DNA of 64,000 nucleotides, from the IMG/VR virus record IMGVR_UViG_3300045988_145476. The stretch is one strand, 5' to 3'. The position numbers were made by a program, and so were the translations under genes. The notes under the pieces are model-generated. The model saw nothing but the letters and a program-made list of their open reading frames with translations, was not told the origin of the DNA and did no database searches. This document shows positions 1 through 64,000 of this stretch, in pieces. How positions within the stretch are numbered: the first letter of the stretch is position 1; every line of letters starts with the position of its first letter. Source of the DNA: a virus.

Positions 1-236
1 ACTTTCCGGCATTTTTTATACCTCCTTCCGAATATTCTGATGAAGACCCACAAATACGCTCTTGGCTTGGAACTGTTATGACTTGGCACAAAGGTGCAGC
101 TTTGATGGTTAAAGTCCTTATTGAGAACGAGTACAATTCAAATAAATTTCACCTTCTTTTTCAGTTTGAAAAGGCTTCCTACAAGCTTTTAAAAGCAGGT
201 GACACAGTGGTGAGTATTATCCCTATTAAAAGCTGA
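1..236 (+). CDS. hypothetical protein, 3' end only (5' end lies outside the window)
   Basis: Frame 3 is open from the window edge to TGA 234-236 (...GDTVVSIIPIKS*). Same strand as downstream genes. No motif recognised. Confidence 0.45.
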   Translation, partial: FPAFFIPPSEYSDEDPQIRSWLGTVMTWHKGAALMVKVLIENEYNSNKFHLLFQFEKASYKLLKAGDTVVSIIPIKS

Positions 237-268
237 TTTGGAAAATTCCTAAAAATTTTATATATTTA
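237..268 (+). promoter_or_regulatory. predicted Bacteroidota-type promoter (-33 TTTG / -7 TAnnTTTG)
   Basis: TTTG 237-240, exact 20-nt spacer, TATATTTA 261-268. Has the extended GATTTGGAA -33 context shared by 7 other sites. Confidence 0.55.
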
Positions 269-273
269 CATAT

Positions 274-352
274 AAAGATATTCTTTCTGAAAGTCGGGTC
301 TTTCCTTTCATTGTCTGCCAGATTTCCCCAATTTTCAGACAAGAATATCTTT
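274..352 (+). promoter_or_regulatory. long imperfect inverted repeat in the 5' leader of the helicase gene
   Basis: AAAGATATTCTTTCTGAAA (274-292) pairs with TTTCAGACAAGAATATCTTT (333-352): 19 bp with one bulged G and a 40-nt loop. Lies between the predicted TSS (~273) and ATG 390. Confidence 0.5.
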
Positions 353-389
353 ATTATATTTATCTATATAGTATTAAAAGTATTATAAT

Positions 390-2996
390 ATGAGAGTGTC
401 CAGCAATATCGTAGCCACTTCCAACGAACTTACCAGATATTTTTTGTTGGATGTAACTAAAATCGCAGAAGATTTGACTTTACCCAATCCCGAATACGTT
501 AATCAGATGCGCTTCGGTCGGAAAGGTTCTTTCTATAAGAAGGTTGACAAGAACATCTGTTATCTTAAAAAGACTGGAGATAACTATATCGTCCCCCGTT
601 TTTATGCTCCGTTACCTGTGGGTATTAAAGATGAAACGGTTTCGGGAAGAAAACTCACTTCCTCTTCCAAGATAGTATTGCGTGATTATCAAAAGGAATT
701 TGTGGATGCTAATTCCGATATGTTTAATCATCAAGGACTTCTTATTGAGGCTGCTTGCGGTAGCGGTAAATGTCACGGTAAGGGTACTAAAATACTCATG
801 TATGACGGCTCTATTAAAAATGTTGAAGACATTGTAGTAGGTGATTTGCTTATGGGTGATGATAGTACTCCTCGGAAAGTATTATCTCTTGCACGAGGTA
901 GAGAAGAAATGTTTGTCATTCACCAAAATAAAGGTGAGGATTATACTGTGAATAAGTCCCATATATTATCTTTACAGTATAGACCGTGGGGTTCTAAAAA
1001 CAAAATAAAAAGCCGGCATAGATATGCCCATGAACATTACGGTGAGAAACAAGATATAAACCTTGTTGACTATCTCGATTTTTCTAAATATAAAAAAGCT
1101 CAATATTATGGATACTGTGTTCCTGTTGACTTTCCGGAGGCAGAACTTCCTTTCAGTCCCTATTTGTTAGGATGCTGGTTAGGCGATGGTACTTCAAAAG
1201 AAATATCATTTACTTGCCATAAAAATGACCGCAAATTAATTTCCTATTATAAAGAGGTTTCTAAAAAGTATGGTTTGACCTTTCGGCGGTTTAAACAAAT
1301 AAATAGAGATGGTAGTAGAAACAATTCAAATCTTTACAGACTTGTAGGTTCTCGTGATAATCAAGGGCATTTTTATAATCCACTTTTTGTTCTTTTCCAG
1401 AAAGAGTGTCTTATCAATAATAAACATATTCCGGAAAAATTTCTTGTAAACTCCAGACATAATCGTTTAGAACTTCTTGCCGGCTTGATTGATACAGATG
1501 GTTATGTCCGTAAAGGAACTGTCGAAATTACCCAGAAACGAAAATCTCTTATTGAACAAATACAGAGACTCTGCTGGTCTTTAGGTTTCAAAGCGACAAT
1601 CTCTGAAAAAGTTATTGATAAAGTTTCTTATTGGAAACTTAGTATTATTGGAAATGTCCATGAGATACCTGTCCGTTTATTGCGAAAGAAACTTCCCCCT
1701 CGGTCTATTAATAAAGACCCTTATGTAACTGGCATTTCGATAGAATCTATCGGTGAAGGGGACTATTATGGTTTTACCCTTGACGGAAATCATAGATATT
1801 GTCTTCAAGATGGTACAGTTACACATAACACGATAATGGGTATTTGGTTATCTTATGAACACGGGGTTCAGACTATGGTACTCGTTCCTACTTACTATTT
1901 GGCTAAACAGTGGAAGCAACGCATCGAGGAAACCACCAATGCTTCCGTATTTATTCTTACCGCTAAGGACAAGGAGATACCTACCCAAGCCGATTTTACA
2001 ATCGTTGTCATGGATTTGTTCTCAAGCCGTGTTCTTCCGGAAGAACTTGTGAATAATGTAGGCCATGTAATACTTGACGAAGCGCATCGTGTGGGGGCTG
2101 AAACGTATTTGCCAATACTTGAAGAACTTCCGGCACGCTACCGTACCGCACTTACCGCTACTTTCAGACGTGCTGATGGAGTACACCGGATACTGAAATA
2201 TCATTTCGGAGAACATCTTCAAATGAAAAGCCGTTTTCCCCGACCGCATATTTACGGTGTATTTACGGGTGTCGAAGTAAGAGGCATTCTTTCAAAAAAC
2301 AGACCCCATGATAAGTTCGTGGATTTTCTGGACTCTCTTAATGTTCCTTACCATGAAACAAAGAGTGCGGTTTGTGTCGTTCCCGATAAACGGTGGACTG
2401 AACTGGCGGATAAAATGCTTTCCTCTAAACAGATAAACAAAACGTCTTACCGACAGATTTGCTCGTGTATCTCAAAGGTTTCCAAACTTGCTTACCCCAC
2501 TATCGAAGCATATTTGAACGACCATAGTGGAAGACGGAAGCAGGTTATCTCAATCATACAGGACGCTCTTGATAAAGGAAGAACCGTACTTTTCCTATCC
2601 AAACGAAAGGATACCCTTAGAAGTCTGTACAAGTATTTTGCCGATTATAAGCCTATGCTTATTGTCAGTGAGACTTCCGAACGTACCGCAGAGGAAGAAG
2701 AATATCTTCAAACCAAATGCCCGCTTATTCTCGGTGTTTCCCAGCTTGCTAAAGAGGGTCTTGATATTGACCGGCTTGATACTCTGATTCTTCATCTGCC
2801 TATAAAGGATACCGAACAGGCAGTTGGACGTATCTGCCGGCTTCATCCCGATAAGAAACAGGCGGTCGCTTTGTATTTAGTGGACAACTGCCCTATGACT
2901 TTCGCCACTTATTCCTCAGCCAAGAAAACGTACTTTCCGATAAACGGTAAATTCATGGGTGAACGTAATTTACAAACTATAAAGACTGTATTATGA
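390..2996 (+). CDS. SF2 DEAH-box helicase (ResIII/SNF2-like) interrupted by an intein
   Basis: Extein motifs: Walker A AACGSGK|T (split by the intein), VILDEAHRV (motif II), LTATFRR (III), QAVGRICR (VI). 868-aa ORF. Confidence 0.85.
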   Translation: MRVSSNIVATSNELTRYFLLDVTKIAEDLTLPNPEYVNQMRFGRKGSFYKKVDKNICYLKKTGDNYIVPRFYAPLPVGIKDETVSGRKLTSSSKIVLRDYQKEFVDANSDMFNHQGLLIEAACGSGKCHGKGTKILMYDGSIKNVEDIVVGDLLMGDDSTPRKVLSLARGREEMFVIHQNKGEDYTVNKSHILSLQYRPWGSKNKIKSRHRYAHEHYGEKQDINLVDYLDFSKYKKAQYYGYCVPVDFPEAELPFSPYLLGCWLGDGTSKEISFTCHKNDRKLISYYKEVSKKYGLTFRRFKQINRDGSRNNSNLYRLVGSRDNQGHFYNPLFVLFQKECLINNKHIPEKFLVNSRHNRLELLAGLIDTDGYVRKGTVEITQKRKSLIEQIQRLCWSLGFKATISEKVIDKVSYWKLSIIGNVHEIPVRLLRKKLPPRSINKDPYVTGISIESIGEGDYYGFTLDGNHRYCLQDGTVTHNTIMGIWLSYEHGVQTMVLVPTYYLAKQWKQRIEETTNASVFILTAKDKEIPTQADFTIVVMDLFSSRVLPEELVNNVGHVILDEAHRVGAETYLPILEELPARYRTALTATFRRADGVHRILKYHFGEHLQMKSRFPRPHIYGVFTGVEVRGILSKNRPHDKFVDFLDSLNVPYHETKSAVCVVPDKRWTELADKMLSSKQINKTSYRQICSCISKVSKLAYPTIEAYLNDHSGRRKQVISIIQDALDKGRTVLFLSKRKDTLRSLYKYFADYKPMLIVSETSERTAEEEEYLQTKCPLILGVSQLAKEGLDIDRLDTLILHLPIKDTEQAVGRICRLHPDKKQAVALYLVDNCPMTFATYSSAKKTYFPINGKFMGERNLQTIKTVL
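771..1829 (+). mobile_element. intein (353 aa) with LAGLIDADG homing-endonuclease domain
   Basis: Begins with Cys (TGT 771-773, CHGKGTKILMYDG) and ends ...DGTVTHN (AAC 1827-1829), followed by Thr+1. Internal LGCWLGDGTS and LLAGLIDTDGYV blocks. Excision restores GSGKT. Confidence 0.8.
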
Positions 2997-3202
2997 AAGA
3001 GCTTCCTTTTGGTGAACCGATACAAACGGGCGATAAAGTCCGTATAGGAGATACTACTTATCCCGTTGTTTCCACTACACGGAATTTCTCGTGTGTTCTC
3101 TTGAATAAGAAATCATATCTTACACTTCCTCGGATTTATACAAAGGACTTCGTTACTCCCGATGAAACGGATGTTTCCGCATACAGGGTGTTCCGAGATT
3201 GA
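2993..3202 (+). CDS. hypothetical protein
   Basis: ATG overlaps the helicase stop (ATGA). 69-aa ORF in the co-directional array. No motif recognised. Confidence 0.45.
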   Translation: MKELPFGEPIQTGDKVRIGDTTYPVVSTTRNFSCVLLNKKSYLTLPRIYTKDFVTPDETDVSAYRVFRD

Positions 3203-3234
3203 TTTGGAAGTTTCGCTGTGTTTTCTTATATTTG
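3203..3234 (+). promoter_or_regulatory. predicted Bacteroidota-type promoter
   Basis: GATTTGGAAGT context. TTTG 3203-3206, 20-nt spacer, TATATTTG 3227-3234. Confidence 0.55.
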
Positions 3235-3257
3235 AACCAACTTAAAACTAAAAAATA

Positions 3258-3449
3258 ATGAAACATATCGCACAGGAGCTAACGAAGCTCCTAATCTTTA
3301 CAATCATTTGGGGAGTTCCTCCGTTACTGGCGTACTTAGGGAAAAGTCCTTATTACTTATTCTTTTATATACTATCCTTAATGGAAACCCCTATACTTTT
3401 TTCTCACTACGAAAAACTTAATGGCTATGAGCGAACAGAGGAGGACTAA
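3258..3449 (+). CDS. small membrane protein (hypothetical)
   Basis: 63-aa ORF with hydrophobic stretches (LLIFTIIWGVPPLLAYL, YYLFFYILSL). Confidence 0.4.
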   Translation: MKHIAQELTKLLIFTIIWGVPPLLAYLGKSPYYLFFYILSLMETPILFSHYEKLNGYERTEED

Positions 3450-4071
3450 ACGATTGCTGCTCCGCAGGGGAGCTACAAAAGACAAACTTAGCGTATTTGC
3501 CGATAACAAAGGAAACGAGTATGACTACAAATGGGTAGCTCAAGTCGCTTCCTTTTATAATCTGATTATGGGATGCTTCAAGAACGGTTTCCCCGTAGTA
3601 GTTCCCAGACTCATTTATGACGCTTGGGCATTTTACCCTTTCTTTTTTGTTCGCAGGGACATTAAAGTGAAAGACCCTATTTCTGAATTAAACCATGAGC
3701 GTATCCATATAAGACAACAACGGGACATTCACCTTACGGTTAGCTTACCCGTTCTTTTGCTTTGTTGGTGCTCGGAATGGTACGGATGGTTCCCAGTTCT
3801 TCCCGTTCTTTTTATAATTCCTTTCATACCTACGATTTTTTACGGGCTTGAGATGCTTCGTTCGTGGAGAAATATGGTTATTGATAATGAACGTTATCCG
3901 AATGAACCGCAGAGGAAAATAACATTCCGGACGGTACGTGAGAATACTTGCTTTGAACGGGAGTCTATAAGTAGAGCCACCAATGCGAAATACTTGTATC
4001 ACCGTAAATTTTGGGCGGTGCTTGCTTATACCGGATGGAAACCGTTCCTAAAATATGGTATGGACAAATAA
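3421..4071 (+). CDS. membrane protein with HExxH metallopeptidase-like motif (M56/BlaR1-like?)
   Basis: LNHERIHIRQQRD motif followed by hydrophobic segments (LPVLLLCWC, VLPVLFIIPFIPTIFYGL). Start uncertain (overlaps the previous ORF). Confidence 0.4.
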   Translation: MAMSEQRRTKRLLLRRGATKDKLSVFADNKGNEYDYKWVAQVASFYNLIMGCFKNGFPVVVPRLIYDAWAFYPFFFVRRDIKVKDPISELNHERIHIRQQRDIHLTVSLPVLLLCWCSEWYGWFPVLPVLFIIPFIPTIFYGLEMLRSWRNMVIDNERYPNEPQRKITFRTVRENTCFERESISRATNAKYLYHRKFWAVLAYTGWKPFLKYGMDK

Positions 4072-4082
4072 ACAGTACGGCT

Positions 4083-4313
4083 ATGATTATACTTAATGAA
4101 AATTCCCCAAAGGAAACTTATGATGAACTTTACAAATTAGCGGTAGGCGATGTCTTTAAAATCGAAGCCGATTATGAAACTGTTATGCTACGTATTCAGA
4201 GTGCTAAACCGTATCCCTTTGAGGTGTTCCCTATTACTCCGGGTACCTCTTTATACACGTTATACGGGTGCGACCACATGGTGGTGACTTTGAATGAGGG
4301 CATAACAGATTGA
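4083..4313 (+). CDS. hypothetical protein
   Basis: First ATG downstream of the preceding stop (4071) within track ORF 4011..4313. No motif recognised. Confidence 0.4.
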   Translation: MIILNENSPKETYDELYKLAVGDVFKIEADYETVMLRIQSAKPYPFEVFPITPGTSLYTLYGCDHMVVTLNEGITD

Positions 4314-4323
4314 TACAGAGCGA

Positions 4324-4355
4324 TTTGGAAGTTAACTTATAAACAACTATATTTG
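4324..4355 (+). promoter_or_regulatory. predicted Bacteroidota-type promoter
   Basis: GATTTGGAAGT context. TTTG 4324-4327, 20-nt spacer, TATATTTG 4348-4355. Confidence 0.55.
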
Positions 4356-4423
4356 TATATCATTTTAAAACAAACGTTCGGTCTACCGACCGGCAAATAT
4401 TAATCTTTTAAATTTATATTATT

Positions 4424-5320
4424 ATGGTAATCGGAAAAATTAAACCGAGCGCTACTCTTGTAGCACAATTCGCAGCAGGTGTTGAAGTTGAAGCAATCCA
4501 ACACGATGGAAAAATGTTTTTACCCGTAGTTTCACTGGGTGAGTTTGGCGCAACAGAAGTCCCTTCTGATTCTCCTGCACGGGAACCTAAACCTGACAAG
4601 AAGCCTGCTCCCGCTGCACCTGCCGAAACGTCTGACGTGAAGACGTACACGAAAGACGAACTCATGGATATGGAGTCCAAAGAGTTGATTAAAATCTTGA
4701 AGAACGATTACTCCATTGACCCCGATGATTACGATGGAAAGAACACGAACAAGAAACTTCGTGACCTTATTCTGAAAGCTCAAGAGGAAAACGGTGGTGA
4801 CGATGCCGAGAATGACGACGAGAAGCCTGCACCGAAGAGAGGTAAAGACGCTCCGAAAGAAGACGAGGGCGGTGATGATTTGACCGACAAAGTTGCTGAC
4901 CTGCTTGAGGAGTTTGACGATGGCACCCGTAACAAAAAGAAGACCATTGAAGCAATCTGCAATTTGGTAGACGATGCCGACAAAGATGCAATCACCGAAC
5001 TTATTGACAACTTTGAAGAAGACGGTGACGCTTCCATAGACGATACTGCCGAGGAAATCGCCAACGCCCTTAGTGGTGAAAAGAAGAAACCTGCACCGAA
5101 GAAACGTGGTGAAAAATCAAAAAAGGAAGAACTCGTTGAGGCGGATGACCTCGAAGTCGGCGACCGAGTTTCCGTTTACTGGAATGACGAGAACAAGGAA
5201 TGGTATGACGGTGAAGTAGACTCAATCAAAAAGGGTAAAGTTCACGTTGCCTACGATGATGGCAGTGATGATTTCATAGACCCGAAAATCCATACTAAGA
5301 TTAAGAGACTTGCCAAGTAA
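4424..5320 (+). CDS. acidic/Lys-rich protein with HeH(SAP/Rho-N)-like motif and C-terminal Tudor-like domain
   Basis: ELMDMESKELIKILKNDY...NKKLRDLILKAQEE (HeH-like). Long D/E-rich low-complexity middle. KKKPAPKKRGEKSKK. C-terminal VGDRVSVYWNDENKEWYDGEVDSIKKGKVHVAYDDGS (Tudor/Agenet-like). Confidence 0.6.
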   Translation: MVIGKIKPSATLVAQFAAGVEVEAIQHDGKMFLPVVSLGEFGATEVPSDSPAREPKPDKKPAPAAPAETSDVKTYTKDELMDMESKELIKILKNDYSIDPDDYDGKNTNKKLRDLILKAQEENGGDDAENDDEKPAPKRGKDAPKEDEGGDDLTDKVADLLEEFDDGTRNKKKTIEAICNLVDDADKDAITELIDNFEEDGDASIDDTAEEIANALSGEKKKPAPKKRGEKSKKEELVEADDLEVGDRVSVYWNDENKEWYDGEVDSIKKGKVHVAYDDGSDDFIDPKIHTKIKRLAK

Positions 5321-5342
5321 GCCCGATTACCGTAAGTTGATT

Positions 5343-5379
5343 ATAGCCGAGGGTAGTAAAATATCTTCGGCTATTTTTG
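5343..5379 (+). terminator. rho-independent terminator
   Basis: ATAGCCGA (5343-5350) / TCGGCTAT (5367-5374) 8-bp stem followed by a T-run 5374-5378. 23 nt after the stop of 4424..5320. Confidence 0.6.
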
Positions 5380-5403
5380 TTTCCTAACTTAAATTATTAC
5401 ACC

Positions 5404-5685
5404 ATGAATAAAGAAGAACTTATTAGACAGGTTGCGAAAATCGCACGAAAGAGTCAGGCTGATACTGCCGATGTTATCGAAGCATTGGTAAACGTTATCC
5501 AGCATACTGTTGTTAATGAGCCTATCAATATTCCGGGTATCGGTAAATTCTCTGTACGTGCCCGTAAGGGTTTTGTAACGAGAAGTCCTTTCACTGGTGA
5601 ACAACAGATAACCGTTCCCGACAGATTGGCTTTCAAATTTACCCCTTGTGATGCAATCAAAAGAAAGTTGAACGCTAAAAAGTAA
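5404..5685 (+). CDS. HU/IHF-family histone-like DNA-binding protein
   Basis: MNKEELIRQVA...VIEALVNVI...PGIGKFSVRARKGFVTRSPFTGEQQITVPDRLAFKFTP matches the HU fold signature. Start taken at ATG 5404. Confidence 0.85.
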   Translation: MNKEELIRQVAKIARKSQADTADVIEALVNVIQHTVVNEPINIPGIGKFSVRARKGFVTRSPFTGEQQITVPDRLAFKFTPCDAIKRKLNAKK

Positions 5686-5689
5686 AGCT

Positions 5690-6154
5690 ATGCCAGAAAG
5701 AAAAAGTAAACCCAAGAAGTCCTCTGAACTTTCCAATGAGGAAATGGCACTTCTTGGTATTCAATACGTAAACAAGAAGGAAGCTATTAAGGAGCTTGAC
5801 AAACAGTGTAAGGAACTCCGTTCCCCGCTTGAGAGCTACCTTGAATCTTCGGGTAAGGTAACTTCCACCGGCTCCCGTCTTGCCATTCTTCCTTATGCGG
5901 ATGTGGACGTTACGCTTAAACATACATGCAGGGAAAGTTACCAACTTCTTCCCGAAGCCGCTGATGTCCTCAAAGAACTTGGTTTCTCAGAGTGTATCGA
6001 ACTTGTTCCCGTAATACGTGAGGACAAGATTGATGTTCTTGTCGAAGCCGGTAAAATATCACCGGAAGATTTGGCCCGCATCTATGTTCCCAAAACGAGC
6101 TATGCGTTCAGTGTTGACATTAAGGAGAGATTCGATGAAAAAGGAATTGACTAA
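5690..6154 (+). CDS. hypothetical protein
   Basis: 154-aa ORF directly after HU. No motif recognised. Confidence 0.5.
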   Translation: MPERKSKPKKSSELSNEEMALLGIQYVNKKEAIKELDKQCKELRSPLESYLESSGKVTSTGSRLAILPYADVDVTLKHTCRESYQLLPEAADVLKELGFSECIELVPVIREDKIDVLVEAGKISPEDLARIYVPKTSYAFSVDIKERFDEKGID

Positions 6155-6461
6155 CTCTCGTTGTGAGAAGACGCTTAATATCGGTGGTGAACTTATCAAG
6201 ATGGTTACTGTAATGGGTCTTGCCCAAATAGTAGGAAAGAGTAGACGTACTATCCAACGGTACGAAGAAGTGGGTATCTTCCCACCCGCTCCTATTATCT
6301 ATAAGGACAGACGTTATTACTCTCTCGCCCTCGCACATAAGCTCCGACCTTTGGTTATGCTTATTCCGGGTAACAAGAAACCGCCCGCTGAACTGCTCAC
6401 CGAGATAAACAAACTGTTTAACGAAGAAAGGAATTATTATGCCAGTAAAGAAAATCGCTGA
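6135..6461 (+). CDS. MerR-like helix-turn-helix protein
   Basis: MVTVMGLAQIVGKSRRTIQRYEEVGIFPP resembles a MerR-type HTH. Start at ATG 6135 chosen to minimise overlap. Confidence 0.5.
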   Translation: MKKELTNSRCEKTLNIGGELIKMVTVMGLAQIVGKSRRTIQRYEEVGIFPPAPIIYKDRRYYSLALAHKLRPLVMLIPGNKKPPAELLTEINKLFNEERNYYASKENR

Positions 6462-6693
6462 TACAGAAACAATTGAAAGTTTGCGACAGAACGGAGCAAC
6501 TGTTTACTATGAGAAGTCTGTAACGAAAAACATGGGGGATTATAACTCCGCTAAAGTTACAGTAGGTATCACCTTACCGATTAAGCCTACAAAGGAAGAA
6601 ATTGAGTATATCAAGGATACCATTGAAGTAGCTGACGAGATAGTTACTGACGAGATTGAAAACCAAGTTGCAGAGTTATTAGACGATAAATAG
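6439..6693 (+). CDS. small acidic protein (hypothetical)
   Basis: 84-aa ORF with an E/D-rich C-terminal half (EEIEYIKDTIEVADEIVTDEIENQVAELLDDK). Confidence 0.45.
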   Translation: MPVKKIADTETIESLRQNGATVYYEKSVTKNMGDYNSAKVTVGITLPIKPTKEEIEYIKDTIEVADEIVTDEIENQVAELLDDK

Positions 6694-6694
6694 T

Positions 6695-7468
6695 ATGAAC
6701 GCACTTTTGGGATTACGGAAGTCGATGCCTATTACGGGGGTTATCCCGTTTAAATATCTACTCTATGCGGCTTTACTCTCAAACGTTGTGCAGTATGTAG
6801 AGGATGATACCAAATGGGGAATATTCGTTGAGACAGAAAGTGACCTCTATGATTACTTTCCCGATTGGACTTCTTCGGATGAACGACTTGATGAAGTTTA
6901 CAACGCTTTACAGGAACTCGCTGATGAAGGGTTCATTTTTTTCGATGATGATGAACGAATATTTCTCGGAGAGTTTCGGGGAAGGAAGTTTTTCCCATTT
7001 GAGGCTAAAACCTCTTTGTATAGTGAGGCACATGAACTTCTTGAAGATTCTCTTGAACAGTTCAGTAAAAGTAAGTCAGGAGTATGCCGTTCCCGCAGCA
7101 GGTTTATCCGTTCCAAAATTTCGGATATGCTTGAAAAGGGAATTGAAAAACTTACTCCGGGTGACTTTACGGAACTTCATGGTTACTTGTACGAAATTTA
7201 TACGGGCGGTGAGATATACAATCTCCGTAATAAAGTGGAATACTTCCAGACATCAAACATGCTAAAGGCGTATGATAAATCTACGGTTTTCGCACTTCTT
7301 GTTGAAGGAGTTCTCCACTTTGACAAATATCGGAAGAAAGGTGTTCCCACGCTTACTACGGTAGCCTGTATGAAAGATGATGTAATGCGTTCCCTTACTC
7401 ATAAGGATGCTGGTTCCAAAGAGTATATGCGGGAAATGAGTAGTTCGACCAGCGGTAGTGGATTTTAA
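6695..7468 (+). CDS. hypothetical protein (possible replication initiator; position only)
   Basis: 257-aa ORF immediately upstream of the DnaC-like and DnaB-like genes. No motif recognised with confidence. Confidence 0.45.
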   Translation: MNALLGLRKSMPITGVIPFKYLLYAALLSNVVQYVEDDTKWGIFVETESDLYDYFPDWTSSDERLDEVYNALQELADEGFIFFDDDERIFLGEFRGRKFFPFEAKTSLYSEAHELLEDSLEQFSKSKSGVCRSRSRFIRSKISDMLEKGIEKLTPGDFTELHGYLYEIYTGGEIYNLRNKVEYFQTSNMLKAYDKSTVFALLVEGVLHFDKYRKKGVPTLTTVACMKDDVMRSLTHKDAGSKEYMREMSSSTSGSGF

Positions 7469-7470
7469 GT

Positions 7471-8088
7471 ATGGATAAAGTATCTGATTATTATCTCATG
7501 TGTGGTATAAAGAAAGGATGGCACTCCAAATCACTGGACGATTTTACCAATGATGATGAAGCCCTTGCCCACGTGAAGAATTATTTGCGTAAATTTGCCG
7601 AAGCTAAAGAAAGCGGTGTCGGTCTGTATTTATGGGGAAGTAACGGCACTGGTAAGACACATCTTATGTGCTGTGCGTTTAAAGAACTTATCAGTCGTAA
7701 GCAGACGGTACGGGTATTTACCATAGATGAAATCGTAGACCAGTTCACCGCTTCTTGGTATTCCCCCGAACATAAACGGGAGCTTAACCACATGTTACGG
7801 ACGGTTGATTTTTTGGGAATTGACGAGTTCGGTAAGAATGTCGGTAAAGACGGGGAAGCGATATATCTTCCGGATATGGTGAAACGTATTATGGAGTCAG
7901 TTATCCGCTTTCGTGTACAGATGAAACGACCGATATGGTTTTCTTCTAACACAGACCCTAAGTTTGTTCGGGAAGTGTTCTCCGAGGACATTGCTTCATT
8001 ACTTAATGAAGCGGTTATTGACGTATGTGTTCGTGGAGAGGACTATCGGAAAATTGTTCAACGCAATAATAAAAAGAGGTTCTTATGA
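7471..8088 (+). CDS. DnaC/IstB-like AAA+ helicase-loader ATPase
   Basis: Walker A LWGSNGTGKTHL and Walker B FLGIDEFG. ATGA overlap with the downstream helicase gene. Confidence 0.75.
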   Translation: MDKVSDYYLMCGIKKGWHSKSLDDFTNDDEALAHVKNYLRKFAEAKESGVGLYLWGSNGTGKTHLMCCAFKELISRKQTVRVFTIDEIVDQFTASWYSPEHKRELNHMLRTVDFLGIDEFGKNVGKDGEAIYLPDMVKRIMESVIRFRVQMKRPIWFSSNTDPKFVREVFSEDIASLLNEAVIDVCVRGEDYRKIVQRNNKKRFL

Positions 8089-9353
8089 AAGTAGGCGAAC
8101 AGTTGTTTGTGTCTTGTTTAAAACGTAAAGACCATAAGATTCTCTCCGTTGTACAGAAGCAATGGTTGGACGATGATGAAGCCCGACAGTACCGATGTAT
8201 AATGGAGTATTATCGTGAACATGGTGAGATGATGGGTCTTAGGACGTTCGTTGATAAGTTCGGTTTAGACTCTTCGGGAGCCGATTCCCGACCGGCATAT
8301 TATCTGAACGCTCTTAAAGAACGCTACATTTTCGCAACGGTGTCGGAGAAAGTACCCAAGATACTAAAGGGTATCAAGTCCGACCCCCGTGGAAGATTGT
8401 CGGAGTTCCAGTCCCTTATCGCCATGTTATCGGTGGATGCCGTTGAAAGCAAAGACACTCTTTATTCCGATGATATTGAAACACGTATTGAGGAGTATAA
8501 AAAACGTACTGAAAAAATGGGTGTCACTCATTTAAGTATGGGTGCTCCCGATATGGATGCTACGTTTTACGGGTACAGGAAAAATGACTTGATTACTATC
8601 GGTGGTAAAGCCGGTGTAGGTAAAAGTTGGCTTATGTTATACCTTGCCTTTTTATTGGAAGGTGTAGTGAAGGAACGTTGTGAACTTGGAGAAACGCTTG
8701 GTGATATTTTGTTTATCACTAATGAGATGGGTGAAGATGAAATAAAGGAACGCATTGACTGTTTAAAATTTCATCTTCCCTTTGAAGCTTTTCAAAAAGG
8801 TACTCTTACGGAACGTGAAAGAAAACGTTATTTTCAAGGACTTAAAAAGTTAACCAGTGAGCCGTCAAAGTTGCGTATCGTATATAGCTGCCAAACTATT
8901 GACGAGCTTTCCACATACATAGGTCTTTTCCAACCGTCCGCTGTATTCATAGACGGTTCCTATCTTATGGAAAGCAGGATGCAAGAGGGGTGGGAGAAAA
9001 TCGTGTACATCACCCGTAATTTGAAAAGGCTTGCCAAGAACTTTTCCGTCCCTATTATAAACTCTACGCAGTTAAAGAGGGGTTCTTCCAAGACCGCTTC
9101 CAAATATTCACTGGACGGTCAGGATGATTTTGCCTACTCAAATTCTTACTCTCAGGATTCCGATTTGGCTATCCGTATGTTTCAGGACGCAGATATGAAG
9201 TTCCATGATGTAGTAGGATGCGAGGTTGTAAAGGGAAGACGTGTTAAAGGAAATACTACGTTTGTCTTTCAGAATGACTTGACAAATATGTGCCAATCAC
9301 TAACATTACCGGCCGATGAATCTTCCTCAACACCTGTTGTCCCAGATTTGTAA
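8085..9353 (+). CDS. DnaB-like replicative DNA helicase
   Basis: Walker A GGKAGVGKSWLM, Walker B-like AVFIDGSYLM, and NSTQLKR (DnaB H3-like SQLxR motif). Confidence 0.8.
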   Translation: MKVGEQLFVSCLKRKDHKILSVVQKQWLDDDEARQYRCIMEYYREHGEMMGLRTFVDKFGLDSSGADSRPAYYLNALKERYIFATVSEKVPKILKGIKSDPRGRLSEFQSLIAMLSVDAVESKDTLYSDDIETRIEEYKKRTEKMGVTHLSMGAPDMDATFYGYRKNDLITIGGKAGVGKSWLMLYLAFLLEGVVKERCELGETLGDILFITNEMGEDEIKERIDCLKFHLPFEAFQKGTLTERERKRYFQGLKKLTSEPSKLRIVYSCQTIDELSTYIGLFQPSAVFIDGSYLMESRMQEGWEKIVYITRNLKRLAKNFSVPIINSTQLKRGSSKTASKYSLDGQDDFAYSNSYSQDSDLAIRMFQDADMKFHDVVGCEVVKGRRVKGNTTFVFQNDLTNMCQSLTLPADESSSTPVVPDL

Positions 9354-9387
9354 CTGGACTTGCATTAGTGGCACTGGTACGATATTC

Positions 9388-9705
9388 ATGCAGGATAGAA
9401 CATTTCGTGATGTTTCCGTTGTGGGCTATTTCAAGATGTACCACTGGTGGTTTATTGTTCATAGGGACATAAGCTATCCCGATTGTTATATTGTTTCTGA
9501 GGCGAGTACCGGATGCGCAATCATGGAGTACTGCTATGATACGGTACGGGATGCTGTGGAATCCGCTTTGCCGATAATAAAAGCTAAACGGTATTACTTT
9601 TTCACTTCTACAAAAGAGAAACTGACAAAATACCGTTATAGTTTGCTGAACAGAAATTTAAATATTCAAACTTTGTCAATAGATAGTGCTTTATGGATTT
9701 TATAA
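9388..9705 (+). CDS. hypothetical protein
   Basis: First ATG after the helicase stop within track ORF 9316..9705. No motif recognised. Confidence 0.4.
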   Translation: MQDRTFRDVSVVGYFKMYHWWFIVHRDISYPDCYIVSEASTGCAIMEYCYDTVRDAVESALPIIKAKRYYFFTSTKEKLTKYRYSLLNRNLNIQTLSIDSALWIL

Positions 9706-10058
9706 ATGAGGAAGGCATCATTGCCGGACATTGTACAAAAATTAATTCCGCAAGAACCGGCGGTTGTATGAGTGAACCTTATGTCATTCACTATAATGGC
9801 TCATTCGTATATGAGGGGTTTAAGTTTGTCCTTGGACATAAAAAGAACAGCTCTGAAACTCATTTGTACGAGGTTTCTACCGGGTCTATCGCAGTGCTTA
9901 ATAAAGAAGTTTCCGGCAGACGCATTGAGAGCTATTATAAAAAGCTTCTTGATAAACTTGCCCTACATAAAACCACTATCGGAAAAGTAGTTGCAAGTTA
10001 TTGTTTTAATGAATTAGATTTACCCTTATGGAAAAAAACCGTTTTAATTCTTGGCTGA
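9693..10058 (+). CDS. hypothetical protein
   Basis: 121-aa ORF in the co-directional array. Weak similarity to the previous ORF (VSEASTGCAI vs YEVSTGSIAV). Confidence 0.4.
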   Translation: MDFINEEGIIAGHCTKINSARTGGCMSEPYVIHYNGSFVYEGFKFVLGHKKNSSETHLYEVSTGSIAVLNKEVSGRRIESYYKKLLDKLALHKTTIGKVVASYCFNELDLPLWKKTVLILG

Positions 10059-10447
10059 CTAAAATAGGTGCTGTACTGTGTGCAGCCGTTTTGTTTGCCG
10101 TGCTTGCTTTGGTCGTTGTATGGTGTATTATCGCCCCCGTTGTTAATTACGTGCGAACGCCCAGCGAAATAACCGAAATACGCATGTATTTGCGTTTTTT
10201 CTTGTTCCTTTTTGCTGTTATGGTATTCGGAGTTCTACGCTTGTATAATAGTATAGTGAAGAACACGTTGTTTCTCGTAAAACTTAGAGAAACGCTCGCT
10301 CCTTTCATACGTGCGTTTCCGGGTATTGAGAAAACTGTTCGTACTAATACGAATACCGAGAACTCTTTAAGAGGTGCTCTTGACAGATTATCCTCCTCTA
10401 TTGAGGAAGCAACCGAAATGCTTTCATCTATTAAAGATAAGAAATAA
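10028..10447 (+). CDS. membrane protein (hypothetical)
   Basis: Two hydrophobic helices (IGAVLCAAVLFAVLALVVVWCIIAPVV; LRFFLFLFAVMVFGVL). Confidence 0.45.
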   Translation: MEKNRFNSWLTKIGAVLCAAVLFAVLALVVVWCIIAPVVNYVRTPSEITEIRMYLRFFLFLFAVMVFGVLRLYNSIVKNTLFLVKLRETLAPFIRAFPGIEKTVRTNTNTENSLRGALDRLSSSIEEATEMLSSIKDKK

Positions 10448-11385
10448 TGCCAGTACATCGTTCCAAGCGCTCCCTTATGGATATATTTGCGGATTATTCT
10501 CCTAAGCAAATGACGAACGGACAAATTCGTATGGAGTGTCCGTTCCGTGAGAACCATGAGGACGGTAGTGGACGCATTTCCTTTTTTGTAAGCCCCGATA
10601 AGAACGCTTATCATTGCTTTTCTTGCAACGAGCATGGAAACCTTGTCAACTTGCTTACTACAAAATTCGAGGTGGGGTACTTTGATGCGATGGAACTCGT
10701 TACGATTTCCGATTTCGAGAAAAAGGACTCCCCCGAATTTGAACTTGATTTAAGCTGGCGGTTAATACCGCCCGAAGACTTTCTTAAACGTGGTTTTAAA
10801 AAGGAAACGCTCAAACACTTCCGTATAGGTCTTTCCGAGGATAACAAGATTATCATTCCGTTTTATCGGGACTTCAAAACTCTTACCGAACTTGTAGGTT
10901 ATCAGTCAAGAACCAACTATCCTACACGTGTGGTTCGGAACAGTAAGAATTTCAAAAAGTCTGAGTACTTATATAACTTGGACTTCTCTTATGATTACGT
11001 AATAGTCGTAGAGGGTTATTCCGATGTTATGCGGTTGTACCAGCATGGCTACAATGCGACCGCTTTGCTCGGAGCTGACATGAGTTCGTGGCAGGCTTCC
11101 CAAGTTGCCAAGTTTCCGAAAGTATATCTGGCTCTTGATAATGATAATACAGGTAGACGTGCTACGGAGATTTGCTATCACCAGTTGAAGAATGAAACCG
11201 AGGTTTTGTTAGTTCCTTATACAAGTAAAGACCCTGGCGAGTGTATTTCTCCGAAAGTTTGGGGGAGATTCTTCCACAGTAGTACGGACTATGTTGAATA
11301 TTCAATGGAAATGGCTATCGGTTGGGATGATTATCTTGACATGAAAGATAAAGTGTTACGTGAATTAAAAAATAGAAAAGAATGA
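10447..11385 (+). CDS. DnaG-like DNA primase (zinc finger + TOPRIM)
   Basis: CHC2 zinc finger CPFRENHEDGSGRISFFVSPDKNAYHCFSC. TOPRIM motifs VIVVEGYSDV and LALDNDNTGR. Confidence 0.85.
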   Translation: MPVHRSKRSLMDIFADYSPKQMTNGQIRMECPFRENHEDGSGRISFFVSPDKNAYHCFSCNEHGNLVNLLTTKFEVGYFDAMELVTISDFEKKDSPEFELDLSWRLIPPEDFLKRGFKKETLKHFRIGLSEDNKIIIPFYRDFKTLTELVGYQSRTNYPTRVVRNSKNFKKSEYLYNLDFSYDYVIVVEGYSDVMRLYQHGYNATALLGADMSSWQASQVAKFPKVYLALDNDNTGRRATEICYHQLKNETEVLLVPYTSKDPGECISPKVWGRFFHSSTDYVEYSMEMAIGWDDYLDMKDKVLRELKNRKE

Positions 11386-11975
11386 GATTTATATACGGTT
11401 GGAATGGTCTTGCTCCAGATAAACATATCGTTATAATAAGAGGACTTGATTCGGATTCCTTTTCTTTCTTCACTTCTTTCGTGAAAAGGTACCCTACTAT
11501 CGGGTTGTTTCTTACCAATGATATAGGAGAGGAACGTAATGATGCTTGTTCACCTTTCATAGATGAATCTGTTACGTCTTCTATACATACATTTCTTATT
11601 CGGGAACGACCGGATGATACTTCTGACGCAGACCTCATAAAATTGGTTTTGGAGGATTTTCCTCCTTACAATGAAGACGAAGACCCTATTGTAGAAGAGT
11701 ATTCGTATAAAGACTTTTTAAGTTCAGTGTATGATGTGGCAGAACCAAGAGGTTTCGCAAGTCCCGAAAACTTTCGAGCAAGGTATCTTGTAAACCGTGA
11801 GATGCTCTCCCGTATTCCTGTTGAGGAGAACAAAGAAAGGCTTCTTAGACAGTTTGTTTCTGACTTTTCCAAGACTATTATTGAAAACGCAGAAAAATAT
11901 ATCCGAACGGATATTTCGTATGATGATTGGGGTACAATGGAAGTTAGTTTTACTCTCAGCATAGTTCCGAAATAG
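11382..11975 (+). CDS. hypothetical protein
   Basis: 197-aa ORF with ATGA overlap to the primase gene. No motif recognised. Confidence 0.5.
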   Translation: MRFIYGWNGLAPDKHIVIIRGLDSDSFSFFTSFVKRYPTIGLFLTNDIGEERNDACSPFIDESVTSSIHTFLIRERPDDTSDADLIKLVLEDFPPYNEDEDPIVEEYSYKDFLSSVYDVAEPRGFASPENFRARYLVNREMLSRIPVEENKERLLRQFVSDFSKTIIENAEKYIRTDISYDDWGTMEVSFTLSIVPK

Positions 11976-11978
11976 ACA

Positions 11979-12010
11979 TTTGGAAGTTATCTATTATTTT
12001 TGTATATTTA
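11979..12010 (+). promoter_or_regulatory. predicted Bacteroidota-type promoter
   Basis: CATTTGGAAGT context. TTTG 11979-11982, 20-nt spacer, TATATTTA 12003-12010. Confidence 0.55.
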
Positions 12011-12050
12011 AGTGTATTAGAAAACACATAGTGTTTAACCGTCCAATACA

Positions 12051-12749
12051 ATGGACTTAAAAATTAGTATTATGCCAGTAAGAGAAAGTGGTCGTCGTAG
12101 ACGACATGACGAGGATGAACCTCGCAGTGCTCGTAAAAAAGAGCGTAAACAAGGTTGGGGTGCAGTTGCACAACGCCAAGCGGAAGTTGCTGAAAACAGA
12201 GAAAAAAGTGAAAACGCTGTTCGTGACTTCTGGCTTAAACCGGGTGAAACCGCTATTATCCAGTTCTTACAAGACGAACCGTATTGCTACAATGCGCACA
12301 GCGTAAAGGACAAACGTGGTAACTGGACTACAATTCCTTGTCAGTTGGATACCAGCCGTCATTGTGTACTCTGTTCCGAGGGTTCCAAACAAATTTGGCG
12401 TGCTGCGTTTAAGTTACTCGATTATCGTGGTAGCTGGGATTCTGAAAAGAAGAAGTTCAAACACGACAAGCCGGTCGAAAAGATTTGGAGAGTTGGTACT
12501 ACTATCGCCCAACAGTTGAAACAGATTGTCGATAAAAAAGGTAAGGAACTTACTGAACTCGTTCTTGAAGTTACCCGTACCGGCGAGGGGAAAGACGCAA
12601 CGTACAATTTTGAGATGGCTTTTGACGATGATGATAGACGTATGCGTCCGAAAGATTGGGAAGAAATGCTCCCGTCCGCAGAGGAAATTTGCCAACCGCC
12701 AACGGATGATGAACTTGACGAGATGGGTGTTTCCGTAAGCGATGATTGA
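12051..12749 (+). CDS. putative single-stranded DNA-binding protein
   Basis: Sits directly upstream of the DNA polymerase gene. Basic N-terminus, Cys pairs (CQLDTSRHCVLC), acidic C-terminal tail (DDELDEMGVSVSDD) typical of phage SSBs. Function is inferred. Confidence 0.4.
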   Translation: MDLKISIMPVRESGRRRRHDEDEPRSARKKERKQGWGAVAQRQAEVAENREKSENAVRDFWLKPGETAIIQFLQDEPYCYNAHSVKDKRGNWTTIPCQLDTSRHCVLCSEGSKQIWRAAFKLLDYRGSWDSEKKKFKHDKPVEKIWRVGTTIAQQLKQIVDKKGKELTELVLEVTRTGEGKDATYNFEMAFDDDDRRMRPKDWEEMLPSAEEICQPPTDDELDEMGVSVSDD

Positions 12750-12769
12750 TAGTTTTTATTTATAAATGT

Positions 12770-12803
12770 ATAGGGTGGTAGTTTTAATAGGCTGTCACCC
12801 TAT
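12770..12803 (+). terminator. hairpin downstream of the SSB-like gene (weak terminator candidate)
   Basis: ATAGGGTG (12770-12777) / CACCCTAT (12796-12803) 8-bp stem with an 18-nt loop. No clear T-run. Confidence 0.35.
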
Positions 12804-12816
12804 CTAAATTTGTACT

Positions 12817-14682
12817 ATGAAGGAATTAAAAACCCCGTCTTGTACGGTTGGACTTGTACAGAGTCTTAGTGAACTAAAGGATTACTTGTATTCATGTGAA
12901 GATAACAGTATTCTTACAAAAGACTGGGAAACTACCGGACTTGATTTTGATGCGGTTCCTTTAGGTCTCTCCTTGCACCAACGAGGGAGAAACCCGATAT
13001 TCGTACCGATAGATTTTCATTTTAGTAAGGGGTTCCCCATGAAAGAAGTTGCCGAGATATGCAACGAACAGTTTCCCCGTTTTAGACTTATAGCGCATAA
13101 CGCCAAATATGATAGTATGATAAGCGTTATGAATGGTATCAAAGACGAGTGTTTCTCTTTCTATGTGGATACCTTGCAGATGATTCATCTGTATAACCCG
13201 AATTTAGCTATGAAACTGGAAGATAGAGTACTTGCTGATTTCGGTTATGCGAAAAAGGATTTTAAGGAGATAAGTGGTAAACCGTGGAACCGTATTAATT
13301 GGAGTTTGGACGGTGACGAACTTCTTGAACTTCTTGCCGGATATGCTGGTGAGGATACTTATTGGGAAACAAAACTGTATTACAAGTATATGCCCCTTTT
13401 GGATGAACACGCTAAACGGTTACTTTTCGAGGTTGAGATGCCCATGATTAACATCCTTAGGGATGCGAAAATCAGAGGTGTTCTTATCAATAAGGATTTG
13501 CTTCTTGATTTCGATAAACATGTAGACAGTGCGTTATCTGAATGTCTGGATTCTATCTATGAGGAATGTGGTTGCGTGTTCAATCTCAATTCCGCCCCGC
13601 AAAAGCAGAAAGTGTTTTTCGACCAGATGAAACTTCCCGTTATAAAAACCACTAAAAAAGGGGGTAGAAGTACTGATGCCGGAACGTATGAGGAGTGGGC
13701 TAATATGGGATATTCGGTCGGTGAGGCTTTATTGGATTATTCCGAATTACAAAAGCTCATTACTGGTTATATCCGAGCCATTCCACCACAGTTGGACTCT
13801 CATAACGTTCTTCGTGGTGACTTGAATAGTGCGGGAACTAAAACCGGACGTATGTCGAGTAGTGGGCCTAATTTACAGAACATGCCCAATAATCATAACT
13901 TTCCAGTACGGGCAGCTTTTATTCCGAGACCGGGTTATGTGTTCGTTAATTACGATTACTCGCAATTGGAACTTCGTGTAATGGCTCATGTAAGCCATGA
14001 TAAACACTTTATGGATATTTTTCTTCATGGTGGCGACCCTCATGGCGATGTTGCAAAACGTTGTGGTATTACTCGAAAACAGGCAAAAGTTATGAATTTT
14101 GGCGTGTTGTACGGCATGGGAGTTGGTAAGTATGTAAATACGTTTAAAGTGTCCAAAGAGCGTGCCCGTCAGATGATTGATGATTATCATAAAGTGTATA
14201 GTGGATTTGCCAAATGGAAAGAGAGTACCGAAACATTCGCCAAACGAAACGGATACGTTCGTACTATCTTTGGACGTATCCGTCAGTTGCCCGAAGCCTC
14301 TAAAGACCCGTTTCATCGGGATGATGCGGCTTATTTCGGTGCACTCCGACAAGCAGTTAACACTGTTATACAAGGAAGCGGTGCCGACATTGTGAAAAAA
14401 GCCACTATTGCTATGTGCCGTAAATTTAAAGAACGTAATTTGGACGCTCATTTTCTGTTACAGGTGCATGATGAAGTTCTCATTGAAGCACGTATAGACC
14501 AGATGTTTGAAGTTGAACGCATTGTCATTGACTGTATGGAAAACACTGTTAAACTTGACGTTCCTTTGCTTGCGGATGGTAAGATACTTGCTAATTGGGG
14601 AGAGATGAAAGACGATGATGTGGTATCATTACCATATAGATTTGATTATTCAATTTATTCTTCATTATTTAATATTGCATAG
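12817..14682 (+). CDS. family A DNA polymerase with 3'-5' exonuclease domain
   Basis: Exo I DWETTGLD. Motif A VNYDYSQLELRVMAH. RMSSSGPNLQNMP. Motif B RKQAKVMNFGVLYGMG. Motif C LQVHDEVLIEA. Confidence 0.95.
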   Translation: MKELKTPSCTVGLVQSLSELKDYLYSCEDNSILTKDWETTGLDFDAVPLGLSLHQRGRNPIFVPIDFHFSKGFPMKEVAEICNEQFPRFRLIAHNAKYDSMISVMNGIKDECFSFYVDTLQMIHLYNPNLAMKLEDRVLADFGYAKKDFKEISGKPWNRINWSLDGDELLELLAGYAGEDTYWETKLYYKYMPLLDEHAKRLLFEVEMPMINILRDAKIRGVLINKDLLLDFDKHVDSALSECLDSIYEECGCVFNLNSAPQKQKVFFDQMKLPVIKTTKKGGRSTDAGTYEEWANMGYSVGEALLDYSELQKLITGYIRAIPPQLDSHNVLRGDLNSAGTKTGRMSSSGPNLQNMPNNHNFPVRAAFIPRPGYVFVNYDYSQLELRVMAHVSHDKHFMDIFLHGGDPHGDVAKRCGITRKQAKVMNFGVLYGMGVGKYVNTFKVSKERARQMIDDYHKVYSGFAKWKESTETFAKRNGYVRTIFGRIRQLPEASKDPFHRDDAAYFGALRQAVNTVIQGSGADIVKKATIAMCRKFKERNLDAHFLLQVHDEVLIEARIDQMFEVERIVIDCMENTVKLDVPLLADGKILANWGEMKDDDVVSLPYRFDYSIYSSLFNIA

Positions 14683-14684
14683 CT

Positions 14685-15812
14685 ATGCCGAAGAAATCTT
14701 TGTCCTCGTTGAATGAGGTTATCAATCGTTTTAATAAGACAATGGGAGATGGTGTTATACATACAGCTTCCACTTTGCCTAATTGTCGCAAGATACTTAG
14801 TTCCGTTCCCGCTTATAATTATATCAGCTTCGGTGGATTTCCTATCGGACGTGTTATTGAACACTACGGAGAAAACGGTTCCTTGAAAAGCTATCTTTCG
14901 TATGATGCCATAGCCCAGTTCCAGCATTATGATTGGGCTAACCATGAACAAGGTGCTTTTACGAAATTCACTTATTCGGGTGAAGGTGACGTAAGGGAAC
15001 TTGAGGGATACGAATTACGAAAAGGGTATAAACCTAAAAAAGACCCTATCGCAAGACGTGTCGCCCTTGTTGATTTGGAAGCTACCTATACTCCCGATTG
15101 GGGAGAGAAATTCGGAATAGACAATGAGGGTCTTATTCTGATTCGCCCTACCATGCTAACTGAAAGTGTGGATGTGGTACAAGCGTTACTTGCCGAGGAA
15201 GATATTAGCTTGGTAGTATTTGACAGTCTTTCGGCCGTTGGTACGGATGATGAAGTTGACAAATCAATGGAAGACCAACAAATGGCTTCTGGCGCACGTT
15301 TTTGGAACAAGGCTTTCCGAAAGTTCCAAGCCTCTCTAAACGCTTCCCCACATGGTGAGGCTACCTTGCTCGTTATTAATTCCGCTTATCAGAAAACTGG
15401 TATTGCCTATGGCGACCCAGAAGTTATCAGAAACGGAGAACAGTTGAAACGTACCAAAACATTATCCGTACGTTTTAAGGCACTCAAGAAGATACAGGGT
15501 AAGACTGACGAGGGGGACGTAACGGTCGGTAGGAACATTACGATTGAGTGTATGAAGAATAAAGTGGGAAATCCCGGACGTACCGCAAATTTCTTCTACG
15601 CATATACAGATTACGGAAATGTTCCTCGTAATAAGACTGACGTTGCCGGACAAATCGTTGACCTCGGACTTCGGTTCGGTTTGGTTGAACGGAAAGGAGC
15701 GTGGTATATCTATGGTGATACACGTGTACAAGGAATGGACGGTTTCGTTGATGCACTTACGAAAAACGGTGAATTGAAAGAACTTGAAAAGGACGTTTAT
15801 GATGAAATGTAA
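14685..15812 (+). CDS. RecA/UvsX-like recombinase with atypical Walker A
   Basis: [21 protein letters not shown] aligns to RecA [49 protein letters not shown] aligns to FIDAEHALDP...LLxSQP. Walker B [10 protein letters not shown]. Confidence 0.75.
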   Translation: [375 protein letters not shown]

Positions 15813-15814
15813 CG

Positions 15815-16081
15815 ATGAAGAAAATTGAGATTGCCGAGGATGATTTTAAGAAGATTATCCTCATGCTTAAATTAAGCAAGAAATCAATGAACATTGACCC
15901 GAAGGATTTACTGTTAGGAAATCTTTGGCGTGTTGCACCTAAGTTGGCGGATAAGTTATTACGTACTGCCGGCTACGCTATCGTAGAAAACAAAGGACGT
16001 ATTTCCGTAAAACCAGTTAATACTACCGAAACACCTAAAGAGGAGAAACCGGCTCCCCGTTGTAGGAAACGTACTCGGTAG
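15815..16081 (+). CDS. hypothetical protein
   Basis: 88-aa ORF followed by a strong terminator. No motif recognised. Confidence 0.5.
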   Translation: MKKIEIAEDDFKKIILMLKLSKKSMNIDPKDLLLGNLWRVAPKLADKLLRTAGYAIVENKGRISVKPVNTTETPKEEKPAPRCRKRTR

Positions 16082-16087
16082 ATTTTC

Positions 16088-16128
16088 AGAGTCCTCGGTT
16101 TTTTGAATTTTTTCCGAGGACTCTTTTA
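16088..16128 (+). terminator. rho-independent terminator
   Basis: Perfect 11-bp stem AGAGTCCTCGG (16088-16098) / CCGAGGACTCT (16114-16124), T-rich loop, followed by TTT. Confidence 0.7.
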
Positions 16129-16134
16129 CTTACT

Positions 16135-16533
16135 ATGCGTATGGATACAATATTATTACTAACAAGTTTGCAGGAAACCTTGTTTCCTCAGACAATGTAC
16201 ATCAATCAGTTCGGAGTGTTTCTTCACGCTTTCCATATTAGCTTTGCGTGCCCTAAAGCAAAGTTAAAAATCGAACTGGGTTCTTTAAACGGTATATGGG
16301 GAAGTACTCCCACAGCGTTTTCTACTCATTGTGGTTTTGGAAAACCCCTTACCCGTGAGAATTTTAAGTACCCAAATATAACCGAGGCGGTAAGAAGTTC
16401 CGTTATTGAGGCAGTTGACTACTTTTATTCTGCATCTGTTCCCAATAGCTTGATGAAGGAATTTAAAAAGTGGGAAGCACTTTCCGATGAAGAAAAACTT
16501 AAAACGTTATGCCAAAGAAATTCGCTTATATAG
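16135..16533 (+). CDS. hypothetical protein
   Basis: 132-aa ORF. No motif recognised. Confidence 0.4.
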   Translation: MRMDTILLLTSLQETLFPQTMYINQFGVFLHAFHISFACPKAKLKIELGSLNGIWGSTPTAFSTHCGFGKPLTRENFKYPNITEAVRSSVIEAVDYFYSASVPNSLMKEFKKWEALSDEEKLKTLCQRNSLI

Positions 16534-16865
16534 ACCGTCTTTTTGAAAAGGAGACTACTCGTGCCCGTTCTAAAAAACAGGAGAGCCGTATTGCACGTGA
16601 ATTAAAAGGACACACCTCTATAAATTCGGGAGCTACATTCGGACAAAATGATGTGATTACCGATTTTTGTGAAGTTGAAGCCAAAACCACCGAAAAGGAG
16701 TCTTTCTCTTTAACTCTTGCCGATTGGAGAAAACTAAAAAAGAAATGCAAGGGTTCCAAGATGCCTATACTGGTCGTTGACTTTGAAAAAAGCACCGATA
16801 GTCTGGCGGTTCTTACCTATGACGATTTACTCTTTCTCATTGAAAAGGCCAATAAAGAGGACTGA
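16509..16865 (+). CDS. small PD-(D/E)xK-like nuclease (resolvase-like; tentative)
   Basis: SGATFGQNDV...CEVEAKTT pattern (D...ExK). Paralogous to the C-terminal domain of 22531..23535 (SGSNSGHNTNSD...IECKVR). Confidence 0.45.
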   Translation: MPKKFAYIDRLFEKETTRARSKKQESRIARELKGHTSINSGATFGQNDVITDFCEVEAKTTEKESFSLTLADWRKLKKKCKGSKMPILVVDFEKSTDSLAVLTYDDLLFLIEKANKED

Positions 16866-16873
16866 CCGGACGG

Positions 16874-16905
16874 TTTGGAGTTTATCTTGTAAATGTGTAT
16901 CTTTA
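16874..16905 (+). promoter_or_regulatory. predicted Bacteroidota-type promoter (leaderless transcript?)
   Basis: TTTG 16874-16877, 20-nt spacer, TATCTTTA 16898-16905. The ATG at 16910 starts 5 nt after the -7 box. Confidence 0.45.
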
Positions 16906-16909
16906 TAGT

Positions 16910-17113
16910 ATGAAACGAACAAGTTACAAACCTTTCCGCATCATTGACGGATACCTAATTAAACCACAGCAAGGCGGTTACTATAAAATAGTTGAATATT
17001 CAAGTATGAGTAATGGACAGAGTTCTAAGAAACGAACGGTCGCAAAAAACTTGGACTTATCTACTGCCGAAGCAGAACTTTATAAACTGGAGAAACAAAA
17101 TAAGAAACCATAA
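16910..17113 (+). CDS. hypothetical protein
   Basis: ATG 16910 within track ORF 16895..17113 (track start is GTG inside the -7 box). 67 aa. Confidence 0.4.
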   Translation: MKRTSYKPFRIIDGYLIKPQQGGYYKIVEYSSMSNGQSSKKRTVAKNLDLSTAEAELYKLEKQNKKP

Positions 17114-17138
17114 ATAAACACTAATTAAAAATCCCACA

Positions 17139-18341
17139 ATGGCTGAATTTTATTTCTTTAAGACGGTTGTTGAAAAAGGACGCAACCGTTTACGTCCGTT
17201 ATCCGGACAGAAGTTAGATGGTGTTGACGTAGATACAACACTTAGCGTACAATCTGATAAAGTAATCAGAGCTACTTATCCTATCGGAACTGTTTTCGGA
17301 AGTTCCTCTCTTGAACTCCGTTCCGGATTCTACGCTGCCGGAAATATTTATCCTCTTGGTTTAAAAGAGTACAAGGATGACACCCACCGTCCCCCCGAAA
17401 GTTTACAGCGTGCCTATGAGGTGTTCATCGGTGCTTCTACTATGGAGGGTGTTTTTAAAGAAAGTGGGGAAGACTTTGATGAACGGCCTGATTCACTTCT
17501 CGCAAAAATGCGGAAGAACAAACGTTTCCGTATCCCCTCTGTTGACGAGGACGGTTTCTATGTAGATTTGAACTGTTGGTATCTCCTGTTAAGGAACATG
17601 CTCAATCAGGTTAATACAATGCTAATCGGCCCTACTGGTACAGGTAAGACATCAATTATTCGGCTTGCATGTACGAAATTGGGTATCCCGTGCTCTATCT
17701 ATGATATGGGTTCCATGTATGACCCTATTGCAGGTATGCTCGGTGTTCACCGTTTACAAGAGGGTGGTGTGTCAGAGTTCGATTACGCAAAGTTTACGCA
17801 AGACGTTGCCCGTCCGGGTGTAGTCGTACTGGATGAATTGTCACGTGCCCCAGTTACCACAGCTAATATTCTGTTCCCTTGTCTTGACGACCGTAGGGAA
17901 CTTCCTGTTGAGATGGCAGGTGGTAAGGATATGCGAAGAATTAAGATTCATCCCGAATGTTGTTTTATCGCAACTGCGAATGTAGGAGCCGAATATACGG
18001 GAACCATGTCAATGGATAGAGCATTGGTCGGTCGTTTCTTCCCAGTGGAACTTGACTACATGCCTAAGGATAGTGAGATTTCCGTTTTAGTAAAACGTGG
18101 GGGTATCAGTTCAAGTGAAGCCACCCATATTGTAGGTGTCGCCAATACGGTACGCTCCTTATACCGGAAAGGTGAACTTGGCTGTTCTCTCTCTACTCGT
18201 GAGACTCTCATGGCCGCTGAATTGGTAGCGGATGGTTGGAACGCTCAACAAGCAATGGAAATGGTTTTCTTGCCTCTTTTCGAGGGAACTTATACTGAGG
18301 GTGAGCGTGGTATTGTACGCAAATCTCTTATGAGTAGATAA
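17139..18341 (+). CDS. MoxR/CobS-like AAA+ ATPase
   Basis: Walker A LIGPTGTGKTSIIRLA, Walker B VVVLDELSRAP, single AAA module. Confidence 0.85.
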   Translation: MAEFYFFKTVVEKGRNRLRPLSGQKLDGVDVDTTLSVQSDKVIRATYPIGTVFGSSSLELRSGFYAAGNIYPLGLKEYKDDTHRPPESLQRAYEVFIGASTMEGVFKESGEDFDERPDSLLAKMRKNKRFRIPSVDEDGFYVDLNCWYLLLRNMLNQVNTMLIGPTGTGKTSIIRLACTKLGIPCSIYDMGSMYDPIAGMLGVHRLQEGGVSEFDYAKFTQDVARPGVVVLDELSRAPVTTANILFPCLDDRRELPVEMAGGKDMRRIKIHPECCFIATANVGAEYTGTMSMDRALVGRFFPVELDYMPKDSEISVLVKRGGISSSEATHIVGVANTVRSLYRKGELGCSLSTRETLMAAELVADGWNAQQAMEMVFLPLFEGTYTEGERGIVRKSLMSR

Positions 18342-18343
18342 CT

Positions 18344-18550
18344 ATGTGCTATGACAGTAATCAATTTCCAAAGACAAAACCTAAAACAGGTAATTTGTAT
18401 TATAACGGTAAGCTCATAAAAGAGAATAAACCGTTCTCTATAATCGGAGCCGAAAAGAAAAGGTTGATTGCTTTAGGTTACAAGAAAGAACTATTTAAAA
18501 TTTCCTACTATTATGAAAGAAGAAATAACAATAACGGACGAAGTTATTGA
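18344..18550 (+). CDS. hypothetical small protein
   Basis: 68-aa ORF wedged between the MoxR-like and VWA genes. No motif recognised. Confidence 0.35.
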   Translation: MCYDSNQFPKTKPKTGNLYYNGKLIKENKPFSIIGAEKKRLIALGYKKELFKISYYYERRNNNNGRSY

Positions 18551-20369
18551 TAGCCTTATGGACGACTGGTTAGACCGTGACGGAGATACATACGTAAAGA
18601 AACGTACTTCTAAACGTCTTGGCTGGGAAAAATCTCTTGACGAGGATGCTTCTTATTCGTCTTATATACTGGAGTCCCCTACGCAGGAAGATTTGGTAAA
18701 ACGAGCTTATACTCTCGCAAGGGAAACTCTTTCCGTAATGGATATGCCGTTTAAAATTCACTTACGGGTACTTCCGGGTAATGATAGTTACACTGACGGA
18801 CGTAACGTATGTGTGTCTACAAAGGTGTTTGACGAGCCAGAATATTCGGTCGGTGAGAAACTTGACGTGTTTTTGGGTATTACCGTGCATGAAGGATGCC
18901 ATGTTCTTTATACCGATTTCAATGAGATTCGCCCTATCAAGATTCCTGCAATACATGAGATATTCAATATACTTGAAGATGAACGTATCGAACGTATTTG
19001 CGGGTTTAACTTTCCCGGACTTTCTAATTTCATAGAGAAAGTAAAATTCTATATCTTTGATAAATACTATCTGGACTATGTGGTACCGGAAAAAGAGAAA
19101 CGGGAACTTAACCCTTTCGAGCGCATCTTTAATTTGCTCCTTTATATTATCCGTTACCCGAAATATCTGGAAGAAAGTGAGGTTATTGAGTTCGCCCCGT
19201 ATCTTTTAAAGATAAAGGAAGTGGTGCTCCCCTATCCGGAAACTACTTCGCAATGTGTAAAGTGTGCCTATAAGGTTTTTGATATTATCAAAGAGTTTTA
19301 TAAGGATGAAATGCGTAAACATGAAGAAAGTAAGGGTAGTGGTGAGGGTGATTCTATGAGTGATGAAGAACTTGAAGAAGCCATTGGAGAAATTCTTAAA
19401 AAGGATGTTGAAAGAGATTCTCATAAACGTAAAATTGTCAGTGGCTCTCCGACATCCGCACCTGCTAAAGACGGTGGTGGCTTGGGAGATTCCGATGTTG
19501 CTTCGGTTATCAAAGATGATGAAGGAATAGTCGGTGAACTCTGTGAGGGACTTGCCGAAGTCGGTGACGGTAAAGATACTTTCTTTTTAAAAAGTGATTC
19601 AAACCAAGCGGTTTATATGGAGTCCCTTTCTCGTGTGAAAAGGTATATTCCCGCAATAAACAAAATATTGAAGGGACACTGTAAGGAATATAAACTCATT
19701 CATCGCTCTATGCGTAGCGGCGTTCTTGATACGAATAAACTCGCAGAAGCGTTTCAAGGAATACCTACTTGTTACATAAGAGAGGGAGAAGTCAGAACCG
19801 ATAAGGTTTCTGTGGTAGTACTTATTGATGAAAGCGGTTCAATGGGTGGTGATAGAATACAGTCTGCTCGTGATGCTGCTGTTCTTATAAACGAAGCGAT
19901 AGGAAATATTCCTAATGTGGAACTTTTCATATATGGACATTCCGGCGATGAAAAACGCTATTACTCTACGGAAATGTATGTGTATCGTGAAAAGAATTAC
20001 TCTCCCAAATACGCTCTTGGAGCCGTAAGAGCACGTTGCCAAAACAGAGATGGTGTTGCTATCTATGAAACAGCTCTTCGAGTTAGGGAGCAAACCAAGA
20101 ATCCTTGTCTGTTCTTCATTTTGTCAGACGGTGCTCCTTGTGCAGGTGACTATGGTGGGACTTCTGCTATGCACCATGTAAAAGAACAAGTGATAAAAAC
20201 GGAGAAAATGGGTTTCTATGTAATACAGGTATGTATCAATCATTGTTACGACCCAGCCTCTATGTTTAAGAATTACGTTATTCTGGAAGATATGAGTACG
20301 CTTGCATTGGAACTTGCAAAAGCTATTAAAAAGTCTACTATATCCGCAGCAAAAGTAAGCGTTACTTAA
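18513..20369 (+). CDS. VWA-domain protein with N-terminal HExxH metallopeptidase-like domain (MoxR partner)
   Basis: ITVHEGCHVLYTDF plus ILEDERIE (HExxH...E). C-terminal VWA MIDAS motif VVVLIDESGSMGG. Acidic linker. Confidence 0.75.
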   Translation: MKEEITITDEVIDSLMDDWLDRDGDTYVKKRTSKRLGWEKSLDEDASYSSYILESPTQEDLVKRAYTLARETLSVMDMPFKIHLRVLPGNDSYTDGRNVCVSTKVFDEPEYSVGEKLDVFLGITVHEGCHVLYTDFNEIRPIKIPAIHEIFNILEDERIERICGFNFPGLSNFIEKVKFYIFDKYYLDYVVPEKEKRELNPFERIFNLLLYIIRYPKYLEESEVIEFAPYLLKIKEVVLPYPETTSQCVKCAYKVFDIIKEFYKDEMRKHEESKGSGEGDSMSDEELEEAIGEILKKDVERDSHKRKIVSGSPTSAPAKDGGGLGDSDVASVIKDDEGIVGELCEGLAEVGDGKDTFFLKSDSNQAVYMESLSRVKRYIPAINKILKGHCKEYKLIHRSMRSGVLDTNKLAEAFQGIPTCYIREGEVRTDKVSVVVLIDESGSMGGDRIQSARDAAVLINEAIGNIPNVELFIYGHSGDEKRYYSTEMYVYREKNYSPKYALGAVRARCQNRDGVAIYETALRVREQTKNPCLFFILSDGAPCAGDYGGTSAMHHVKEQVIKTEKMGFYVIQVCINHCYDPASMFKNYVILEDMSTLALELAKAIKKSTISAAKVSVT

Positions 20370-20373
20370 ACCA

Positions 20374-20405
20374 TTTGGAATATTGAAAACATTATCTTAT
20401 ATTTG
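20374..20405 (+). promoter_or_regulatory. predicted Bacteroidota-type promoter
   Basis: CATTTGGAATA context. TTTG 20374-20377, 20-nt spacer, TATATTTG 20398-20405. Confidence 0.55.
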
Positions 20406-20438
20406 AACTGCTGACAGCCTCCACTTATAGCAGTTCGT

Positions 20439-20475
20439 GGGGGGGGGTGTGGTTAAGTGGGATTCTCCCCCCCCC
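20439..20475 (+). promoter_or_regulatory. G9-N19-C9 homopolymer hairpin in a 5' leader (attenuator/terminator-like)
   Basis: Nine G (20439-20447) and nine C (20467-20475) separated by 19 nt, followed by TTTATACTTTT. Lies between the promoter (-7 at 20398-20405) and ATG 20518. Confidence 0.5.
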
Positions 20476-20517
20476 TTTATACTTTTAATAGAATTACTTA
20501 CTAAAAATTTTAGTGAC

Positions 20518-20790
20518 ATGGAAACAAAAAAGTGTACACATTGCGGTAGGGTATTACCTACATCTAATTTTCACAAGTCAAGTTATACGAAAGACGGTTT
20601 ATATCCTACTTGTAAGGATTGCCGTAAGGAACAACAAAAAAAATCACGTCTTAAACGTAGCGCTTCCCCTCAGCTTAATCCGGCACTTGCCGATTTTACC
20701 CCGCAGGAGTTAATCGAACAGTTACGGGCATTAGGTTATAAGGGGAGTCTTGAATACGTTGAGACTAAAACTCATTTAATTAAACTATGA
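20518..20790 (+). CDS. zinc-ribbon protein (hypothetical)
   Basis: METKKCTHCGRVLPTSNFHKSSYTKDGLYPTCKDCRKEQQ (CxxC...CxxC). ATG 20518 preferred over the track GTG start, which would translate the G9/C9 hairpin. Confidence 0.5.
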   Translation: METKKCTHCGRVLPTSNFHKSSYTKDGLYPTCKDCRKEQQKKSRLKRSASPQLNPALADFTPQELIEQLRALGYKGSLEYVETKTHLIKL

Positions 20791-21650
20791 CCCGTACAAG
20801 AAAAATCGGAAAATTGTTAAGGGGGATTTCTGAAAAGGAGTCCCCTAAAAAAGTATCAATCGTACAAGCTCTTGATGATGCGTGTGCAAGTGGATTTACA
20901 GAGAGTGAACGTTTTTCTGTTCGTAATATCAGGTCTTCGTTAAAGGTAATGCAGTCTTTGCTGGACGCAGAGGATTTTAATAGAGATGCTTTCTTTTTGA
21001 AGTTCTTCCAGTTCTATACCTCTGTTATGGCTCCCGATGGACGTGCGAAAGGAGTGTTTCATCCGTCACAATTGTTGGATGGTTGTGTCCGGAAAATGTG
21101 CTTCGAGTTAAACGATGTGGAACCAGTGGATGAATTTTCTCGTGGAATATCCGGCGCATTGCAACGGACGTTCGATGTAGGAACATGGTATCACCTATAT
21201 ACACAGGCTCTCCTTTACCGATTAGGACTTCTTGAACAGGCGGAAGTCCCAGTAGTGAACAAAGAAAAACGTTTGAACGGTAAGGCGGACGGTAAATTCC
21301 ACAAGGAAGTTTTCGGTGAGAATGTTATTCTTGAAATAAAAACCATGAATAATTGGAACTACTCTAAAGCGGTATTCCGTCCTTTTAAGAAGCACGAGTT
21401 TCAAGCCTCATTGTATGCTCGTGAACTCGGAGCTACCAAAGTTCTGTATTTGTATATAAATAAGGATACTTCCGAAATGAAAGAGTTCCTTATGCCTCTT
21501 AATGAAGAACAGCTTGCTATTGCCGATAAGAAAATGGACACAGCCCTTACGCATGTTTCCGATGGAACTCTACCACCAAGAAGATGTCTTGATAAGCTGT
21601 GTGATGATGCTTTACAATGTCCGTTTGCTTCTTTATGCTTTAAAGATTAG
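20787..21650 (+). CDS. Cas4/RecB-like PD-(D/E)xK exonuclease with Cys cluster
   Basis: GKADGKF...VILEIKTMN nuclease core. N-terminal GCVRKMC plus C-terminal CLDKLCDDALQCPFASLC, as in Cas4-type Fe-S nucleases. Confidence 0.7.
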   Translation: MTRTRKIGKLLRGISEKESPKKVSIVQALDDACASGFTESERFSVRNIRSSLKVMQSLLDAEDFNRDAFFLKFFQFYTSVMAPDGRAKGVFHPSQLLDGCVRKMCFELNDVEPVDEFSRGISGALQRTFDVGTWYHLYTQALLYRLGLLEQAEVPVVNKEKRLNGKADGKFHKEVFGENVILEIKTMNNWNYSKAVFRPFKKHEFQASLYARELGATKVLYLYINKDTSEMKEFLMPLNEEQLAIADKKMDTALTHVSDGTLPPRRCLDKLCDDALQCPFASLCFKD

Positions 21651-21653
21651 CTT

Positions 21654-22100
21654 ATGCCAGTAAGAAAAATTGCCGTTAAAGACCCTCTCTCTAAATTCAG
21701 AGAAGTCTTTTCAGAAATAAATGCTCCCAAAGGCGGACTTCCTACGATGCCGACCACTGTTGCAGAACTCGCTTCTGAAAAGCTGGGAGATATGATTGCA
21801 CGTTATACCGCATGGAGAGAATTTACCGAAGACCGTCACATGGAAGCGTGTGCGGTGTACGCACAATGTAAATCAGAATATGATTTGGCTTGTGATAAAG
21901 CGGTTCTTACTTCTTCTGCCGCCACTGTTACCGAACGAAAAGCGGATGCCAAGACATCTGAAAAAGTAGTTTCCCTCTATAAGGACTTACAGGAAGCCGA
22001 GATTTACCGTGACCTGCTTGCGGGAAAATTGGAATCTTTCAGTAACGTATTAGCTATGCTTAGTCGTGAACTTACCCGTAGAGGCGTGCAGAATATGTAA
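21654..22100 (+). CDS. hypothetical protein
   Basis: 148-aa ORF. No motif recognised. Confidence 0.5.
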   Translation: MPVRKIAVKDPLSKFREVFSEINAPKGGLPTMPTTVAELASEKLGDMIARYTAWREFTEDRHMEACAVYAQCKSEYDLACDKAVLTSSAATVTERKADAKTSEKVVSLYKDLQEAEIYRDLLAGKLESFSNVLAMLSRELTRRGVQNM

Positions 22101-22101
22101 T

Positions 22102-22314
22102 ATGGGAAACCCGATTGATTATCCAGTAGGGTCTATTATAAAACACAGTTATACTCATAGGACGTATCAAGTTATAGAGCATACCTCTAAAGGACTCTCT
22201 AAAATGCTTGAGCTGACCTATGGGTATATTGAGATTTGGAACTCTTATAATAACCCAGTATTTTTGCCTTATTTAATAGAACCTCAAATTCTTATCCTTT
22301 ATGGCACCTCTTGA
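22102..22314 (+). CDS. hypothetical protein
   Basis: ATG 22102 immediately after the previous stop, within track ORF 22066..22314. Confidence 0.4.
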   Translation: MGNPIDYPVGSIIKHSYTHRTYQVIEHTSKGLSKMLELTYGYIEIWNSYNNPVFLPYLIEPQILILYGTS

Positions 22315-22531
22315 TTTAGAACGTACGGCTACTGCTGAGATAAGGAAAGAAAGTCTTACCCTTGCAGTGCAGCTATTATCCGCCCATAATTATGTAGCCT
22401 CTCCTGTATGCTGTTCAGACAGCGTTAAACCCGAAACCGAAGAAACCGATAGAATTTCTAATTTGCGGGATGATGTGTTATCTTTGGCCCAGAGTTTTGA
22501 ATGTTACATCTGTAAAGGTACTACAATATAA
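22301..22531 (+). CDS. hypothetical protein
   Basis: 76-aa ORF. No motif recognised. Confidence 0.4.
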   Translation: MAPLDLERTATAEIRKESLTLAVQLLSAHNYVASPVCCSDSVKPETEETDRISNLRDDVLSLAQSFECYICKGTTI

Positions 22532-23535
22532 TGGCACGAATAATGAAAAGGAAGCGTATCCCGAAGACATTGATACGCAGTAATAATGTAGTCGTTAAGA
22601 ACCCTACAAGTAAGAGCTGCTGGAAAACTATCAGCGGATATGAGGGTTATTATGAAGTTTCTGATAAAGGAGTTGTACGTGCGATAACACGTGATGTTCC
22701 ATATAAAAATGGAAAAATACACTCTTTGAAAGGACGAGTTATAAAACCTTCAAAAGATAAAGATGGCTATTTGCTTGTGCATCTTTATAAAAATGGAAAA
22801 ACTACGACTTTTAAAGTTCATAGGTTGGTTGCTCAAGAGTTCATTCCAAACCCAGAAAAATTTCCCGATGTAAATCACAGAAATGAAGTGAAAGATGATA
22901 ATCGGGTAGAAAATCTGGAATGGTGTACAAGAGAGTATAATGTAAATTACGGTGATAGAAATAAGAAAGCAGGAGAGCTACTTACTAAGTTTTTATATCA
23001 AAGATTTACCATTGATGGTAAATATATAGATACTTTAAAGTACCAAGAAATTCTTGATGAAGGTTTTGATTATGGTTTTGTTGTTAAAGCTGCCACAGGT
23101 GAATATAAGACAGCTTATGGTTTAATCTGGAAAAGGATTCTCGTAGAAGATTACAAAAAAGGAGTTACTCCTATTCTACGAAGAAATGGAGTAGTGGTTA
23201 ACAAACCTACTTCTAAAGTTTCTTGGAAAAGTTTCGAGCGTTTGGTCGCCAATTTCTTCCATACCAAGAGAGTTCCTCTTTCCGGAAGTAATAGTGGTCA
23301 TAACACAAACAGCGATTCCTTACATCCTAAATTATACATAGAATGTAAGGTGCGTAATAAGTTTTCCTTATGGCAGTTATTTCTTGACACTGAACAAAAA
23401 GCCAAAGTGGAGAAAAAGTTACCCGTAGTCGCTATCAAACAGAAAGGTGAAAAAGGTTATCTTCTTGTGATACGACCGGAAGACCTCGAAAAAATTGCAG
23501 AAATAAGAGCCGAAGTTTTTGAAGTTGAGGAATAA
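22531..23535 (+). CDS. HNH homing endonuclease (NUMOD4 + HNH) fused in frame to a PD-(D/E)xK-like nuclease domain
   Basis: SGYEGYYEVSDKGVVRA (NUMOD4). VNHRNEVKDDNRVENLEWCTREYN (HNH_3). C-terminal ~115 aa (SGSNSGHNTNSD...YIECKVR) is paralogous to 16509..16865. Confidence 0.75.
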   Translation: MARIMKRKRIPKTLIRSNNVVVKNPTSKSCWKTISGYEGYYEVSDKGVVRAITRDVPYKNGKIHSLKGRVIKPSKDKDGYLLVHLYKNGKTTTFKVHRLVAQEFIPNPEKFPDVNHRNEVKDDNRVENLEWCTREYNVNYGDRNKKAGELLTKFLYQRFTIDGKYIDTLKYQEILDEGFDYGFVVKAATGEYKTAYGLIWKRILVEDYKKGVTPILRRNGVVVNKPTSKVSWKSFERLVANFFHTKRVPLSGSNSGHNTNSDSLHPKLYIECKVRNKFSLWQLFLDTEQKAKVEKKLPVVAIKQKGEKGYLLVIRPEDLEKIAEIRAEVFEVEE

Positions 23536-23594
23536 CTTATATCTTTGTGGAGTTCAAAGATACCTGCCGTTGAGTTACAAATATCGTAGTAATT

Positions 23595-23879
23595 ATGGAA
23601 GCAATTAATGGAGACAAACAAGTTCTGAGGTGTAAGTCCTCAACGGATGCTAACAAACTTGCCGGAAGCATCCATTCAACTTACCAGAGTAACCCAACAA
23701 AAGACCTCTTTCTTCGTGTGATTGGTGCAGGTGCATTAAACCAAGCTACTAAGGCGGTAATTATCAGTAATAAGTTCTTTGCGAAAAAAGGTATCGTACT
23801 GGCAATGCAACCGTCTTTCCAAGACACCGAGGATAAGACTACTGTAATTGAACTAAAGGTTTTGTTTATTCGGAATTAA
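23595..23879 (+). CDS. SpoVS-like protein
   Basis: LRCKSSTDANKLAGSIHS...FLRVIGAGALNQATKAVIISNKFFAKKGIVL...TVIELKV closely parallels the SpoVS signature (IGAGALNQAVKAIAIAR). Confidence 0.8.
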   Translation: MEAINGDKQVLRCKSSTDANKLAGSIHSTYQSNPTKDLFLRVIGAGALNQATKAVIISNKFFAKKGIVLAMQPSFQDTEDKTTVIELKVLFIRN

Positions 23880-23992
23880 TTTTCCGCTTTTTATTTTGAA
23901 TAATAGAAACTTTTAGTATTTTTGCAATGCGGTTTTTACAGCTAATCGCTTTATAAAAGAATACTTGCTGAAATCTTTTAATAACTAACGTT

Positions 23993-24103
23993 ATGGCAAA
24001 AAGAGGTGCAAAAACAACGAGAGCTGCTGCTCGTAAGACTGCTGCCGGTAGAGGTGGCCGTGGTGGTAGAAAAGCTGCTGCTAAGGGTTCAACTTCTGCA
24101 TAA
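23993..24103 (+). CDS. 36-aa highly basic Arg/Gly/Ala/Lys-rich micro-protein
   Basis: MAKRGAKTTRAAARKTAAGRGGRGGRKAAAKGSTSA*. Below the ORF-track cut-off. Preceded by TTTG(23895)-N18-TATTTTTG(23917-23924) and followed by a strong terminator. Confidence 0.5.
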   Translation: MAKRGAKTTRAAARKTAAGRGGRGGRKAAAKGSTSA

Positions 24104-24122
24104 GCTGAGTGGCAACCGCAAT

Positions 24123-24153
24123 AAAACCCCCGCAATATCTTGTGGGGGTTTTT
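24123..24153 (+). terminator. rho-independent terminator
   Basis: AAAACCCCCGCA / TGTGGGGGTTTT 12-bp stem (one G-U), 6-nt loop, T-run 24149-24153. Confidence 0.75.
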
Positions 24154-24174
24154 AATTCATAAACGTTTAAAACT

Positions 24175-24903
24175 ATGGAAAAGAAAGTATTACTATTCTC
24201 CGGCGGTTTGGATTCTATGTTACATGAATGGCTTATAAAGCCTGACGTACTTTTGTACGTAGACATGAAAACGTCCTATTCCGAACGGGAAATCGAGGCA
24301 CTTAATCGGCTACCCTCTTATTACAAAGAGAGGATTGTTATCAAACAACTTCCATTGGGAGAGTATGAACGGGAAAACAAATATCTCCCCTATCGTAATC
24401 TTATACTCGGAGCTATCGCCATGCAGTACGGACAGTATGTATATTTTGGGTTCAACAATCACGATAATGCGCCCGATAAGGATGATACGTTCCTGCGCAG
24501 AACAAATAAACTGTTCGACCATTTAAATATAAACTGCATGGCCGATATGAATTGGGATAAACCGTCTTACGGATTTTTCGCCCCGTTCAAAGATTATTCT
24601 AAAACCGATTTGATGCGGAAATGTCTTGCTAAAGAAATGCCCGTTGAGTGGATACAGAATATTCGCTCATGCTATGACGGGGTTTCCCAAAAGGGATGCG
24701 GTGTATGTAACGTATGTTTCAATAAGGCGGTCGCCCTGCTTAATAACGGAATATACGAGGACTCTCTTTTTGATACTCCTATTACTGACGAGACATTCCG
24801 TATTAAGTTGAACGATATAAAAGACGATACAGATGCGCACACACAGAAGTACATCAGAGAAGTTCATTCGGCGAGAAGAGCATTACAACAAATTCACCAA
24901 TAA
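24175..24903 (+). CDS. queC: 7-cyano-7-deazaguanine (preQ0) synthase QueC
   Basis: PP-loop LLFSGGLDSM. C-terminal zinc cluster SCYDGVSQKGCGVCNVCFNKA. Confidence 0.85.
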   Translation: MEKKVLLFSGGLDSMLHEWLIKPDVLLYVDMKTSYSEREIEALNRLPSYYKERIVIKQLPLGEYERENKYLPYRNLILGAIAMQYGQYVYFGFNNHDNAPDKDDTFLRRTNKLFDHLNINCMADMNWDKPSYGFFAPFKDYSKTDLMRKCLAKEMPVEWIQNIRSCYDGVSQKGCGVCNVCFNKAVALLNNGIYEDSLFDTPITDETFRIKLNDIKDDTDAHTQKYIREVHSARRALQQIHQ

Positions 24904-25801
24904 AGGGCTTTTATATTTTTCCGCCTCTTCAACGGGTGACTTCCAGCAACTCTATGATTTCGGTATCAGAGAAATGCTTGTATCATTCTTTTATATAAAG
25001 AAAAACCCCTCTTACTATGATAAGATGCTCCCTCTCCTTAAAAAGGAAGGGGGTATCTTTATGACAGACTCCGGAGCCTTCTCCTTTATGGCTAAGTTCC
25101 GTGAAGACTCTCCCGAATACAAGGATTCCGTATATGAAAAATTCTGGATACCCTATCTTGAAGAATATGTAGCGTGGATACGTGCCCATAAGGACTATAT
25201 ATTTTCCGCTGCCAATCTTGACTTGGATACTATTGTCGGTAGGGATGTGGTTGATAAGTGGAATAAGGAATATTTTGAACCCCTTGAACGTGAGGGCATC
25301 CAGATTGTGTATGTTGCACACTGGGATGAAGATATTGATAAGACCGGTTTACGCAGACTTGAGGAGTACTTGCAAAAATACCGATATGTAGGTATCAATC
25401 AAAATCATAAACAGTGGGCATCCCGTATCTACCAACTGGTGAAAAAGTACCGGCGTAGAATACATGGTTTCGCTTGGACGGAGTTTGATTTGCTAAAGCA
25501 TTACCCGTTTTTTTCTGTGGATTCCGTTACATGGTTGGGTGGTGTTCGATTCGGTACAACGTATAATTATGACGGAAAGAATTTCAGCACTATTGACTAC
25601 AAGCATAAATACCGGAGAAAGGCCAATCGTCTTAAATATGAAAGTAGGGGAATTGACTATGAGGGAATAAAAAGTGAGAAACGTGTCCCTATTAATCAAA
25701 TGAACCTAATCGGTTGGTTAGGGTTTAGAAAAGAATACCTGCGTATGGCAAATTTAAAACTTCACACCAGAGTAGTAGGTGATTATGAGAGAAAGTTGTA
25801 G
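24833..25801 (+). CDS. dpdA: DpdA-like (TGT-family) DNA guanine transglycosylase
   Basis: MTDSGAFSF resembles the TGT catalytic TDSGGFQ. Located between queC and queE. Start uncertain (ATG 24833 overlaps queC by 71 nt; ATG 24974 is an alternative). Confidence 0.6.
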   Translation: MRTHRSTSEKFIRREEHYNKFTNKGLLYFSASSTGDFQQLYDFGIREMLVSFFYIKKNPSYYDKMLPLLKKEGGIFMTDSGAFSFMAKFREDSPEYKDSVYEKFWIPYLEEYVAWIRAHKDYIFSAANLDLDTIVGRDVVDKWNKEYFEPLEREGIQIVYVAHWDEDIDKTGLRRLEEYLQKYRYVGINQNHKQWASRIYQLVKKYRRRIHGFAWTEFDLLKHYPFFSVDSVTWLGGVRFGTTYNYDGKNFSTIDYKHKYRRKANRLKYESRGIDYEGIKSEKRVPINQMNLIGWLGFRKEYLRMANLKLHTRVVGDYERKL

Positions 25802-25826
25802 ATTTGCTTTCATTTTAGTATATTTG
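25795..25826 (+). promoter_or_regulatory. possible promoter
   Basis: TATATTTG 25819-25826 with an imperfect -33 (GTTG 25795-25798 at 20-nt spacing). Confidence 0.35.
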
Positions 25827-25850
25827 AATAATCATTGAAACGTAAACCGC

Positions 25851-26606
25851 ATGGAAACCAGTATTAAAAAACGGATTGATATTGTAAAAGCAACCAGTGA
25901 TTATGAGACTTTAAAAACTCACCTATGCTCATTCTTTGAGAAAGGGGATTGCCCCGATTGTGTAGGTTGTCGAAAAGCAGAATCCGATATAGACGATTGT
26001 CGTTCTTATTATCTTGAACGTATAGTTATTCATCCTATGGATATTTGGCGTGAAGAGTTCGATACGATAAAAGTTCTTTCTCGTGATAAAGTCGCTGTTG
26101 AGGATATTGTCGGTATCGGAGTAAGTTGTGACAGATGCTATATGTATGATAAATGCCCGTTATACAAGAAAGGGTATGTGTGCGCAATTGATTGGGGTTC
26201 TTCAAGACCTACCAGCCCTAAAGCATTTTATGACTTTCTTGTTGACTTGCAATATGAACGAGTACAACGGGCAGCAATATTTGAGAAAGTAGACGGTGGT
26301 GTTGCGGACGGTAACTTATCCAATGAGATTGACCGTTTGACTGACCTTATAGAATCACAAGCCAATCTTAATCGGGAACGATTGAACATCAATATCGAGG
26401 CTTCGGGTTCTGCTACTGCCCCCGCTACCGGCGGTGGTCTTCTTTCCCGAATATTCGGAAGCGGTTCTCCTACACCTGCGGTAGAAGAAAAGAAAACAAT
26501 CGAAATACCGGCAACTCCGTCTTCACGGGAAGATATTGCCGAAGTAGCCGAAATAATTGAGGAACCCGAAAAAGTAAAGGTTCCCCGTAAACGTAAGAGC
26601 GTATGA
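25851..26606 (+). CDS. Cys-rich hypothetical protein inside the deazaguanine cluster
   Basis: CPDCVGCRKAESDIDDC and CDRCYMYDKCPLYKKGYVC clusters. No family recognised. Confidence 0.5.
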   Translation: METSIKKRIDIVKATSDYETLKTHLCSFFEKGDCPDCVGCRKAESDIDDCRSYYLERIVIHPMDIWREEFDTIKVLSRDKVAVEDIVGIGVSCDRCYMYDKCPLYKKGYVCAIDWGSSRPTSPKAFYDFLVDLQYERVQRAAIFEKVDGGVADGNLSNEIDRLTDLIESQANLNRERLNINIEASGSATAPATGGGLLSRIFGSGSPTPAVEEKKTIEIPATPSSREDIAEVAEIIEEPEKVKVPRKRKSV

Positions 26607-26923
26607 CAACAGTAAAGAAACATCTTCGGAAAAGGAAAAACAAGAAATCGGTAGTCCGTAGTTATGTCCGTAAAGACAGAACTCACCGTATCGTGAACGG
26701 TGAAAGACAAGTATATGTAGACCATTTCTGGAAACATGACGACTATCCCAATGCTCCTAAGCCGGGCTGGTCGTATGAACATTTGATGAAAGAACGCAAT
26801 AAATTACAGCGTGACTTATCCGAAGGTCTTTCCGGCGCACAAACGCTTCCCCCTCGTAAATACGGGTTATTAACTCGACGTATCAGAAAGATAAATCGTA
26901 TCTTAAAATCGAAAGGACGTTAG
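26603..26923 (+). CDS. basic protein with N-terminal VKxxxRxxKxxKxVxVRxYxR motif
   Basis: MTTVKKHLRKRKNKKSVVRSYVRKD resembles the N-terminal motif of the 59781/60256/61188 paralogues. Confidence 0.5.
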   Translation: MTTVKKHLRKRKNKKSVVRSYVRKDRTHRIVNGERQVYVDHFWKHDDYPNAPKPGWSYEHLMKERNKLQRDLSEGLSGAQTLPPRKYGLLTRRIRKINRILKSKGR

Positions 26924-26991
26924 TATGAGAAAAAAACCTCGTTCTTTCCATTTATCGAAATACAGAAAGAAACCAACTAAATGTACTCATT

Positions 26992-27468
26992 ATGGAACAC
27001 AGAAAGATGCAAGACAGTCCGACAGGACTTCCTGCCCACCTTGAAAAATCTTTGGTGGGTTCGACTATCGAATATTCGTTCGGTAAGAAAGTAAGTTCGG
27101 CGCTCTCTATTTCCGGAAATATTGATGCTGCTAAAGAGAGGATTAGAGAAAACGTAAAATTGGCCCATTCAGTTCAGGGTATTTATTGCGTGACGCTTCT
27201 CGGAGAAATGACCGCCTATTACCGGAATGAGATTTATTACATGGCGGTTAGAAGCTGTATAGAAATGAGACGGTTTAGAATACCCGTTCTTGAATACCTA
27301 AACCTTTCCGTTTCCGAACGTGCCGAAAGACTTTGTGACTTATTATCTAAGTCCAAACATCGTGAACTGGTGATAGAAGCTCTCAGATACTTTCTGCTTA
27401 TCTATCCTAACAGAACATCTTCATTTAAAAAGTATCTCTCACGAGAAGAATACATAACCGTAGCATAA
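26992..27468 (+). CDS. hypothetical protein
   Basis: 158-aa ORF between the basic protein and queE. No motif recognised. Confidence 0.45.
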   Translation: MEHRKMQDSPTGLPAHLEKSLVGSTIEYSFGKKVSSALSISGNIDAAKERIRENVKLAHSVQGIYCVTLLGEMTAYYRNEIYYMAVRSCIEMRRFRIPVLEYLNLSVSERAERLCDLLSKSKHRELVIEALRYFLLIYPNRTSSFKKYLSREEYITVA

Positions 27469-27469
27469 T

Positions 27470-28189
27470 ATGGAAAAAAGAAAATTAATGGTGAATACCA
27501 TCTACCCAGCATTTATGGGGGAAGTAAATTTATTAGGTATAGGTGCTCCATGCACCTTTGTTCGTTTATCCGGGTGTAATCTCCGTTGTTACAAAAACAC
27601 TATGGGAACCTTGTGTGATACGCCCGAAGCTCTTGAATTAAAGTGCGGGAAACCTATGAGTGTTGACGAGATTATCATGCAGCTCGACAAGTATGCAGAA
27701 CGCCCTATTATTTGTCTTACTGGCGGTGAACCGCTTATGCAAGATGTGGCCGAATTACTGGAAGAGTTATCCAGTAAAGGTTATGTCGTCATTGTAGAAA
27801 CAAACGGAAGTATCAGTATCGCTCCATATAAGCATATAAAGAATGTGTATTTCGTGGTTGACTGTAAGAGCGAAAGTTCCGGAGAGCATCTTCGTATGTT
27901 TGAGACCAACTATAAAGTCATGGGTAAAGGCGATTATCTTAAATTTGTTATCAATGACGAGCTTGACTACTATGGTATGCGCAAGTGGATAATAGAGCAT
28001 CCGGATTTTAGAGGTAATGTTGCGGTAGGGCTTTTTTGGGGGAGTGAACTCTCCTATAAGGAACTTATGAACTCCTTACGTGAAGACCGTCTTAATGTGT
28101 ACGTAAATATGCAGACGCATAAAATGACTTGTTTGTATGACGAGCACAGTGGTGAGCTAAGTAAGCTAATTATTCCCAAAGATTTGTAA
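27470..28189 (+). CDS. queE: 7-carboxy-7-deazaguanine synthase QueE (radical SAM)
   Basis: YPAFMGEVNLLGIGAPCTFVRLSGCNLRCYKNTMGTLCDTPE (CxxxC...C radical-SAM/QueE N-terminus). LTGGEPLMQ. Confidence 0.85.
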   Translation: MEKRKLMVNTIYPAFMGEVNLLGIGAPCTFVRLSGCNLRCYKNTMGTLCDTPEALELKCGKPMSVDEIIMQLDKYAERPIICLTGGEPLMQDVAELLEELSSKGYVVIVETNGSISIAPYKHIKNVYFVVDCKSESSGEHLRMFETNYKVMGKGDYLKFVINDELDYYGMRKWIIEHPDFRGNVAVGLFWGSELSYKELMNSLREDRLNVYVNMQTHKMTCLYDEHSGELSKLIIPKDL

Positions 28190-28270
28190 TTCTGAAATTT
28201 ATTTGTACCTTTGAGACGTTTCTAAGAATGGTTGAACAACCCGATATGTAGAACTTTTAAATTAAACGAA

Positions 28271-28504
28271 ATGGCTAAAATTACTGAACTGGTTATCTTG
28301 AACCCCTCGGACAAGACACGTATGTATGCAGTGTCAACCGGAAAAGGTGCTCCCGCCGATGCAGACGATGTTATTGTTACCAATGTGCGTGATTTCCCAG
28401 TCGGCTCCCAGTACACCGACTTGACAGGTAAGAAATTCTTCGTACGAGTAGCAGTTGACAAAGCCGTTGCCGATTGGAAAGAAATCGGTGGTGCTGCCGG
28501 CTGA
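28271..28504 (+). CDS. hypothetical protein
   Basis: ATG 28271 (MAKITELVILNP...) within the track ORF. Followed by a strong terminator. Confidence 0.5.
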   Translation: MAKITELVILNPSDKTRMYAVSTGKGAPADADDVIVTNVRDFPVGSQYTDLTGKKFFVRVAVDKAVADWKEIGGAAG

Positions 28505-28516
28505 TAACTGAGAATT

Positions 28517-28549
28517 AAAAGGCAGTCCCTAAAAACGACTGCCTTTTTT
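28517..28549 (+). terminator. rho-independent terminator
   Basis: AAAAGGCAGTC / GACTGCCTTTT 11-bp stem, 9-nt loop, T-run 28544-28549. Confidence 0.75.
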
Positions 28550-28564
28550 CAAGCCCTTTCCATT

Positions 28565-28936
28565 ATGAAGATACTTTGCCAGATTATCCGTTTATATGTT
28601 CCTTTTATGTGTACCGTTCTTGGTTTGGTACACGGAATATTGTTTTTCACTCACCAACTAACAGATGAACGCATTTATTTGTTGTCGGCTCTTTTCTCTA
28701 TGCTGGTTTCCCTGTATATTGTAGCCACTTCAAGAAAAATGTGCAGATGGTATAAGCTCAATACCCTGTTTTTGTCAATCATCCAACTACTGGGTATCGT
28801 GTATTTTATTTCCGACCTTACAGAGGTAAGTTACTTCTATTTAACCACCTTATTTTCCGCTACCGGAGTATTTTGTTTTCTTGTCTACCGGATTACAAAG
28901 ACGGTTTTGTATATTCGCAGACGTTTAGTAGGATAA
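28565..28936 (+). CDS. multi-pass membrane protein (hypothetical)
   Basis: Four hydrophobic segments (e.g. VPFMCTVLGLVHGILFF, LLSALFSMLVSLYIVA). Confidence 0.5.
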   Translation: MKILCQIIRLYVPFMCTVLGLVHGILFFTHQLTDERIYLLSALFSMLVSLYIVATSRKMCRWYKLNTLFLSIIQLLGIVYFISDLTEVSYFYLTTLFSATGVFCFLVYRITKTVLYIRRRLVG

Positions 28937-29199
28937 GAATTGCTCCTATACCCACCTCTCTTATTGCAGCCATAGAAAAGTGTTTCTTGTTCAAGTGCAA
29001 TGTAGAGCAACACGACCTCTTTGTCGTTTCTCAGACTATTCCTTTCCCTTACATTTCTTAGGTGATTGTTCACTGTATGCGGAGAAATACATAGCTTCTC
29101 TGCAATTTCCTTTTCTGTATAGCCTTGCGCTAATAATTCCACAGCTCTTAATTCAGATGTAGAAAATGGCGTTTTTACGCTATTGGTTTGATTTTTCAT
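28885..29199 (-). CDS. LuxR/GerE-type HTH transcriptional regulator
   Basis: SELRAVELLAQGYTEKEIAEKLCISPHTVNNHLRNVRERN is a canonical LuxR C-terminal HTH. The only convincing minus-strand gene in the window. Confidence 0.8.
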   Translation of the reverse strand: MKNQTNSVKTPFSTSELRAVELLAQGYTEKEIAEKLCISPHTVNNHLRNVRERNSLRNDKEVVLLYIALEQETLFYGCNKRGGYRSNSYPTKRLRIYKTVFVIR

Positions 29200-29213
29200 A
29201 GCCTTTATCTTTG
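29182..29213 (+). promoter_or_regulatory. possible promoter for the + strand HTH gene, overlapping the LuxR start codon
   Basis: TATCTTTG 29206-29213. -33 is ATTG (29182-29185, 20-nt spacing) or TTTG (29187-29190, 15 nt). A reverse-strand TACTTTTG box lies at 29221-29228. Confidence 0.4.
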
Positions 29214-29276
29214 CATTATCGCAAAAGTAACAAATTCGTAGAAATATTGTTCGGAAATAATTTGAAAAGTAAAACT

Positions 29277-29582
29277 ATGGGAATAAAGGAAATGTACTAT
29301 GATATTCTACGCATTGTGGAAGAAGTAACAGGAGTTACCGCAAAGGAGATGCTTACTTCCAATGCGGAAGAAAATGTGGATGCCCGACACATACTTGTGT
29401 ATGTACTGGGTAATCGTGGTTTCTCTGATAACAAAATTGCGGAATTGACCGGACTTACACGCCCGTCTATTAATGTGATACGGAATAATTTCAAATACAG
29501 GAAGAAACGGTATTTCGTGAACCTTAATTATCAGGAAGTTTACCACCGTGTATTTTCAAGTAAAGAAATAGTAGAGAATTAG
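29277..29582 (+). CDS. DnaA domain IV-like HTH protein
   Basis: VDARHILVYVLGNRGFSDNKIAELTGLTRPSINVIRNNF resembles the DnaA C-terminal DNA-binding domain (ARQIAMYL...IG...HSTV). ATG 29277 preferred over the track TTG. Confidence 0.55.
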   Translation: MGIKEMYYDILRIVEEVTGVTAKEMLTSNAEENVDARHILVYVLGNRGFSDNKIAELTGLTRPSINVIRNNFKYRKKRYFVNLNYQEVYHRVFSSKEIVEN

Positions 29583-29690
29583 TGTCGGGATAGTAGCGTA
29601 TTTCTTCTCCGTCTACCGATTATTGGAGAACTTTGAAGCAATTCCCGTAGAGGGGAAGAAACCAAATTTATTACTATAATTTCTATTGTT

Positions 29691-30191
29691 ATGACAGCAG
29701 AAGAATTAATGACCGTTGTTAACATGAACAAGGGTACGGACATGAGTTCCTACGAACATTTTGCAGTTGCCGAGAAGTCTGCACGCAGACCTTCGGGAGT
29801 TGGTATCGCTGGTTTGGCAATCGGTTCTACCGCTTTGCTCGCAGCTATCGGTGCTTGGATTTTCGGTGGCGTTTATGCCAACGCACAGAGTAAAGGCAAC
29901 CAACGTGCAATTGATATTCTTGCTACGACTGCTTTGGCAGAACGTAACGAACGTATCACTACACAGAACGGTCAGATGCCGAGCAATCTGGATATTATCC
30001 GCATCATTACGAACGCTCAAAGCGGTGCCGGCGCTGGTGCTAATGCAAGTGCTCTTGCACAGGCAGAAGCTCTCGCTCTGTTGCTGAACGGTGGCGGTTC
30101 TCGTAACGGTCAGGTAAATCCTCAGCCCGTAGCATTGTATCAACCGGCTATGCCGTGTTGCTGCAATACCGGATGTGGTTGCAACGGCTAA
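29691..30191 (+). CDS. single-pass membrane protein with C-terminal Cys cluster
   Basis: TM helix GVGIAGLAIGSTALLAAIGAWIFGGVYA. Ala/Gly-rich region. C-terminus MPCCCNTGCGCNG. Confidence 0.55.
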   Translation: MTAEELMTVVNMNKGTDMSSYEHFAVAEKSARRPSGVGIAGLAIGSTALLAAIGAWIFGGVYANAQSKGNQRAIDILATTALAERNERITTQNGQMPSNLDIIRIITNAQSGAGAGANASALAQAEALALLLNGGGSRNGQVNPQPVALYQPAMPCCCNTGCGCNG

Positions 30192-30202
30192 GAGCCATTA
30201 TC

Positions 30203-30233
30203 GAGGGGGTCTGTAAAGGGACTCCCTCTCTTT
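30203..30233 (+). terminator. terminator-like hairpin
   Basis: GAGGGGGTC (30203-30211) / GGACTCCCTC (30219-30228) 9-bp stem with one G-U. Weak T tail. Confidence 0.4.
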
Positions 30234-30251
30234 CACTAAAATTGGAAAACT

Positions 30252-30605
30252 ATGTTTTGGAACAAAAATCAAATTAATGTGGAAGCGATGAAGAACATTA
30301 GGACTACAAGTAAGCTATCTCTCAAATTCTCTTGTTACGCTATATGTAAAGGAGACGTTGAAAAGGCGGAACAACTCTATGACTATTTCGCCAAAGATAT
30401 GCAGTTACCGGATGTAGACCCTATTAGTCCTACCACGTTTCAACAAGTAAAAGATACTGCGGGAACGTTGTTCGGTTGGTTTAAGGAAAATCGGGATGAT
30501 GTAGTACAAGCATTTAACTTCGTACAGTCACTACGAAAGGGACAACCGATTATCACAACTCCCTCAGCCCCTATTGAATCTATTCCACCACTACCAAATG
30601 AATAA
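30252..30605 (+). CDS. hypothetical protein
   Basis: 117-aa ORF. No motif recognised. Confidence 0.5.
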   Translation: MFWNKNQINVEAMKNIRTTSKLSLKFSCYAICKGDVEKAEQLYDYFAKDMQLPDVDPISPTTFQQVKDTAGTLFGWFKENRDDVVQAFNFVQSLRKGQPIITTPSAPIESIPPLPNE

Positions 30606-30610
30606 AAGCC

Positions 30611-30817
30611 ATGCAAGTATTTGAGATGCCAATATACATTTACGCTGACAATCAGCAGGAAGTAGACGAATGTCGTAAAGCGGTAATATCTTTCATAGAT
30701 GAAAATCGTGCGGAAGGTCGTGCGGTTACTGCTAAGAAACTTTCAACGGCCTTATCCCACTGGAAAGATAACATGTTGGTAAAGGCGGGTATTATAAACT
30801 TTTTAAATAAACAATGA
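30611..30817 (+). CDS. hypothetical protein
   Basis: 68-aa ORF. No motif recognised. Confidence 0.45.
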   Translation: MQVFEMPIYIYADNQQEVDECRKAVISFIDENRAEGRAVTAKKLSTALSHWKDNMLVKAGIINFLNKQ

Positions 30818-31053
30818 TTATGGCTAAAACTGGATGTGATAAAAATTGCAGCACTTGTGACATTGGAAACAGAGCTTTCTGCGCTGTGCAATTGGGTCTG
30901 AAAAATCAAGAGCTTCTTCTTAACGTGCAGAATACGGTACAAGCCCTTATAGGTGTACTCGCTCCGTTACTCCCTGCACAAGATGCTGCCCCTATATCAC
31001 CAATTCCGGGTGGTGAAGAAGTGAAAGTCCCGGAGCAAAAAACAAAATCTTAA
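30814..31053 (+). CDS. small Cys-cluster protein
   Basis: MIMAKTGCDKNCSTCDIGNRAFCAVQ (C-x3-C-x2-C-x8-C). ATGA overlap with the upstream ORF. Confidence 0.5.
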   Translation: MIMAKTGCDKNCSTCDIGNRAFCAVQLGLKNQELLLNVQNTVQALIGVLAPLLPAQDAAPISPIPGGEEVKVPEQKTKS

Positions 31054-31065
31054 TAGAATACAGTT

Positions 31066-31506
31066 ATGATTAATGTAACGCCTATTGCTATTGCGGCTAC
31101 CTCACAGCAGTATGCAGTGAGTATAACCGAGAACTTGTGCCAATGCTACTGCTTGAACGCAGACATTCAGCCACAAGCAGATGTGAAGTTCTCCATTGCT
31201 TCACAGCAAGTTGTTAATGGAATGACCTACATCACCGTTCTCGCTAAGGGTAGTATTACCTATATGCCGAGAAATGCGGGTAGATGCTGCTGCAAACCTC
31301 TTACAAAGATGTTTGCTGAAACATTCGATATTATCTTCGACACAGCCGAAACCGCAGCTCCGACACTTACTGTTGGAACTACCGTTGAAAGTCCGGCAAA
31401 TGTGAAGTGTAATGGGAATGTGTTCGCTTACAACTTATTGACACCCGTAACCATAGCTTTTGCGGCTACTCCCTCTGAGGCTGCGGTTGCGAAGACTAAT
31501 AAGTAA
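31066..31506 (+). CDS. Cys-cluster protein (hypothetical)
   Basis: CQCYC and RCCCKP clusters. 146 aa. Confidence 0.5.
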   Translation: MINVTPIAIAATSQQYAVSITENLCQCYCLNADIQPQADVKFSIASQQVVNGMTYITVLAKGSITYMPRNAGRCCCKPLTKMFAETFDIIFDTAETAAPTLTVGTTVESPANVKCNGNVFAYNLLTPVTIAFAATPSEAAVAKTNK

Positions 31507-31823
31507 TGTGGGACTTACTACTCATAATGCTAATAGCCGTCCTCTTTAATCATTTGGGGCTTGCGGATACGGTTACGTTTCATACGAAACGGAACGTGGT
31601 CTTGAACTGTTCCAAATGCTTGACTTTTTGGACGTCACTCGGATACTCCCTACTGGTATTGCAGTGGGGATGTATTCCGGGTATTGCTGTTTCATTTACT
31701 CTATCCTATCTGGCATTATGGGTTGAACTCCTGCTAAATCTCCTCAATTTAATTTATACAAAAACGTATGGCAAAATATATCCGTCCGAAACCGGCGAAA
31801 GGGATAGTTCCCAGACCGATTAA
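31506..31823 (+). CDS. three-TM membrane protein (holin-like topology; function unknown)
   Basis: Hydrophobic segments LLLIMLIAVLFNHLGL, LTFWTSLGYSLLVLQWG, IAVSFTLSYLALWVELLLNLL, then a charged C-terminus. Confidence 0.45.
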   Translation: MWDLLLIMLIAVLFNHLGLADTVTFHTKRNVVLNCSKCLTFWTSLGYSLLVLQWGCIPGIAVSFTLSYLALWVELLLNLLNLIYTKTYGKIYPSETGERDSSQTD

Positions 31824-31850
31824 ATGCCCAAACTGTAAATAATTGATGTT

Positions 31851-32372
31851 ATGGAAAAGAAAGAATTACTTGAAAAATTTTGTGCCCTCTATAATGAGGC
31901 TATCAATTCTGGCGATAAGGAAGACATTGAAGTATCATTGGGTATGTTTAAAAAAGCGTTCGGTATCTTGGTTGATACGAATGTTAGAGAAGCAAAAGAG
32001 CTTGTTGAGTGCTATGAAGGAACTTTGAAGTACTACAACTTCCTCACAGAGTCAGAAGCCATGAAAGTGGTGGAGAATTTCTCCAATCAAGACGGTAGTG
32101 TCGGCCCGAAATGGAAAGACGTTACTGACTTCTTCAAACGCATTGACGATATGAACGGGAAAGTTGAGTGTGAGCCGTACTATAATAAGTGGGCTTTGTA
32201 CGTTGCCATGAATAAGGCATACTCCGACCAGAACACTGTTCTGCTTAAATGGGTAGGAGACGACCGTACTAAATACTTCGAGGCTTGCTATGACCTTGCA
32301 CTCTCCCAGTTAAAGGACAAAGACCGTCCTTACTGGATACGCAGTTACTACGGATTGAGTTCCAAAATCTGA
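31851..32372 (+). CDS. hypothetical protein
   Basis: 173-aa ORF followed by a terminator. No motif recognised. Confidence 0.55.
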   Translation: MEKKELLEKFCALYNEAINSGDKEDIEVSLGMFKKAFGILVDTNVREAKELVECYEGTLKYYNFLTESEAMKVVENFSNQDGSVGPKWKDVTDFFKRIDDMNGKVECEPYYNKWALYVAMNKAYSDQNTVLLKWVGDDRTKYFEACYDLALSQLKDKDRPYWIRSYYGLSSKI

Positions 32373-32392
32373 TAGTTACTTGGTGAAAGAGG

Positions 32393-32429
32393 AAAGGGAG
32401 ACGCTAATAACGTTTCCCTTTTGTATTTT
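32393..32429 (+). terminator. rho-independent terminator
   Basis: AAAGGGAGACG / CGTTTCCCTTT 11-bp stem (one G-U), 7-nt loop, T-rich tail. Confidence 0.6.
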
Positions 32430-32435
32430 CAGCCA

Positions 32436-32467
32436 TTTGGATGTTTCCTTGCTTTTTCGTATATTAG
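32436..32467 (+). promoter_or_regulatory. predicted Bacteroidota-type promoter (variant -7)
   Basis: CATTTGGATGT context. TTTG 32436-32439, 20-nt spacer, TATATTAG 32460-32467. Confidence 0.45.
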
Positions 32468-32477
32468 TGTATAAAAA

Positions 32478-32497
32478 ATGAAATGAAATGAAATGAA
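32478..32497 (+). repeat. pentanucleotide repeat (ATGAA)x4 in a 5' leader
   Basis: ATGAAATGAAATGAAATGAA lies immediately upstream of ATG 32500. It creates three nested AUG-AAA-UGA mini-uORFs and a fourth out-of-frame AUG. Confidence 0.8.
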
Positions 32498-32499
32498 CT

Positions 32500-32907
32500 A
32501 TGGAACTTGCCATGCTTGTAGCTACCCAATTATCTCTAAACTTTTCGGACGCAGAAAAAATACTTTTCATAGTACGAAAAAGGAACTATGACGAAATACC
32601 CTATTTGCGAAGCCAAATTGATATTTCCCAGTTCTACGGAGAAATTCAGATTATAAACCCCTTGCAGGAACTTACAGATGACATACTGATAGGCGGTATG
32701 AACGGTTTACTTGACAGGATGGCGTTTGAAGACCTCATTGAAGAAGACCTTACGTTCTATTCCCGTAAATGTAACGGGTTCGAGGTATTGTTTACCAAAC
32801 GTATGGAAGAAATCGCCCTTTCCTCAAAAGCCCTTTCGGTAGTACGCTCTTGGGGCATCCCCAAATCAGACGGTGCAAGAGTTATTGAATGTGAACTAAT
32901 AGACTAA
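32500..32907 (+). CDS. hypothetical protein
   Basis: 135-aa ORF. No motif recognised. Confidence 0.5.
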   Translation: MELAMLVATQLSLNFSDAEKILFIVRKRNYDEIPYLRSQIDISQFYGEIQIINPLQELTDDILIGGMNGLLDRMAFEDLIEEDLTFYSRKCNGFEVLFTKRMEEIALSSKALSVVRSWGIPKSDGARVIECELID

Positions 32908-32911
32908 GTAT

Positions 32912-34081
32912 ATGGAAAAACTACATTTTACGTTGGGAGATGATGCCGGATTGCTTCTTTCCCAAATCGCTTGGGAGCGAATGTTCATGGATTTATCTCC
33001 CGCAAAAGCCATATCCATATTTGTAGACTCCCTACAAGGATTACCTTATTCTCTCGCTCTTGAGCTTCTTCATGGTGATAAAGTGGTCGAGGTTTCCGAT
33101 AAGACCAGTGGAATTATGTCAATCGTCCCTTATGATAAAGACAAACATGAGGAATACCCCGTATTTGACTATACGGGATGGTATGAGAGAAATCATAAGT
33201 GGATTGGTGATTGCGGCAGGGAACTTTACCAACTTCTTGATACTTGCAGCCGGGACGTGGTTTCCGAATGCGTTGAAGTGCAGGTAAAAAACGTTATCCA
33301 GATGCTTCTTCAACATGAAGATGAAAGTGTCCGTGATAGATTGTATGAGGAGTTTTCACGTTCTCCCAGAGTAGACCGAATCGTTCAAATCTGCAAGAGC
33401 GCTGAACAGTACCTCAGAAGGGTTTCCCAGTTAGGAGTGGTATTTGACTTCATAGAAGATGTATTCCCCAATGATGTTTCCAAATTAGACACTGGTAAGC
33501 ATTTTGTGGTTTCTTACGTGGCTTCTAAACTGTCAAATCTAATCTCTTTAGATTCCGATGCTCTTGAAAGAATCTGTGAACTTGAGGATGCCCCGATTAA
33601 AAACCATGTCAAGGCTGCTATCGAAATTAGCGAAAAATTAAAAGACCTCATACAGCCTGTAGACATTCTTGATAATTATTCTGCCGGATGGTTATCTCCC
33701 ACGGGAGAATATTTCGGTCTGAACGGGGAAATCTCGAATATGCTTCATAAGACTATTGCCGATGCTATACGGGAAAGAATGATTGTTCTTGATGGTGTGG
33801 ACCCTCTTGAAGATGATGATAAAAACATGGATGGTTGGTTATCCTTGCACGGCTGGGTAAAGATACACGGTTCATGGATACTGTATGACGGATATATGCA
33901 GGGAGCACACAATATGAAAGTAGTTCCGCTTACCGATATTCAAATAGAGAAAATCTCTCTTTATGGGAAAGTCTGTCATGGAGATAAACTTTTCTGCGGT
34001 CTTGAGAAGAAGTTCTGTTCCGGAACCCGTTTCGGATTTACGGATAAACCTATGCTTGCCAAATTATTTGATGCCCTATGA
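32912..34081 (+). CDS. hypothetical protein
   Basis: 389-aa ORF. No motif recognised. Confidence 0.55.
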   Translation: MEKLHFTLGDDAGLLLSQIAWERMFMDLSPAKAISIFVDSLQGLPYSLALELLHGDKVVEVSDKTSGIMSIVPYDKDKHEEYPVFDYTGWYERNHKWIGDCGRELYQLLDTCSRDVVSECVEVQVKNVIQMLLQHEDESVRDRLYEEFSRSPRVDRIVQICKSAEQYLRRVSQLGVVFDFIEDVFPNDVSKLDTGKHFVVSYVASKLSNLISLDSDALERICELEDAPIKNHVKAAIEISEKLKDLIQPVDILDNYSAGWLSPTGEYFGLNGEISNMLHKTIADAIRERMIVLDGVDPLEDDDKNMDGWLSLHGWVKIHGSWILYDGYMQGAHNMKVVPLTDIQIEKISLYGKVCHGDKLFCGLEKKFCSGTRFGFTDKPMLAKLFDAL

Positions 34082-34275
34082 GAAATGTAACGAAAATCGC
34101 AAAACTTATGAACAGCCGTAGTAGAATGTGCACTATATGCCCACTCGGAAAGCAAATGAGATGTAACCTTGATATAATGCGGGTATGCTCCGATGCTTTC
34201 GTTGAGGGTTTTAAGAAAGGTGTCCAACTTGCGGAGAAAAATCATAAAGAACATGCTAAAAAAGAGAACGTTTAG
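34078..34275 (+). CDS. hypothetical Cys-containing small protein
   Basis: 65-aa ORF with ATGA overlap. CTICPLGKQMRCNLDIMRVC. Confidence 0.4.
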   Translation: MRNVTKIAKLMNSRSRMCTICPLGKQMRCNLDIMRVCSDAFVEGFKKGVQLAEKNHKEHAKKENV

Positions 34276-34477
34276 AGTTGATTTTCGTGCTTACGAATAT
34301 ACTAAAGGGTATATAGAAATGACCGAAGACTTGGTTTTACCCTATCGTACAGAAGAACCTTTCACGGAAGAAACTTCTACGGTATTTATTCACGCACGAA
34401 AAATTTTGCATGGGATATTGAATACAATCATAGAGATAAAAGGTATTTATCCCCTAACCGTTTATGAAGAACTTTAA
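34253..34477 (+). CDS. hypothetical protein
   Basis: ATG 34253 within track ORF 34193..34477. Start uncertain. Confidence 0.35.
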   Translation: MLKKRTFRVDFRAYEYTKGYIEMTEDLVLPYRTEEPFTEETSTVFIHARKILHGILNTIIEIKGIYPLTVYEEL

Positions 34478-34488
34478 AAGGAGAAAAT

Positions 34489-34890
34489 ATGAAACAGACA
34501 GTAGAAGAAGCAGCAAAAGAATATTACGAAAGATACAAAATTCATTTGGCAAAAGATATATTCAGACCAAGAATAATAGATGTTTTCAAATCCGGTGCCG
34601 AATGGCAGGCAAAGCAATCTCCGTGGATAAGCGTTGAGGAACGGTTGTCAGAAGAGGGGCAAAAAGTTTTTGTTTTGGTGATGTGTTATGGCACACCATG
34701 TATTCGAGAAGAAAAGTTTTGTAGAAATAGCAATTTAGATAAAAAGGGAATGTGGATTCACGGAAACAGTATCGTGCTGGCATGGTTTCCCACCCCCTCT
34801 TTCGATGAGATACTCGAAGCCAACAAGGATGTACTTGAACGGATTAAAGAGAAAGGAGACCGAATACAGACATGCAGCCCAATGAAATAA
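34489..34890 (+). CDS. DUF551-like phage protein
   Basis: FKSGAEWQAKQSPWISVEERLSEEGQKVFVLV resembles the DUF551 W-I-S-V...LPE...VLV pattern. AGGAG 8 nt upstream of the ATG. Confidence 0.45.
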   Translation: MKQTVEEAAKEYYERYKIHLAKDIFRPRIIDVFKSGAEWQAKQSPWISVEERLSEEGQKVFVLVMCYGTPCIREEKFCRNSNLDKKGMWIHGNSIVLAWFPTPSFDEILEANKDVLERIKEKGDRIQTCSPMK

Positions 34891-35183
34891 TAAATATAAT
34901 ATTGGATAATGGTCATATATCATTGCATAGATACAGTGACAATCCAAGTGAAATAATATTGTCATCCCTGTTTGTAAGAAAACAAAGACGAAATGGAAAC
35001 GGAATCAATTTAATGCTTCGTGCAGAACAAATAGCCAAAGGATTAGGATGTGTCCGTGTATTTCTTGAGGCAAAGAAAGGTAGTTGGCAAGAGAAATGGT
35101 ATGAACGATTAGGATATAACTACTGTGAATGTTGCCAAGAAAGAAGCGGACTAATATGGATGAAAAAAAACTTAGACAAATGA
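34872..35183 (+). CDS. small GNAT-family N-acetyltransferase
   Basis: VRKQRRNGNGINLMLRAEQIAKGLG (acetyl-CoA-binding Q/RxxGxG/A motif). Confidence 0.5.
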   Translation: MQPNEIINIILDNGHISLHRYSDNPSEIILSSLFVRKQRRNGNGINLMLRAEQIAKGLGCVRVFLEAKKGSWQEKWYERLGYNYCECCQERSGLIWMKKNLDK

Positions 35184-35374
35184 AAAGATACAGAATATAC
35201 AGATACGGACTTTTTGACCACATTTTTGACGTTCAAGTGAAAAAATGGTATGGCTGGGTACTTGTTAAGAGGTTTAAGGCAGATATAAGTTCTGATGACA
35301 CAATGATAGATAATATTTATTATTGTGAAATGTTATCCAAGGAACTTTTGGAAAAATTGGAGGAGGAATTATGA
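35156..35374 (+). CDS. hypothetical protein
   Basis: ATG 35156 within track ORF 35129..35374. No motif recognised. Confidence 0.4.
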   Translation: MDEKKLRQMKRYRIYRYGLFDHIFDVQVKKWYGWVLVKRFKADISSDDTMIDNIYYCEMLSKELLEKLEEEL

Positions 35375-35793
35375 AATCAAAACAAGTATTATCAGTCGAA
35401 CAGATGATGCATTTGAAGGAGCTTGGATTGGACACAAGCGATGGAAGCATGTGTTTCGAGTGGAATGAATCAGATTCAGACAACATGGTTGTAGCCTCTC
35501 CGGATGCCGATACGAATTACGACTATTATCATGAAACTTACACTTTGCAGGACATTCTCGATAAGCTGCCTTGTTTTATTGGCACACATGTACTAACCTT
35601 ACAGAAGCTTGCAAATAGCGGAACATGTTTATATATGGAGCCTTATTCGCGTTCTATATTAAACCTGACAGAGAGTAAGGAACTTATTAATTCAGCCTAC
35701 GAGATGCTGTGCTGGTGTATTGAAAACAGGTATATTAAAACTAATCAGTATGAAAGCGAGAATAAAATCAACCGGAGAGATTGTAGAGGTTGA
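35371..35793 (+). CDS. hypothetical phage protein
   Basis: GGAGGAGG directly upstream. N-terminal LSVEQMMHLKELGLDTS resembles the N-termini of 37635 and 48827 (ETAKLLKDKGF / ETAKKLNAIGF). Confidence 0.5.
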   Translation: MKSKQVLSVEQMMHLKELGLDTSDGSMCFEWNESDSDNMVVASPDADTNYDYYHETYTLQDILDKLPCFIGTHVLTLQKLANSGTCLYMEPYSRSILNLTESKELINSAYEMLCWCIENRYIKTNQYESENKINRRDCRG

Positions 35794-36040
35794 AGACTTA
35801 TATGATGATGGGACTGCCTTAGTGAATGGTAGGTATTTCAAAGTGTCAGAACTCGACTTCTTTGATAATTTTGAAACTATTGATTGGGAGCAAAGGCGTT
35901 ATGAAATAGCAAAGTCAATGATGGCGGCATTTCTTAGCAATTCATGCTCAAATGTTTATATGAATACTTATGAAAATCAAGCACAGGAAGCTGTAAAATA
36001 TGCCGATATGCTTATTGATGAATTGAAGAAAGGAAAATAA
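35750..36040 (+). CDS. hypothetical protein
   Basis: ATG 35750 (MKARIKSTGEIVEVEDLYDDG...) within the track ORF. Confidence 0.45.
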   Translation: MKARIKSTGEIVEVEDLYDDGTALVNGRYFKVSELDFFDNFETIDWEQRRYEIAKSMMAAFLSNSCSNVYMNTYENQAQEAVKYADMLIDELKKGK

Positions 36041-36042
36041 TT

Positions 36043-36246
36043 ATGGAAAACAGAAGAAAGCTGGCAATAGCCAACCTATGTCGTGGATTCCTCCGCATAC
36101 AAGGATTTCTGACAGATTCAGAAAACAAGAAAATCTATCAACGAATATTGAATTGGCAGGATGAAAATGAGGTTGAAATTACCGAGGAACAACTTCTATC
36201 TGCTGATTTTACTTATGATGATAACGCCAAAGAAGAGGAGGAATAA
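36043..36246 (+). CDS. hypothetical protein
   Basis: 67-aa ORF with an acidic C-terminus. Confidence 0.45.
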   Translation: MENRRKLAIANLCRGFLRIQGFLTDSENKKIYQRILNWQDENEVEITEEQLLSADFTYDDNAKEEEE

Positions 36247-36248
36247 CT

Positions 36249-36446
36249 ATGGAAATTAAAAATGGTATAGTAATTAACGGCGAATTTCACGAAGCTATTA
36301 AAGTTAATGAACAGGTAATCTCGTGTAATGATTGTTCCCTAAAGCCAATGTGCTATAAAATTGTGGATAGTCTTTGTGGTATGCTTGACGAAAGTGACAA
36401 GTTTGTCAATCGTGGTAAGATAGCAGAATTAAAAGTAGAGGAGTAA
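36249..36446 (+). CDS. small Cys-motif protein, tandem paralogue 1
   Basis: MEIKNGIVINGEFHEA...SCNDCSLKPMC...FVNRGKI. GAGGAGG upstream. Confidence 0.55.
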   Translation: MEIKNGIVINGEFHEAIKVNEQVISCNDCSLKPMCYKIVDSLCGMLDESDKFVNRGKIAELKVEE

Positions 36447-36451
36447 TAATC

Positions 36452-36670
36452 ATGGAAGTAAAAAACGGAATATTAATTAATGGTGAGCTTCACGAAGGAG
36501 TTGAGGAAACTGTTTCTTGTTCTCTTTGCTCTTTGTACAATGTATGTGCAGAACTTAACTATGCAGTATGTCCTGCCGAAATATTGAGATGCGAGAGTTT
36601 TGTCAATCATGGTAAGGTAAAAGTTGAAAAAGAAAGTAACCATGAAGAAAATATCAATAACGGACTTTGA
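36452..36670 (+). CDS. small Cys-motif protein, tandem paralogue 2
   Basis: MEVKNGILINGELHEG...SCSLCSLYNVC...FVNHGKV. Clear paralogue of 36249..36446. Confidence 0.55.
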   Translation: MEVKNGILINGELHEGVEETVSCSLCSLYNVCAELNYAVCPAEILRCESFVNHGKVKVEKESNHEENINNGL

Positions 36671-36842
36671 ATTTAAAGTAACGGGTTACGGACATTATAA
36701 CGTGACTTACACCAGCCCTGTAACCGGCAAGCAGTGGACAACAGCCATTGATGATATGTCAATTATTGACGCTACCAAGAATAACGAAAATCCTAAGAAA
36801 AAGGATTTAGAGATGTTGAAATGGATTTGTAAGAACACGTAA
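36642..36842 (+). CDS. hypothetical protein
   Basis: ATG 36642 (MKKISITDFEFKVTGYGHYNV...) within the track ORF. Confidence 0.45.
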   Translation: MKKISITDFEFKVTGYGHYNVTYTSPVTGKQWTTAIDDMSIIDATKNNENPKKKDLEMLKWICKNT

Positions 36843-36847
36843 TATAC

Positions 36848-37039
36848 ATGACTATGATAGCTATGCACCAATGTGAATTTTGTTGTTGGTATGTCGAAAG
36901 ATATGGAACCTGTGAATGTCCTACTTCTATGAAACGGATTGCATGTGAAAAAGCTCGTAGAATGAAGAATCGTGTTAATGAGGATAAATGGAAAGAACTT
37001 TATGGAAACGAAAAGAAGAACAGCGTACTTCGGGACTAA
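36848..37039 (+). CDS. small Cys-rich protein
   Basis: HQCEFCCWYVERYGTCECPTSMKRIAC. Confidence 0.4.
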   Translation: MTMIAMHQCEFCCWYVERYGTCECPTSMKRIACEKARRMKNRVNEDKWKELYGNEKKNSVLRD

Positions 37040-37367
37040 TGGTTGTCCCAGACATTATTTTAGTGCTATTTCCGGAGAATTTTCTCCTCAAGAGGAAGAA
37101 GAACTTAGTAAGATAGATGAAGACTTTCAGTTATTCGATTTTTTCGGCTTTAGTTTTTTCTATTACAAAGGGTATGGGTGCCTTTCTTTCTCTGCAAGTC
37201 CGGATGATAATCGTCCCGGCAGTAAGACTGTATTTTTTGTTGAGGACGTCTGTTTAAAAACAGAGGTGTTAGAGGCTTTGGAAGAATCTCCGTTTGTGAA
37301 AAAACAATTCCAGAAGTTAGCCGATATGTATGGTGTAGAAATACCTAAAATAAAAGATTATGAATGA
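37002..37367 (+). CDS. hypothetical protein
   Basis: Track ORF 36972..37367 starts at GTG. ATG 37002 is given here. Start uncertain. Confidence 0.4.
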   Translation: METKRRTAYFGTNGCPRHYFSAISGEFSPQEEEELSKIDEDFQLFDFFGFSFFYYKGYGCLSFSASPDDNRPGSKTVFFVEDVCLKTEVLEALEESPFVKKQFQKLADMYGVEIPKIKDYE

Positions 37368-37632
37368 TATAAAACTATCACTCCGGCAAATAGAAAAAAT
37401 GGAACATGCTATCGGATTTAGCCGTGAGAAAATAAAAAGAAATAGATATGAGGCTTATCGTAATAGATTTGTAGTAAGTAACTCCGATAAGGACTGGGAG
37501 GAATTGGTATCTATCGGATATGCAGAAAAGCGAGAGTTTGAGATTGAAAAACAAATCGGGTACTATGTTTCCGAACTTGGGATGAAATATTTAGGGGTGT
37601 TATTTGGGTGTATAATAATAGAAAGTAAATAA
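37360..37632 (+). CDS. hypothetical protein
   Basis: 90-aa ORF. No motif recognised. Confidence 0.45.
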   Translation: MNDIKLSLRQIEKMEHAIGFSREKIKRNRYEAYRNRFVVSNSDKDWEELVSIGYAEKREFEIEKQIGYYVSELGMKYLGVLFGCIIIESK

Positions 37633-37634
37633 CT

Positions 37635-38036
37635 ATGACCGAAGAACTTGTAACATTAGAAACAGCGAAGCTGCTGAAAGATAAGGGCTTCAATAGGAAG
37701 TGTGAACACCTAATAGACCGCAATAAGGTTATTACAAAATATGACCTTCCGCAAAGTATGTCGTGTTGTACGGAAATAGATGGCGAATCAGTTGAATTTT
37801 TGTGTCCAACATTGTATATCGCCCAAAAGTGGCTGCGTGAAATAAGAGGTGTGTATGTATATGTAGAACCTGTTATTGGAAAAAGATGGAAGCTTTCTTT
37901 TTGTGATTTCAATGTTCCAACAGAAGAAAGCGACTGGATGGAGAACGAAATAAACAAAGGGAATGGCTATAAAGTATATGTCACCTACGAGGAAGCACTG
38001 GAAGCCGGAATACAAGAAGTATTAAAACTTATATAA
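37635..38036 (+). CDS. hypothetical phage protein
   Basis: N-terminal LETAKLLKDKGF motif shared with 48827..49207. Confidence 0.5.
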   Translation: MTEELVTLETAKLLKDKGFNRKCEHLIDRNKVITKYDLPQSMSCCTEIDGESVEFLCPTLYIAQKWLREIRGVYVYVEPVIGKRWKLSFCDFNVPTEESDWMENEINKGNGYKVYVTYEEALEAGIQEVLKLI

Positions 38037-38038
38037 TT

Positions 38039-38290
38039 ATGAAAGCAAACCTAATATTTTTTCTTGCAATATTCATCATATCAGCATTACTCATCGGTCA
38101 CTTCCGACTGGCATTCTCACCGTTCAGTGTATCCTTTCCCTATTGGCATAGGGCTGTAGGAGTTGTTCTTATCGTTGTAGGATGCTTGGTCTACAACATA
38201 GGTGAGCATGTATCCGGTTACAAGAAAGGGCTGGATGAAGGTATGGAGATTGTTTTGAAAGAGTTAAAAGAAAGATACAACCATGAATAG
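38039..38290 (+). CDS. two-TM membrane protein
   Basis: LIFFLAIFIISALLIGHF and AVGVVLIVVGCLVY hydrophobic helices. Confidence 0.5.
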   Translation: MKANLIFFLAIFIISALLIGHFRLAFSPFSVSFPYWHRAVGVVLIVVGCLVYNIGEHVSGYKKGLDEGMEIVLKELKERYNHE

Positions 38291-38468
38291 AAAAGAATAT
38301 CAGGAACACTGCAAGCATAGCCCCTACAGTGGGCAATGCTACAAAAAGTCATTCATATCGGGTGTAGCAAACAATGTGCATGTGAACATGCGGTGTGACG
38401 GGAAATGCCCCCGTATGAGTAATTACGACAAGAGAAATAAATTAAATAGCCTTGGACGGGCTTTGTAA
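38283..38468 (+). CDS. small Cys-containing protein
   Basis: 61-aa ORF. No motif recognised. Confidence 0.35.
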   Translation: MNRKEYQEHCKHSPYSGQCYKKSFISGVANNVHVNMRCDGKCPRMSNYDKRNKLNSLGRAL

Positions 38469-38481
38469 AATCCATATTGAT

Positions 38482-39198
38482 ATGAAAAAGTATATTGGAA
38501 CAAAAGAAGTTGAAGCAATGCCTATGACACTGGGTGAGCTTATCAACAAAAGCGGTCGAAATCCGTATGAGAATGACGAAAAGATGCACGGTAACGATGA
38601 AAAAGGTTATCTTGTGAAGTACAAGGATGGTTACGAAAGCTGGTCGCCTGCCGAACCGTTTGAGGAAGCATATAAATGTGCAGATACATTCCTTGACCGC
38701 TTGCATATTGAAATGCGGGATTTATATGAAAAGATGGATAAGCTCTCTCCATTTATTGAATCTGGCAAAATAGATGAAATTGTGACTGACAAATATCAGA
38801 ACTATTTGCTTCGGTTGCAACATAGAATCATGAGCAGGTATATCAATGTATTGGAATGCCGTATTGGTAGGCTTGATGGAAGTCCCGAAGCACCTTTACA
38901 TCAAATGTCATTTGGTGATGCTATTGAAGTTCTCAAACAAGGTGGTGCTATCCGTAGAGCTGGATGGAACGGTAAAGGGTTATTTGTTGTTAAGCAAATT
39001 CCGGCTCATATCACCGAAGACATTATTCCTAAAATGCAGTCACTTCCCCAGTCAGCCAAAGACATCATTATGTCCCGTGAGAATAAAGTAATTGACTACA
39101 CAAGTCAAATGCTTATTATTAATCCGGACGGCAGGGCAGATTCATGGGTTCCGTCTGTCAGTGACGTGTTCGCAGAAGACTGGGAGATAGTTATCTAA
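38482..39198 (+). CDS. DUF2829 (Tad2-like) domain protein with N-terminal extension
   Basis: C-terminus MSFGDAIEVLKQGGAIRRAGWNGKGLFVV...SWVPSVSDVFAEDWEIV matches the DUF2829 pattern (FxEAlxxLKxGxxxxRxGWNGKG...DllAEDWeIv). N-terminus IGTKEVEAMPMTLGE...GYLVKYKDGYESWSP. Confidence 0.7.
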   Translation: MKKYIGTKEVEAMPMTLGELINKSGRNPYENDEKMHGNDEKGYLVKYKDGYESWSPAEPFEEAYKCADTFLDRLHIEMRDLYEKMDKLSPFIESGKIDEIVTDKYQNYLLRLQHRIMSRYINVLECRIGRLDGSPEAPLHQMSFGDAIEVLKQGGAIRRAGWNGKGLFVVKQIPAHITEDIIPKMQSLPQSAKDIIMSRENKVIDYTSQMLIINPDGRADSWVPSVSDVFAEDWEIVI

Positions 39199-39203
39199 CC
39201 ATA

Positions 39204-39220
39204 GGGAGCCTCGTGCTCCC
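39204..39220 (+). terminator. weak terminator-like hairpin
   Basis: GGGAGC / GCTCCC 6-bp stem with a 5-nt loop. No strong T-run. Confidence 0.3.
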
Positions 39221-39237
39221 TTAAACTTTATAGGGCT

Positions 39238-39645
39238 ATGAATATTACTATTAAAACAAGACAGATTCTATTCAGAGGAAAAAGTATCGGTGATGGACGT
39301 TGGGTTATCGGTGATTTATTTCACAGAAAGGGTGTTCCCTCACCATCTATTACACCCACGCAAATCGGTACTTCGGGTGTCGTTAAGGAAACGGTGGGAC
39401 AATTTACCGGCGAACGGGACATTAATATGACAATGGTCTACGAGCATGACTTGCTTAGAGTTCCCGAAACGTTATCCAACGCAGAGCTTCTATGTGCCGT
39501 TACATTTAAGTTCGGACGTTACGTGGGAATCTCCGTATCGTCCAATACGACTTGGGATTTGGAATACCTTTTGCACCTTAATGCGGTTGTAGTGGGAAAT
39601 ATCCATGACAATCCGGATAAGGCTCCTAACTTTACAATAGAATAA
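39238..39645 (+). CDS. YopX-family protein
   Basis: ILFRGKSIGDGRWVIGDL...ETVGQFTGERDINMTMVYEHDLL...VVGNIHDNPD matches the YopX pattern. Confidence 0.65.
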   Translation: MNITIKTRQILFRGKSIGDGRWVIGDLFHRKGVPSPSITPTQIGTSGVVKETVGQFTGERDINMTMVYEHDLLRVPETLSNAELLCAVTFKFGRYVGISVSSNTTWDLEYLLHLNAVVVGNIHDNPDKAPNFTIE

Positions 39646-39646
39646 C

Positions 39647-39940
39647 ATGGGACGGTACTATACAGGAATGGTGGTACGTACCAGTTATAATACCGGCCCG
39701 TACCGGATACTTGACATTACGGAGAATTGCAGGTGTCCGTCTTTTATGGATTCCATAACACTCATGGATAAAGCTCCCGCTTCCCGTCCGCATGTACATC
39801 TTACCTGCCGTAAAGTCGGAGAGAAAACCGGATTTTTCTATTTAAGCGGATATGATGATACACTGCACTCCGTATGGAACTCAGACTATCTGATTGACTG
39901 CGCACAGGAAACATTACTAACTATAATTACATTGTTATGA
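39647..39940 (+). CDS. hypothetical protein
   Basis: 97-aa ORF. No motif recognised. Confidence 0.45.
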   Translation: MGRYYTGMVVRTSYNTGPYRILDITENCRCPSFMDSITLMDKAPASRPHVHLTCRKVGEKTGFFYLSGYDDTLHSVWNSDYLIDCAQETLLTIITLL

Positions 39941-40143
39941 ATGCACAAGAAACCGCATTGTGGATATTACAAAGTGAAGACCATTTTATTTTGTGGGAGA
40001 ATCGCCCTTGCCGGCCGCACGTCCTGCAAAAGGAAAGTTCCTACCAGCCTCTTATTCGTGTGAACGGAACTTATTACCATGTGAAATATGATAACGGAGA
40101 ACCCGTAGTAGATTATTCCTCTCCCGTAGATTGCGATGAATGA
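39937..40143 (+). CDS. hypothetical protein
   Basis: 68-aa ORF. Overlaps both neighbours (ATGA junctions). Confidence 0.45.
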   Translation: MNAQETALWILQSEDHFILWENRPCRPHVLQKESSYQPLIRVNGTYYHVKYDNGEPVVDYSSPVDCDE

Positions 40144-40597
40144 TACACAGTTTACACAAGCACTTACAAAGGCAATGCCTATGCTGACGGGTTATTCCCG
40201 TAACCTTATCGCAGAGGTTTCCGATGCGGATGATTTGCTCCAGCATACGTTACTGAAAGCGTGGGATAATCGTGACAAGTTCTATGATACAGGAAGTTTC
40301 ACCGCATGGCTCTGTACGATAATGCGGAACACGTTCATCAATTTTATCCGAAAGGAGAAGTCCACAGTAGTAAGTGAGGACTGGGTGTTTGACGGTTTCG
40401 CAAAGGACGATGTGAACGACTACGATATTAGACAGGCGGTACAGTCGTTACCTTTTCCCGAAAGAGAATTGTGCGTTTGGTGGATGCACGGTTACTCCTA
40501 TAAGGAACTTGCGGAAGCGTATGATATTCCTATGGGAACGTTAAAGAGCCGTGTCTTTCACGTAAAGAAGTTGTTGCGGGAAAAATTAAACCGCTGA
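40136..40597 (+). CDS. ECF-type (group IV) sigma-70 family sigma factor
   Basis: Region 2: LLQHTLLKAWDNRDKFYDTGSFTAWLCTIMRNTFINFIRKEK. Region 4.2: ERELCVWWMHGYSYKELAEAYDIPMGTLKSRVFHVKKLL. Confidence 0.85.
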   Translation: MNDTQFTQALTKAMPMLTGYSRNLIAEVSDADDLLQHTLLKAWDNRDKFYDTGSFTAWLCTIMRNTFINFIRKEKSTVVSEDWVFDGFAKDDVNDYDIRQAVQSLPFPERELCVWWMHGYSYKELAEAYDIPMGTLKSRVFHVKKLLREKLNR

Positions 40598-40636
40598 CTT
40601 ATGACGAATGAAAAATCTACTTTGGGATAGGGAATT

Positions 40637-40668
40637 ATTGGATGATACAATTTAATTTTTTATATTTG
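40637..40668 (+). promoter_or_regulatory. possible promoter giving a leaderless transcript
   Basis: TATATTTG 40661-40668 with a weak -33 (ATTG 40637-40640, 20-nt spacing). The ATG at 40673 starts 5 nt after the -7 box. Confidence 0.4.
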
Positions 40669-40672
40669 CCAC

Positions 40673-40969
40673 ATGGATATACGCATTAGAGAACCTCTGT
40701 ATATCACTCAAAACGGAGCCGAGTATGTAGTCCGGCCCGGAACAGTGGGTGTTGAGAAGAATAAAGTGGTGTTCTTCTACGATGTTACACGAACAGCTTC
40801 CGTAGGATTTGCCCGTGATTTTTGTTTGGAGAACCCTCAAATGTTCCAAGTAGCACGTACACTTGAAGACAAGGAAATTCCGCTAAAGGCGGTCGCTAAG
40901 GTACTAAGTGAATTTAATATAGGGGATGCCCCCCGACAAATGATAATAGAAACTTTAAAATCTTACTGA
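40673..40969 (+). CDS. hypothetical protein
   Basis: 98-aa ORF. No motif recognised. Confidence 0.5.
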   Translation: MDIRIREPLYITQNGAEYVVRPGTVGVEKNKVVFFYDVTRTASVGFARDFCLENPQMFQVARTLEDKEIPLKAVAKVLSEFNIGDAPRQMIIETLKSY

Positions 40970-40970
40970 T

Positions 40971-41228
40971 ATGTATGCAGCACGTGACGGAGCAGGAAAC
41001 ATCATGCCTGCGGTAGTGGTAACTACTTCTAAAGATATTACAGGAGAGTATAATCTTCCTCACGGATTTTACCGTGTTTGTGCCAAAGAAGACTCTGTTT
41101 TGAGTATTGAGGGTATCGAGGGAGATGGAATTTATTTTCCTGCGGGTGTTGTAGATTACTTGCAGTTTCCGGACTGTAAGATTACCGTAACCGGCTCCTT
41201 GAACTTCATGGGGTCAAACTTGGAATAA
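40971..41228 (+). CDS. hypothetical protein
   Basis: 85-aa ORF. No motif recognised. Confidence 0.5.
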   Translation: MYAARDGAGNIMPAVVVTTSKDITGEYNLPHGFYRVCAKEDSVLSIEGIEGDGIYFPAGVVDYLQFPDCKITVTGSLNFMGSNLE

Positions 41229-41231
41229 GCC

Positions 41232-42608
41232 ATGATTGTGTCTGTCGGAAGAATGATGCGAAAAGGGGGCGGTGGTCTTATATGGCCGAAAGGTTTAAAA
41301 GAATCTATCAAGGCTATCTATGACCCTGCGAAGCAAGGTATGACTAACTATGATGTGATTGAGGCCTATGCGGAAGATTTTACAAAATGGGCATATAGAA
41401 ATAGTAGAGGTACTGCTAAAATTACTAATAATGCTATTGTTATAACAAACGTAGTTGAAACTAATAATATTGTAGAAGACGCTAAAGAACCCTACTCTGA
41501 TTTGACCATTCGCGTTACTGGAGTTACAGAAGATAAATATCTTATTGTTAGACAAGGAAGAGGAAAGCCTGAAGCCCATATTAAAAAAGATGGTATTTAC
41601 ACCTTTAAAGATAATAATCTCTATTTTGGTTTTGGTGTTAGTGTTATCGGTGAATGTAATATCACTATTGCCCAGCTTCCTACTTCTATTCTAAAAGATT
41701 ATAGCGGCAACGGCAACCACGCCTATTTGTATGCTGGTAAAGGTAGATTGAATAGTGGTGTTGGCATTTATGCTCAAGACTTTACAAAATGGATTTTTGG
41801 TTCTGTTATTCATAATATAAGTACAAAAGCTCATAACAAACTTCATATTGTTAAAAAGAATCCTAATAATTATTTTGGTTTTACCGTTGGTATTCGAAAA
41901 GATAATTATTATAATAAGCCTTATAAACTTAAGTTTAATTTTAATAAAGAAATAAATGATATTAAATTTAGCGTTGTTTCTACTGATGGTAATTTAATTA
42001 CTACTCAATGTTTTTCGGCTATTATAAATAATGGTTCTGTTGTAGATGTTCCTATTATAAGTGAAGAAATATTTAACAATCAAAAAGAACCAAATATTTA
42101 TTATGATTTTGGTACTAATAAAGATATTGAAATTGACGTAGAATTAATTCCTGATTATCCTAATCAGCTCTGCTACGACGGCATGATGTACGCCGTCTGC
42201 TACGACTTCCCGATATTAACGGATTACACGGTGATGGCGGATAGGACGTGGTTTGAGAGACAAAATAGAGCTTGTTTCTTGTCTAAAATTACTACGAGTG
42301 GAACTGGAGCTTTTGGATTTGAATTTTATAATGAATATAATGAAGATACAACTTATAGTTTTGGTCGTGTGAACAATGTAGAGCAATTTAAAGACGGTAT
42401 AACCTATCAAATAACAAATTCATATAATGGAATAGTGAAACTTGATTACATTGTTAATGGTAAAGATAATGCAGAGTTGTATATTGGGAAATTACGTCCT
42501 TCTGAACGTCCTGCTTTTATCGGCTGTCACGGTGCCATCATAGTCGCCGACCGCAGCTTCACCGAAGAAGAGATAAACTGGCTAAAGGATAATTTATTTA
42601 GAAAATAA
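41232..42608 (+). CDS. LamG/concanavalin-like lectin-domain protein (receptor-binding candidate)
   Basis: LKDYSGNGNHAYLYAG (DxSGNGNHG LamG hallmark). C-terminus GCHGAIIVADRSFTEEEINWLKDN. Internal duplication ((A/I)YA(E/Q)DFTKW twice). Asn-rich, AT-rich body. Confidence 0.55.
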   Translation: MIVSVGRMMRKGGGGLIWPKGLKESIKAIYDPAKQGMTNYDVIEAYAEDFTKWAYRNSRGTAKITNNAIVITNVVETNNIVEDAKEPYSDLTIRVTGVTEDKYLIVRQGRGKPEAHIKKDGIYTFKDNNLYFGFGVSVIGECNITIAQLPTSILKDYSGNGNHAYLYAGKGRLNSGVGIYAQDFTKWIFGSVIHNISTKAHNKLHIVKKNPNNYFGFTVGIRKDNYYNKPYKLKFNFNKEINDIKFSVVSTDGNLITTQCFSAIINNGSVVDVPIISEEIFNNQKEPNIYYDFGTNKDIEIDVELIPDYPNQLCYDGMMYAVCYDFPILTDYTVMADRTWFERQNRACFLSKITTSGTGAFGFEFYNEYNEDTTYSFGRVNNVEQFKDGITYQITNSYNGIVKLDYIVNGKDNAELYIGKLRPSERPAFIGCHGAIIVADRSFTEEEINWLKDNLFRK

Positions 42609-42611
42609 TAT

Positions 42612-43949
42612 ATGGCTTCAAATGAAAAAGACTCTCCGATTAGTCTACTTGAAACTCTATCGGAAATTGATGGTAACTTGGAGTATTTTGCGGTCGCTAA
42701 GGACGGGACTACCTATAAATGTACTCCCGCCCAATTAAAGGATTTTGTACTGAAAGGCGAAACTCCAGTGGTTCGCATACCTTTAGCGGTATTGAACTTG
42801 AGCAATTCTTCAAGCAGCGAGGATATACTCAACGCTTTTGGCGGTAAGGAAACTTTCATCGCCCTTTGTGAGAAAATCTATGGCAGGGATGTGGTATGCG
42901 TCTGTCAGGGTTTTGCCAGTGATGATGATGAAAACATGAAGACTGGATATGTAACGCAGGCGATTTCCTGCAAGCATATTGACGCTGAGAACGCAATACT
43001 CATGTTCCTTATCAACATAGACAACGTTTCCCACCGGCTTATGATAAATTGCGTGGACGGTACGGCATCATTCTCCAAGACTACGGTGGATGATGCCAGT
43101 GTTATTTTGCTCCCCGATGATGTGAACAGTATTGAACAAAATTACTCGTCCAAACAGATATTTGACGCTTTTGGCGGTAAGGATGCCTATAACGGTTACG
43201 TAAGCAAAATCACCCAGAAGTCGGTTATAAAAATCGGAGATGCTTTATATGCCGTTTCACAGGTGTTAGGTTCTTCCTATACCGACGAAAACAATAGCCA
43301 GTTAGTCGTGCAGACCATTGCTATGAACGTGATAAAGTACATACAGGTTACTGTAACCGGCGGTACCGCAAAAGCCATTGTCGGGAAATGGGACGTCGTT
43401 GACGCTGAGAAGATACTCACCAAAGACAATACGACCGCTTATACTCCGACCAATGATTATCATCCCGCTACGAAGAAGTATGTGGATAATATCAATTATG
43501 GTAAGGTTATTAACGTTTCTGTGGGCACTTATCTTACTACCAATAAAAACGAAAAAGACAGGGAAGCAATAGACCTTATAAATACCATTTTTGGTTCGGT
43601 TGATAATCTGAAAGAAATAATCCAGGATATTATAGCGAACCACACCAAGTATTATTTTCACAGTTATAATAGCAAAGATAATTGTATTGAACTTAGTAGC
43701 ATTTACTCTTTTCACAACCCTGAAACTGAAGAATATAACTTGCAATGCAATATCAGTTATTATACTAATAACGGTCCTGTTTCCAAGCGTATGGGATTTA
43801 AACTAATGCCCAATGATGAAGACTGCGCTGCCTCTATAGAAGATATACTCACTTCCGATAATCTACAAAGAGTTGTTAAACGTACTAAATCTGAATACGA
43901 TGGTATTGGTATTAAAGATAATTCTACAATGTATGCAATAACTGAATAA
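42612..43949 (+). CDS. tail-fibre-like protein
   Basis: TAYTPTNDYHPATKKYVDN motif common in phage fibre proteins. Internal repeat (ILNAFGGKETF / IFDAFGGKDAY). Confidence 0.5.
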   Translation: MASNEKDSPISLLETLSEIDGNLEYFAVAKDGTTYKCTPAQLKDFVLKGETPVVRIPLAVLNLSNSSSSEDILNAFGGKETFIALCEKIYGRDVVCVCQGFASDDDENMKTGYVTQAISCKHIDAENAILMFLINIDNVSHRLMINCVDGTASFSKTTVDDASVILLPDDVNSIEQNYSSKQIFDAFGGKDAYNGYVSKITQKSVIKIGDALYAVSQVLGSSYTDENNSQLVVQTIAMNVIKYIQVTVTGGTAKAIVGKWDVVDAEKILTKDNTTAYTPTNDYHPATKKYVDNINYGKVINVSVGTYLTTNKNEKDREAIDLINTIFGSVDNLKEIIQDIIANHTKYYFHSYNSKDNCIELSSIYSFHNPETEEYNLQCNISYYTNNGPVSKRMGFKLMPNDEDCAASIEDILTSDNLQRVVKRTKSEYDGIGIKDNSTMYAITE

Positions 43950-43961
43950 AAATTCAAAGGT

Positions 43962-44341
43962 ATGGATAGTAATTTAAAAGTTGGTTCTAATAATGCAGGA
44001 TTGTTTGTTGGTAATATTGAGATATTAGGGGGATAACAGTTGATTATGAAGATGGCTTCTTTAATGATAATGGTTCGGCGTGTATTATAGTTAATAATTC
44101 GCAAGAAACTAAATCTTTTAATATAGATAATAATACAGTTAATGTTGCTTCAAATAGTATTTCCTTTTTATATAGTTATTCCAATTGGAAAATATCTACT
44201 AATACAGATATTATATATGATTTTCGTTTTGGCGATGCTGATAATGGAGAAGCTAATGATACTATTACAGCAAAGGCAAATGATGTATTATTTAATTTTA
44301 CTGGTTATGGTTCTTATTTAGTTTTAGTAATAAAAGAATAA
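43962..44341 (+). CDS. ORF interrupted by a -1 frameshift at a G5 run (programmed slippage, phase variation or pseudogene)
   Basis: ATG 43962 gives 24 codons to TAA 44034-44036. The -1 frame is open only from 44021 and runs 102 ATG-less codons from 44033 to TAA 44339-44341. The frames overlap only across GGGGG 44028-44032. Confidence 0.45.
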
Positions 44342-44352
44342 ATATAATTGAT

Positions 44353-44814
44353 ATGGATAAAGATACGAAAGATATTAACGGGGGGGGGGTAAGAGTAGGT
44401 ATAAGTAATACGAGTATTCGTATTGGAAATCAACTTATTGCTGGCAAAGAATTTGATATTAAACAACTTGTTGATAATATTATATTTGCAGATGATTTAG
44501 TACATAAAGAAATTAATGGACAACTTGTTCTTATTTGCAATCTTAGTAGTATCCCTATTTATTTATATCGAGATTCAGTAAGAATTGAAATAAAAAAACA
44601 ACATATCGAATGGTATTCATTTAGAGCACCTACTGCTATTAGTCTTTTTAATGAAGATAATACTCCAATAAGAGCTATTACACAAAAGGAGTCTATATCC
44701 AATAATTTTGTTATAGAAATAACTGATTCTGTCGTTAATAATGGCGATAGTGTATTTGATATTGCAGATAGTACAGGGATTTTCGGTTTGGTTTGTGTTC
44801 TAATGAATGCGTAA
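44353..44814 (+). CDS. hypothetical protein with a G10 tract at codons 10-12
   Basis: 153-aa AT-rich ORF (MDKDTKDINGGGVRV...). No motif recognised. Confidence 0.5.
   Translation: MDKDTKDINGGGVRVGISNTSIRIGNQLIAGKEFDIKQLVDNIIFADDLVHKEINGQLVLICNLSSIPIYLYRDSVRIEIKKQHIEWYSFRAPTAISLFNEDNTPIRAITQKESISNNFVIEITDSVVNNGDSVFDIADSTGIFGLVCVLMNA
44380..44389 (+). repeat. poly-G homopolymer tract (G10) inside a coding region
   Basis: Ten consecutive G encoding GGG at the 5' end of 44353..44814, within a region of ~22-30% G+C. Confidence 0.9.
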
Positions 44815-44858
44815 AACAATAATATTAATAAAATAACAAAGTGTTTACTTTTTTGATT

Positions 44859-45302
44859 ATGAGAGTAAAAGTATTTTATGAGAATTGGCTCGCTAAAGCC
44901 ATTCTGTTCAAGAACTACGGTACGATGATGTTCTTTGGTTTCATCATTACCAAACATGCAAGTTTGCCTATTGAGGCACAACGTGAGGAGCGTATTCATC
45001 AGCTCCAGTTCAAGGAATGTATGGAAATTGCTACGATACCGGCGGTTTTCCTTTCTCTGTATGTGAGCTGGTGGTGGATGCTTCTTATTCCCACCTTGTA
45101 CTATATAATGTACGGTGTGGAATGGTTTATCAGTTTTATATATCATTTGTTCAAGGACAAACAAATCGGTGATGGGAAAGTGAACGCCAATGCCTATTAT
45201 GCAAGCGCCTTTGAAATGGAAGCTAAGGAGAACCGGAACAGCCAGATTTATCTGCGTTTCCGCAAATGGGGGGCTTGGTTCAAATATTACGGGAAGTTAT
45301 AG
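44859..45302 (+). CDS. membrane protein (hypothetical)
   Basis: ATG 44859 within the track ORF. Hydrophobic segments (MMFFGFIIT, IPAVFLSLYVSWWWMLLIPTLYYIMYGVEWFISFIY). Confidence 0.45.
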   Translation: MRVKVFYENWLAKAILFKNYGTMMFFGFIITKHASLPIEAQREERIHQLQFKECMEIATIPAVFLSLYVSWWWMLLIPTLYYIMYGVEWFISFIYHLFKDKQIGDGKVNANAYYASAFEMEAKENRNSQIYLRFRKWGAWFKYYGKL

Positions 45303-45307
45303 GAGCG

Positions 45308-45339
45308 TTTGCAATATTGCGTAGTATTTCCTATATTTG
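45308..45339 (+). promoter_or_regulatory. predicted Bacteroidota-type promoter
   Basis: TTTG 45308-45311, 20-nt spacer, TATATTTG 45332-45339. 21 nt upstream of the folE ATG. Confidence 0.55.
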
Positions 45340-45359
45340 TATATCAAACTTAAATCATT

Positions 45360-46034
45360 ATGCTGGACAAATCAAAAACGGACCCGAAGTTAGGTAGGGA
45401 AATCCACCAACTTCTACATGACACAGGAATCGAAACCCCTATGATAGACTCAACGTTTCAGACCGAATCTGAAAAGTTTACCGCCATACGGGACAGCTTT
45501 AAGACTATCATGCAAACTCTTGGAATGGACTTGACCGATGATAGCCTTTCGGAAACCCCAAATCGTATTGCCAAGATGTACCTCAACGAAATATTTTGGG
45601 GTCTTGATTACAACAACTTCCCGAAAGTAACCACCATAGACAATAAGATGCAGTATAATTCCATGCTGCTGGAAAGAAACATAAAAGTTTCTTCATTCTG
45701 TGAGCACCACTTTGTGAACTTTGTAGGCAGTGCGTATGTTGCTTACATCCCGCACGGGAAAATAATCGGTTTGTCAAAGATAAACCGCATTGTTGAGTTC
45801 TTCTGCCGCAGGCCACAAGTGCAGGAACGCCTGTGTGAACAAATATGGGCGGCTCTCTGCCATGTACTTGAAACCGAAGACATTGCCGTTCTTATTCGTG
45901 CAGAACATTTCTGCGTTAAGTCAAGAGGAGTTGAGGATATTAATTCCGATACGGTTACTTCCCGTTTGGGCGGTTTGTTCTATGACAGTGAGCAAAGGGA
46001 CGAGTTTTATAAGGTACTCAACTTTGGTGTATGA
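45360..46034 (+). CDS. folE: GTP cyclohydrolase I (FolE)
   Basis: ETPNRIAKMY...SFCEHHFVNFVGSAYVAYIPHGKIIGLSKINRIVEFFCRRPQVQERL matches the type I GCH signature. Confidence 0.9.
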   Translation: MLDKSKTDPKLGREIHQLLHDTGIETPMIDSTFQTESEKFTAIRDSFKTIMQTLGMDLTDDSLSETPNRIAKMYLNEIFWGLDYNNFPKVTTIDNKMQYNSMLLERNIKVSSFCEHHFVNFVGSAYVAYIPHGKIIGLSKINRIVEFFCRRPQVQERLCEQIWAALCHVLETEDIAVLIRAEHFCVKSRGVEDINSDTVTSRLGGLFYDSEQRDEFYKVLNFGV

Positions 46035-46603
46035 AAGGATTTACTCTGATTGATAACGTATGGGTGGAGAATAGAATATTTCCCACCTATTTTTCTTGTG
46101 ACTATGACAAGTGTAAGGGAGCGTGCTGCTGGGCTGGTGATGCCAAAGATTATGACGGTGGTACATTGCTCGCCGAGGAAGCTCAGGAAATACTCCTTAG
46201 AAAAACCGCTCTCTCTCCGTTCACGAGTGAAGACTTGCGTAGTATTGCCGAGAATAGTCCAGTATATACCCGTAACGGCGGCATTTACACGAAACTTCAT
46301 TCTGACGGTAGATGCGTGTACATGAACGGAAAAGGATGCGCATTGAAAGACGCATGTGCTGCTGGAAAACTTTCATTCGATATTCCCGTTTATTGTCAGT
46401 TGTACCCGTTATGGGTGAGTGAACATTCTGACGGGAACATGAAGCTTTTCTTGGCTGATTCGTTCGAGGAGTTCTGCCGGCCCGCCTTTGAAAAGGGGCT
46501 TCGTGATAAAACAACTCTGTTACAGTTTTGCCGGATACCACTAATAAGATTTTTCGGTGAACCTTTCTACCAGACCTTATTCAATATGGTTACTCAAGAA
46601 TGA
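46031..46603 (+). CDS. Cys-cluster protein (DUF3109 / CxxCxxCC-like), translationally coupled to folE
   Basis: FSCDYDKCKGACCWAGDAKDYDGGTLLAEEA and DGRCVYMNGKGCAL...YCQLYPLW. ATGA overlap with the folE stop. Confidence 0.5.
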   Translation: MKGFTLIDNVWVENRIFPTYFSCDYDKCKGACCWAGDAKDYDGGTLLAEEAQEILLRKTALSPFTSEDLRSIAENSPVYTRNGGIYTKLHSDGRCVYMNGKGCALKDACAAGKLSFDIPVYCQLYPLWVSEHSDGNMKLFLADSFEEFCRPAFEKGLRDKTTLLQFCRIPLIRFFGEPFYQTLFNMVTQE

Positions 46604-46607
46604 ACGA

Positions 46608-46916
46608 ATGATACCACTTTGGCAAACAGTATTACTCCTCGGCAATTCTACCGAGGAGTTTTCATTTACGTATAACGGTGAACAAAAAATATTTCTTGAC
46701 GGTAAGAAATTAGACGGTGAGTGGGTAATATCTTTACGAGTTATTATGTTTGCCCAGTTCGCATGGGGAGTAAACCGTTTCCGTACGAGAATGAATGGAA
46801 GCTCCCATGAGGTTACCCGCTATTATTTGACAGTAATACTCAACTGGCTTGTTGAAAACCATATCGTGAAGGGACGTGAGGAACTTAAATCACTTATAAA
46901 GGCTCATTTGGAATAA
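46608..46916 (+). CDS. hypothetical protein
   Basis: ATG 46608 within the track ORF. No motif recognised. Confidence 0.4.
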   Translation: MIPLWQTVLLLGNSTEEFSFTYNGEQKIFLDGKKLDGEWVISLRVIMFAQFAWGVNRFRTRMNGSSHEVTRYYLTVILNWLVENHIVKGREELKSLIKAHLE

Positions 46917-46938
46917 TACTTATCTTTTTGTATATTTA
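46907..46938 (+). promoter_or_regulatory. predicted Bacteroidota-type promoter
   Basis: CATTTGGAATA context (overlaps the last codons of the upstream gene). TTTG 46907-46910, 20-nt spacer, TATATTTA 46931-46938. Confidence 0.5.
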
Positions 46939-46960
46939 CGATATATGAAACGAAAAACGT

Positions 46961-47266
46961 ATGAAAACAGTACACGAAGGTATGGTAGAGCAACGGTTTT
47001 TCCCAGTAAGTAAGCTTACTGATATAATCGAAATTCAGCCGGGAGAATTAATCTATGTTAGGTACGCAAAATATAACGTACTTTTTCAGAACGCCTATAA
47101 GACCATTTCCGCACCCAATATGAAGTTGTGGGCTATTCCGGGTACTTCCGTATATGCCGAAACACTCAAACCATGCGGATATAATGTTATCGGCGTTAGT
47201 ATTTCTCAATGTAGGTTTCCTACACATAGTGAATTTAGTAAATATGAATTATGTCAGACAGTATAA
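46961..47266 (+). CDS. hypothetical protein (C-terminal CRFPTxxEF motif)
   Basis: Ends ...SISQCRFPTHSEFSKYE. Paralogous C-terminus in the next ORF. Confidence 0.45.
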   Translation: MKTVHEGMVEQRFFPVSKLTDIIEIQPGELIYVRYAKYNVLFQNAYKTISAPNMKLWAIPGTSVYAETLKPCGYNVIGVSISQCRFPTHSEFSKYELCQTV

Positions 47267-47592
47267 TAACATTTTGCTCTGAGGAAGGGAAAAAAGATTA
47301 CGGTTATCACGCCATATATGAATATGTTAGAACTCTCGAATTGAGTGAGGGTACCGTTCTTGCTTTTCCTTGTGGTGGTGATTTTGTAGCTCTGTTCCAA
47401 ACCTCACGGAATATAGACCTTCTTGAAAATGAGATTGACATACTGAACGGCTCACTGGTTATTCTGGGTGATGGAGATGCTAAACTTCACCATTACGCTT
47501 CCGTTTATGAGCTTGAATCTATTGCCACAGGAGCTTGCCGGCTCCCTACTAAGGAAGAATATGATGAATACCAAAAAAGACCGTCCGTTTAG
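47251..47592 (+). CDS. hypothetical protein (C-terminal CRLPTxEEY motif)
   Basis: ...ATGACRLPTKEEYDEYQKR, reminiscent of the (W/C)RLPTxxE motif of DUF1566/FISUMP-type domains. Low confidence. Confidence 0.45.
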   Translation: MSDSIITFCSEEGKKDYGYHAIYEYVRTLELSEGTVLAFPCGGDFVALFQTSRNIDLLENEIDILNGSLVILGDGDAKLHHYASVYELESIATGACRLPTKEEYDEYQKRPSV

Positions 47593-47594
47593 TT

Positions 47595-47855
47595 ATGAAA
47601 GATATTCTTCTTTACAGTTTCCCGTTACTGGCAACGCTTTGGCTTGTTGCCCATTGCTGGCTCTGGTACAGATATATCCGTTTGCGTAAACAAAAAGAGA
47701 ATGAATACTATACGGATTATGTGCATAACAATCTTATCTTGCGCATTTACAAACCGGAGTTCGAGTATCAAGCTATTGGAAATGTGCCTCTTGACAAACT
47801 ATTGGATAGAGGAAATTTCTCCCAGTTTTATGTTTGGGCTTTAATAGAAAAGTAA
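47595..47855 (+). CDS. small membrane protein
   Basis: N-terminal hydrophobic helix ILLYSFPLLATLWLVAHCWLWY. Confidence 0.45.
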   Translation: MKDILLYSFPLLATLWLVAHCWLWYRYIRLRKQKENEYYTDYVHNNLILRIYKPEFEYQAIGNVPLDKLLDRGNFSQFYVWALIEK

Positions 47856-47856
47856 T

Positions 47857-48111
47857 ATGGAAAGTTATGAATGGAAATTTGACGGAGCAGTAAAATATCG
47901 TATCGTTGAAGTCCATGTAGACACAATTAGACCGGGGGATACGGTACTTTTATCTGATGGGATTCTTCATACGGTAGGTAAAAAAGATATTTCTTATAAC
48001 CCATTCATGGGAACGAGTATCTTTGGGTATAATTACAAATGCGGGACTGAACCCGTAAAAAAAGCAATAATTTATCATGGATTTAAACAAATTTGCAAAA
48101 CGTGCGTTTAG
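47857..48111 (+). CDS. hypothetical protein
   Basis: 84-aa ORF. No motif recognised. Confidence 0.45.
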   Translation: MESYEWKFDGAVKYRIVEVHVDTIRPGDTVLLSDGILHTVGKKDISYNPFMGTSIFGYNYKCGTEPVKKAIIYHGFKQICKTCV

Positions 48112-48376
48112 TAATGCACTTAAAAGAAAAAAGATTACCGACACGTCTAATCTGGGCGTACAAGGTGCTGAGGCTCTCAAAGGCCTTATGAGTGAAGTGG
48201 AAGAATTTCACAAAGCAAACCCTTGTGAGCCGTCCGAACATCTTCCCCAGTATTCAGAAGAAGTAGAGGAACTCGCTGATATTGCGATAACCGCATTTAC
48301 CGAACTCTACCGTAGAGGTGTTGATATAGAGAAAGTGTTACATGAAAAAATGAAATTCAATGAGCAAAGAACTTAA
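48077..48376 (+). CDS. MazG-like nucleotide pyrophosphohydrolase
   Basis: LMSEVEEFHKA...EEVEELADIAITAFTELYRRGVDIEKVLHEKMKFN (EExxE...ELAD helical MazG pattern). Confidence 0.6.
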   Translation: MDLNKFAKRAFSNALKRKKITDTSNLGVQGAEALKGLMSEVEEFHKANPCEPSEHLPQYSEEVEELADIAITAFTELYRRGVDIEKVLHEKMKFNEQRT

Positions 48377-48427
48377 TCTTCCAGAACGAGTAGCGAAATT
48401 CCAAACGGATGTGCTACAAACTTTGAA

Positions 48428-48643
48428 TTGTCCGGCCACTTATCCGTTCTCCGTCTTGAAAACGGAACGATACAGGTTGACCGCAAGGACTGTGATGCCG
48501 ATGAACTACTGTTGAAAGTATCCCGCTGCCCGATTGCAGGAAAACTTCGTGTACAGGGTAGCGTGCTTGAACTTGATTACCCCGAAACAAGAGACTGCAT
48601 CAAGACTCTTTCGGAGTCCTTATCTTTAGATGTTACCTTATGA
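48428..48643 (+). CDS. hypothetical protein (non-ATG start or frameshifted)
   Basis: The frame is open from 48377 but has no ATG, so the track uses TTG 48428. An ATG at 48360 in another frame gives a plausible 22-aa N-terminus. Confidence 0.3.
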   Translation: MSGHLSVLRLENGTIQVDRKDCDADELLLKVSRCPIAGKLRVQGSVLELDYPETRDCIKTLSESLSLDVTL

Positions 48644-48816
48644 CACAATCTGATTTAAAACTAATCGAAAAAGCCCGTATGGTTAGCTGTTATGACTTCG
48701 GTGAGATTGATAATCTTATTGCTCTTGCCGAAAGTGATGAAGCCAAAGAACAACTTCGTCTTATACGGAACCGAAAGTACCACATGGAAGAAATGCGGTA
48801 TGATATGGGCCGCTAA
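48640..48816 (+). CDS. 58-aa hypothetical protein (below ORF-track cut-off)
   Basis: ATG 48640 overlaps the upstream stop (ATGA). MTQSDLKLIEKARMVSCYDFGEIDNLIALAESDEAKEQLRLIRNRKYHMEEMRYDMGR*. Fills the gap before 48827. Confidence 0.5.
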   Translation: MTQSDLKLIEKARMVSCYDFGEIDNLIALAESDEAKEQLRLIRNRKYHMEEMRYDMGR

Positions 48817-48826
48817 TATTTTAACT

Positions 48827-49207
48827 ATGGCAAATACCGTTGTACCCTATGAAACAGCCAAGAAGCTGAACGCTATTGGCTTTTGTGAACCGTTGAACAG
48901 ATATTATACCAAAAGAGGTGTATTCATAACAACCATTGGGCATATATCTCCCAAGGCGTTTTCTTTACCCTCCTTGTTTGACGTTCTGGCTCCCACTTAC
49001 CAAGAAGCTGCCGATTTTCTCCGGAAGAAGTCCTATTGTGTAGGTGTTATCCCTATGATTGATAAAGATGGAATATACTTTCATGTGAAGGTTCTCTACG
49101 CTCCGAACTTTATCGAAGAGCATTTTGAGAAACGTTATGCTCATTTTTCTACTGCATTGAAAGAGGGTGTTGACTATTTAATCGAAAAGCTATATGAAGT
49201 ACGCTAA
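48827..49207 (+). CDS. hypothetical phage protein
   Basis: ATG 48827 (MANTVVPYETAKKLNAIGF...) within track ORF 48692..49207. N-terminal motif shared with 37635..38036. Confidence 0.5.
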   Translation: MANTVVPYETAKKLNAIGFCEPLNRYYTKRGVFITTIGHISPKAFSLPSLFDVLAPTYQEAADFLRKKSYCVGVIPMIDKDGIYFHVKVLYAPNFIEEHFEKRYAHFSTALKEGVDYLIEKLYEVR

Positions 49208-49565
49208 AGTATTAAGGCAAGCACTGAACGCCTTATTTTATCTCTGCTCTCTAATAGGATTCATGCAGTTCTTATCTCTTATAATGTTTCCTCACTTGAG
49301 ATTGGTTGTTCTCATACTTATTGCCGTTGGAATTTTCCTATGGTGTATTATCTATGCTGTGGAAACCCCAAGCCAGTATTACTACTATGTGGTCGCACAA
49401 GTAGAGGGGAAATTCTTATATACTCGAATAAAGTCCGAAAAGGAGCTTACCTATTGGGGAGCCACTGAACTAATTTCGAGGGAAAGGGAACTCGCTTATC
49501 CTATTATCGTTATTAACATGCAAAGAATAACCGAAGAAGAATATAACTCCGTATATTTTCCCTAA
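49194..49565 (+). CDS. membrane protein (hypothetical)
   Basis: Two hydrophobic helices (ALFYLCSLIGFMQFLSLIMF; LVVLILIAVGIFLWCIIYAV). Confidence 0.5.
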   Translation: MKYAKVLRQALNALFYLCSLIGFMQFLSLIMFPHLRLVVLILIAVGIFLWCIIYAVETPSQYYYYVVAQVEGKFLYTRIKSEKELTYWGATELISRERELAYPIIVINMQRITEEEYNSVYFP

Positions 49566-49960
49566 TGCTTAGCCCCTTGCAAATTCGGATGCTTAAAGGA
49601 CTTGTTTGCCCTTATTGTCACCGACCCACCCAGCTTGTAGACAGTTCCGAAGTGTATGGCCGTTCTTATGGTATGATTTATTTGTGTAGACCTTGTAATG
49701 CGTACGTGGGATGCCACCAAGGAACGACCAACGCTTTGGGACGTGTCGCAAATGCTGAATTGAGGATAGCCAAAAAGTTGGCGCATGAAAAGTTTGACCC
49801 GTTATGGAGAAACGGTTACATGACAAGGCATGAAGCGTACAAGTGGTTGTCTGACAAATTAGGAATCCCTGCCGAATATACCCATATAGGAATGTTTAAT
49901 GTGGACACTTGTCACAAAGTTGTTTCCCTTTGTATAAATTATCTTCAAGAAAAGTTATGA
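49565..49960 (+). CDS. zinc-finger protein (DUF3268-like)
   Basis: CPYCHRPTQLVDSSEVYGRSYGMIYLCRPCNAYVGCH...RVANAELRIAKKLAHEKFDPLW. Confidence 0.5.
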   Translation: MLSPLQIRMLKGLVCPYCHRPTQLVDSSEVYGRSYGMIYLCRPCNAYVGCHQGTTNALGRVANAELRIAKKLAHEKFDPLWRNGYMTRHEAYKWLSDKLGIPAEYTHIGMFNVDTCHKVVSLCINYLQEKL

Positions 49961-50253
49961 ACCTTACTTTTGACGAAATGATAGAGAGGACTTTACGCCC
50001 GAATGTACATACGATATTCTATTCCTTGAAGAAAGTGGTAGATGAAGTTCTCCCTTTACTTGGGATAAAGGAGTTTTATGTGAAACCCGCCCATCCGGGT
50101 TGCAGAGGGGTCGAGTTCTTTGTACTATCTAAAGAAGACAAAGAGAAGATGGAATCCCTTTTGTGTAAAAACTACAAATACGGTGATAGGATAATCATTT
50201 TCTCCCCATTAAGAGAAAAAGGCATATTCTATGCTTCTGTACGTAGAAGTTAA
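49957..50253 (+). CDS. hypothetical protein
   Basis: ATG 49957 overlaps the upstream stop (ATGA). Lies within track ORF 49909..50253. Confidence 0.45.
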   Translation: MNLTFDEMIERTLRPNVHTIFYSLKKVVDEVLPLLGIKEFYVKPAHPGCRGVEFFVLSKEDKEKMESLLCKNYKYGDRIIIFSPLREKGIFYASVRRS

Positions 50254-50294
50254 CTTTAAATAAACGTGTATTTACTCATCAAAAGATATAGGCT

Positions 50295-50624
50295 ATGATT
50301 ATAAAAGTACCAATTGTTACAGTAAGTAATGAAGAGGAATATTACTATTACTGCTGTTGTAAAGACCTTCGTTGCTCCACAAAAGGTAATTCCGTAGAAA
50401 AAGTGGAGAAACAAATAGTACAAATGATTAAGAGCGTACTCACCCCTCTGGATATTGACTATCTGAAAGAGTTGGGCTGGTCGTATTCAGGCTCCGTATT
50501 GGAAAACCCAAAATATACTACCTATGACTTGCAGGATTTCCTAAAGGCTAACTGCCCATTCACTATTACGGAATCAACTCATATATTTCCCGTAAAGACA
50601 GTATCTATTCCAGTCGGTGAGTAG
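50295..50624 (+). CDS. hypothetical protein
   Basis: 109-aa ORF. No motif recognised. Confidence 0.45.
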   Translation: MIIKVPIVTVSNEEEYYYYCCCKDLRCSTKGNSVEKVEKQIVQMIKSVLTPLDIDYLKELGWSYSGSVLENPKYTTYDLQDFLKANCPFTITESTHIFPVKTVSIPVGE

Positions 50625-50654
50625 ACCGTTTTCCACCTTTTAAGAAGGGGTAAT

Positions 50655-50686
50655 TTTGGTTTTGTCGTTCCGATAGACTATATTTG
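50655..50686 (+). promoter_or_regulatory. predicted Bacteroidota-type promoter
   Basis: TTTG 50655-50658, 20-nt spacer, TATATTTG 50679-50686. Excludes the track GTG start at 50686. Confidence 0.55.
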
Positions 50687-50715
50687 TGGTGTTGTACAAC
50701 TTAAAAGATTTGATT

Positions 50716-51168
50716 ATGGTAACTATTCAAGAAGAAACAGCAGTTAAAATGCGCAGCTTGCTTGCGTCTTTGACAGTGTTTTATCAAAAGACCCATGTAT
50801 ATCACTGGGATTTGGTCGGTAGAAGTTTCAATCAGCTCCATGCGTTCTTCGAGGAACTCTATAATGAGGCGGTGAAAAATACCGATGCAGTCGCAGAACG
50901 TTTACGACAGGCAAATATACGTACTAACCTATCGTTGACGGAAGCGGTAAGACTTTCCGGAGTAGAAGATGACGTATCTGCCGAGAGTGACGAGGAAATG
51001 GTAACTGATTTGATACGTTCTCTGGCAATATTAACTGCCTTGCAAACGGAAATATTCATGGAAGCCAATGATGCAAACGATTATGTAACGGCTGACCTAA
51101 TGACCCAGCTAACCAAACAGGCCGATTTCAATAGTTGGTTCTTGACCTCTTGGAAAGAAAACAGATAG
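50716..51168 (+). CDS. dps: Dps-family (ferritin-like) DNA-protection protein
   Basis: LLASLTVFYQKTHVYHWDLVGRSFNQLHAFFEELYNEAVKNTDAVAERL matches the Dps helix A/B ferroxidase region (HW...H..FEE). Confidence 0.8.
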   Translation: MVTIQEETAVKMRSLLASLTVFYQKTHVYHWDLVGRSFNQLHAFFEELYNEAVKNTDAVAERLRQANIRTNLSLTEAVRLSGVEDDVSAESDEEMVTDLIRSLAILTALQTEIFMEANDANDYVTADLMTQLTKQADFNSWFLTSWKENR

Positions 51169-51336
51169 TGAAAAAACAGTTTTTGTGTGTTAGTTTAATT
51201 CATTCAGTTAAGAATAGCGGTTCCCGTAGGTTATTTAGTAATGTTTCGTTTCGTATTAGTAGTAAATTGAAATGCACAGGATTTGCGTCCTTATAGACCA
51301 AGCGAGGTCGAACTATTGGAATTAGTTATTCGGTAA

Positions 51337-51367
51337 AGAGAGTGGCTTGTGAAAGTCGCTCTTTTTT
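51337..51367 (+). terminator. rho-independent terminator 170 nt downstream of dps
   Basis: AGAGAGTGGC / GTCGCTCT(TT) stem (two G-U pairs), 8-nt loop, T6 run 51362-51367. Confidence 0.55.
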
Positions 51368-52152
51368 CTGCCTTGTCAGAACGAAAAACGGGTAAATTTA
51401 TCTCTGAAACTAAGACAACCTCATTTTTCTATTTTAAAAAGACCAATTTTTACCCTCTTCCAACAGATACTATCCACATGCAGGAAAAATTTCCTTTTTT
51501 GCAGGGAAAATCTTCCCTTTTCCATAGAAATAACATAACTGCCTAACTAAGCTAACCAATAGAAAGTGTAGGGTAAACCGTACTTCTTTAAGTAATTACG
51601 TATGAACGCTCCCAAAAGAAAACAGATTCGCGGCTGAATGTTTTCTGTACTCTATAATACTTAATACTATATAATACTACATAAAAGATATATGTGGTGG
51701 GTTTCTCTCAAATTACGTAAACTCATGTGGTGGGTAATGGGTAGATAGGTAGAAAAGAAAGGTTATTGTAGATACCGATAGAAAATGGCCCTACGCATAC
51801 GTGTAGACGTGGTTGTGGGCTTATTCTAATTAGCTATTTACGGCAATAAGCATTATTTTCCATGCGTAATTAGCGTTATTTACTGCGTGTAATTAGCTAT
51901 TTTCTCTCTGTACGAGCGTTTATTTTAATTAGAAACGCAGTTATTTTAATTAGAAATACGCTTATTCTAACTGGAAATAGGTTTATTTTTCTGTGCAAAT
52001 AAGCTATTTTAGGCGAAATTTCCATAGATGTTTACAAAAACGCCTATTTTTTAATTTAAGCCGATATTGATTATCAGATAGTTAGCAAAAAATCTCCTAT
52101 GAAAGTATAAAAAACGCAGATTTAGAAATATTTTTACTTTCTAATTAGATTT

Positions 52153-52170
52153 TGGTTATTGCAATAACCA
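52153..52170. repeat. 18-bp perfect palindrome TGGTTATTGCAATAACCA
   Basis: Read directly. The GGTTAT half-site recurs at 53024-53044 and in the spacers of the duplicated promoters at 53120 and 55675. Confidence 0.9.
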
Positions 52171-53119
52171 CAACTACGTATGTAGATAACCAGTTACGCA
52201 GTAGAATTGGTGGTTTATTATGTGTAATTAGTATATAGCTGTATGTAACTATATGTAATTACCGCAGATTTATTATATAACTACCGGATTAATTGTTCCT
52301 GCGTGTTATTTTTCCGTATTAATTAAGTAGGAAATATATTATATAGAGTAATTGGGAGTTATTTTATTTATCGTACGGCGAAAAATTTAATTTTTGGCGG
52401 GATAATTTCTAATTAGCGTATTATAATAAGTAATTAATCACCGTAATAAGGAAAGATTTTATTCTCCGTGCGGATTATTCGTATTATCTACGGGAATATT
52501 ATATGAATTTCTAACTGGAAACCTTTTTACGGCGGAAAATTAAGTAGTAATTATATTAGTTAGCGTATAAAGCGAAAAACAATTCGGCGAATTTTTAATT
52601 TACGGCGGGATAATAGTACGTAGCGTAGACAGGATTTCAGTTCACGGAGCTGAATTTACTGGCAGGGGGGTACCCTTAAATGGAATGCGGCGCACGGTCG
52701 GCTTGGGGTAGTACGGTTAGGTAAGAAAGGAGTGGTGGAAAGTCGGACAATAATTAGTGTATATATGATAACTTCGGAAGTTTGTGTATGTGTGGTAACT
52801 TTGGTGGATACGGGTGGTGTGCGTGTGAAAATCGGTGGTAACGGGTGAAAAACGGGTGATTTGGAAATGTACTTGAAAATACAGGGTGCGGTTGACGTTT
52901 GGTGTGGAAATAAATTGCCGGAAGTTTGGAGTTCTCACTAAATATTAGTATATTAATATATAATTACTTGTATATAGTACTATGAAAGATATAGTGTCCG
53001 GATGTTTGGGATGCTTATCGGTCGGTTATGGTTATTGTAATAACTGGTAGTCGGTACGGTGGTATTTCCGTTAAATAATGTTATTATATAAACAATAACC
53101 AAATATTTTACCGGATATG

Positions 53120-53151
53120 TTTGGTTATCTTATATAAAGTAACTATATTTG
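53120..53151 (+). promoter_or_regulatory. predicted Bacteroidota-type promoter (copy 1 of a 36-nt identical duplicate)
   Basis: TTTG 53120-53123, 20-nt spacer, TATATTTG 53144-53151. 53118-53153 is identical to 55673-55708. Confidence 0.6.
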
Positions 53152-53216
53152 TAATGTGAAAAACGAAACGCACCTATCGGTATATTGCTGACGGGTAACC
53201 AGAAAATCCTACGACA

Positions 53217-53408
53217 ATGAAAACGAAAGAAATCAAGAAGCAACTCGAAATGATGTACAATTTCTATGAAGCGGATGCGCAGCTCTGTGCGATGGCTGAC
53301 ATGAACTACAATTGGGGAATGCATATCGAACAGGGGTACCAAATAATCTCTGAGCGATTAGGAGTCAGTGTTGACGAAGTAAGAAGCGTTGACGAATGTT
53401 GTGAATAA
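53217..53408 (+). CDS. hypothetical small protein
   Basis: 63-aa ORF, the first gene after the ORF-free region. Confidence 0.45.
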   Translation: MKTKEIKKQLEMMYNFYEADAQLCAMADMNYNWGMHIEQGYQIISERLGVSVDEVRSVDECCE

Positions 53409-53422
53409 AAAGCATAAGGACT

Positions 53423-53965
53423 ATGGAACGAAACGAATTAATCATGGAGATACACAAATGTTCTCCGATGTATCCAGTTAAGAAGTTGCAGCAGATGAAT
53501 GACGACACGCTGGCTAATCTCTACAAGTGGACGTGCAAACCTGCGAAAGTGGTAAAGGACGACCGTCTTTATTCCCAATCGGGAGACGTGGTGAAAGTAA
53601 AGGAAACGTATGAGGAGAAATGCGGTGAGTTGCTTGACCCGTACGACCCGGATTATCTGAGCACGTCCCCTACGAAGGACGACCCTATCTCCCCTTATGA
53701 GAAACGGTTCCTGCATAAGGTGTCTATCTTGCAGAACAAGTTGCGCAGGGAAGGCGTTTCCGCTGACTGGGACGAGTACCGCCAGTGTTTCCGTGTCGCA
53801 AGGTACATAAGTTCGTACCCGACTTATCGGTATGTGCGGGTGAACTTGGACGAGAACGACTATTCGTTCGGTGACGAAAAGGACGATTTCTTTTGGGACG
53901 GTAAAGTATCTGCCGTGGTTGCGGAAGTGAAAAAATGGGTGAACGCCAAACTTATCAAAAAATAA
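53423..53965 (+). CDS. hypothetical protein
   Basis: 180-aa ORF. No motif recognised. The antisense ORF 53438..54109 is judged spurious. Confidence 0.5.
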   Translation: MERNELIMEIHKCSPMYPVKKLQQMNDDTLANLYKWTCKPAKVVKDDRLYSQSGDVVKVKETYEEKCGELLDPYDPDYLSTSPTKDDPISPYEKRFLHKVSILQNKLRREGVSADWDEYRQCFRVARYISSYPTYRYVRVNLDENDYSFGDEKDDFFWDGKVSAVVAEVKKWVNAKLIKK

Positions 53966-53971
53966 AACGCT

Positions 53972-54169
53972 ATGAAAAGGATATGTGATTTTATACACGG
54001 ACGGTTCGGACGCAAAGTTTTGAAACCGGGTTACAGGGAAATATGGGTTCGCACGATGTATTGCCTGCTGCTCGTAATCGGAGTACTGGCTATGGCGGTG
54101 GTCGTGCAAGTGTGGAGCTGGCTGGTCGGTTTCCTTAATGCGATGGCTTGGGGGACTACGGTATGGTGA
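53972..54169 (+). CDS. small membrane protein
   Basis: Hydrophobic segment MYCLLLVIGVLAMAVVVQVWSWLVGFL. Confidence 0.4.
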   Translation: MKRICDFIHGRFGRKVLKPGYREIWVRTMYCLLLVIGVLAMAVVVQVWSWLVGFLNAMAWGTTVW

Positions 54170-54927
54170 CTATCGGTATATTCGGCAGGGAGTACAGGTT
54201 TTGTCGCAGTGTGAAGGCCTCTTACAGTGACCGGCATAATCGTGCGGTGAAACTTGCGGAAAGGTTCGAGAGCCTGTCCGAGAAGTTTGACGGTATGTTC
54301 AGTAGGGGCGGTTGCGGTGAGACGCTCAATTCCCGTCTGGCGCTTGCCTGCAAGATGATGATGTACACCGGCATCCGTATCGGTAACGAGGGAAGTGCCG
54401 AGGGGTATATGACTAAACCGCACCCCAATTCCAAGGAACAGCCCCAGTTCGTGCAGACGTACGGCCTTACCACGCTTCTTCCCCAGCACATGAGTATCAG
54501 ACGTGGGAAAGTGTACCTTAACTTTCTTGGTAAGAGACGTGTGGACAACAGCTTTGTACTTGACGGTAAACTCGCAGGACAGGTTAGGGACATGTCCGGG
54601 TATATCTCCGAGGGGGAAACCCTTTTCGAGATTACTTCCTACGAACTTACCAAGTTCATAAAGAAGTATGTGGGCAGACAGTTTACCCCGAAGGACTTCC
54701 GTACCATGAGGGCTAATATGTACGCATGGGAAAAGTTCGAGGAGATATGCGAAAGGGAGCTGCCCAGTACCAAGACCGAGTATAACGGAGAGGTTAAGGA
54801 AATCGCCACTTATGTCAGCGAGAAACTCAACAATACTCCGGGTGTATGTAAGAAAAGCTATATTGATGAACTGCTTTGGGACGAGTTCAGTGACGCCCGT
54901 CCCGTAACTAAAAGGAATAAAAAATGA
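54163..54927 (+). CDS. type IB DNA topoisomerase (poxvirus/bacterial TopIB-like)
   Basis: TGIRIGNEG, GLTTLLPQHMSI, VYLNFLGKRRVDNSFVL, FTPKDFRTMRAN and LNNTPGVCKKSYID align with the vaccinia/bacterial TopIB R-K-R-(H/N)-Y catalytic blocks. Confidence 0.75.
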   Translation: MVTIGIFGREYRFCRSVKASYSDRHNRAVKLAERFESLSEKFDGMFSRGGCGETLNSRLALACKMMMYTGIRIGNEGSAEGYMTKPHPNSKEQPQFVQTYGLTTLLPQHMSIRRGKVYLNFLGKRRVDNSFVLDGKLAGQVRDMSGYISEGETLFEITSYELTKFIKKYVGRQFTPKDFRTMRANMYAWEKFEEICERELPSTKTEYNGEVKEIATYVSEKLNNTPGVCKKSYIDELLWDEFSDARPVTKRNKK

Positions 54928-55244
54928 ATAAACAAGAAGCTATCCAATGGATGTTGCGTGGCGCAAGGCTCACGCACAAGTATTTCTCCTCTGACGAATG
55001 GGTTACTATCGGTGAGGACGGTCTTATCGAACTCGAAGACGGGGTGAGGTGTACCCCCGCTGAATTTTGGTCGTGCCGCAGTGGAGAATGTTTTGAGACG
55101 GGGTGGGATTTTGTAAGCTCCCCCGATGTATATACGTGTATTGCCGCAAGGGAGTTCAACTGTGCGGTTGAGGATGTTTCCCCTCTTGAGCGGGCATGTA
55201 TGAAAAGCAAATATTTCGTTTTTATGTATAATTCTAAAAGATAA
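54924..55244 (+). CDS. hypothetical protein
   Basis: 106-aa ORF with ATGA overlap. Only a vague resemblance to the DUF2829 N-terminus (EAIQWMLRGARLTHKYFSSDEW). Confidence 0.45.
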   Translation: MNKQEAIQWMLRGARLTHKYFSSDEWVTIGEDGLIELEDGVRCTPAEFWSCRSGECFETGWDFVSSPDVYTCIAAREFNCAVEDVSPLERACMKSKYFVFMYNSKR

Positions 55245-55249
55245 ATGTT

Positions 55250-55603
55250 ATGGGTATTCATTTAAGTAAAAAACACGGGGTAAACCCAAGTATAGAAATT
55301 TGTGCCGTTTGCGGTAAGGGAATTGGAGTTGCATTACTCGGTAGGTTAAAGAATGATGCAGAGGCTCCCGGAGAAGTGTGCCTTGGAAATCTTTGTGACA
55401 CTTGTCAGGGTGTAGTTGATGCCGGCGGTACCCTTATCATAGAGACTGTTGACGGTGAACCATGCAGTAAGAACCCTACCCGTACGGGGCGTATCGTTGG
55501 TATCACGCACGAAGCCGCTGAAAGGCTCTTCCATAGTCACGCACCCGTTGCCTATATGGTACATACCGACTTTACAAATATATTCGGAGAATCATTCAAT
55601 TAG
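55250..55603 (+). CDS. Cys-motif protein (hypothetical)
   Basis: CAVCGKG...CLGNLCDTC pattern. 117 aa. Confidence 0.45.
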   Translation: MGIHLSKKHGVNPSIEICAVCGKGIGVALLGRLKNDAEAPGEVCLGNLCDTCQGVVDAGGTLIIETVDGEPCSKNPTRTGRIVGITHEAAERLFHSHAPVAYMVHTDFTNIFGESFN

Positions 55604-55674
55604 TCGGTATCACTCTGATATAACAGTACTTATTCGGTTATTCCTTATGCGTTAACTATTATTAATACTCTTTG

Positions 55675-55706
55675 TTTGGTTATCTTATATAAAGTAACTA
55701 TATTTG
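55675..55706 (+). promoter_or_regulatory. predicted Bacteroidota-type promoter (copy 2 of the 36-nt duplicate)
   Basis: TTTG 55675-55678, 20-nt spacer, TATATTTG 55699-55706. Confidence 0.6.
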
Positions 55707-55737
55707 TACATGAATTAAAACTAACAGTTGAGGATAT

Positions 55738-56406
55738 ATGAAGACTAACAGACAACAAGCGAAAGATATCATGGCACGTATCCATGAATTATTGCAGCCC
55801 CTCGCATCGGAGTTTAACATGAACGCATACGTGGACAGTGCAACGTTTTCCAGCGAGGGAACCTCTTTGAACTCACTTACTTGTAAGTTGCGGATAGTTC
55901 CTTTGGAAGGCGGAACGAAAGTAAGTTTTGAAAAAGCTCCCTCTGGCAAGTACCCCGTTGGCACTGTATGGTATTCGTCCAGTAAGGACATGTATTACAA
56001 AGTTCTCGAATGTGTTCTGAAACGGAAGTATTCCTATTCTGTTATGGCTTACGATGGTAAGAACGTTGTCAGCAGAACGACAGGAACCTTTCTTGATTCT
56101 TGCACGCAGGTAACTATTCCGACATTTGCGGATTTCCGACTTTACCTTACGATGGCTTATGACGACGACAGGCTTACTTCCCAACAGCTTACTATTTGGG
56201 ATTCCGTTGATAATACGTACGCTTTTATCTTTCGTGAAAACGAGGAACTGGCTCAGAAAGTGCTTGATTTGGTTGACAAACTTTCCGAAGCCACCCGAAA
56301 GGCTAACGTCAAGAGTATCTACGATACGCTGTTCATTAAGAAATCAACCACCGCTCTAAATGATACTTATTTATTACTCAAAAAATTGTATAAAGATGGA
56401 AAGTAA
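55738..56406 (+). CDS. hypothetical protein
   Basis: 222-aa ORF. No motif recognised. Confidence 0.5.
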   Translation: MKTNRQQAKDIMARIHELLQPLASEFNMNAYVDSATFSSEGTSLNSLTCKLRIVPLEGGTKVSFEKAPSGKYPVGTVWYSSSKDMYYKVLECVLKRKYSYSVMAYDGKNVVSRTTGTFLDSCTQVTIPTFADFRLYLTMAYDDDRLTSQQLTIWDSVDNTYAFIFRENEELAQKVLDLVDKLSEATRKANVKSIYDTLFIKKSTTALNDTYLLLKKLYKDGK

Positions 56407-56728
56407 AAGAAACACTTCTGAGGTTAAAACCTTAATTCGTATCGGTTTTGAGAAACCGTCCTATTTTAAACGAAGCGTCTGGGTAAAAGTTGAACGGATA
56501 ATGACGTTCCTGCAACACAGAGGCGAGGTTTATGAAAACAACGGCGAATGTAAATTCATCCCCCGTAACGGTAACTATACCGAACATGATTTGGAACGTT
56601 GGGCTAACATGTGGTTGGACTCTCCTTTTGAAGACCACCTTGACGAACTCCGCAGATTGTCAGCGGAAACGGGACTCCCGTTAAATGACAAGCGTTTATT
56701 GAACAAATATTATAACTGTAAAAACTAA
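56396..56728 (+). CDS. hypothetical protein
   Basis: ATG 56396 within track ORF 56360..56728. Confidence 0.45.
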   Translation: MESKRNTSEVKTLIRIGFEKPSYFKRSVWVKVERIMTFLQHRGEVYENNGECKFIPRNGNYTEHDLERWANMWLDSPFEDHLDELRRLSAETGLPLNDKRLLNKYYNCKN

Positions 56729-56733
56729 AGATT

Positions 56734-58197
56734 ATGGAAGCAAAAAAATTCGTATCAACAATCAAAGGTTATAGAACTCGTTTTACAAATAAGCCTAATG
56801 CCGAACTTGAGAAGAAACAAATCGAAGGAACTATTGAGAACTTCGGTGGTAAGATAACCGCATTTACCGAATTGAAAAAAGCCGATGCCGAATTGCTGGC
56901 ATACGTTAAGGGAGTTCTTGGTATGGTTAAGGTTGCACCCGTTGAAAATGCTGAGAAACCAGTTGAAAAAGCTGCACCTAAAAAGTCCTCTAAGAAGCAG
57001 GCTCCTGTTGAAGCCGACAGTGAGGAAGAAACGCTCGCTTCCTCTACAAGCGGAAGTCTGTACGAAATAGATACCGTTAAGAAAACATGCAAACGTATCT
57101 TTAAGGATTTGAAACAGATTGACATTGACGCTATCGAAGTTACGGAAATGCCAATGACTACCTATCACAGATATTTGCTTGATACATTCCCCGGCGAAGG
57201 AGCCAAACTGAACAAAAAAGGACAACTTACTTTTCGTGGCTACCGCATACAGTGTACTATTGAGAACGGTTTCACTATTGAGGACATTAAAACACGTGCA
57301 TTGGTGGCTACACCTTTCGAGGGCATCCCTACTCCGAGAGAATTGGGAGACTTTTTCAAACGACCCGTTGTTGAACATACACCCGAAGAACTTCAAGAGG
57401 CTGTAAAACGTGGTAAGGAACTGATGGAGAAATCCGAAAAAGAACATAAGGAAGAAGCTCCTATTGATTTTGAACTTCTGAGAAAGAAAGTTATCGGTAA
57501 AATCATAGCTATTCGTAACAAGAAGGTTTCCGATTTCGACCCAGAAACTTTCCCCGAAATGATACCGTTCAGACGTTGGAAAATCAATGCCCGTATGCTT
57601 CTTAATAAGTGGAAAGAACGTAAGATGCGTTATCCTAAATTCTTGGATGAACTTGAAAAACTTACTCGTGAAGAAACCTTTGAAACGAAAAAACAAAAGG
57701 CTCCCAAGTTTGTTGGAACTTTACTTCCCGAATACACATCGGTAGGTGAACTCAAAGGCGATACGATAATCGTTGACGGTAAGAGCGTTCCCGCTTCTCC
57801 GTTTATACGGGATGTTCTTCTCCACTTTGAACCGGCAGTGATGCCGCAACTTATGCGATATGCTACGGGAGCTATTGACAGGATACAACTTCTTACCTCT
57901 CCGATTGAGAAGCATCCCGAAATAGAATATAATTCAAAGGTCTGTGAACATGTATCAGCGGAATTATTAACTTTGCTGTGTACGAGCGTCGGTATTGTTC
58001 CCCCGCAAGATTTACTCTATGACAGCGGTCTGGAAGTTGACGACAGAGTTCTGTTCCATGACGGTGATGAATGGGTGGTTAAGAAAGTTACCGAAATCTC
58101 GGATGCGGTTTATCTCGGCAAGGACTTTGCTTTACTCAAAACGGATAAGTGGTTAAAACTTGAAGAAGGTGAAAAATCGAAGAAACAAAAGAAGTAA
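56734..58197 (+). CDS. hypothetical Lys/Glu-rich protein
   Basis: 487-aa ORF. No motif recognised. The antisense ORF 56755..57696 is judged spurious. Confidence 0.55.
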   Translation: MEAKKFVSTIKGYRTRFTNKPNAELEKKQIEGTIENFGGKITAFTELKKADAELLAYVKGVLGMVKVAPVENAEKPVEKAAPKKSSKKQAPVEADSEEETLASSTSGSLYEIDTVKKTCKRIFKDLKQIDIDAIEVTEMPMTTYHRYLLDTFPGEGAKLNKKGQLTFRGYRIQCTIENGFTIEDIKTRALVATPFEGIPTPRELGDFFKRPVVEHTPEELQEAVKRGKELMEKSEKEHKEEAPIDFELLRKKVIGKIIAIRNKKVSDFDPETFPEMIPFRRWKINARMLLNKWKERKMRYPKFLDELEKLTREETFETKKQKAPKFVGTLLPEYTSVGELKGDTIIVDGKSVPASPFIRDVLLHFEPAVMPQLMRYATGAIDRIQLLTSPIEKHPEIEYNSKVCEHVSAELLTLLCTSVGIVPPQDLLYDSGLEVDDRVLFHDGDEWVVKKVTEISDAVYLGKDFALLKTDKWLKLEEGEKSKKQKK

Positions 58198-58237
58198 CAA
58201 TACATTGTTGGGAGCTTTACGGCTCCCGCAATCTGTT

Positions 58238-58528
58238 ATGCAGTTACGAGGTGACTTGGCAGTTCTCTCAAAGGATGCGTTTATGGATGTACATGAATGT
58301 TCCGAACAGGATTACTGGAAATACTTCGACCAGTTCGGGCCTTCCGAATTGCTGGCGTTTATTCATAGCTTGATTACAGACCTTATGATAGGACGTATTC
58401 GTTGTGAGCCTGCCGAACTTATACCTTTTATTATACACAACTATTTAAAAAGATACATTGAATTAACTTTTATAAAAGACGGATATGAAACGACTAACTT
58501 TTACCTTAGCGATTTTGATGTTTGCTAA
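58238..58528 (+). CDS. hypothetical protein
   Basis: ATG 58238 within track ORF 58160..58528, downstream of a GGGAGC/GCTCCC hairpin (58210-58227). Confidence 0.4.
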   Translation: MQLRGDLAVLSKDAFMDVHECSEQDYWKYFDQFGPSELLAFIHSLITDLMIGRIRCEPAELIPFIIHNYLKRYIELTFIKDGYETTNFYLSDFDVC

Positions 58529-58943
58529 TTTGGCATTCGCACAAGTAAGATTTGACTTATTACCTCGGAACGTGTACAAAGTTCTCGGCCATACCGACCG
58601 GACATCCTTTGAAGCTATCGTAGGGGAACCAGTCGGTGAGGAGAACGGGTGTATCGTCTATGAAGTCGAATCGGCTTACGATAACATGGTAACGGCTATC
58701 CGCTGTACCTACAAGAATGACACCCTTGTAGCCATTACATTCGGCACCGCATATTATTCTGCGTACTGGCTTGGCATGGTTACACTAAAATCTCCGCACA
58801 AGACACAGCGTACTTTCCGTGAAAATGAGTACGGACAGAGAACCGCCATTTATTCTTGGAACGGTAAGTTCGGCTGTAACATTCTTGGAATAAAACAAGA
58901 CTCCGAACGCTCTACGGCAATCATCAATTACTTTTTAAAATGA
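58485..58943 (+). CDS. secreted protein with N-terminal signal peptide
   Basis: MKRLTFTLAILMFANLAFAQ is a typical Sec signal peptide. Confidence 0.55.
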   Translation: MKRLTFTLAILMFANLAFAQVRFDLLPRNVYKVLGHTDRTSFEAIVGEPVGEENGCIVYEVESAYDNMVTAIRCTYKNDTLVAITFGTAYYSAYWLGMVTLKSPHKTQRTFRENEYGQRTAIYSWNGKFGCNILGIKQDSERSTAIINYFLK

Positions 58944-59051
58944 TAACGCTCGGAATTATCTTCGTGATATGTGCTTGCTGCACGAAACGAACCTTTTGGA
59001 AATGCGTGTTTTGGACACTCGCTATATTATCAGTATTTTAAAACAGTAATT

Positions 59052-59360
59052 ATGGAACTTAGAAGTACAAACGTTCAACGGATTTGGAAAGAAACTGTTC
59101 TCTGTGTTATCGGAGAAGACCTCGGTATCAATAAACAAAAGTTCGAGGAGAATAAAAGTAATATTAAATCAATGCTCTCGCAGATTAAGACCGAAGACGG
59201 TTATGCGTATTGTTGCGGTTGCCACATACGGACTGACGGTGAACAATGGACACCTTACATTCAGATAATCGAAATGCTTCTTCGTATGGGAAAGAAAATC
59301 GGTTGCATAAAATATGTCGGAGCATTGAAAGAACATACATTAATTAAAATCATACTATAA
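59052..59360 (+). CDS. hypothetical protein
   Basis: ATG 59052 within the track ORF (the track start is GTG). Confidence 0.4.
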   Translation: MELRSTNVQRIWKETVLCVIGEDLGINKQKFEENKSNIKSMLSQIKTEDGYAYCCGCHIRTDGEQWTPYIQIIEMLLRMGKKIGCIKYVGALKEHTLIKIIL

Positions 59361-59644
59361 TGGCAAAGATAAACAGACCTAAAGGAACACCCATTGAACT
59401 TGCGGCCATACGCAAGCGTTTACGGGAAGTAGTGATTGATAAATATGGAAGTATCCCTAAATTCCTGCGTACTGACGAGGGAATTAAACTTGGCGGTATG
59501 CGTATAAAGCCTTGTTTCTACGATAAGGGTACGGTTAGTATATCTGTATTAAATAACCTTTGTCAGTATTTCGGCATCGGTGAATTAACTCGAAAAGTTC
59601 GCATTATACGAACGGTTGATTATTTCCTGAATACTCCTATTTAA
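59360..59644 (+). CDS. hypothetical protein (possible HTH)
   Basis: 94-aa ORF. ...VSISVLNNLCQYFGIGEL weakly resembles the end of a Cro/CI-type HTH. Confidence 0.4.
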   Translation: MAKINRPKGTPIELAAIRKRLREVVIDKYGSIPKFLRTDEGIKLGGMRIKPCFYDKGTVSISVLNNLCQYFGIGELTRKVRIIRTVDYFLNTPI

Positions 59645-59698
59645 TAACCTAAAAAGTTCCGCAAATCGCCCGAAAATGCGTGTTTTTTATGCTAAATT

Positions 59699-59752
59699 TC
59701 CTACACCGTTACGACTTATGAAAGTTTTTTCTATCTTTGTAACGGTGTAGGA
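59699..59752. promoter_or_regulatory. 14-bp perfect inverted repeat bracketing a -7-like box (operator or structured leader)
   Basis: TCCTACACCGTTAC (59699-59712) and GTAACGGTGTAGGA (59739-59752) are separated by 26 nt containing TATCTTTG (59732-59739). 29 nt upstream of ATG 59781. Confidence 0.6.
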
Positions 59753-59780
59753 TTTAATCTATTAGCTAATAGTATTTCGT

Positions 59781-60251
59781 ATGAAAAAAGAGAAAACAAT
59801 TAAAACCTATCAGCGTCGCACGAAAACCGGAAAGACTGTGACGGTGAGAGCGCATAAATCTTCCTACGAGGCTGGTAACGGTAAACGTGATACTGTGAAG
59901 ACCCGTTCCAAGAAAAATGCGGGCGTTGAATTTGAGAAGCGTACTTCCATGCCCGACCCTAAATTGTCGGCAAAGGATTATTTGGATGCCTTGAAAAAAC
60001 GACAGGCTGATTTACGTAAAGAGAAAATCAAAAAGACCAAACGCCCAGTCAACGGTAGCATTACTGGTCTTGAACCGAAAAAGAAATCTCCTGCAAAAAA
60101 GAAGGGTGCTTCTCGTAGAGAAAAACCATCTGAAAAAAATGCGAAGAAACTTATATATAGTTCAAGCTCGGATGTGTATAAGAGAGATAGTAAGGGAGAA
60201 CTTATTAAAGTTGGAAAATGGGATGGTAAGAAACCCTCTGTAAAAAAGTAA
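59781..60251 (+). CDS. Lys-rich basic protein, paralogue 1
   Basis: MKKEKTIKTYQRRTKTGKTVTVRAHKSSYEAG...MPDPKLSAKDYLDALKK. About 30% K+R. Confidence 0.6.
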   Translation: MKKEKTIKTYQRRTKTGKTVTVRAHKSSYEAGNGKRDTVKTRSKKNAGVEFEKRTSMPDPKLSAKDYLDALKKRQADLRKEKIKKTKRPVNGSITGLEPKKKSPAKKKGASRREKPSEKNAKKLIYSSSSDVYKRDSKGELIKVGKWDGKKPSVKK

Positions 60252-60255
60252 CGCT

Positions 60256-61167
60256 ATGAAAAAGGAAAAACAAGTCAAATCATATCAACGCAGAACCAAG
60301 TCGGGTAAAGTGGTTACTGTAAAAGCCCATACTGCAAAGTATGATGCTGCTGAAAAAGCTAAGGAAGCTGCCAAGAAAAAAGGTGCTGGTAAAGAACTTG
60401 AGGATAAGTTCGGTAAAAAGAAAATGCCTGACCCTAATCTTTCTATGAATGAATACCTTGATGAATTGAAGAAAGGAAAAAAATCTGGGTCTAATGAGGT
60501 GGCTAATGAGGACGAGAAAACTCAACGTAGTGGTCTTTCATCTTTGGAAAAGAAACTTACCTCTAAGGAGAGTAAGCTTAAAGAGTTAAAGAACTCCCAT
60601 TCTACTATGAAACGGAGTGACCCCAAAAAGTTGGCACTCGCTAAGAAAATCCAAAAATTGCAGTCTGATATTATTGAGACTAAGAGTGCTGTGGCTTCAC
60701 AAAGAAAGGTTGTTACAGACCTGAATACTTCAAAGTCTAAAAAACGCTCTGAGGGTGAAGGTGCTTCTATGGTTGAACATAATGGGAAGCAGTATTTTGT
60801 CAATTTTAAGACTGGTAAGGTTGAAACTTCTTCTGGAAAACCTATTAGTAGTAATGGAGCTATCGCAAAAGCAATTTTATCTAAACATAAGGAGAACCGT
60901 GTTACTCCTAAAGATAAGAAACCTATGGTACAAACTACCAAGAGTTCTGCTAAACCGACATCTTCTGGACAGGCATTTACGGCCGCTGAATTTAAAGAAT
61001 GGTATCGTGGTACAGGAAGTGCTGCCGATAAAAAAGTCGCTAAAGCACTCCGTTCGCAATTAGGACGTTCCGGATACCGTAAATTTGAAGACGAAGCCAT
61101 TAACAATTATTCCTCAAGAGGACATTTGTCGATGTTCAAGAGAATAGGAGCAAATATCGAAAAATAA
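60256..61167 (+). CDS. Lys-rich basic protein, paralogue 2
   Basis: MKKEKQVKSYQRRTKSGKVVTVKAHTAKYDAA...MPDPNLSMNEYLDELKK. The N-terminal ~70 aa are collinear with paralogue 1. Confidence 0.6.
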   Translation: MKKEKQVKSYQRRTKSGKVVTVKAHTAKYDAAEKAKEAAKKKGAGKELEDKFGKKKMPDPNLSMNEYLDELKKGKKSGSNEVANEDEKTQRSGLSSLEKKLTSKESKLKELKNSHSTMKRSDPKKLALAKKIQKLQSDIIETKSAVASQRKVVTDLNTSKSKKRSEGEGASMVEHNGKQYFVNFKTGKVETSSGKPISSNGAIAKAILSKHKENRVTPKDKKPMVQTTKSSAKPTSSGQAFTAAEFKEWYRGTGSAADKKVAKALRSQLGRSGYRKFEDEAINNYSSRGHLSMFKRIGANIEK

Positions 61168-61187
61168 AATTCAAAAGGTATAATATT

Positions 61188-61559
61188 ATGTCAATACAAG
61201 TAAAGTCCTACACATATAAGCGTAATGGGAAAACTATTGTTGTGAAAGGATATACAAGAAAAGGAAATTCTGCACAGAGTAAATCTCCTCGTAGTAGAAA
61301 AGGAGCAGGAGGTGAACTTAAAGACAGGGTTTTGCCTAAAATTAGGTATAATTCTCTGCACGCTATGGAAGATTATCCTTCAACAAATGCTCCACAAAGC
61401 CGTCATGGACAAAATTCAAAGGCTGATTGGGAGGGTTATGTAGCTCGTTTACAAAAGGCGATTAGTATGGAAAACTTACATGGAGGTAGTAAGGAAAGAA
61501 TTACTAAGCTAAAGGGTAAACTTCGCAGTGCAGAGAAAAAAGTAAGGACTTGGAAATGA
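61188..61559 (+). CDS. Lys-rich basic protein, paralogue 3
   Basis: MSIQVKSYTYKRNGKTIVVKGYTRKGNSA...KGAGGELKD shares the N-terminal motif. Confidence 0.55.
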   Translation: MSIQVKSYTYKRNGKTIVVKGYTRKGNSAQSKSPRSRKGAGGELKDRVLPKIRYNSLHAMEDYPSTNAPQSRHGQNSKADWEGYVARLQKAISMENLHGGSKERITKLKGKLRSAEKKVRTWK

Positions 61560-61604
61560 CCGTCAATGCTATTTAGGTAATTCAAATTAAATTTTTATCT
61601 TTGC

Positions 61605-61640
61605 AGGTGAACATCAGTAAAATGGTGTTCACCTATTTTT
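61605..61640 (+). terminator. rho-independent terminator
   Basis: AGGTGAACA (61605-61613) / TGTTCACCT (61626-61634) 9-bp stem, 12-nt loop, T5 run 61636-61640. Confidence 0.65.
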
Positions 61641-61661
61641 GCGTCTAAAGCGTAGTAAGGT

Positions 61662-61874
61662 ATGAATATATCTTCGTCAAATATCAGAACGGCTGACTAT
61701 GATAGAAAATCACGGACGTTGACTATGGTCTTTATCAATAGACCCCGATGGGTATATACCTATTATAATGTCCCCCCTACTGTATGGACACGTTTTTTAC
61801 AGTCAAACAGTAAAGGACAATATTTTTCTGCCGCTATCCGAGACATTTACCAGTATTCGAGAACAATCAAGTAA
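61662..61874 (+). CDS. KTSC-domain protein
   Basis: SSNIRTADYDRKSRTLTMVFINRPRWVYTYYNVPPTVWTRFLQSNSKGQYFSAAIRDIYQY matches the KTSC pattern. Confidence 0.7.
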   Translation: MNISSSNIRTADYDRKSRTLTMVFINRPRWVYTYYNVPPTVWTRFLQSNSKGQYFSAAIRDIYQYSRTIK

Positions 61875-61891
61875 CTTAAATATCAAAGACT

Positions 61892-62428
61892 ATGGCTACA
61901 ATTACAAGAGCGTTTGAGTTCGACGCAGCACATCGTGTAATGAATGAGAAAGTAAAATGCTTCAATTTGCACGGGCACCGTTTTAAAGTGGAAATGACTT
62001 TTGAGTATAACTCCAAGAGTCTTCTTGGATACGCTATTGACTTTAAGGAGATAAAGCGTATTGCCTGCGGATATATTGATGAACATTTAGACCACGCTTG
62101 CCTACTTAACCCCGAAGATACCGAGCTTATTGAGCTGTGCAGAAAACAAAACTGGCGTCTGTGGGTTATGGGAATGGGTGTGTATGGTGACATCAACCCG
62201 TCTGCGGAGAATATTGCTTCCGAGCTTTTCTATATTATCAGACAGTTATTCATTAATGAGCCTTGCGGTTTGCGTCTTACAAACTTACGGCTGTATGAGA
62301 CACCGAATTGCTGGGTTGATTGTTCCCGCATTGATTATGTGGCTACAAATATGTTCCTTGAGAATCTTGGTACATGGAGAAAACAAAAGGGTTCAATGAA
62401 GTACGACATAAGAGAAGACCATGAGTAA
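61892..62428 (+). CDS. queD: 6-carboxy-5,6,7,8-tetrahydropterin synthase QueD
   Basis: FEFDAAHRV...CFNLHGHRFKVEMTF (PTPS/QueD His triad and catalytic region). Confidence 0.85.
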   Translation: MATITRAFEFDAAHRVMNEKVKCFNLHGHRFKVEMTFEYNSKSLLGYAIDFKEIKRIACGYIDEHLDHACLLNPEDTELIELCRKQNWRLWVMGMGVYGDINPSAENIASELFYIIRQLFINEPCGLRLTNLRLYETPNCWVDCSRIDYVATNMFLENLGTWRKQKGSMKYDIREDHE

Positions 62429-64000
62429 AAAGAAAAAAATAACGCCTAAAGAAGAAGGATACGTATTTCCTACCGAGGGTGGTAGAATCGAAGACATCCA
62501 CACCGAAGAACTTGCGGGTAAATCGGTATCGTTTGACGCACACGAAATCACTTCCAAGATTATAGAGTTCGGTAAAATACTTACCGGACTTTCTTTGTAT
62601 AAATACCAAGAAGAAGCGGTGTATGCGATTATTTATTCTATCATAACTTTTTCCGGCGATGTGAAAACAATGCTTTTCAGTCGTCAATCAGGTAAATCGG
62701 AAGCTATGGCTTTTGTTATTGATACGCTTACCGTATTACTTCCGGCCCTTGCCAAAGTGATACCCGATTTGGAGCAATTCTCCAGCGGTTTCCGTATCGG
62801 ATTGTTTGCTCCGCAATCAGACCAAGTTGTTACTACCTATTCTCGTGCAATGACCCGTATAAATTCGGCTAATGCGGAGATGGTTCTTAGTGACCCAGAT
62901 ATTGACGTGTACTTAGAAAGTTCCGCCCGTCTTGAACTTTCAAACGGTTCTTATCTTGCCGGACAGGTTGCGAGTAAACAGTCCAAGATTGAATCAAAGA
63001 CGTATGATTTGGTAATAGTCGAAGAGGCACAGGACGTTGACGACCTTATTGTTCAGAAATGTTATGCTGAGGATACTTTAATAAATTTGCCCTATGGAGA
63101 TTATGCCACTATTAAAGATGTGGTTGAGAGAAAACTTCCCGTGTTAACTCCAGAGGGAAAAATGAAACCGTCTGCATGGCATAATACGGGTGTTCAGGGT
63201 GTTTATAAAATCACATTATGCAACGGCAGGGAGCTTGAAGTAACTTCTCAACATAGACACTTGGTTAGACGTAGGAATGTTAAGGAGTCTTTTGAACTTC
63301 ATACAGATAAACTAAAAGTTGGTGATAGACTTGCTGTTCCCGATTTTATTCCGACATTCGGACATTATGGTGACTATTCTATGGGAGTAGTTATCGGTTT
63401 TTTGCTTGGTGACAGATGCTTTAGCGGAAGTCAAGTGCAGTTCTGCGGTTTTGAAGAAGTTTGGAATTTCGTTTCCCCTCATGTGGAAAAACTCGGCTGT
63501 GTTGCTTTTACCAATTGCTTTAATAAAAACGGTTTATATGAGGGTACTTTCCGAAACGTTGATGGAAAAAATACTCCTAATAAAATAATTGGTCTTTTGA
63601 AAGATTTAGGTCTTTGGGGATTAAAAGGAGAGAATAAGTTTATACCTAATTTACCCTACTCTAAAGAGTTTCTTGTAGGCCTTATTTGCGGACTATTTGA
63701 AAGTGATGGAAGTGTACAGGCTCTTAAAAAGGGTAACATACGATATGCGTCAATTTCTAAGAAGTTGGTTTATGGTTTAAGCCTTCAATTGCAAAAGTTT
63801 GGAATACACTGCTCTATATCTGTAAAGAGTAACATTGGTAAAGGAGTGTATGAAAATACCAAGCCCTTATATGAATTGCATATTAGGGATAACATTTCGG
63901 TTATACGTTTTTGTGAGAATTTTCGCCTTGTAACAAAAAATGAGAAGCTCGATAAGGCTAAGTTAATTGCTGAAAGAATTAATAAGAAAGCCGGAGCTAC
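62421..64000 (+). CDS. terL: terminase large subunit (partial; continues beyond the window), interrupted by an intein
   Basis: Not in the ORF track because no stop is reached. My translation from ATG 62421 is open to the window end. Walker A LFSRQSGKSEA; Walker B YDLVIVEEAQD. Overlaps queD by 8 nt. Confidence 0.8.
   Translation, partial: MSKKKKITPKEEGYVFPTEGGRIEDIHTEELAGKSVSFDAHEITSKIIEFGKILTGLSLYKYQEEAVYAIIYSIITFSGDVKTMLFSRQSGKSEAMAFVIDTLTVLLPALAKVIPDLEQFSSGFRIGLFAPQSDQVVTTYSRAMTRINSANAEMVLSDPDIDVYLESSARLELSNGSYLAGQVASKQSKIESKTYDLVIVEEAQDVDDLIVQKCYAEDTLINLPYGDYATIKDVVERKLPVLTPEGKMKPSAWHNTGVQGVYKITLCNGRELEVTSQHRHLVRRRNVKESFELHTDKLKVGDRLAVPDFIPTFGHYGDYSMGVVIGFLLGDRCFSGSQVQFCGFEEVWNFVSPHVEKLGCVAFTNCFNKNGLYEGTFRNVDGKNTPNKIIGLLKDLGLWGLKGENKFIPNLPYSKEFLVGLICGLFESDGSVQALKKGNIRYASISKKLVYGLSLQLQKFGIHCSISVKSNIGKGVYENTKPLYELHIRDNISVIRFCENFRLVTKNEKLDKAKLIAERINKKAGA
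63060..64000 (+). mobile_element. intein with LAGLIDADG homing-endonuclease domain in TerL (C-terminal end outside the window)
   Basis: After ...DDLIVQK the sequence switches to CYAEDTLINLPYGDY (Cys codon 63060-63062). Hint-like block ITLCNGRELEVTSQHRHLV. LAGLIDADG blocks VIGFLLGDRCF and LICGLFESDGSV. Confidence 0.7.

Follow-up and report, generated by a model that had tools for sequence, protein, structure and literature searches.

The window analyzed here, a stretch of viral DNA of 64,000 nt, shares 99.7% identity with the Bacteroides phage BS162P1 (OP172706.1), in whose record all of the cluster and pathway genes treated below are labeled "hypothetical". Positions 24175-28189 hold a single compact block made up of queC, a DpdA-type core gene, three other ORFs, and queE, while folE and queD are outlying pathway genes, and the whole set is spread over 38 kb of the window. 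A preliminary description of the sequence had the pathway split over four loci, but we found it in three places (24.2-28.2 kb, 45.4 kb, and 61.9 kb). The cluster and pathway ORFs, all on the + strand, have the coordinates given in that description and are listed here with the hairpin that precedes them.

24123..24153, + strand: terminator-like hairpin and T-run (-20.7 kcal/mol, z = -4.83 against shuffles)
24175..24903, + strand: queC-like gene for a divergent 7-cyano-7-deazaguanine synthase (Pfam QueC, 4.6e-14)
24833..25801, + strand: predicted DpdA catalytic core, phage DpdA1-like type (phrog_887, 1.1e-32, profile positions 9-273 of 509)
25851..26606, + strand: putative DpdA accessory subunit (phrog_887, 8.3e-20, profile positions 365-486 of 509)
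26603..26923, + strand: small, very basic, lineage-restricted protein (pI 11.1, 30 Lys and Arg in 106 aa)
26992..27468, + strand: conserved protein of ~150 aa, Tyr/Arg-rich and predicted helical (homologues in L003, L007, and L009)
27470..28189, + strand: queE-like gene for a radical-SAM 7-carboxy-7-deazaguanine synthase (TIGR04349, 4.6e-34)
45360..46034, + strand: folE, GTP cyclohydrolase I, first preQ0 step (PF01227, 3.5e-58, above gathering)
61892..62428, + strand: queD, 6-carboxytetrahydropterin synthase of the PTPS family (PF01242, 4.2e-30, above gathering)

The cluster is bounded upstream by the hairpin, which separates queC from a tiny basic ORF (23993-24103). With FolE, QueD, QueE, and QueC all encoded, the predicted route from GTP to preQ0 is complete. 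QueC scored 52.9 bits against Pfam, above the gathering score of 22, matched phrog_1550 (4.4e-19), and keeps both family features as read from the sequence, the PP-loop SGGLDS and the motif C166-x8-C175-x2-C178-x2-C181; against the NCBIfam equivalog TIGR00364 it reached only 35 bits with a cut-off of 150, so its isofunctionality is not assured. The five best NCBIfam matches of QueE were all QueE models (4.6e-34 to 7e-10), each under its equivalog cut-off, and further matches included TIGR03963 (9.6e-29), phrog_2076 (QueE-like, 6.5e-27), and Fer4_12 (above gathering), with Pfam Radical_SAM at 27.8 bits vs 29.5. QueD carries the CxxxHGH motif as 'CFNLHGH'. The ORF downstream of queD starts with an ATG at 62421, giving an overlap of exactly 8 nt, and its N-extein is homologous to the annotated large terminases of BCD7 (2e-28) and BRock (5e-24), in agreement with the earlier observation that queD overlaps the terminase gene by 8 nt.

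The DpdA core gene overlaps queC by 71 nt, and the conservation of Y18 and K24 supports the ATG at 24833 as its start. The preliminary description had proposed a DNA-type transglycosylase alongside a complete preQ0 pathway, a prediction that passed all the computational tests, and had named a tRNA-TGT identity of the 24833 product as what would overturn it. When this was run, the protein aligned instead with the DpdA of phage 9g, an enzyme validated by experiment (hhalign 97.9%, E 3.7e-13; tblastn 4e-6 and 2.5e-10), and with that of Bipper (hhalign 98.2%), whereas E. coli tRNA-Tgt gave 3.1% over 22 columns with the DSGGF motif alone aligned, and we rejected tRNA-Tgt as its identity. Searches with Pfam TGT (PF01702) and NCBIfam tgt gave no match. 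The preQ0 genes of phages were once proposed to raise the level of Q in the tRNA of the host (a proposal discussed in PMC6884629), and the genes described here could be auxiliary metabolic genes that raise the host queuosine precursor for tRNA, with the 24833 product acting on tRNA or inactive and the DNA unmodified. We consider this very improbable, as both the alignment with DNA-acting phage DpdAs rather than tRNA-Tgt and the failure to match the TGT models argue against it.

The catalytic motifs point in the same direction. Among 30 clade members D79-S80-G81-x-F83 does not vary, and it aligns with 'DSGAFS' of 9g and 'TDSGGFQ' of E. coli Tgt, H211 (HGF) is invariant and aligned with H196 of 9g, and D230 (FFSVDS) is invariant and aligned with 'YSCDS' of 9g and 'YSVDS' of Bipper. 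D130 and D132 ('NLDLD') are also invariant in the clade, in a segment across which the 9g alignment is gapped. The DpdA of S. Montevideo uses Asp95 as general acid/base, Phe99 as a gating residue, Asp130 for base recognition, and Asp256 as nucleophile (PMC10164549); D230 is probably the nucleophile equivalent to Asp256, a correspondence drawn through 9g and not by direct alignment. A conserved His occupies position 196 of 9g and is missing from DpdA2 (PMC6884629), and by this residue and its similarity to 9g DpdA, in comparisons that covered the 9g and Bipper sequences, the core would belong to the 9g-like DpdA1 subfamily and stand apart from DpdA2.

An AF2 model of the core (pLDDT 89.6, pTM 0.88) has eight alternating beta/alpha units forming a (beta/alpha)8 TIM barrel, and all of its Foldseek matches were TIM barrels with probability 1.0, the top 50 being generic ones with no TGT or DpdA structure among them. 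The core profile found no TGT in the PDB, and PADLOC DpdA gave no match. The core contains 0 Cys and lacks the structural Zn motif CXCX2CX22H, which the alignment shows to be absent from 9g DpdA as well. Bacterial DpdA and TGT share this conserved Zn site (PMC10164549), and its absence from both the 24833 product and 9g suggests that it is a bacterial DpdA/TGT feature lying outside this phage subfamily.

The gene that follows encodes an acidic protein (pI 5.1) with 9 Cys, arranged as an N-terminal set (C26, C37, C40, and C50) and a cluster, C93-x2-C96-x5-C102-P-x8-C111, after which come a helical hairpin spanning 123-185, a linker of disordered sequence, the tail motif GGGLLSRIFG, and lastly a basic stretch. 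Its homology to the C-terminal domain of the BCD7 and BRock DpdAs suggests that the protein is a part of DpdA, and a single family, phrog_887, spans both ORFs at the profile positions listed above. The family of the 25851 product has 54 close homologues, extends to 823 clusters when profiles are used, and contains many invariant residues. Among the best 149 profile-search representatives, 29 also match the HMM of the N-terminal DpdA core, among them the majority of those with a length of at least 440 aa. A comparison of 78 stand-alone representatives with 31 long ones (430 aa or more) showed the four Cys, P103, Q134, R137, E145, G149-G150, S157, E159, and a G-h-h-x-x-h-F-G tail to be near-invariant in fused and stand-alone forms alike. 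The family having no published definition, we defined the domain from these by the C-x2-C-x5-CP-x8-C cluster, the Q..R...E...GG...S.E hairpin, and the G-h-h-x-x-h-F-G tail. All of these features, which characterize the C-terminal domain of long-form DpdA (around positions 350-500 of phrog_887), are present in the 25851 product. An additional segment of ~90 aa containing four Cys is found at the N-terminus of the stand-alone form and is missing from the fused ones. No match to the 25851 product was found in PDB, BFVD, or Pfam.

The domain occurs in three architectures: as a fusion with DpdA, as a stand-alone protein encoded after DpdA, and as a fusion with an HNH nuclease encoded next to DpdA. 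The stand-alone gene directly follows dpdA in every case, with a 4-nt overlap in the relatives L007 and L009, a 2-nt gap in L003, and 49 nt here, and in L010 a protein joining HNH and the domain begins 3 nt past a DpdA core. Inteins typically sit at functionally critical sites; one is located at the nucleophile motif of DpdA in L003, one at the cluster's second Cys in P0274, and one in the HNH of P0273. The intein of the MT835482.1 DpdA lies one residue past the nucleophile Asp, the equivalent of D230. On the strength of fusion and synteny, the 25851 product is probably a trans-acting DpdA accessory subunit. The presence of the domain on HNH nucleases indicates that it is not strictly DpdA-specific. 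It is absent from the 9g and Bipper DpdAs that we compared, and 9g DpdA functions by itself in E. coli (PMC6884629), so not every DpdA requires the domain.

A rather doubtful alternative is that the Cys-rich protein is a structural metal subdomain supplied in trans, a counterpart of the CXCX2CX22H Zn site that is integral and not a tether. A Cys-free core next to a partner with four invariant Cys, always encoded directly after dpdA, would suit such a role, as would the conservation of the Zn site in bacterial DpdA and TGT, but the spacing C-x2-C-x5-C-x8-C is unlike CXCX2C...H, and 9g DpdA is active with neither the Zn motif nor the domain. The attachment of the same domain to HNH nucleases also speaks against it, as do the fused forms, which separate the domain from the barrel by variable linkers of 23 to 445 aa rich in acidic residues; linkers of this kind fit a tether.

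Three ORFs between dpdA and queE had been described as of unknown function. For 25851 this no longer holds, given its homology to the DpdA C-terminal domain, while 26603 and 26992 indeed have no family match. All three are genuine genes and not chance ORFs, as indicated by their homologue families and conserved slots or residues. ORF 26603, which shares 4 nt (ATGA) with the preceding 25851 gene, has a homologue only in MT835482.1 (2.4e-50), is absent from the corresponding slot in L007 and L009, and gave no matches in Pfam, PHROG, NCBIfam, and PADLOC family searches; it is limited to the nearest relatives and appears to be an optional add-on. ORF 26992 ends 1 nt upstream of queE, and its homologues also lie between the accessory gene and queE (L003, 1.3e-24; L007, 1.1e-36; L009, 2.2e-73), so that the family, with 11 database homologues, holds the identical slot in four lineages. 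The alignment shows invariant Y77, Y82, Y83, R87, R94, R110, and R124, and the invariant positions, mostly Tyr, Arg, and aliphatic, show neither a catalytic-type motif nor a signature of cofactor binding. Searches of Pfam, PHROG, NCBIfam, PADLOC, and PDB returned no match. These data suggest that 26992 encodes a conserved, clade-specific component of the cluster whose slot is retained across the gut-phage clade.

Regarding the final base, QueF, GATase, ArcS, and DpdC were not found among the Pfam matches listed for the other ORFs of the window, and a tblastn search that covered the window and the other 28 kb of the genome, using E. coli QueF and 9g Gat-QueC as queries, gave nothing below E 0.3, in line with the earlier remark that no QueF, amidotransferase, or DpdC-type gene is present. 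The default prediction is therefore dPreQ0, following the rule of Hutinet et al. (2019; PMC6884629), and preQ0 is the most likely 7-deazaguanine to replace G in the phage DNA. As QueC and QueE fall far under the NCBIfam equivalog cut-offs, the end product could differ from preQ0. It is possible, if unlikely, that the base is ADG, CDG, or an undescribed 7-deazaguanine, either because QueC stops early or because the 26992 or 26603 protein modifies the base, whether prior to its insertion or afterwards. The low TIGR00364 score of QueC would be consistent with this, and so would the conservation of 26992 within the cluster, immediately before queE and with no fold or family match; other phage pathways gained extra enzymes in a similar way (DpdL, DpdM, and DpdN; PMC10516641), and the relative L009 carries a glycosyltransferase and a second QueC-like gene. 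Against it, QueC, which passes Pfam gathering, retains both its PP-loop and its Zn-type Cys motif, the 26992 family lacks a catalytic or cofactor-binding signature, and the searches for QueF, GATase, and DpdC came back empty within the scope just given.

We propose, with a probability of about 0.6, that this phage makes preQ0 and puts it into its own DNA by means of a two-gene DpdA consisting of a core and an accessory protein. FolE, QueD, QueE, and QueC of the phage would build preQ0 from GTP, and the DpdA-type transglycosylase would swap guanines in replicated phage DNA for it. The 24833 product would provide the Cys-free catalytic TIM barrel, and the 25851 product the separately encoded counterpart of the C-terminal domain that a long, flexible linker joins to DpdA in many relatives. 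The accessory protein may bind metal (Zn or Fe-S) through its four invariant Cys, and its conserved C-terminal peptide may dock or tether the transglycosylase to a partner, either by physical association with the DpdA core itself or with a larger DNA-handling assembly. The 26992 product would be an extra clade-specific part of this unit, and the 26603 product an optional addition. This model is built on the identity and homology of the genes, their fusions and synteny, and the conservation of their motifs.

The gene set resembles that of the CAjan and Rosebush dPreQ0 systems (PMC6884629), which likewise have FolE, QueD, QueE, QueC, and DpdA1 with no amidotransferase and no QueF, and the core is homologous to the 9g and Bipper DpdAs, with shared motifs. 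It differs in its host, a gut Bacteroides, and in having the separately encoded Cys-rich partner and the ~150-aa protein, which 9g and Bipper lack. The long-form DpdAs of Bacillus phage BCD7 (gp21, 757 aa) and Streptomyces phage BRock (gp36, 500 aa) have the same core and C-terminal domain, and these phages also share the terminase lineage, but there both parts are in one polypeptide, whereas in this phage and the gut-phage clade each part has a gene of its own; the pathway genes of BCD7 also form one block, unlike the scattered arrangement of this phage. The bacterial Dpd system pairs DpdA with DpdB (PMC10164549), likewise a transglycosylase with a partner, and the catalytic Asp pair and TIM barrel are common to both. 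Unlike DpdB, which is an ATPase, the 25851 product shows no recognizable ATPase motif or family match, and bacterial DpdA has the structural Zn site that is missing from the core here. The likeness is one of 'enzyme plus accessory factor' and not homology. We found no experimental work in the literature on any long-form DpdA member, and the accessory domain appears to be a split-off, Cys-rich DpdA partner that has so far gone uncharacterized. Judging from its genes, the phage probably carries a DNA 7-deazaguanine system of a known type in which DpdA takes a two-piece form.

The pathway interpretation of the preliminary description, 7-deazaguanine DNA modification, is supported by sequence comparison, and the ORFs described there were all found on the + strand. 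They lie at three places, 24-28 kb, 45 kb and 62 kb, not at four:

24175-24903, + strand, queC (Pfam QueC 4.6e-14, passing the gathering score)
24833-25801, + strand, DpdA core
25851-26606, + strand, Cys-rich accessory protein
26603-26923, + strand, small basic protein
26992-27468, + strand, ~150-aa protein upstream of queE
27470-28189, + strand, queE (five best NCBIfam matches all QueE models, top 4.6e-34)
45360-46034, + strand, folE (PF01227 3.5e-58)
61892-62428, + strand, queD (PTPS 4.2e-30)

The folE and queD assignments are unambiguous. The QueC product has the SGGLDS PP-loop and the C-x8-C-x2-C-x2-C motif and is divergent (TIGR00364 35 bits vs a cut-off of 150), and every NCBIfam QueE score of the queE product lies under the equivalog cut-off. 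The queC-queE block is compact: dpdA shares 71 nt with queC, followed by a gap of 49 nt, an overlap of 4 nt and gaps of 68 nt and 1 nt. The reported 8-nt overlap of queD with the terminase gene is exact, as queD stops at 62428 and the ATG of the next ORF lies at 62421; the N-terminal extein of that ORF is homologous to the annotated large terminases of Bacillus phage BCD7 and Streptomyces phage BRock. A KTSC-domain protein (61662-61874; 1.3e-17) is encoded directly upstream of queD. The pathway itself is a further member of an already known type of system, and what is new is that DpdA is split from its accessory domain.

The 24833 product had no match in Pfam or NCBIfam; it matched phrog_887 ("queuine tRNA-ribosyltransferase") at 1.1e-32, and tblastn returned the DpdA of BCD7 (4e-28), 9g-type DpdAs and mycobacteriophage DpdAs. 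When a profile from 30 clade members was aligned with hhalign, the probability was 97.9% (E 3.7e-13) for the DpdA of phage 9g, which has been experimentally shown to put preQ0 into DNA (PMC6884629), and 98.2% for that of phage Bipper, vs 3.1% for E. coli tRNA-Tgt, where the DSGGF motif was the sole aligned part. Clustering with tRNA-TGT, the alternative raised earlier, was thus not seen. The AF2 model (pLDDT 89.6) is an eight-stranded beta/alpha barrel, for which Foldseek returned generic TIM barrels only, and PDB sequence and profile searches came back empty. Among the residues named as family-defining for DpdA (PMC10164549, PMC6884629), the acid/base Asp D79 with Phe F83 and the nucleophile Asp D230 are present and invariant, as is H211, the equivalent of 9g His196. 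The CXCX2CX22H structural Zn site of bacterial DpdA and TGT (PMC10164549) is missing because the protein is free of cysteine, and 9g DpdA likewise has no such site. By these sequence features the 24833 product is a 9g-like (DpdA1-like) phage DpdA, as judged by comparison with the DpdAs of 9g and Bipper and with E. coli tRNA-Tgt.

The three ORFs embedded between dpdA and queE had been regarded as being of unknown function. This holds for 26603 and 26992, which have no family match, but not for 25851, whose product is homologous to the C-terminal part of long phage DpdAs: the single family phrog_887 spans both genes, with ORF 24833 at positions 9-273 and ORF 25851 at 365-486 of 509. Both parts lie in one chain in the 757-aa "DpdA" of BCD7, separated by a long K/E-rich linker, and BRock has a fused form of 500 aa. 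A profile search with the 25851 family returned 823 clusters among 1.84 billion representatives, and the DpdA-core HMM was matched as well by 29 of the best 149 of these, among them most proteins of at least 440 aa. By length, 78 representatives are stand-alone (~250 aa) and 31 are long (at least 430 aa). C93, C96, C102, P103, C111, Q134, R137, E145, G149-G150, S157, E159 and a tail motif, G-h-h-x-x-h-F-G, are near-invariant in fused and stand-alone forms, and an N-terminal Cys set (C26, C37, C40, C50) is restricted to forms without the DpdA fusion.

Throughout the gut-phage clade examined, the stand-alone gene lies directly 3′ of dpdA, with a 4-nt overlap in the related contigs L007 and L009, a 2-nt gap in the closest relative, MT835482.1, and a 49-nt gap in the window. 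A frameshift or intron joining the two ORFs was rejected, since they lie in different frames, 25851 starts with an ATG of its own, and all clade members examined encode it separately; the split of dpdA is therefore genuine. Bipper gp4, considered as a split-off copy of the domain, gave an E of only 1.4 and was rejected. Genes that are fused in relatives and strictly adjacent classically point to a physical or functional partnership, and on both grounds we infer that the 25851 product acts in trans as an accessory subunit of DpdA and forms its other half.

In a third architecture, an HNH endonuclease is followed by the N-terminal Cys segment and then the accessory domain (six proteins of 355-412 aa and a seventh of 784 aa). 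Genomic context could be read in the related contigs L010 and L011; in the latter, the gene lies five genes downstream of a DpdA core, and in the former as follows:

L010, 369-1607, HNH + accessory-domain gene, starting 3 nt after the DpdA core

Six other metagenomic proteins with this combination are P0275, P0276, P0279, P0285, P0292 and P0307. The HNH protein could be a nuclease sharing the same docking module.

Inteins usually sit at functionally critical positions, and in different relatives they occupy three conserved sites of the DpdA/accessory system:

MT835482.1, 5989-8187, dpdA (732 aa) with a LAGLIDADG intein, nucleophile motif FFSSDS/S...VVHN/TTWLGG (Pfam Intein_splicing 2.6e-23)
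P0274, metagenomic protein of 854 aa, intein at the second Cys of C-x2-C, QCDT/C...VAHN/CYMKDKCP
P0273 (L011, 4614-6968), intein inside the HNH domain of an HNH + accessory-domain protein

Splicing of P0274 would restore C-x2-C-x5-CP-x8-C. No report of a DpdA intein was found in the literature searched. The dpdA gene of the window is intein-free, and at least two other genes of the window bear inteins:

390-2996, ResIII/DEAD helicase of 868 aa, intein-interrupted (Hom_end_hint 4.9e-21, LAGLIDADG_3 2.4e-14)
62421-64000, large-terminase gene running off the end, with an intein containing a LAGLIDADG homing-endonuclease domain (LAGLIDADG_3 3.6e-12, Intein_splicing 1.2e-6) and inserted after ...VEEAQDVDDLIVQK/CYAEDT, at ~63060

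The whole large-terminase gene spans 2724 nt in Bacteroides phage BS162P1.

In MT835482.1, L007 and L009, a homologue of the 26992 product is encoded at the identical position, with the accessory gene on one side and queE on the other (E 1.3e-24 to 2.2e-73), and the database holds 11 close homologues. The residues that do not vary in the 26992 family are largely Tyr and Arg. The family matched nothing in Pfam, PHROG, NCBIfam, PADLOC or PDB, and no counterpart was found around the DpdA genes of BCD7, BRock, 9g, Bipper, L010 or L011. The 26992 product is a clade-specific member of the queC-queE unit. The 26603 product (pI 11.1) was found only in the window and in MT835482.1; its gene shares 4 nt with the accessory gene, an arrangement suggestive of translational coupling, and it is dispensable in the related clusters of L007 and L009.

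The accessory domain had no match in Pfam, NCBIfam, PADLOC or PDB sequences by profile search. The AF2 model of the 25851 product (pLDDT 68.5) starts with three helices; its Cys-cluster region is poorly defined, and a long helical hairpin (123-185) is followed by a disordered C-terminal tail with a short helix at the conserved motif. It gave no significant PDB structure match (best E 0.75), and BFVD returned only its own uncharacterised family. The linkers of fused forms are 23-445 aa long and rich in acidic residues, which argues for a flexibly tethered module and against one that packs onto the barrel as a subdomain. The acidic character of the domain itself (pI ~4.9, residues 91-190) disfavours a simple DNA-binding role. 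The canonical beta-clamp-binding consensus is QL[SD]LF, and by inspection the spacing of the tail motif does not fit it. Our best inference is a putative metal-binding module (Zn or Fe-S) that would dock through its C-terminal peptide; no paper on a DpdA accessory domain with Zn or Fe-S was found in the literature searched. More speculatively, with a probability of about 0.2, the four-Cys domain would be a metal-binding recruitment module whose G-h-h-x-x-h-F-G tail tethers DNA-acting enzymes, mostly DpdA and otherwise an HNH nuclease, to some DNA-handling machinery of the phage, for example the replisome or packaging motor, coupling guanine replacement to DNA synthesis or packaging and, with the 26992 protein, setting the completeness or sites of modification.

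As for the base itself, QueF, an amidotransferase and DpdC, already noted as missing, were not among the listed Pfam matches of the 77 further window ORFs, nor were candidates for ArcS/PUA, a methyltransferase or a formyltransferase. E. coli QueF and 9g Gat-QueC gave no tblastn match in the window or the remaining 28 kb of the genome. The default prediction from this gene content is dPreQ0, and we leave room for another 7-deazaguanine as the final base, since QueC is divergent and the conserved 26992 protein is unexplained. Just upstream of dpdA, the more distant relative L009 (Logan DRR595537_1759, 4643-7091) encodes a second QueC-like PP-loop protein, a family-2 glycosyltransferase and a QueC lengthened at its C-terminus to 323 aa; judging from these genes, that phage may carry a further hypermodified 7-deazaguanine.

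Directly upstream of queC lie two small features:

23993-24153 (region), 36-aa highly basic ORF (MAKRGAKTTRAAARKTAAGRGGRGGRKAAAKGSTSA), annotated in BS162P1, with the hairpin after it
24123-24153, terminator-like hairpin with a T-run (-20.7 kcal/mol, z -4.8)

No preQ1 riboswitch, other Rfam family or tRNA was found within the window. With 77 matches vs 66 +/- 9 expected, the Bacteroides -7 promoter motif TAnnTTTG shows no enrichment, so we make no promoter claims. A SpoVS-like protein (23595-23879) is encoded just upstream of the cluster, and its gene precedes queC in every relative examined and is found close to the BCD7 cluster too. Further upstream is an HNH/NUMOD4 endonuclease (22531-23535), whose C-terminal part weakly matches RusA-like resolvases (phrog_244 1.1e-4). 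A Cys-rich DUF3109 protein with "CKGACC" (46031-46603; PF11307 2.6e-31) overlaps folE by 4 nt; it is missing from the closest relative, is not linked to DpdA elsewhere and outside the window occurs only in unannotated faecal phage contigs, so that it probably lies outside the core pathway. The Pfam matches of other ORFs in 28.5-45.3 kb and 46.6-61.6 kb include a Tad2-like Thoeris anti-defence domain, two sigma-70-type factors, a crAss001_48-related protein, a GNAT acetyltransferase, a ferritin-like protein, a eukaryotic-type topoisomerase IB catalytic core and DUF3268.

Window positions 24000-28300 are 99.7% identical to BS162P1 (OP172706.1), an 88.9-kb phage of B. salyersiae from sewage, in whose record all genes of the queC-queE cluster are annotated as "hypothetical protein"; no mention of this phage, or of a 7-deazaguanine pathway in Bacteroides phages, was found in the literature searched. 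The GenBank record ends map (end ~52896, start ~53088) inside a nearly ORF-free, AT-rich stretch of ~1.9 kb (approximately 51200-53100) with many short direct and inverted repeats, which may be a genome terminus or origin region. Ten isolated-phage records carry the accessory domain (BS162P1, MT835482.1, two of BCD7 and six of BRock-like Streptomyces phages), and all fall within the 12 records with a large terminase homologous to that of the window, suggesting a single broad phage lineage across Bacteroidota, Bacillota and Actinomycetota hosts. This shows common descent and is not by itself proof of a functional link.

The gene content is the same as in the CAjan and Rosebush class of 7-deazaguanine DNA-modification systems, but here DpdA is encoded by two genes, the second part being an uncharacterised conserved domain, and the cluster contains an additional conserved gene. 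The pathway genes of BCD7, in contrast, form one compact block, whereas those of the window are scattered. No publication on a DpdA C-terminal domain, its split form or its HNH-fused form was found in the literature, which was covered incompletely.

Phages are known to counter host defences by 7-deazaguanine modification of their DNA. According to PMC10516641, the share of G replaced ranges from <0.1% to 100%, and several phage DpdAs show no activity if expressed on their own. As to what sets DpdA efficiency, this locus points to a widespread uncharacterised accessory domain (823 profile-level clusters), which occurs fused to DpdA, encoded beside it or on an HNH nuclease near it. As the two DpdA parts are on separate genes, they can be expressed with or without each other, so the role of the domain is directly testable. 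The locus also shows that a cultured Bacteroides phage, together with a prevalent clade of human-gut phage contigs, encodes a full 7-deazaguanine pathway that has so far gone unannotated, which is relevant to restriction evasion and to artefacts of sequencing or cloning in studies of the gut virome.

Follow-up and report, generated by a model that had tools for sequence, protein, structure and literature searches.

The stretch of DNA analyzed here (64,000 nt; the window) belongs to a Bacteroides phage BS162P1-like genome of about 88.8 kb, and almost every credible gene of the window is carried on the + strand. At positions 51169 to 53216 lies a gap of 2,048 nt, the sole + strand gap of at least 300 nt in the 88.8-kb genome that lacks an open reading frame (ORF). 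The gap begins after the stop codon of a gene for a Dps/ferritin-like protein (50686 to 51168) and ends at the ATG of a 63-amino-acid (aa) gene at position 53217. Its flanking genes encode the Dps-like protein, proteins of 63, 180, and 65 aa, and TopIB; zinc-ribbon proteins are encoded at 49565 to 49960 and 55250 to 55603. The order of genes after the gap is small genes, structural genes, and then replication genes, which encode DnaB, a DnaC-like loader, a primase, and PolA.

By its gene content and gene order, the genome appears to fit the uncultured "Flandersviridae"/Gubaphage family, for which we used passages of two papers (Benler et al. 2021, PMC8008677; Camarillo-Guerrero et al. 2021, PMC7895897). 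The points of likeness are a Bacteroides host, a size of 88.8 kb compared with the family median of 85.2 kb given in those passages, and the succession of a structural block, DnaB/DnaG/PolA, and about 20 kb of unknown small ORFs; related IMG/VR genomes of 78 to 85 kb also have the gap. According to the same passages, these phages are reportedly among the most prevalent in the human gut (PMC8008677, PMC7895897), and the passages contain no account of a non-coding region, an origin, or termini. The Dps-like protein of this species alone is listed by 1024 index blocks of public assemblies. A literature search returned no publication mentioning BS162P1. This phage, whose host is Bacteroides salyersiae, is a cultured isolate carrying the region, so the region is directly testable. 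An exact 30-mer from the region was found in 2 JGI contigs, 0 IMG/VR contigs, and 0 GTDB contigs; its absence from GTDB and IMG/VR gives no indication that those reference genomes hold a prophage or plasmid copy.

Each feature that an earlier note had reported in the region was found where it had been placed, including the 65-aa + strand ORF and the 73-aa − strand ORF. A hidden or recoded gene was considered and rejected, the longest frame reaching 97 aa when TAG is recoded and 105 aa when TGA is. Searches of the region for tRNA and tmRNA genes found none, and the Rfam covariance models, a check that the earlier note had proposed, matched no family at the gathering threshold or at an E value of ≤1. 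Two other candidate non-coding regions were also discarded: positions 43950 to 45360 are low-GC coding DNA, and the apparent gap at 62428 to 63406 belongs to the TerL gene, which extends past the end of the window. We conclude that the region is neither an overlooked or recoded gene nor a known RNA. Its features are collected in Table 1.

Table 1. Features of the non-coding gap, from left to right, in window coordinates
Position	Strand	Feature	Basis or remark
51332..51372	+	Intrinsic terminator closing the upstream gene block: 13-bp hairpin, then U-run	Folding
51479..51521	+	Two 21-nt units in tandem, both containing an inverted repeat (GGAAA..TTTCC; GGGAA..TTCCC)	TRF
51648..51735	+	Short direct repeat block: TAATACT three times, then ATGTGGTGGGT twice, 33 nt apart	
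51821..52055	+	Main array: eleven YTATTY units with about 21-nt phasing, five with TAATTAG, in a single orientation	
52142..52170	.	CTAATTAG, then perfect 18-bp palindrome TGGTTATTGCAATAACCA, operator-like	
52190..52450	.	AT-richest part of the region	GC profile
52373..52616	+	Second oriented repeat set, (C/G)GGCG(G) plus A/T-run, e.g., ACGGCGAAAAAT	Families D7, D15
52647..52714	+	Conserved element: GAGCTGAA ... G-run/C-run ... CCCTTAAATG, 23 nt, GGGTAGTAC	
52751..52757	+	Ninth, isolated TAATTAG	Intact in 22/22 strains
52780..52900	+	G/T-rich block: GGTGG plus ACGGGTGA repeats	
53026..53045	.	Second operator-like near-palindrome GGTTATTGTAATAACT, 75 nt upstream of the promoter	Repeat pair I5
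53120..53151	+	Bacteroides-type promoter TTTG-N20-TATATTTG, ahead of the first gene after the gap	

The most conspicuous of these features is the heptamer TAATTAG. All nine starts given in the earlier note were recovered (51827, 51867, 51890, 51926, 51947, 52142, 52225, 52410, and 52751), and on the + strand there are no copies in the other 62 kb of the window or elsewhere in the 88.8-kb genome. Markov simulations of the region predicted 0.65 to 1.4 copies, and none of 2000 runs reached nine; the probability that any 7-mer at all would have nine copies in such AT-rich DNA was 0.014 to 0.066. For both strands of the whole window, the 15 copies observed match a shuffle expectation of 16, and 12 of the 15 lie within 3% of the window. 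What is unusual about TAATTAG is its concentration, not its number. The motif is disfavored in + strand genes in any case, because it contains stop codons in two of its three frames. With respect to orientation, six of the copies in the region read on the + strand only, three are part of the palindrome CTAATTAG, and none reads on the − strand only. TAATTAG is absent from all other promoter regions of the genome.

All three of the 20- to 21-nt tandem arrays of the window are inside the region, and there are no repeat clusters elsewhere in the genome. The leftmost, the tandem pair, was confirmed as exact strings (GCAGGAAAAATTTCC at 51480 and GCAGGGAAAATCTTCCC at 51501) and was scored by TRF with a period of 21, 2.0 copies, and 86% matches. 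The direct repeat block that follows has TAATACT at 51655, 51662, and 51672 and ATGTGGTGGGT at 51692 and 51725. In the main array (repeat family D1; TRF period of 21), the YTATTY units cover 51821 to 52044 and are 13 to 40 nt apart, with 7 of the 10 gaps equal to 21 or 23 nt, and the autocorrelation at a lag of 21 is 0.44, compared with a background of about 0.27. GC content is 0.24 to 0.30 across 52065 to 52450; the AT-richest part has TAATTAG at 52225 and 52410, 10-nt repeats at 52219 to 52258, and a site of recurrent contig ends (52336 to 52390), and at least 30 stretches elsewhere in the window are equally AT rich. The second oriented set has four copies on the + strand of the region and none on the − strand. 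A 20-nt tandem repeat detected by TRF at 52810 to 52858 lies inside the G/T-rich block, and the GC skew of +0.33 for positions 52001 to 53000 is the maximum for the window.

The gap also contains transcription signals. The terminator folds at −20.2 kcal/mol, compared with a mean of −10.4 for shuffled sequences (z = −4.0), and has UUUUUUCU after the stem; G-U pairs hid it from a simple consensus scan. At the other end, the "strong promoter" that the earlier note had placed after the region is confirmed as a Bacteroides-type promoter. There are 11 matches to this type on the + strand of the window, mostly in short intergenic gaps, and a near-identical 34-nt copy of this one is at 55678. An array of host-type promoters was considered for the gap itself; none is present within 51169 to 53100, and a sigma-70 consensus scan yielded fewer matches than did shuffled sequences. 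The −33 and −12 parts of the promoter contain GGTTAT/TAAC half-sites. The perfect palindrome, confirmed as TGGTTATTGCAATAACCA at 52153 to 52170, is invariant in 22 strains of the species. Allowing ≤3 mismatches, GGTTATTGYAATAACC had 10 matches where 1.6 were expected, and the only sites with 0 to 2 mismatches were at 52154 and 53030; the near-palindrome ahead of the promoter differs from the 52154 site by 1 to 2 mismatches.

We determined which of these features recur in relatives, which were retrieved from IMG/VR with a two-sequence profile of a 487-aa protein; single-protein queries of IMG/VR gave no close relatives. An equivalent gap of 1 to 2 kb was present at the same syntenic place in 15 of 15 related IMG/VR loci, at 42 to 47% protein identity. 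TAATTAG or TAATTAC is concentrated in the gap of most clades, the core being TAATTAG in the window, L019, and L029 and TAATTAC in the MT835482 clade and L030. Inside the gap, the GGCG-A/T repeats are on the + strand only in 9 of 10 clade representatives, L020 having no copy in its gap, and ACGGCGAAAAAT is also found in L018 and the MT835482 clade. GGTGG-rich equivalents come after the conserved element in L019, L020, and L029, promoter-like blocks ending in AATAACTAnnTTTG occur in relatives, and a strongly conserved block in the MT835482 clade contains inverted repeats. Relatives do not keep the 21-nt phasing; their lags were 12 to 14, 29, and others, barely above those of shuffled sequences. 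We consider the recurrence of the gap and of the motif concentration in distant relatives, together with the intactness of the motif among strains of the species, to be stronger evidence than any statistic from a single sequence. The central claim of the earlier note, that the region is a real, functional non-coding array of repeats of the protein-binding type, is strengthened by this family-wide conservation of position and motif; the conservation in related genomes that it had named as a check is seen for the gap, the motif concentration, and the promoter.

Within the species, 197 of 198 motif instances are intact across 22 strains, and all five TAATTAG copies of the main array are intact in every strain. 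The direct repeat block varies in copy number, with 1 of the 22 strains having an extra 32-nt unit, and the other strain indels map to 51577 to 51729. The 63-aa gene is deleted in several strains, in which the arrays are intact. Strain-level diversity is neither unusually low nor unusually high in the region, which evolves through gain and loss of repeat units.

One element, with the core CC(C/A)TTAAATG-N23-GGGTAG, is common to several clades. It occurs once per locus, always inside the gap, in the window and in L018, L019, L020 (as CCATTAAATG), L029, L030/31, L044, L047, and L133, and it has a single occurrence in the 88.8-kb genome. A structured RNA was rejected, since the element has 3 predicted pairs that are invariant, shows no compensatory change, and has a fold z-score of +0.78. 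An in-frame "PLN...G*" peptide across the element was likewise rejected; its frame is not maintained upstream, and the stop is missing from L018 and L030. A looser search of IMG/VR for CCCTTAAATG-N20-26-GGGTA gave mostly chance matches, with only L044, L047, L108, and L133 being true relatives. A unique element of fixed spacing, conserved across clades and not an RNA structure, has the look expected of a single recognition or cleavage site, and we count it in favor of the genome-end reading given below.

The TopIB gene lies 1.4 kb downstream of this element. Poxvirus-type TopIB enzymes cleave at the pentamer (C/T)CCTT, and CCCTT starts the element in 8 of 9 lineages (CCATT in L020). The element and the TopIB gene are both present in seven lineages and both absent from the MT835482 clade; among lineages whose flank allows the check, the element is confined to those carrying TopIB. 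We therefore considered whether CCCTT|AAATG-N23-GGGTAG (52673 to 52714) might serve the poxvirus-like TopIB of this phage as a dedicated site. If so, a site-specific nick or a covalent DNA-protein end made by TopIB would start replication or would form or process genome ends, a role for which we know of no precedent in phages. CCCTT has 145 copies in the genome. The closest solved homologue of the phage protein is the D. radiodurans enzyme, which reportedly has no CCCTT preference (PMC2666729). We regard a TopIB target as very unlikely.

Most likely, the region holds signals for genome ends or packaging, for replication start, and for early gene switching, or for some of these. Of the possibilities listed in the earlier note, two lead: a replication origin, and genome termini that a circular assembly has captured. 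We tentatively lean toward the termini, by analogy with T7: the region may be a T7-like concatemer junction or genome-end region. The gap is non-coding, lies between the last and the first of the co-directional genes, and is followed by a host-type promoter, and its short repeat array has a single orientation (nine TAATTAG copies on the + strand and none on the − strand only). It is the only such gap, and fixed ends could sit there without cutting a gene. Terminal regions typically have gaps of this size (2 kb) with several different repeat arrays, and known phage iteron origins are smaller. The family-wide recurrence of the gap, the motif concentration, and the promoter, at only 42 to 47% protein identity, counts toward the same reading.

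As a junction, the gap would be the single non-coding joint of a genome transcribed in one direction, at which the two ends of the linear virion DNA, right and left, would meet in a replicating concatemer or a circular assembly. The terminator at 51332 to 51372 would stop transcription of the long upstream block. The one-directional arrays (TAATTAG/YTATTY, GGCG-A/T, and the GGTGG block) would then load phage proteins that mark the junction, which might be terminase or end-recognition factors, and a cut near the junction would produce a short direct terminal repeat. After injection, host RNA polymerase would begin early transcription at the 53120 promoter, which would be regulated via GGTTATTG(Y)AATAACC palindromes. 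A replication origin may share the gap, and the two readings could both hold, for different subelements.

The match to T7 is one of architecture. Both genomes have co-directional genes and one large non-coding junction (1,163 nt in circularized T7; 2,048 nt here), and both have a one-strand heptamer, with 13 copies of CCTAAAG in T7 (0 on the − strand) and 9 of TAATTAG here. The host promoters A1 to A3 and the first early gene lie downstream in T7, and a host-type promoter and a small first gene do so here. There is zero sequence similarity between the two. In T7, CCTAAAG arrays flank the terminal repeat. Repeats are spaced 13 or 26 nt apart in T7 and 21 to 40 nt apart here; the terminase gene is just upstream of the junction in T7 but 9 kb downstream here, and the gene order after the gap is unlike the temporal order of T7. 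The present phage is, moreover, of the myovirus type and 88.8 kb in size, and no T7-type RNA polymerase was identified in it.

TerL of this phage is an intein-containing protein of 907 aa. Its nearest characterized relatives are those of Streptomyces phages BRock and LuckySocke (31% identity; E values of 1e-33 to 1e-35), whose records have exact direct terminal repeats of 221 and 344 bp. As would be the case here, their ends are in about 0.9 to 1.1 kb of non-coding DNA that contains the repeat; they differ in having distant hosts, genomes of about 113 kb, genes on both strands, and junctions without a strong one-directional heptamer array. Members of the Ackermannviridae probably package by a headful mechanism. 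The affinity of TerL is mixed, with relatives that have terminal repeats at only 31% identity on the one hand and, on the other, a neighborhood beside Ackermannviridae, where a passage of Benler et al. places the TerL of the family (PMC8008677).

Assembly ends provide a candidate position. Three independent assembly ends fall inside the gap within 14 nt of each other: GenBank record OP172706.1 starts at 52336 (and ends at 52390), contig L008 starts at 52340, and contig L182 ends at 52349, where adaptor sequence starts. The 55-nt overlap of OP172706.1 is probably an assembly artifact, because it equals the default SPAdes k; L008 and L182 overlap by 9 to 10 nt. More than 30 long metagenome contigs all run straight through the gap, as expected for collapsed terminal repeats and equally for a circularly permuted genome. 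Other candidate termini were discarded: the duplication of the promoter accounts for the Logan breaks at 53124 and 53147, and the start of MT835482 at the left edge of its gap adjoins a (CA)n run. The positions 52336 to 52349 then remain as the only contig-end cluster without an explanation of this kind, and the cluster could be a Tn5 hot spot, as the overlap of L008 and L182 would suggest, or a coverage trough. We tentatively infer that end or packaging signals are located in the gap, with the cut possibly near this cluster.

An iteron-type origin, in the manner of phage λ ori, plasmid P1 oriR, and R6K gamma, is possible but somewhat less probable. A phage initiator would bind the phased repeats at 51821 to 52055 and the scattered TAATTAG copies, bend the DNA, and open the AT-rich stretch at 52190 to 52450, where the DnaC-like loader (7471 to 8088) would place the DnaB-type helicase (8085 to 9353). 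With genes for DnaB, a DnaC-like loader, a primase, and PolA, the phage needs a site for helicase loading, and the helicase and loader genes imply an origin-binding step, as in iteron systems. Like the iterons of those origins, the eleven units are direct repeats in one orientation at about 21 nt (two helical turns) beside AT-rich DNA, the AT-richest part of the gap being 150 to 400 nt downstream of the array, although at least 30 stretches of the window match its AT content. The additional 21-nt tandem pair at 51479 and the lack of any other repeat cluster in the whole genome also favor an origin, and a core motif that differs by clade is expected for a coevolving pair of initiator and site. 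Unlike known iterons, however, the units are degenerate, with just a 6- to 7-nt core in common, and copies of the motif spread across 900 nt. Relatives have not kept the phasing, and known phage iteron origins are far smaller than this gap. The region has no enrichment or cluster of DnaA-box-like sites (2 of 29 are in it). GC skew, which the earlier note had named as a check for an origin, gave no inflection: it is positive on both sides of the gap, as it is in all 1-kb windows from 4001 to the end of the window, and the cumulative skew climbs steadily through the region. This test is weak because all genes share one strand. A search for an initiator gene next to the gap or elsewhere identified none. 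A conserved 257-aa protein of no known family, encoded just upstream of the loader gene (6695 to 7468), has only faint winged-helix hints; considered as the initiator, it was set aside, its good model (pLDDT of 83.5) having no significant fold match and GntR-, FadR-, and IclR-type regulators as best Foldseek matches at E values of 0.1 to 1. The initiator gene of lambdoid phages contains the origin, and here the initiator-like gene position is 44 kb from the gap.

We consider it unlikely that the repeats are instead a transcription-control or DNA-organizing array with no direct role in replication start or packaging. Phage or host proteins bound to them would insulate the two gene blocks, set an early/late switch at 53120, or form a plasmid-like partition site acting in a carrier state. 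The operator-like palindromes at 52153 and 53030, the half-sites within the promoter, and the duplication of the promoter block at 55675 are consistent with such control, as is the 63-aa product of the first gene after the gap, whose C terminus reads as helix-turn-helix-like. A P1-like plasmid state, raised for the family in a passage of Benler et al. (PMC8008677), would also fit, but according to that source, in the part used here, no partition genes are known in the family (PMC8008677). Operators, moreover, account for about 100 nt and not for 2 kb with four different arrays; several strains have lost the 63-aa gene and kept the arrays, and the other promoter regions of the genome have no TAATTAG. 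That the gap is a locus for a long non-coding RNA or small RNA, with phage-specific promoters of its own, is most improbable, and this option of the earlier note has lost ground. The placement of the gap between a terminator and a promoter, the TATAAT-like repeats at 51648 to 51684, and the inverted repeats in the conserved block of the MT835482 clade would suit it. Against it are the absence of Rfam matches and of host-type promoters in 51169 to 53100, the evolution of the sequence by gain and loss of repeat units, and the sole cross-clade element, which has no signal of covariation or stability.

For replication start, DNA packaging, and gene timing in the Flandersviridae/Gubaphages, the gap is the one place in the genome able to house the signals. 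The map presented here supplies a terminator, three repeat arrays, a unique conserved site, operators, a promoter, and a candidate end position at 52336 to 52390. It may indicate where annotators should open circular assemblies of the family and why assemblies break there.

We confirmed that the stretch at 51169-53216, between a Dps-like gene and a gene for a 63-aa protein (here called the gap), is free of ORFs and packed with repeats. Every coordinate in the earlier note was right when rechecked on the sequence, and the nine copies of TAATTAG that it reported are indeed present on the + strand, all of them in the gap. On the + strand, neither the remaining 62 kb of the window nor the rest of the genome contains any. 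Simulations with the gap's own composition predict approximately one copy; over both strands of the whole window, however, there are 15 copies, compared to 16 predicted by shuffles. We conclude that the anomaly is the concentration of TAATTAG in the gap and not its total number. Genes on the + strand avoid TAATTAG, since the heptamer has stop codons in two frames. The array is directional, and among the eleven YTATTY units at 51821-52044, 7 of the 10 spacings are 21 or 23 nt. As claimed, the gap is non-coding: it is the genome's sole gap of at least 300 nt that lacks a 50-aa + strand ORF, and recoding of TAG or TGA opens no gene in it. The window also seems non-coding after 62428, but falsely, because the gene for the large terminase (TerL) runs off its end. 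That gene (~62421 to the window end; record positions 9334-12057) encodes 907 aa in total, including an intein whose endonuclease domain is of the LAGLIDADG type.

The gap is 99.7% identical to sequence of the Bacteroides phage BS162P1 (OP172706.1; 88,902 bp; host, B. salyersiae; labelled "partial genome"), whose positions are converted to window positions by adding 52,335. An ENA contig of 88,946 bp (L004) is identical to the window across the 16.5 kb compared. Almost every credible gene of the window is on the + strand. The order begins with small genes and the gene for a type IB topoisomerase (TopIB), followed by TerL (with intein), portal, major head protein, and tail genes; next come a D10-like helicase, a DnaC-like loader, DnaB, primase, PolA, and a UvsX-like recombinase, and then ~35 kb of small unknown ORFs, the Dps-like gene, and the gap. 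Such an order agrees with what has been published on the uncultured "Flandersviridae," or Gubaphages, which are colinear 85-kb phages with Bacteroides hosts; the family descriptions make no mention of a non-coding gap (PMC8008677, PMC9610469, PMC7895897). An exact 30-mer from the gap had no match in IMG/VR or in the GTDB reference genomes. Public gut metagenomes contain this species extremely often: its Dps-like protein appears in 1024 index blocks, of which 412 include contigs of 50-200 kb. A 426,897-bp scaffold (L185; ENA ERZ28661042 scaffold_4) has phage sequence at its start, as a result either of chimeric scaffolding or of physical linkage of the phage to a host replicon.

Unusual phage genes lie on both sides of the gap: upstream, the Dps/ferritin-like gene (50686-51168; Pfam E value, 1.7e-15), and downstream, a gene for a short TopIB (254-259 aa; 54148-54927), a relative of the D. 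radiodurans and variola enzymes. Elsewhere, a block of small ORFs at 43950-45300 has 29% GC in a 40% GC genome, with a G10 homopolymer at 44381-44390, and may be recently acquired or phase variable. GTP cyclohydrolase I and a QueD/PTPS-like enzyme are also encoded (45360-46034 and 61892-62428), which suggests a pathway for 7-deazaguanine-type DNA modification.

Parts of the gap, in window coordinates
Feature	Position	Remark
Strong terminator hairpin with U-run	51332-51372	
21-nt tandem pair	51479	
TAATACT and ATGTGGTGGGT repeats	51648-51735	Units often gained or lost between strains
Main array, 21-nt phasing	51821-52055	
CTAATTAG and perfect 18-bp palindrome	52142-52170	
AT-richest stretch	52190-52450	
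GGCG-A/T repeats, oriented	52373-52616	
Conserved element, unique	52647-52714	
G/T-rich block with 20-nt tandem repeat	Between conserved element and second palindrome	
Second palindrome	53030	
Bacteroides-type promoter TTTG-N20-TATATTTG	53120	

Besides the promoter at 53120, no host-type promoter was found inside the gap. The promoter block TTTGGTTATCTTATATAAAGTAACTATATTTG (34-40 nt) occurs in two near-exact copies 2.5 kb apart, at 53118-53156 and 55672-55711; in several samples, Logan contigs built with k=31 break exactly at both. The 63-aa product of the first gene past the gap (53154-53406) has a helix-turn-helix-like C terminus. Several strains of the species have lost all or part of this gene, in three different deletions, and it is also missing in L005.

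To examine relatives, we used 15 IMG/VR loci with 42-47% identity, retrieved with a profile of a 487-aa protein encoded 3.5 kb downstream of the gap. All 15 have a + strand ORF-free gap of 0.5-2.1 kb, located 3-6 kb upstream of the gene for that protein. The earlier note had proposed conservation of the repeat units as a check, and TAATTA(G/C) is concentrated in the gap of most of the 15 loci, a pattern that base composition does not explain, since the related genomes span 35% to 49% GC. The form is TAATTAG, often as CTAATTAG, in the window and loci L019 and L029, and TAATTAC in the MT835482 clade and L030/31; the concentration is weak or absent in L018 and L020. Within the MT835482 clade (88-95% identity), repeat units have been inserted or deleted around invariant blocks. 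Across 22 strains of the phage's own species, diversity in the gap is ordinary overall, 197 of 198 TAATTAG instances are intact, and so is the palindrome. The MT835482 clade (L015 1-1560 [MT835482.1], L021-L028, L032) also has a pair of small paralogous ORFs, of 82 and 87 aa, inserted in the non-coding stretch, whose left edge is marked by a (CA)n run. Together, these data establish the gap as a conserved multi-part cis-acting region running from a terminator to an early promoter.

One element recurs in several clades: GAGCTGAA, a G-run/C-run, CC(C/A)TTAAATG, exactly 23 nt (22 nt in L030), and GGG(T/C)A. It is present in one copy per locus and one in the genome and gave no RNA-structure signal, and hence looks like a putative single protein-recognition site. 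CCCTT, which opens the element, is the pentamer that poxvirus type IB topoisomerases cleave (PMC2666729), and the TopIB gene is 1.4 kb downstream. Element and gene occur together in the window, L018, L019, L020, L029, L030/31, and L047; the MT835482 clade has neither in the sequence examined. The element is a candidate TopIB target site, speculatively and with low probability, because CCATT replaces CCCTT in L020, the genome has 145 copies of CCCTT, the joint absence represents one lineage only, and the closest solved homologue, the D. radiodurans enzyme, reportedly has no preference for CCCTT (PMC2666729).

We tentatively favor the reading that the gap is a T7-like junction or genome-end region. 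The genome is co-directional with the gap as its sole gap, and the same script applied to the T7 junction shows a matching build: 1,163 non-coding nt that contain 13 copies of CCTAAAG, all on one strand, followed by host promoters and the first gene. The nearest characterized TerL relatives, BRock and LuckySocke, have exact terminal repeats of 221 and 344 bp in non-coding ends; however, TerL is only 31% identical to theirs, and Benler et al. put the family TerL near Ackermannviridae (PMC8008677), both of which argue against such a junction. Three independent assemblies (GenBank OP172706.1, ENA NODE_5624, and ENA NODE-3639, the last with a Nextera adaptor start next) have contig ends within 14 nt, at 52336, 52340, and 52349, a site that is AT-rich, though not exceptionally. 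OP172706.1 has an exact 55-nt terminal overlap, its ends mapping at 52336 and 52390, but 55 is a SPAdes k value, which also weighs against a junction. The cluster at 52336-52390 could reflect a physical DNA end, a nick, assembler behavior, or a Tn5 hot spot, the last because a Nextera adaptor start is found at the end of contig L182. Over 30 long contigs cross the gap, which is compatible both with collapsed repeats and with a permuted genome.

An iteron-type replication origin, the main rival, is possible but rather doubtful. Phased direct repeats adjoin AT-rich DNA, the core motif is clade specific, and the genes of the replication module include DnaB and a loader but no identified initiator. 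In contrast, there is no enrichment of DnaA boxes, relatives do not keep the phasing, and a search for an initiator found none; GC skew, which the earlier note had suggested for locating an origin, gave no signal. A conserved 257-aa protein encoded upstream of the loader has a confident fold model (pLDDT, 83.5) and no significant match, the best being winged-helix regulators (E value, 0.1-1). To our knowledge, the gap is bigger and more composite than known iteron origins, a point in favor of the junction reading. A T7-like junction and an iteron origin are not mutually exclusive, since each could suit different sub-elements. It is unlikely that the role of the region is purely one of regulation or partition, and a non-coding RNA, for which the gap has no tRNA or Rfam match, is very improbable.

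We conclude that the gap is a new representative, found family-wide, of a kind of element already known, the phage non-coding control region. Its value is that the phage family is abundant and that the alternatives can be tested in a cultured isolate.
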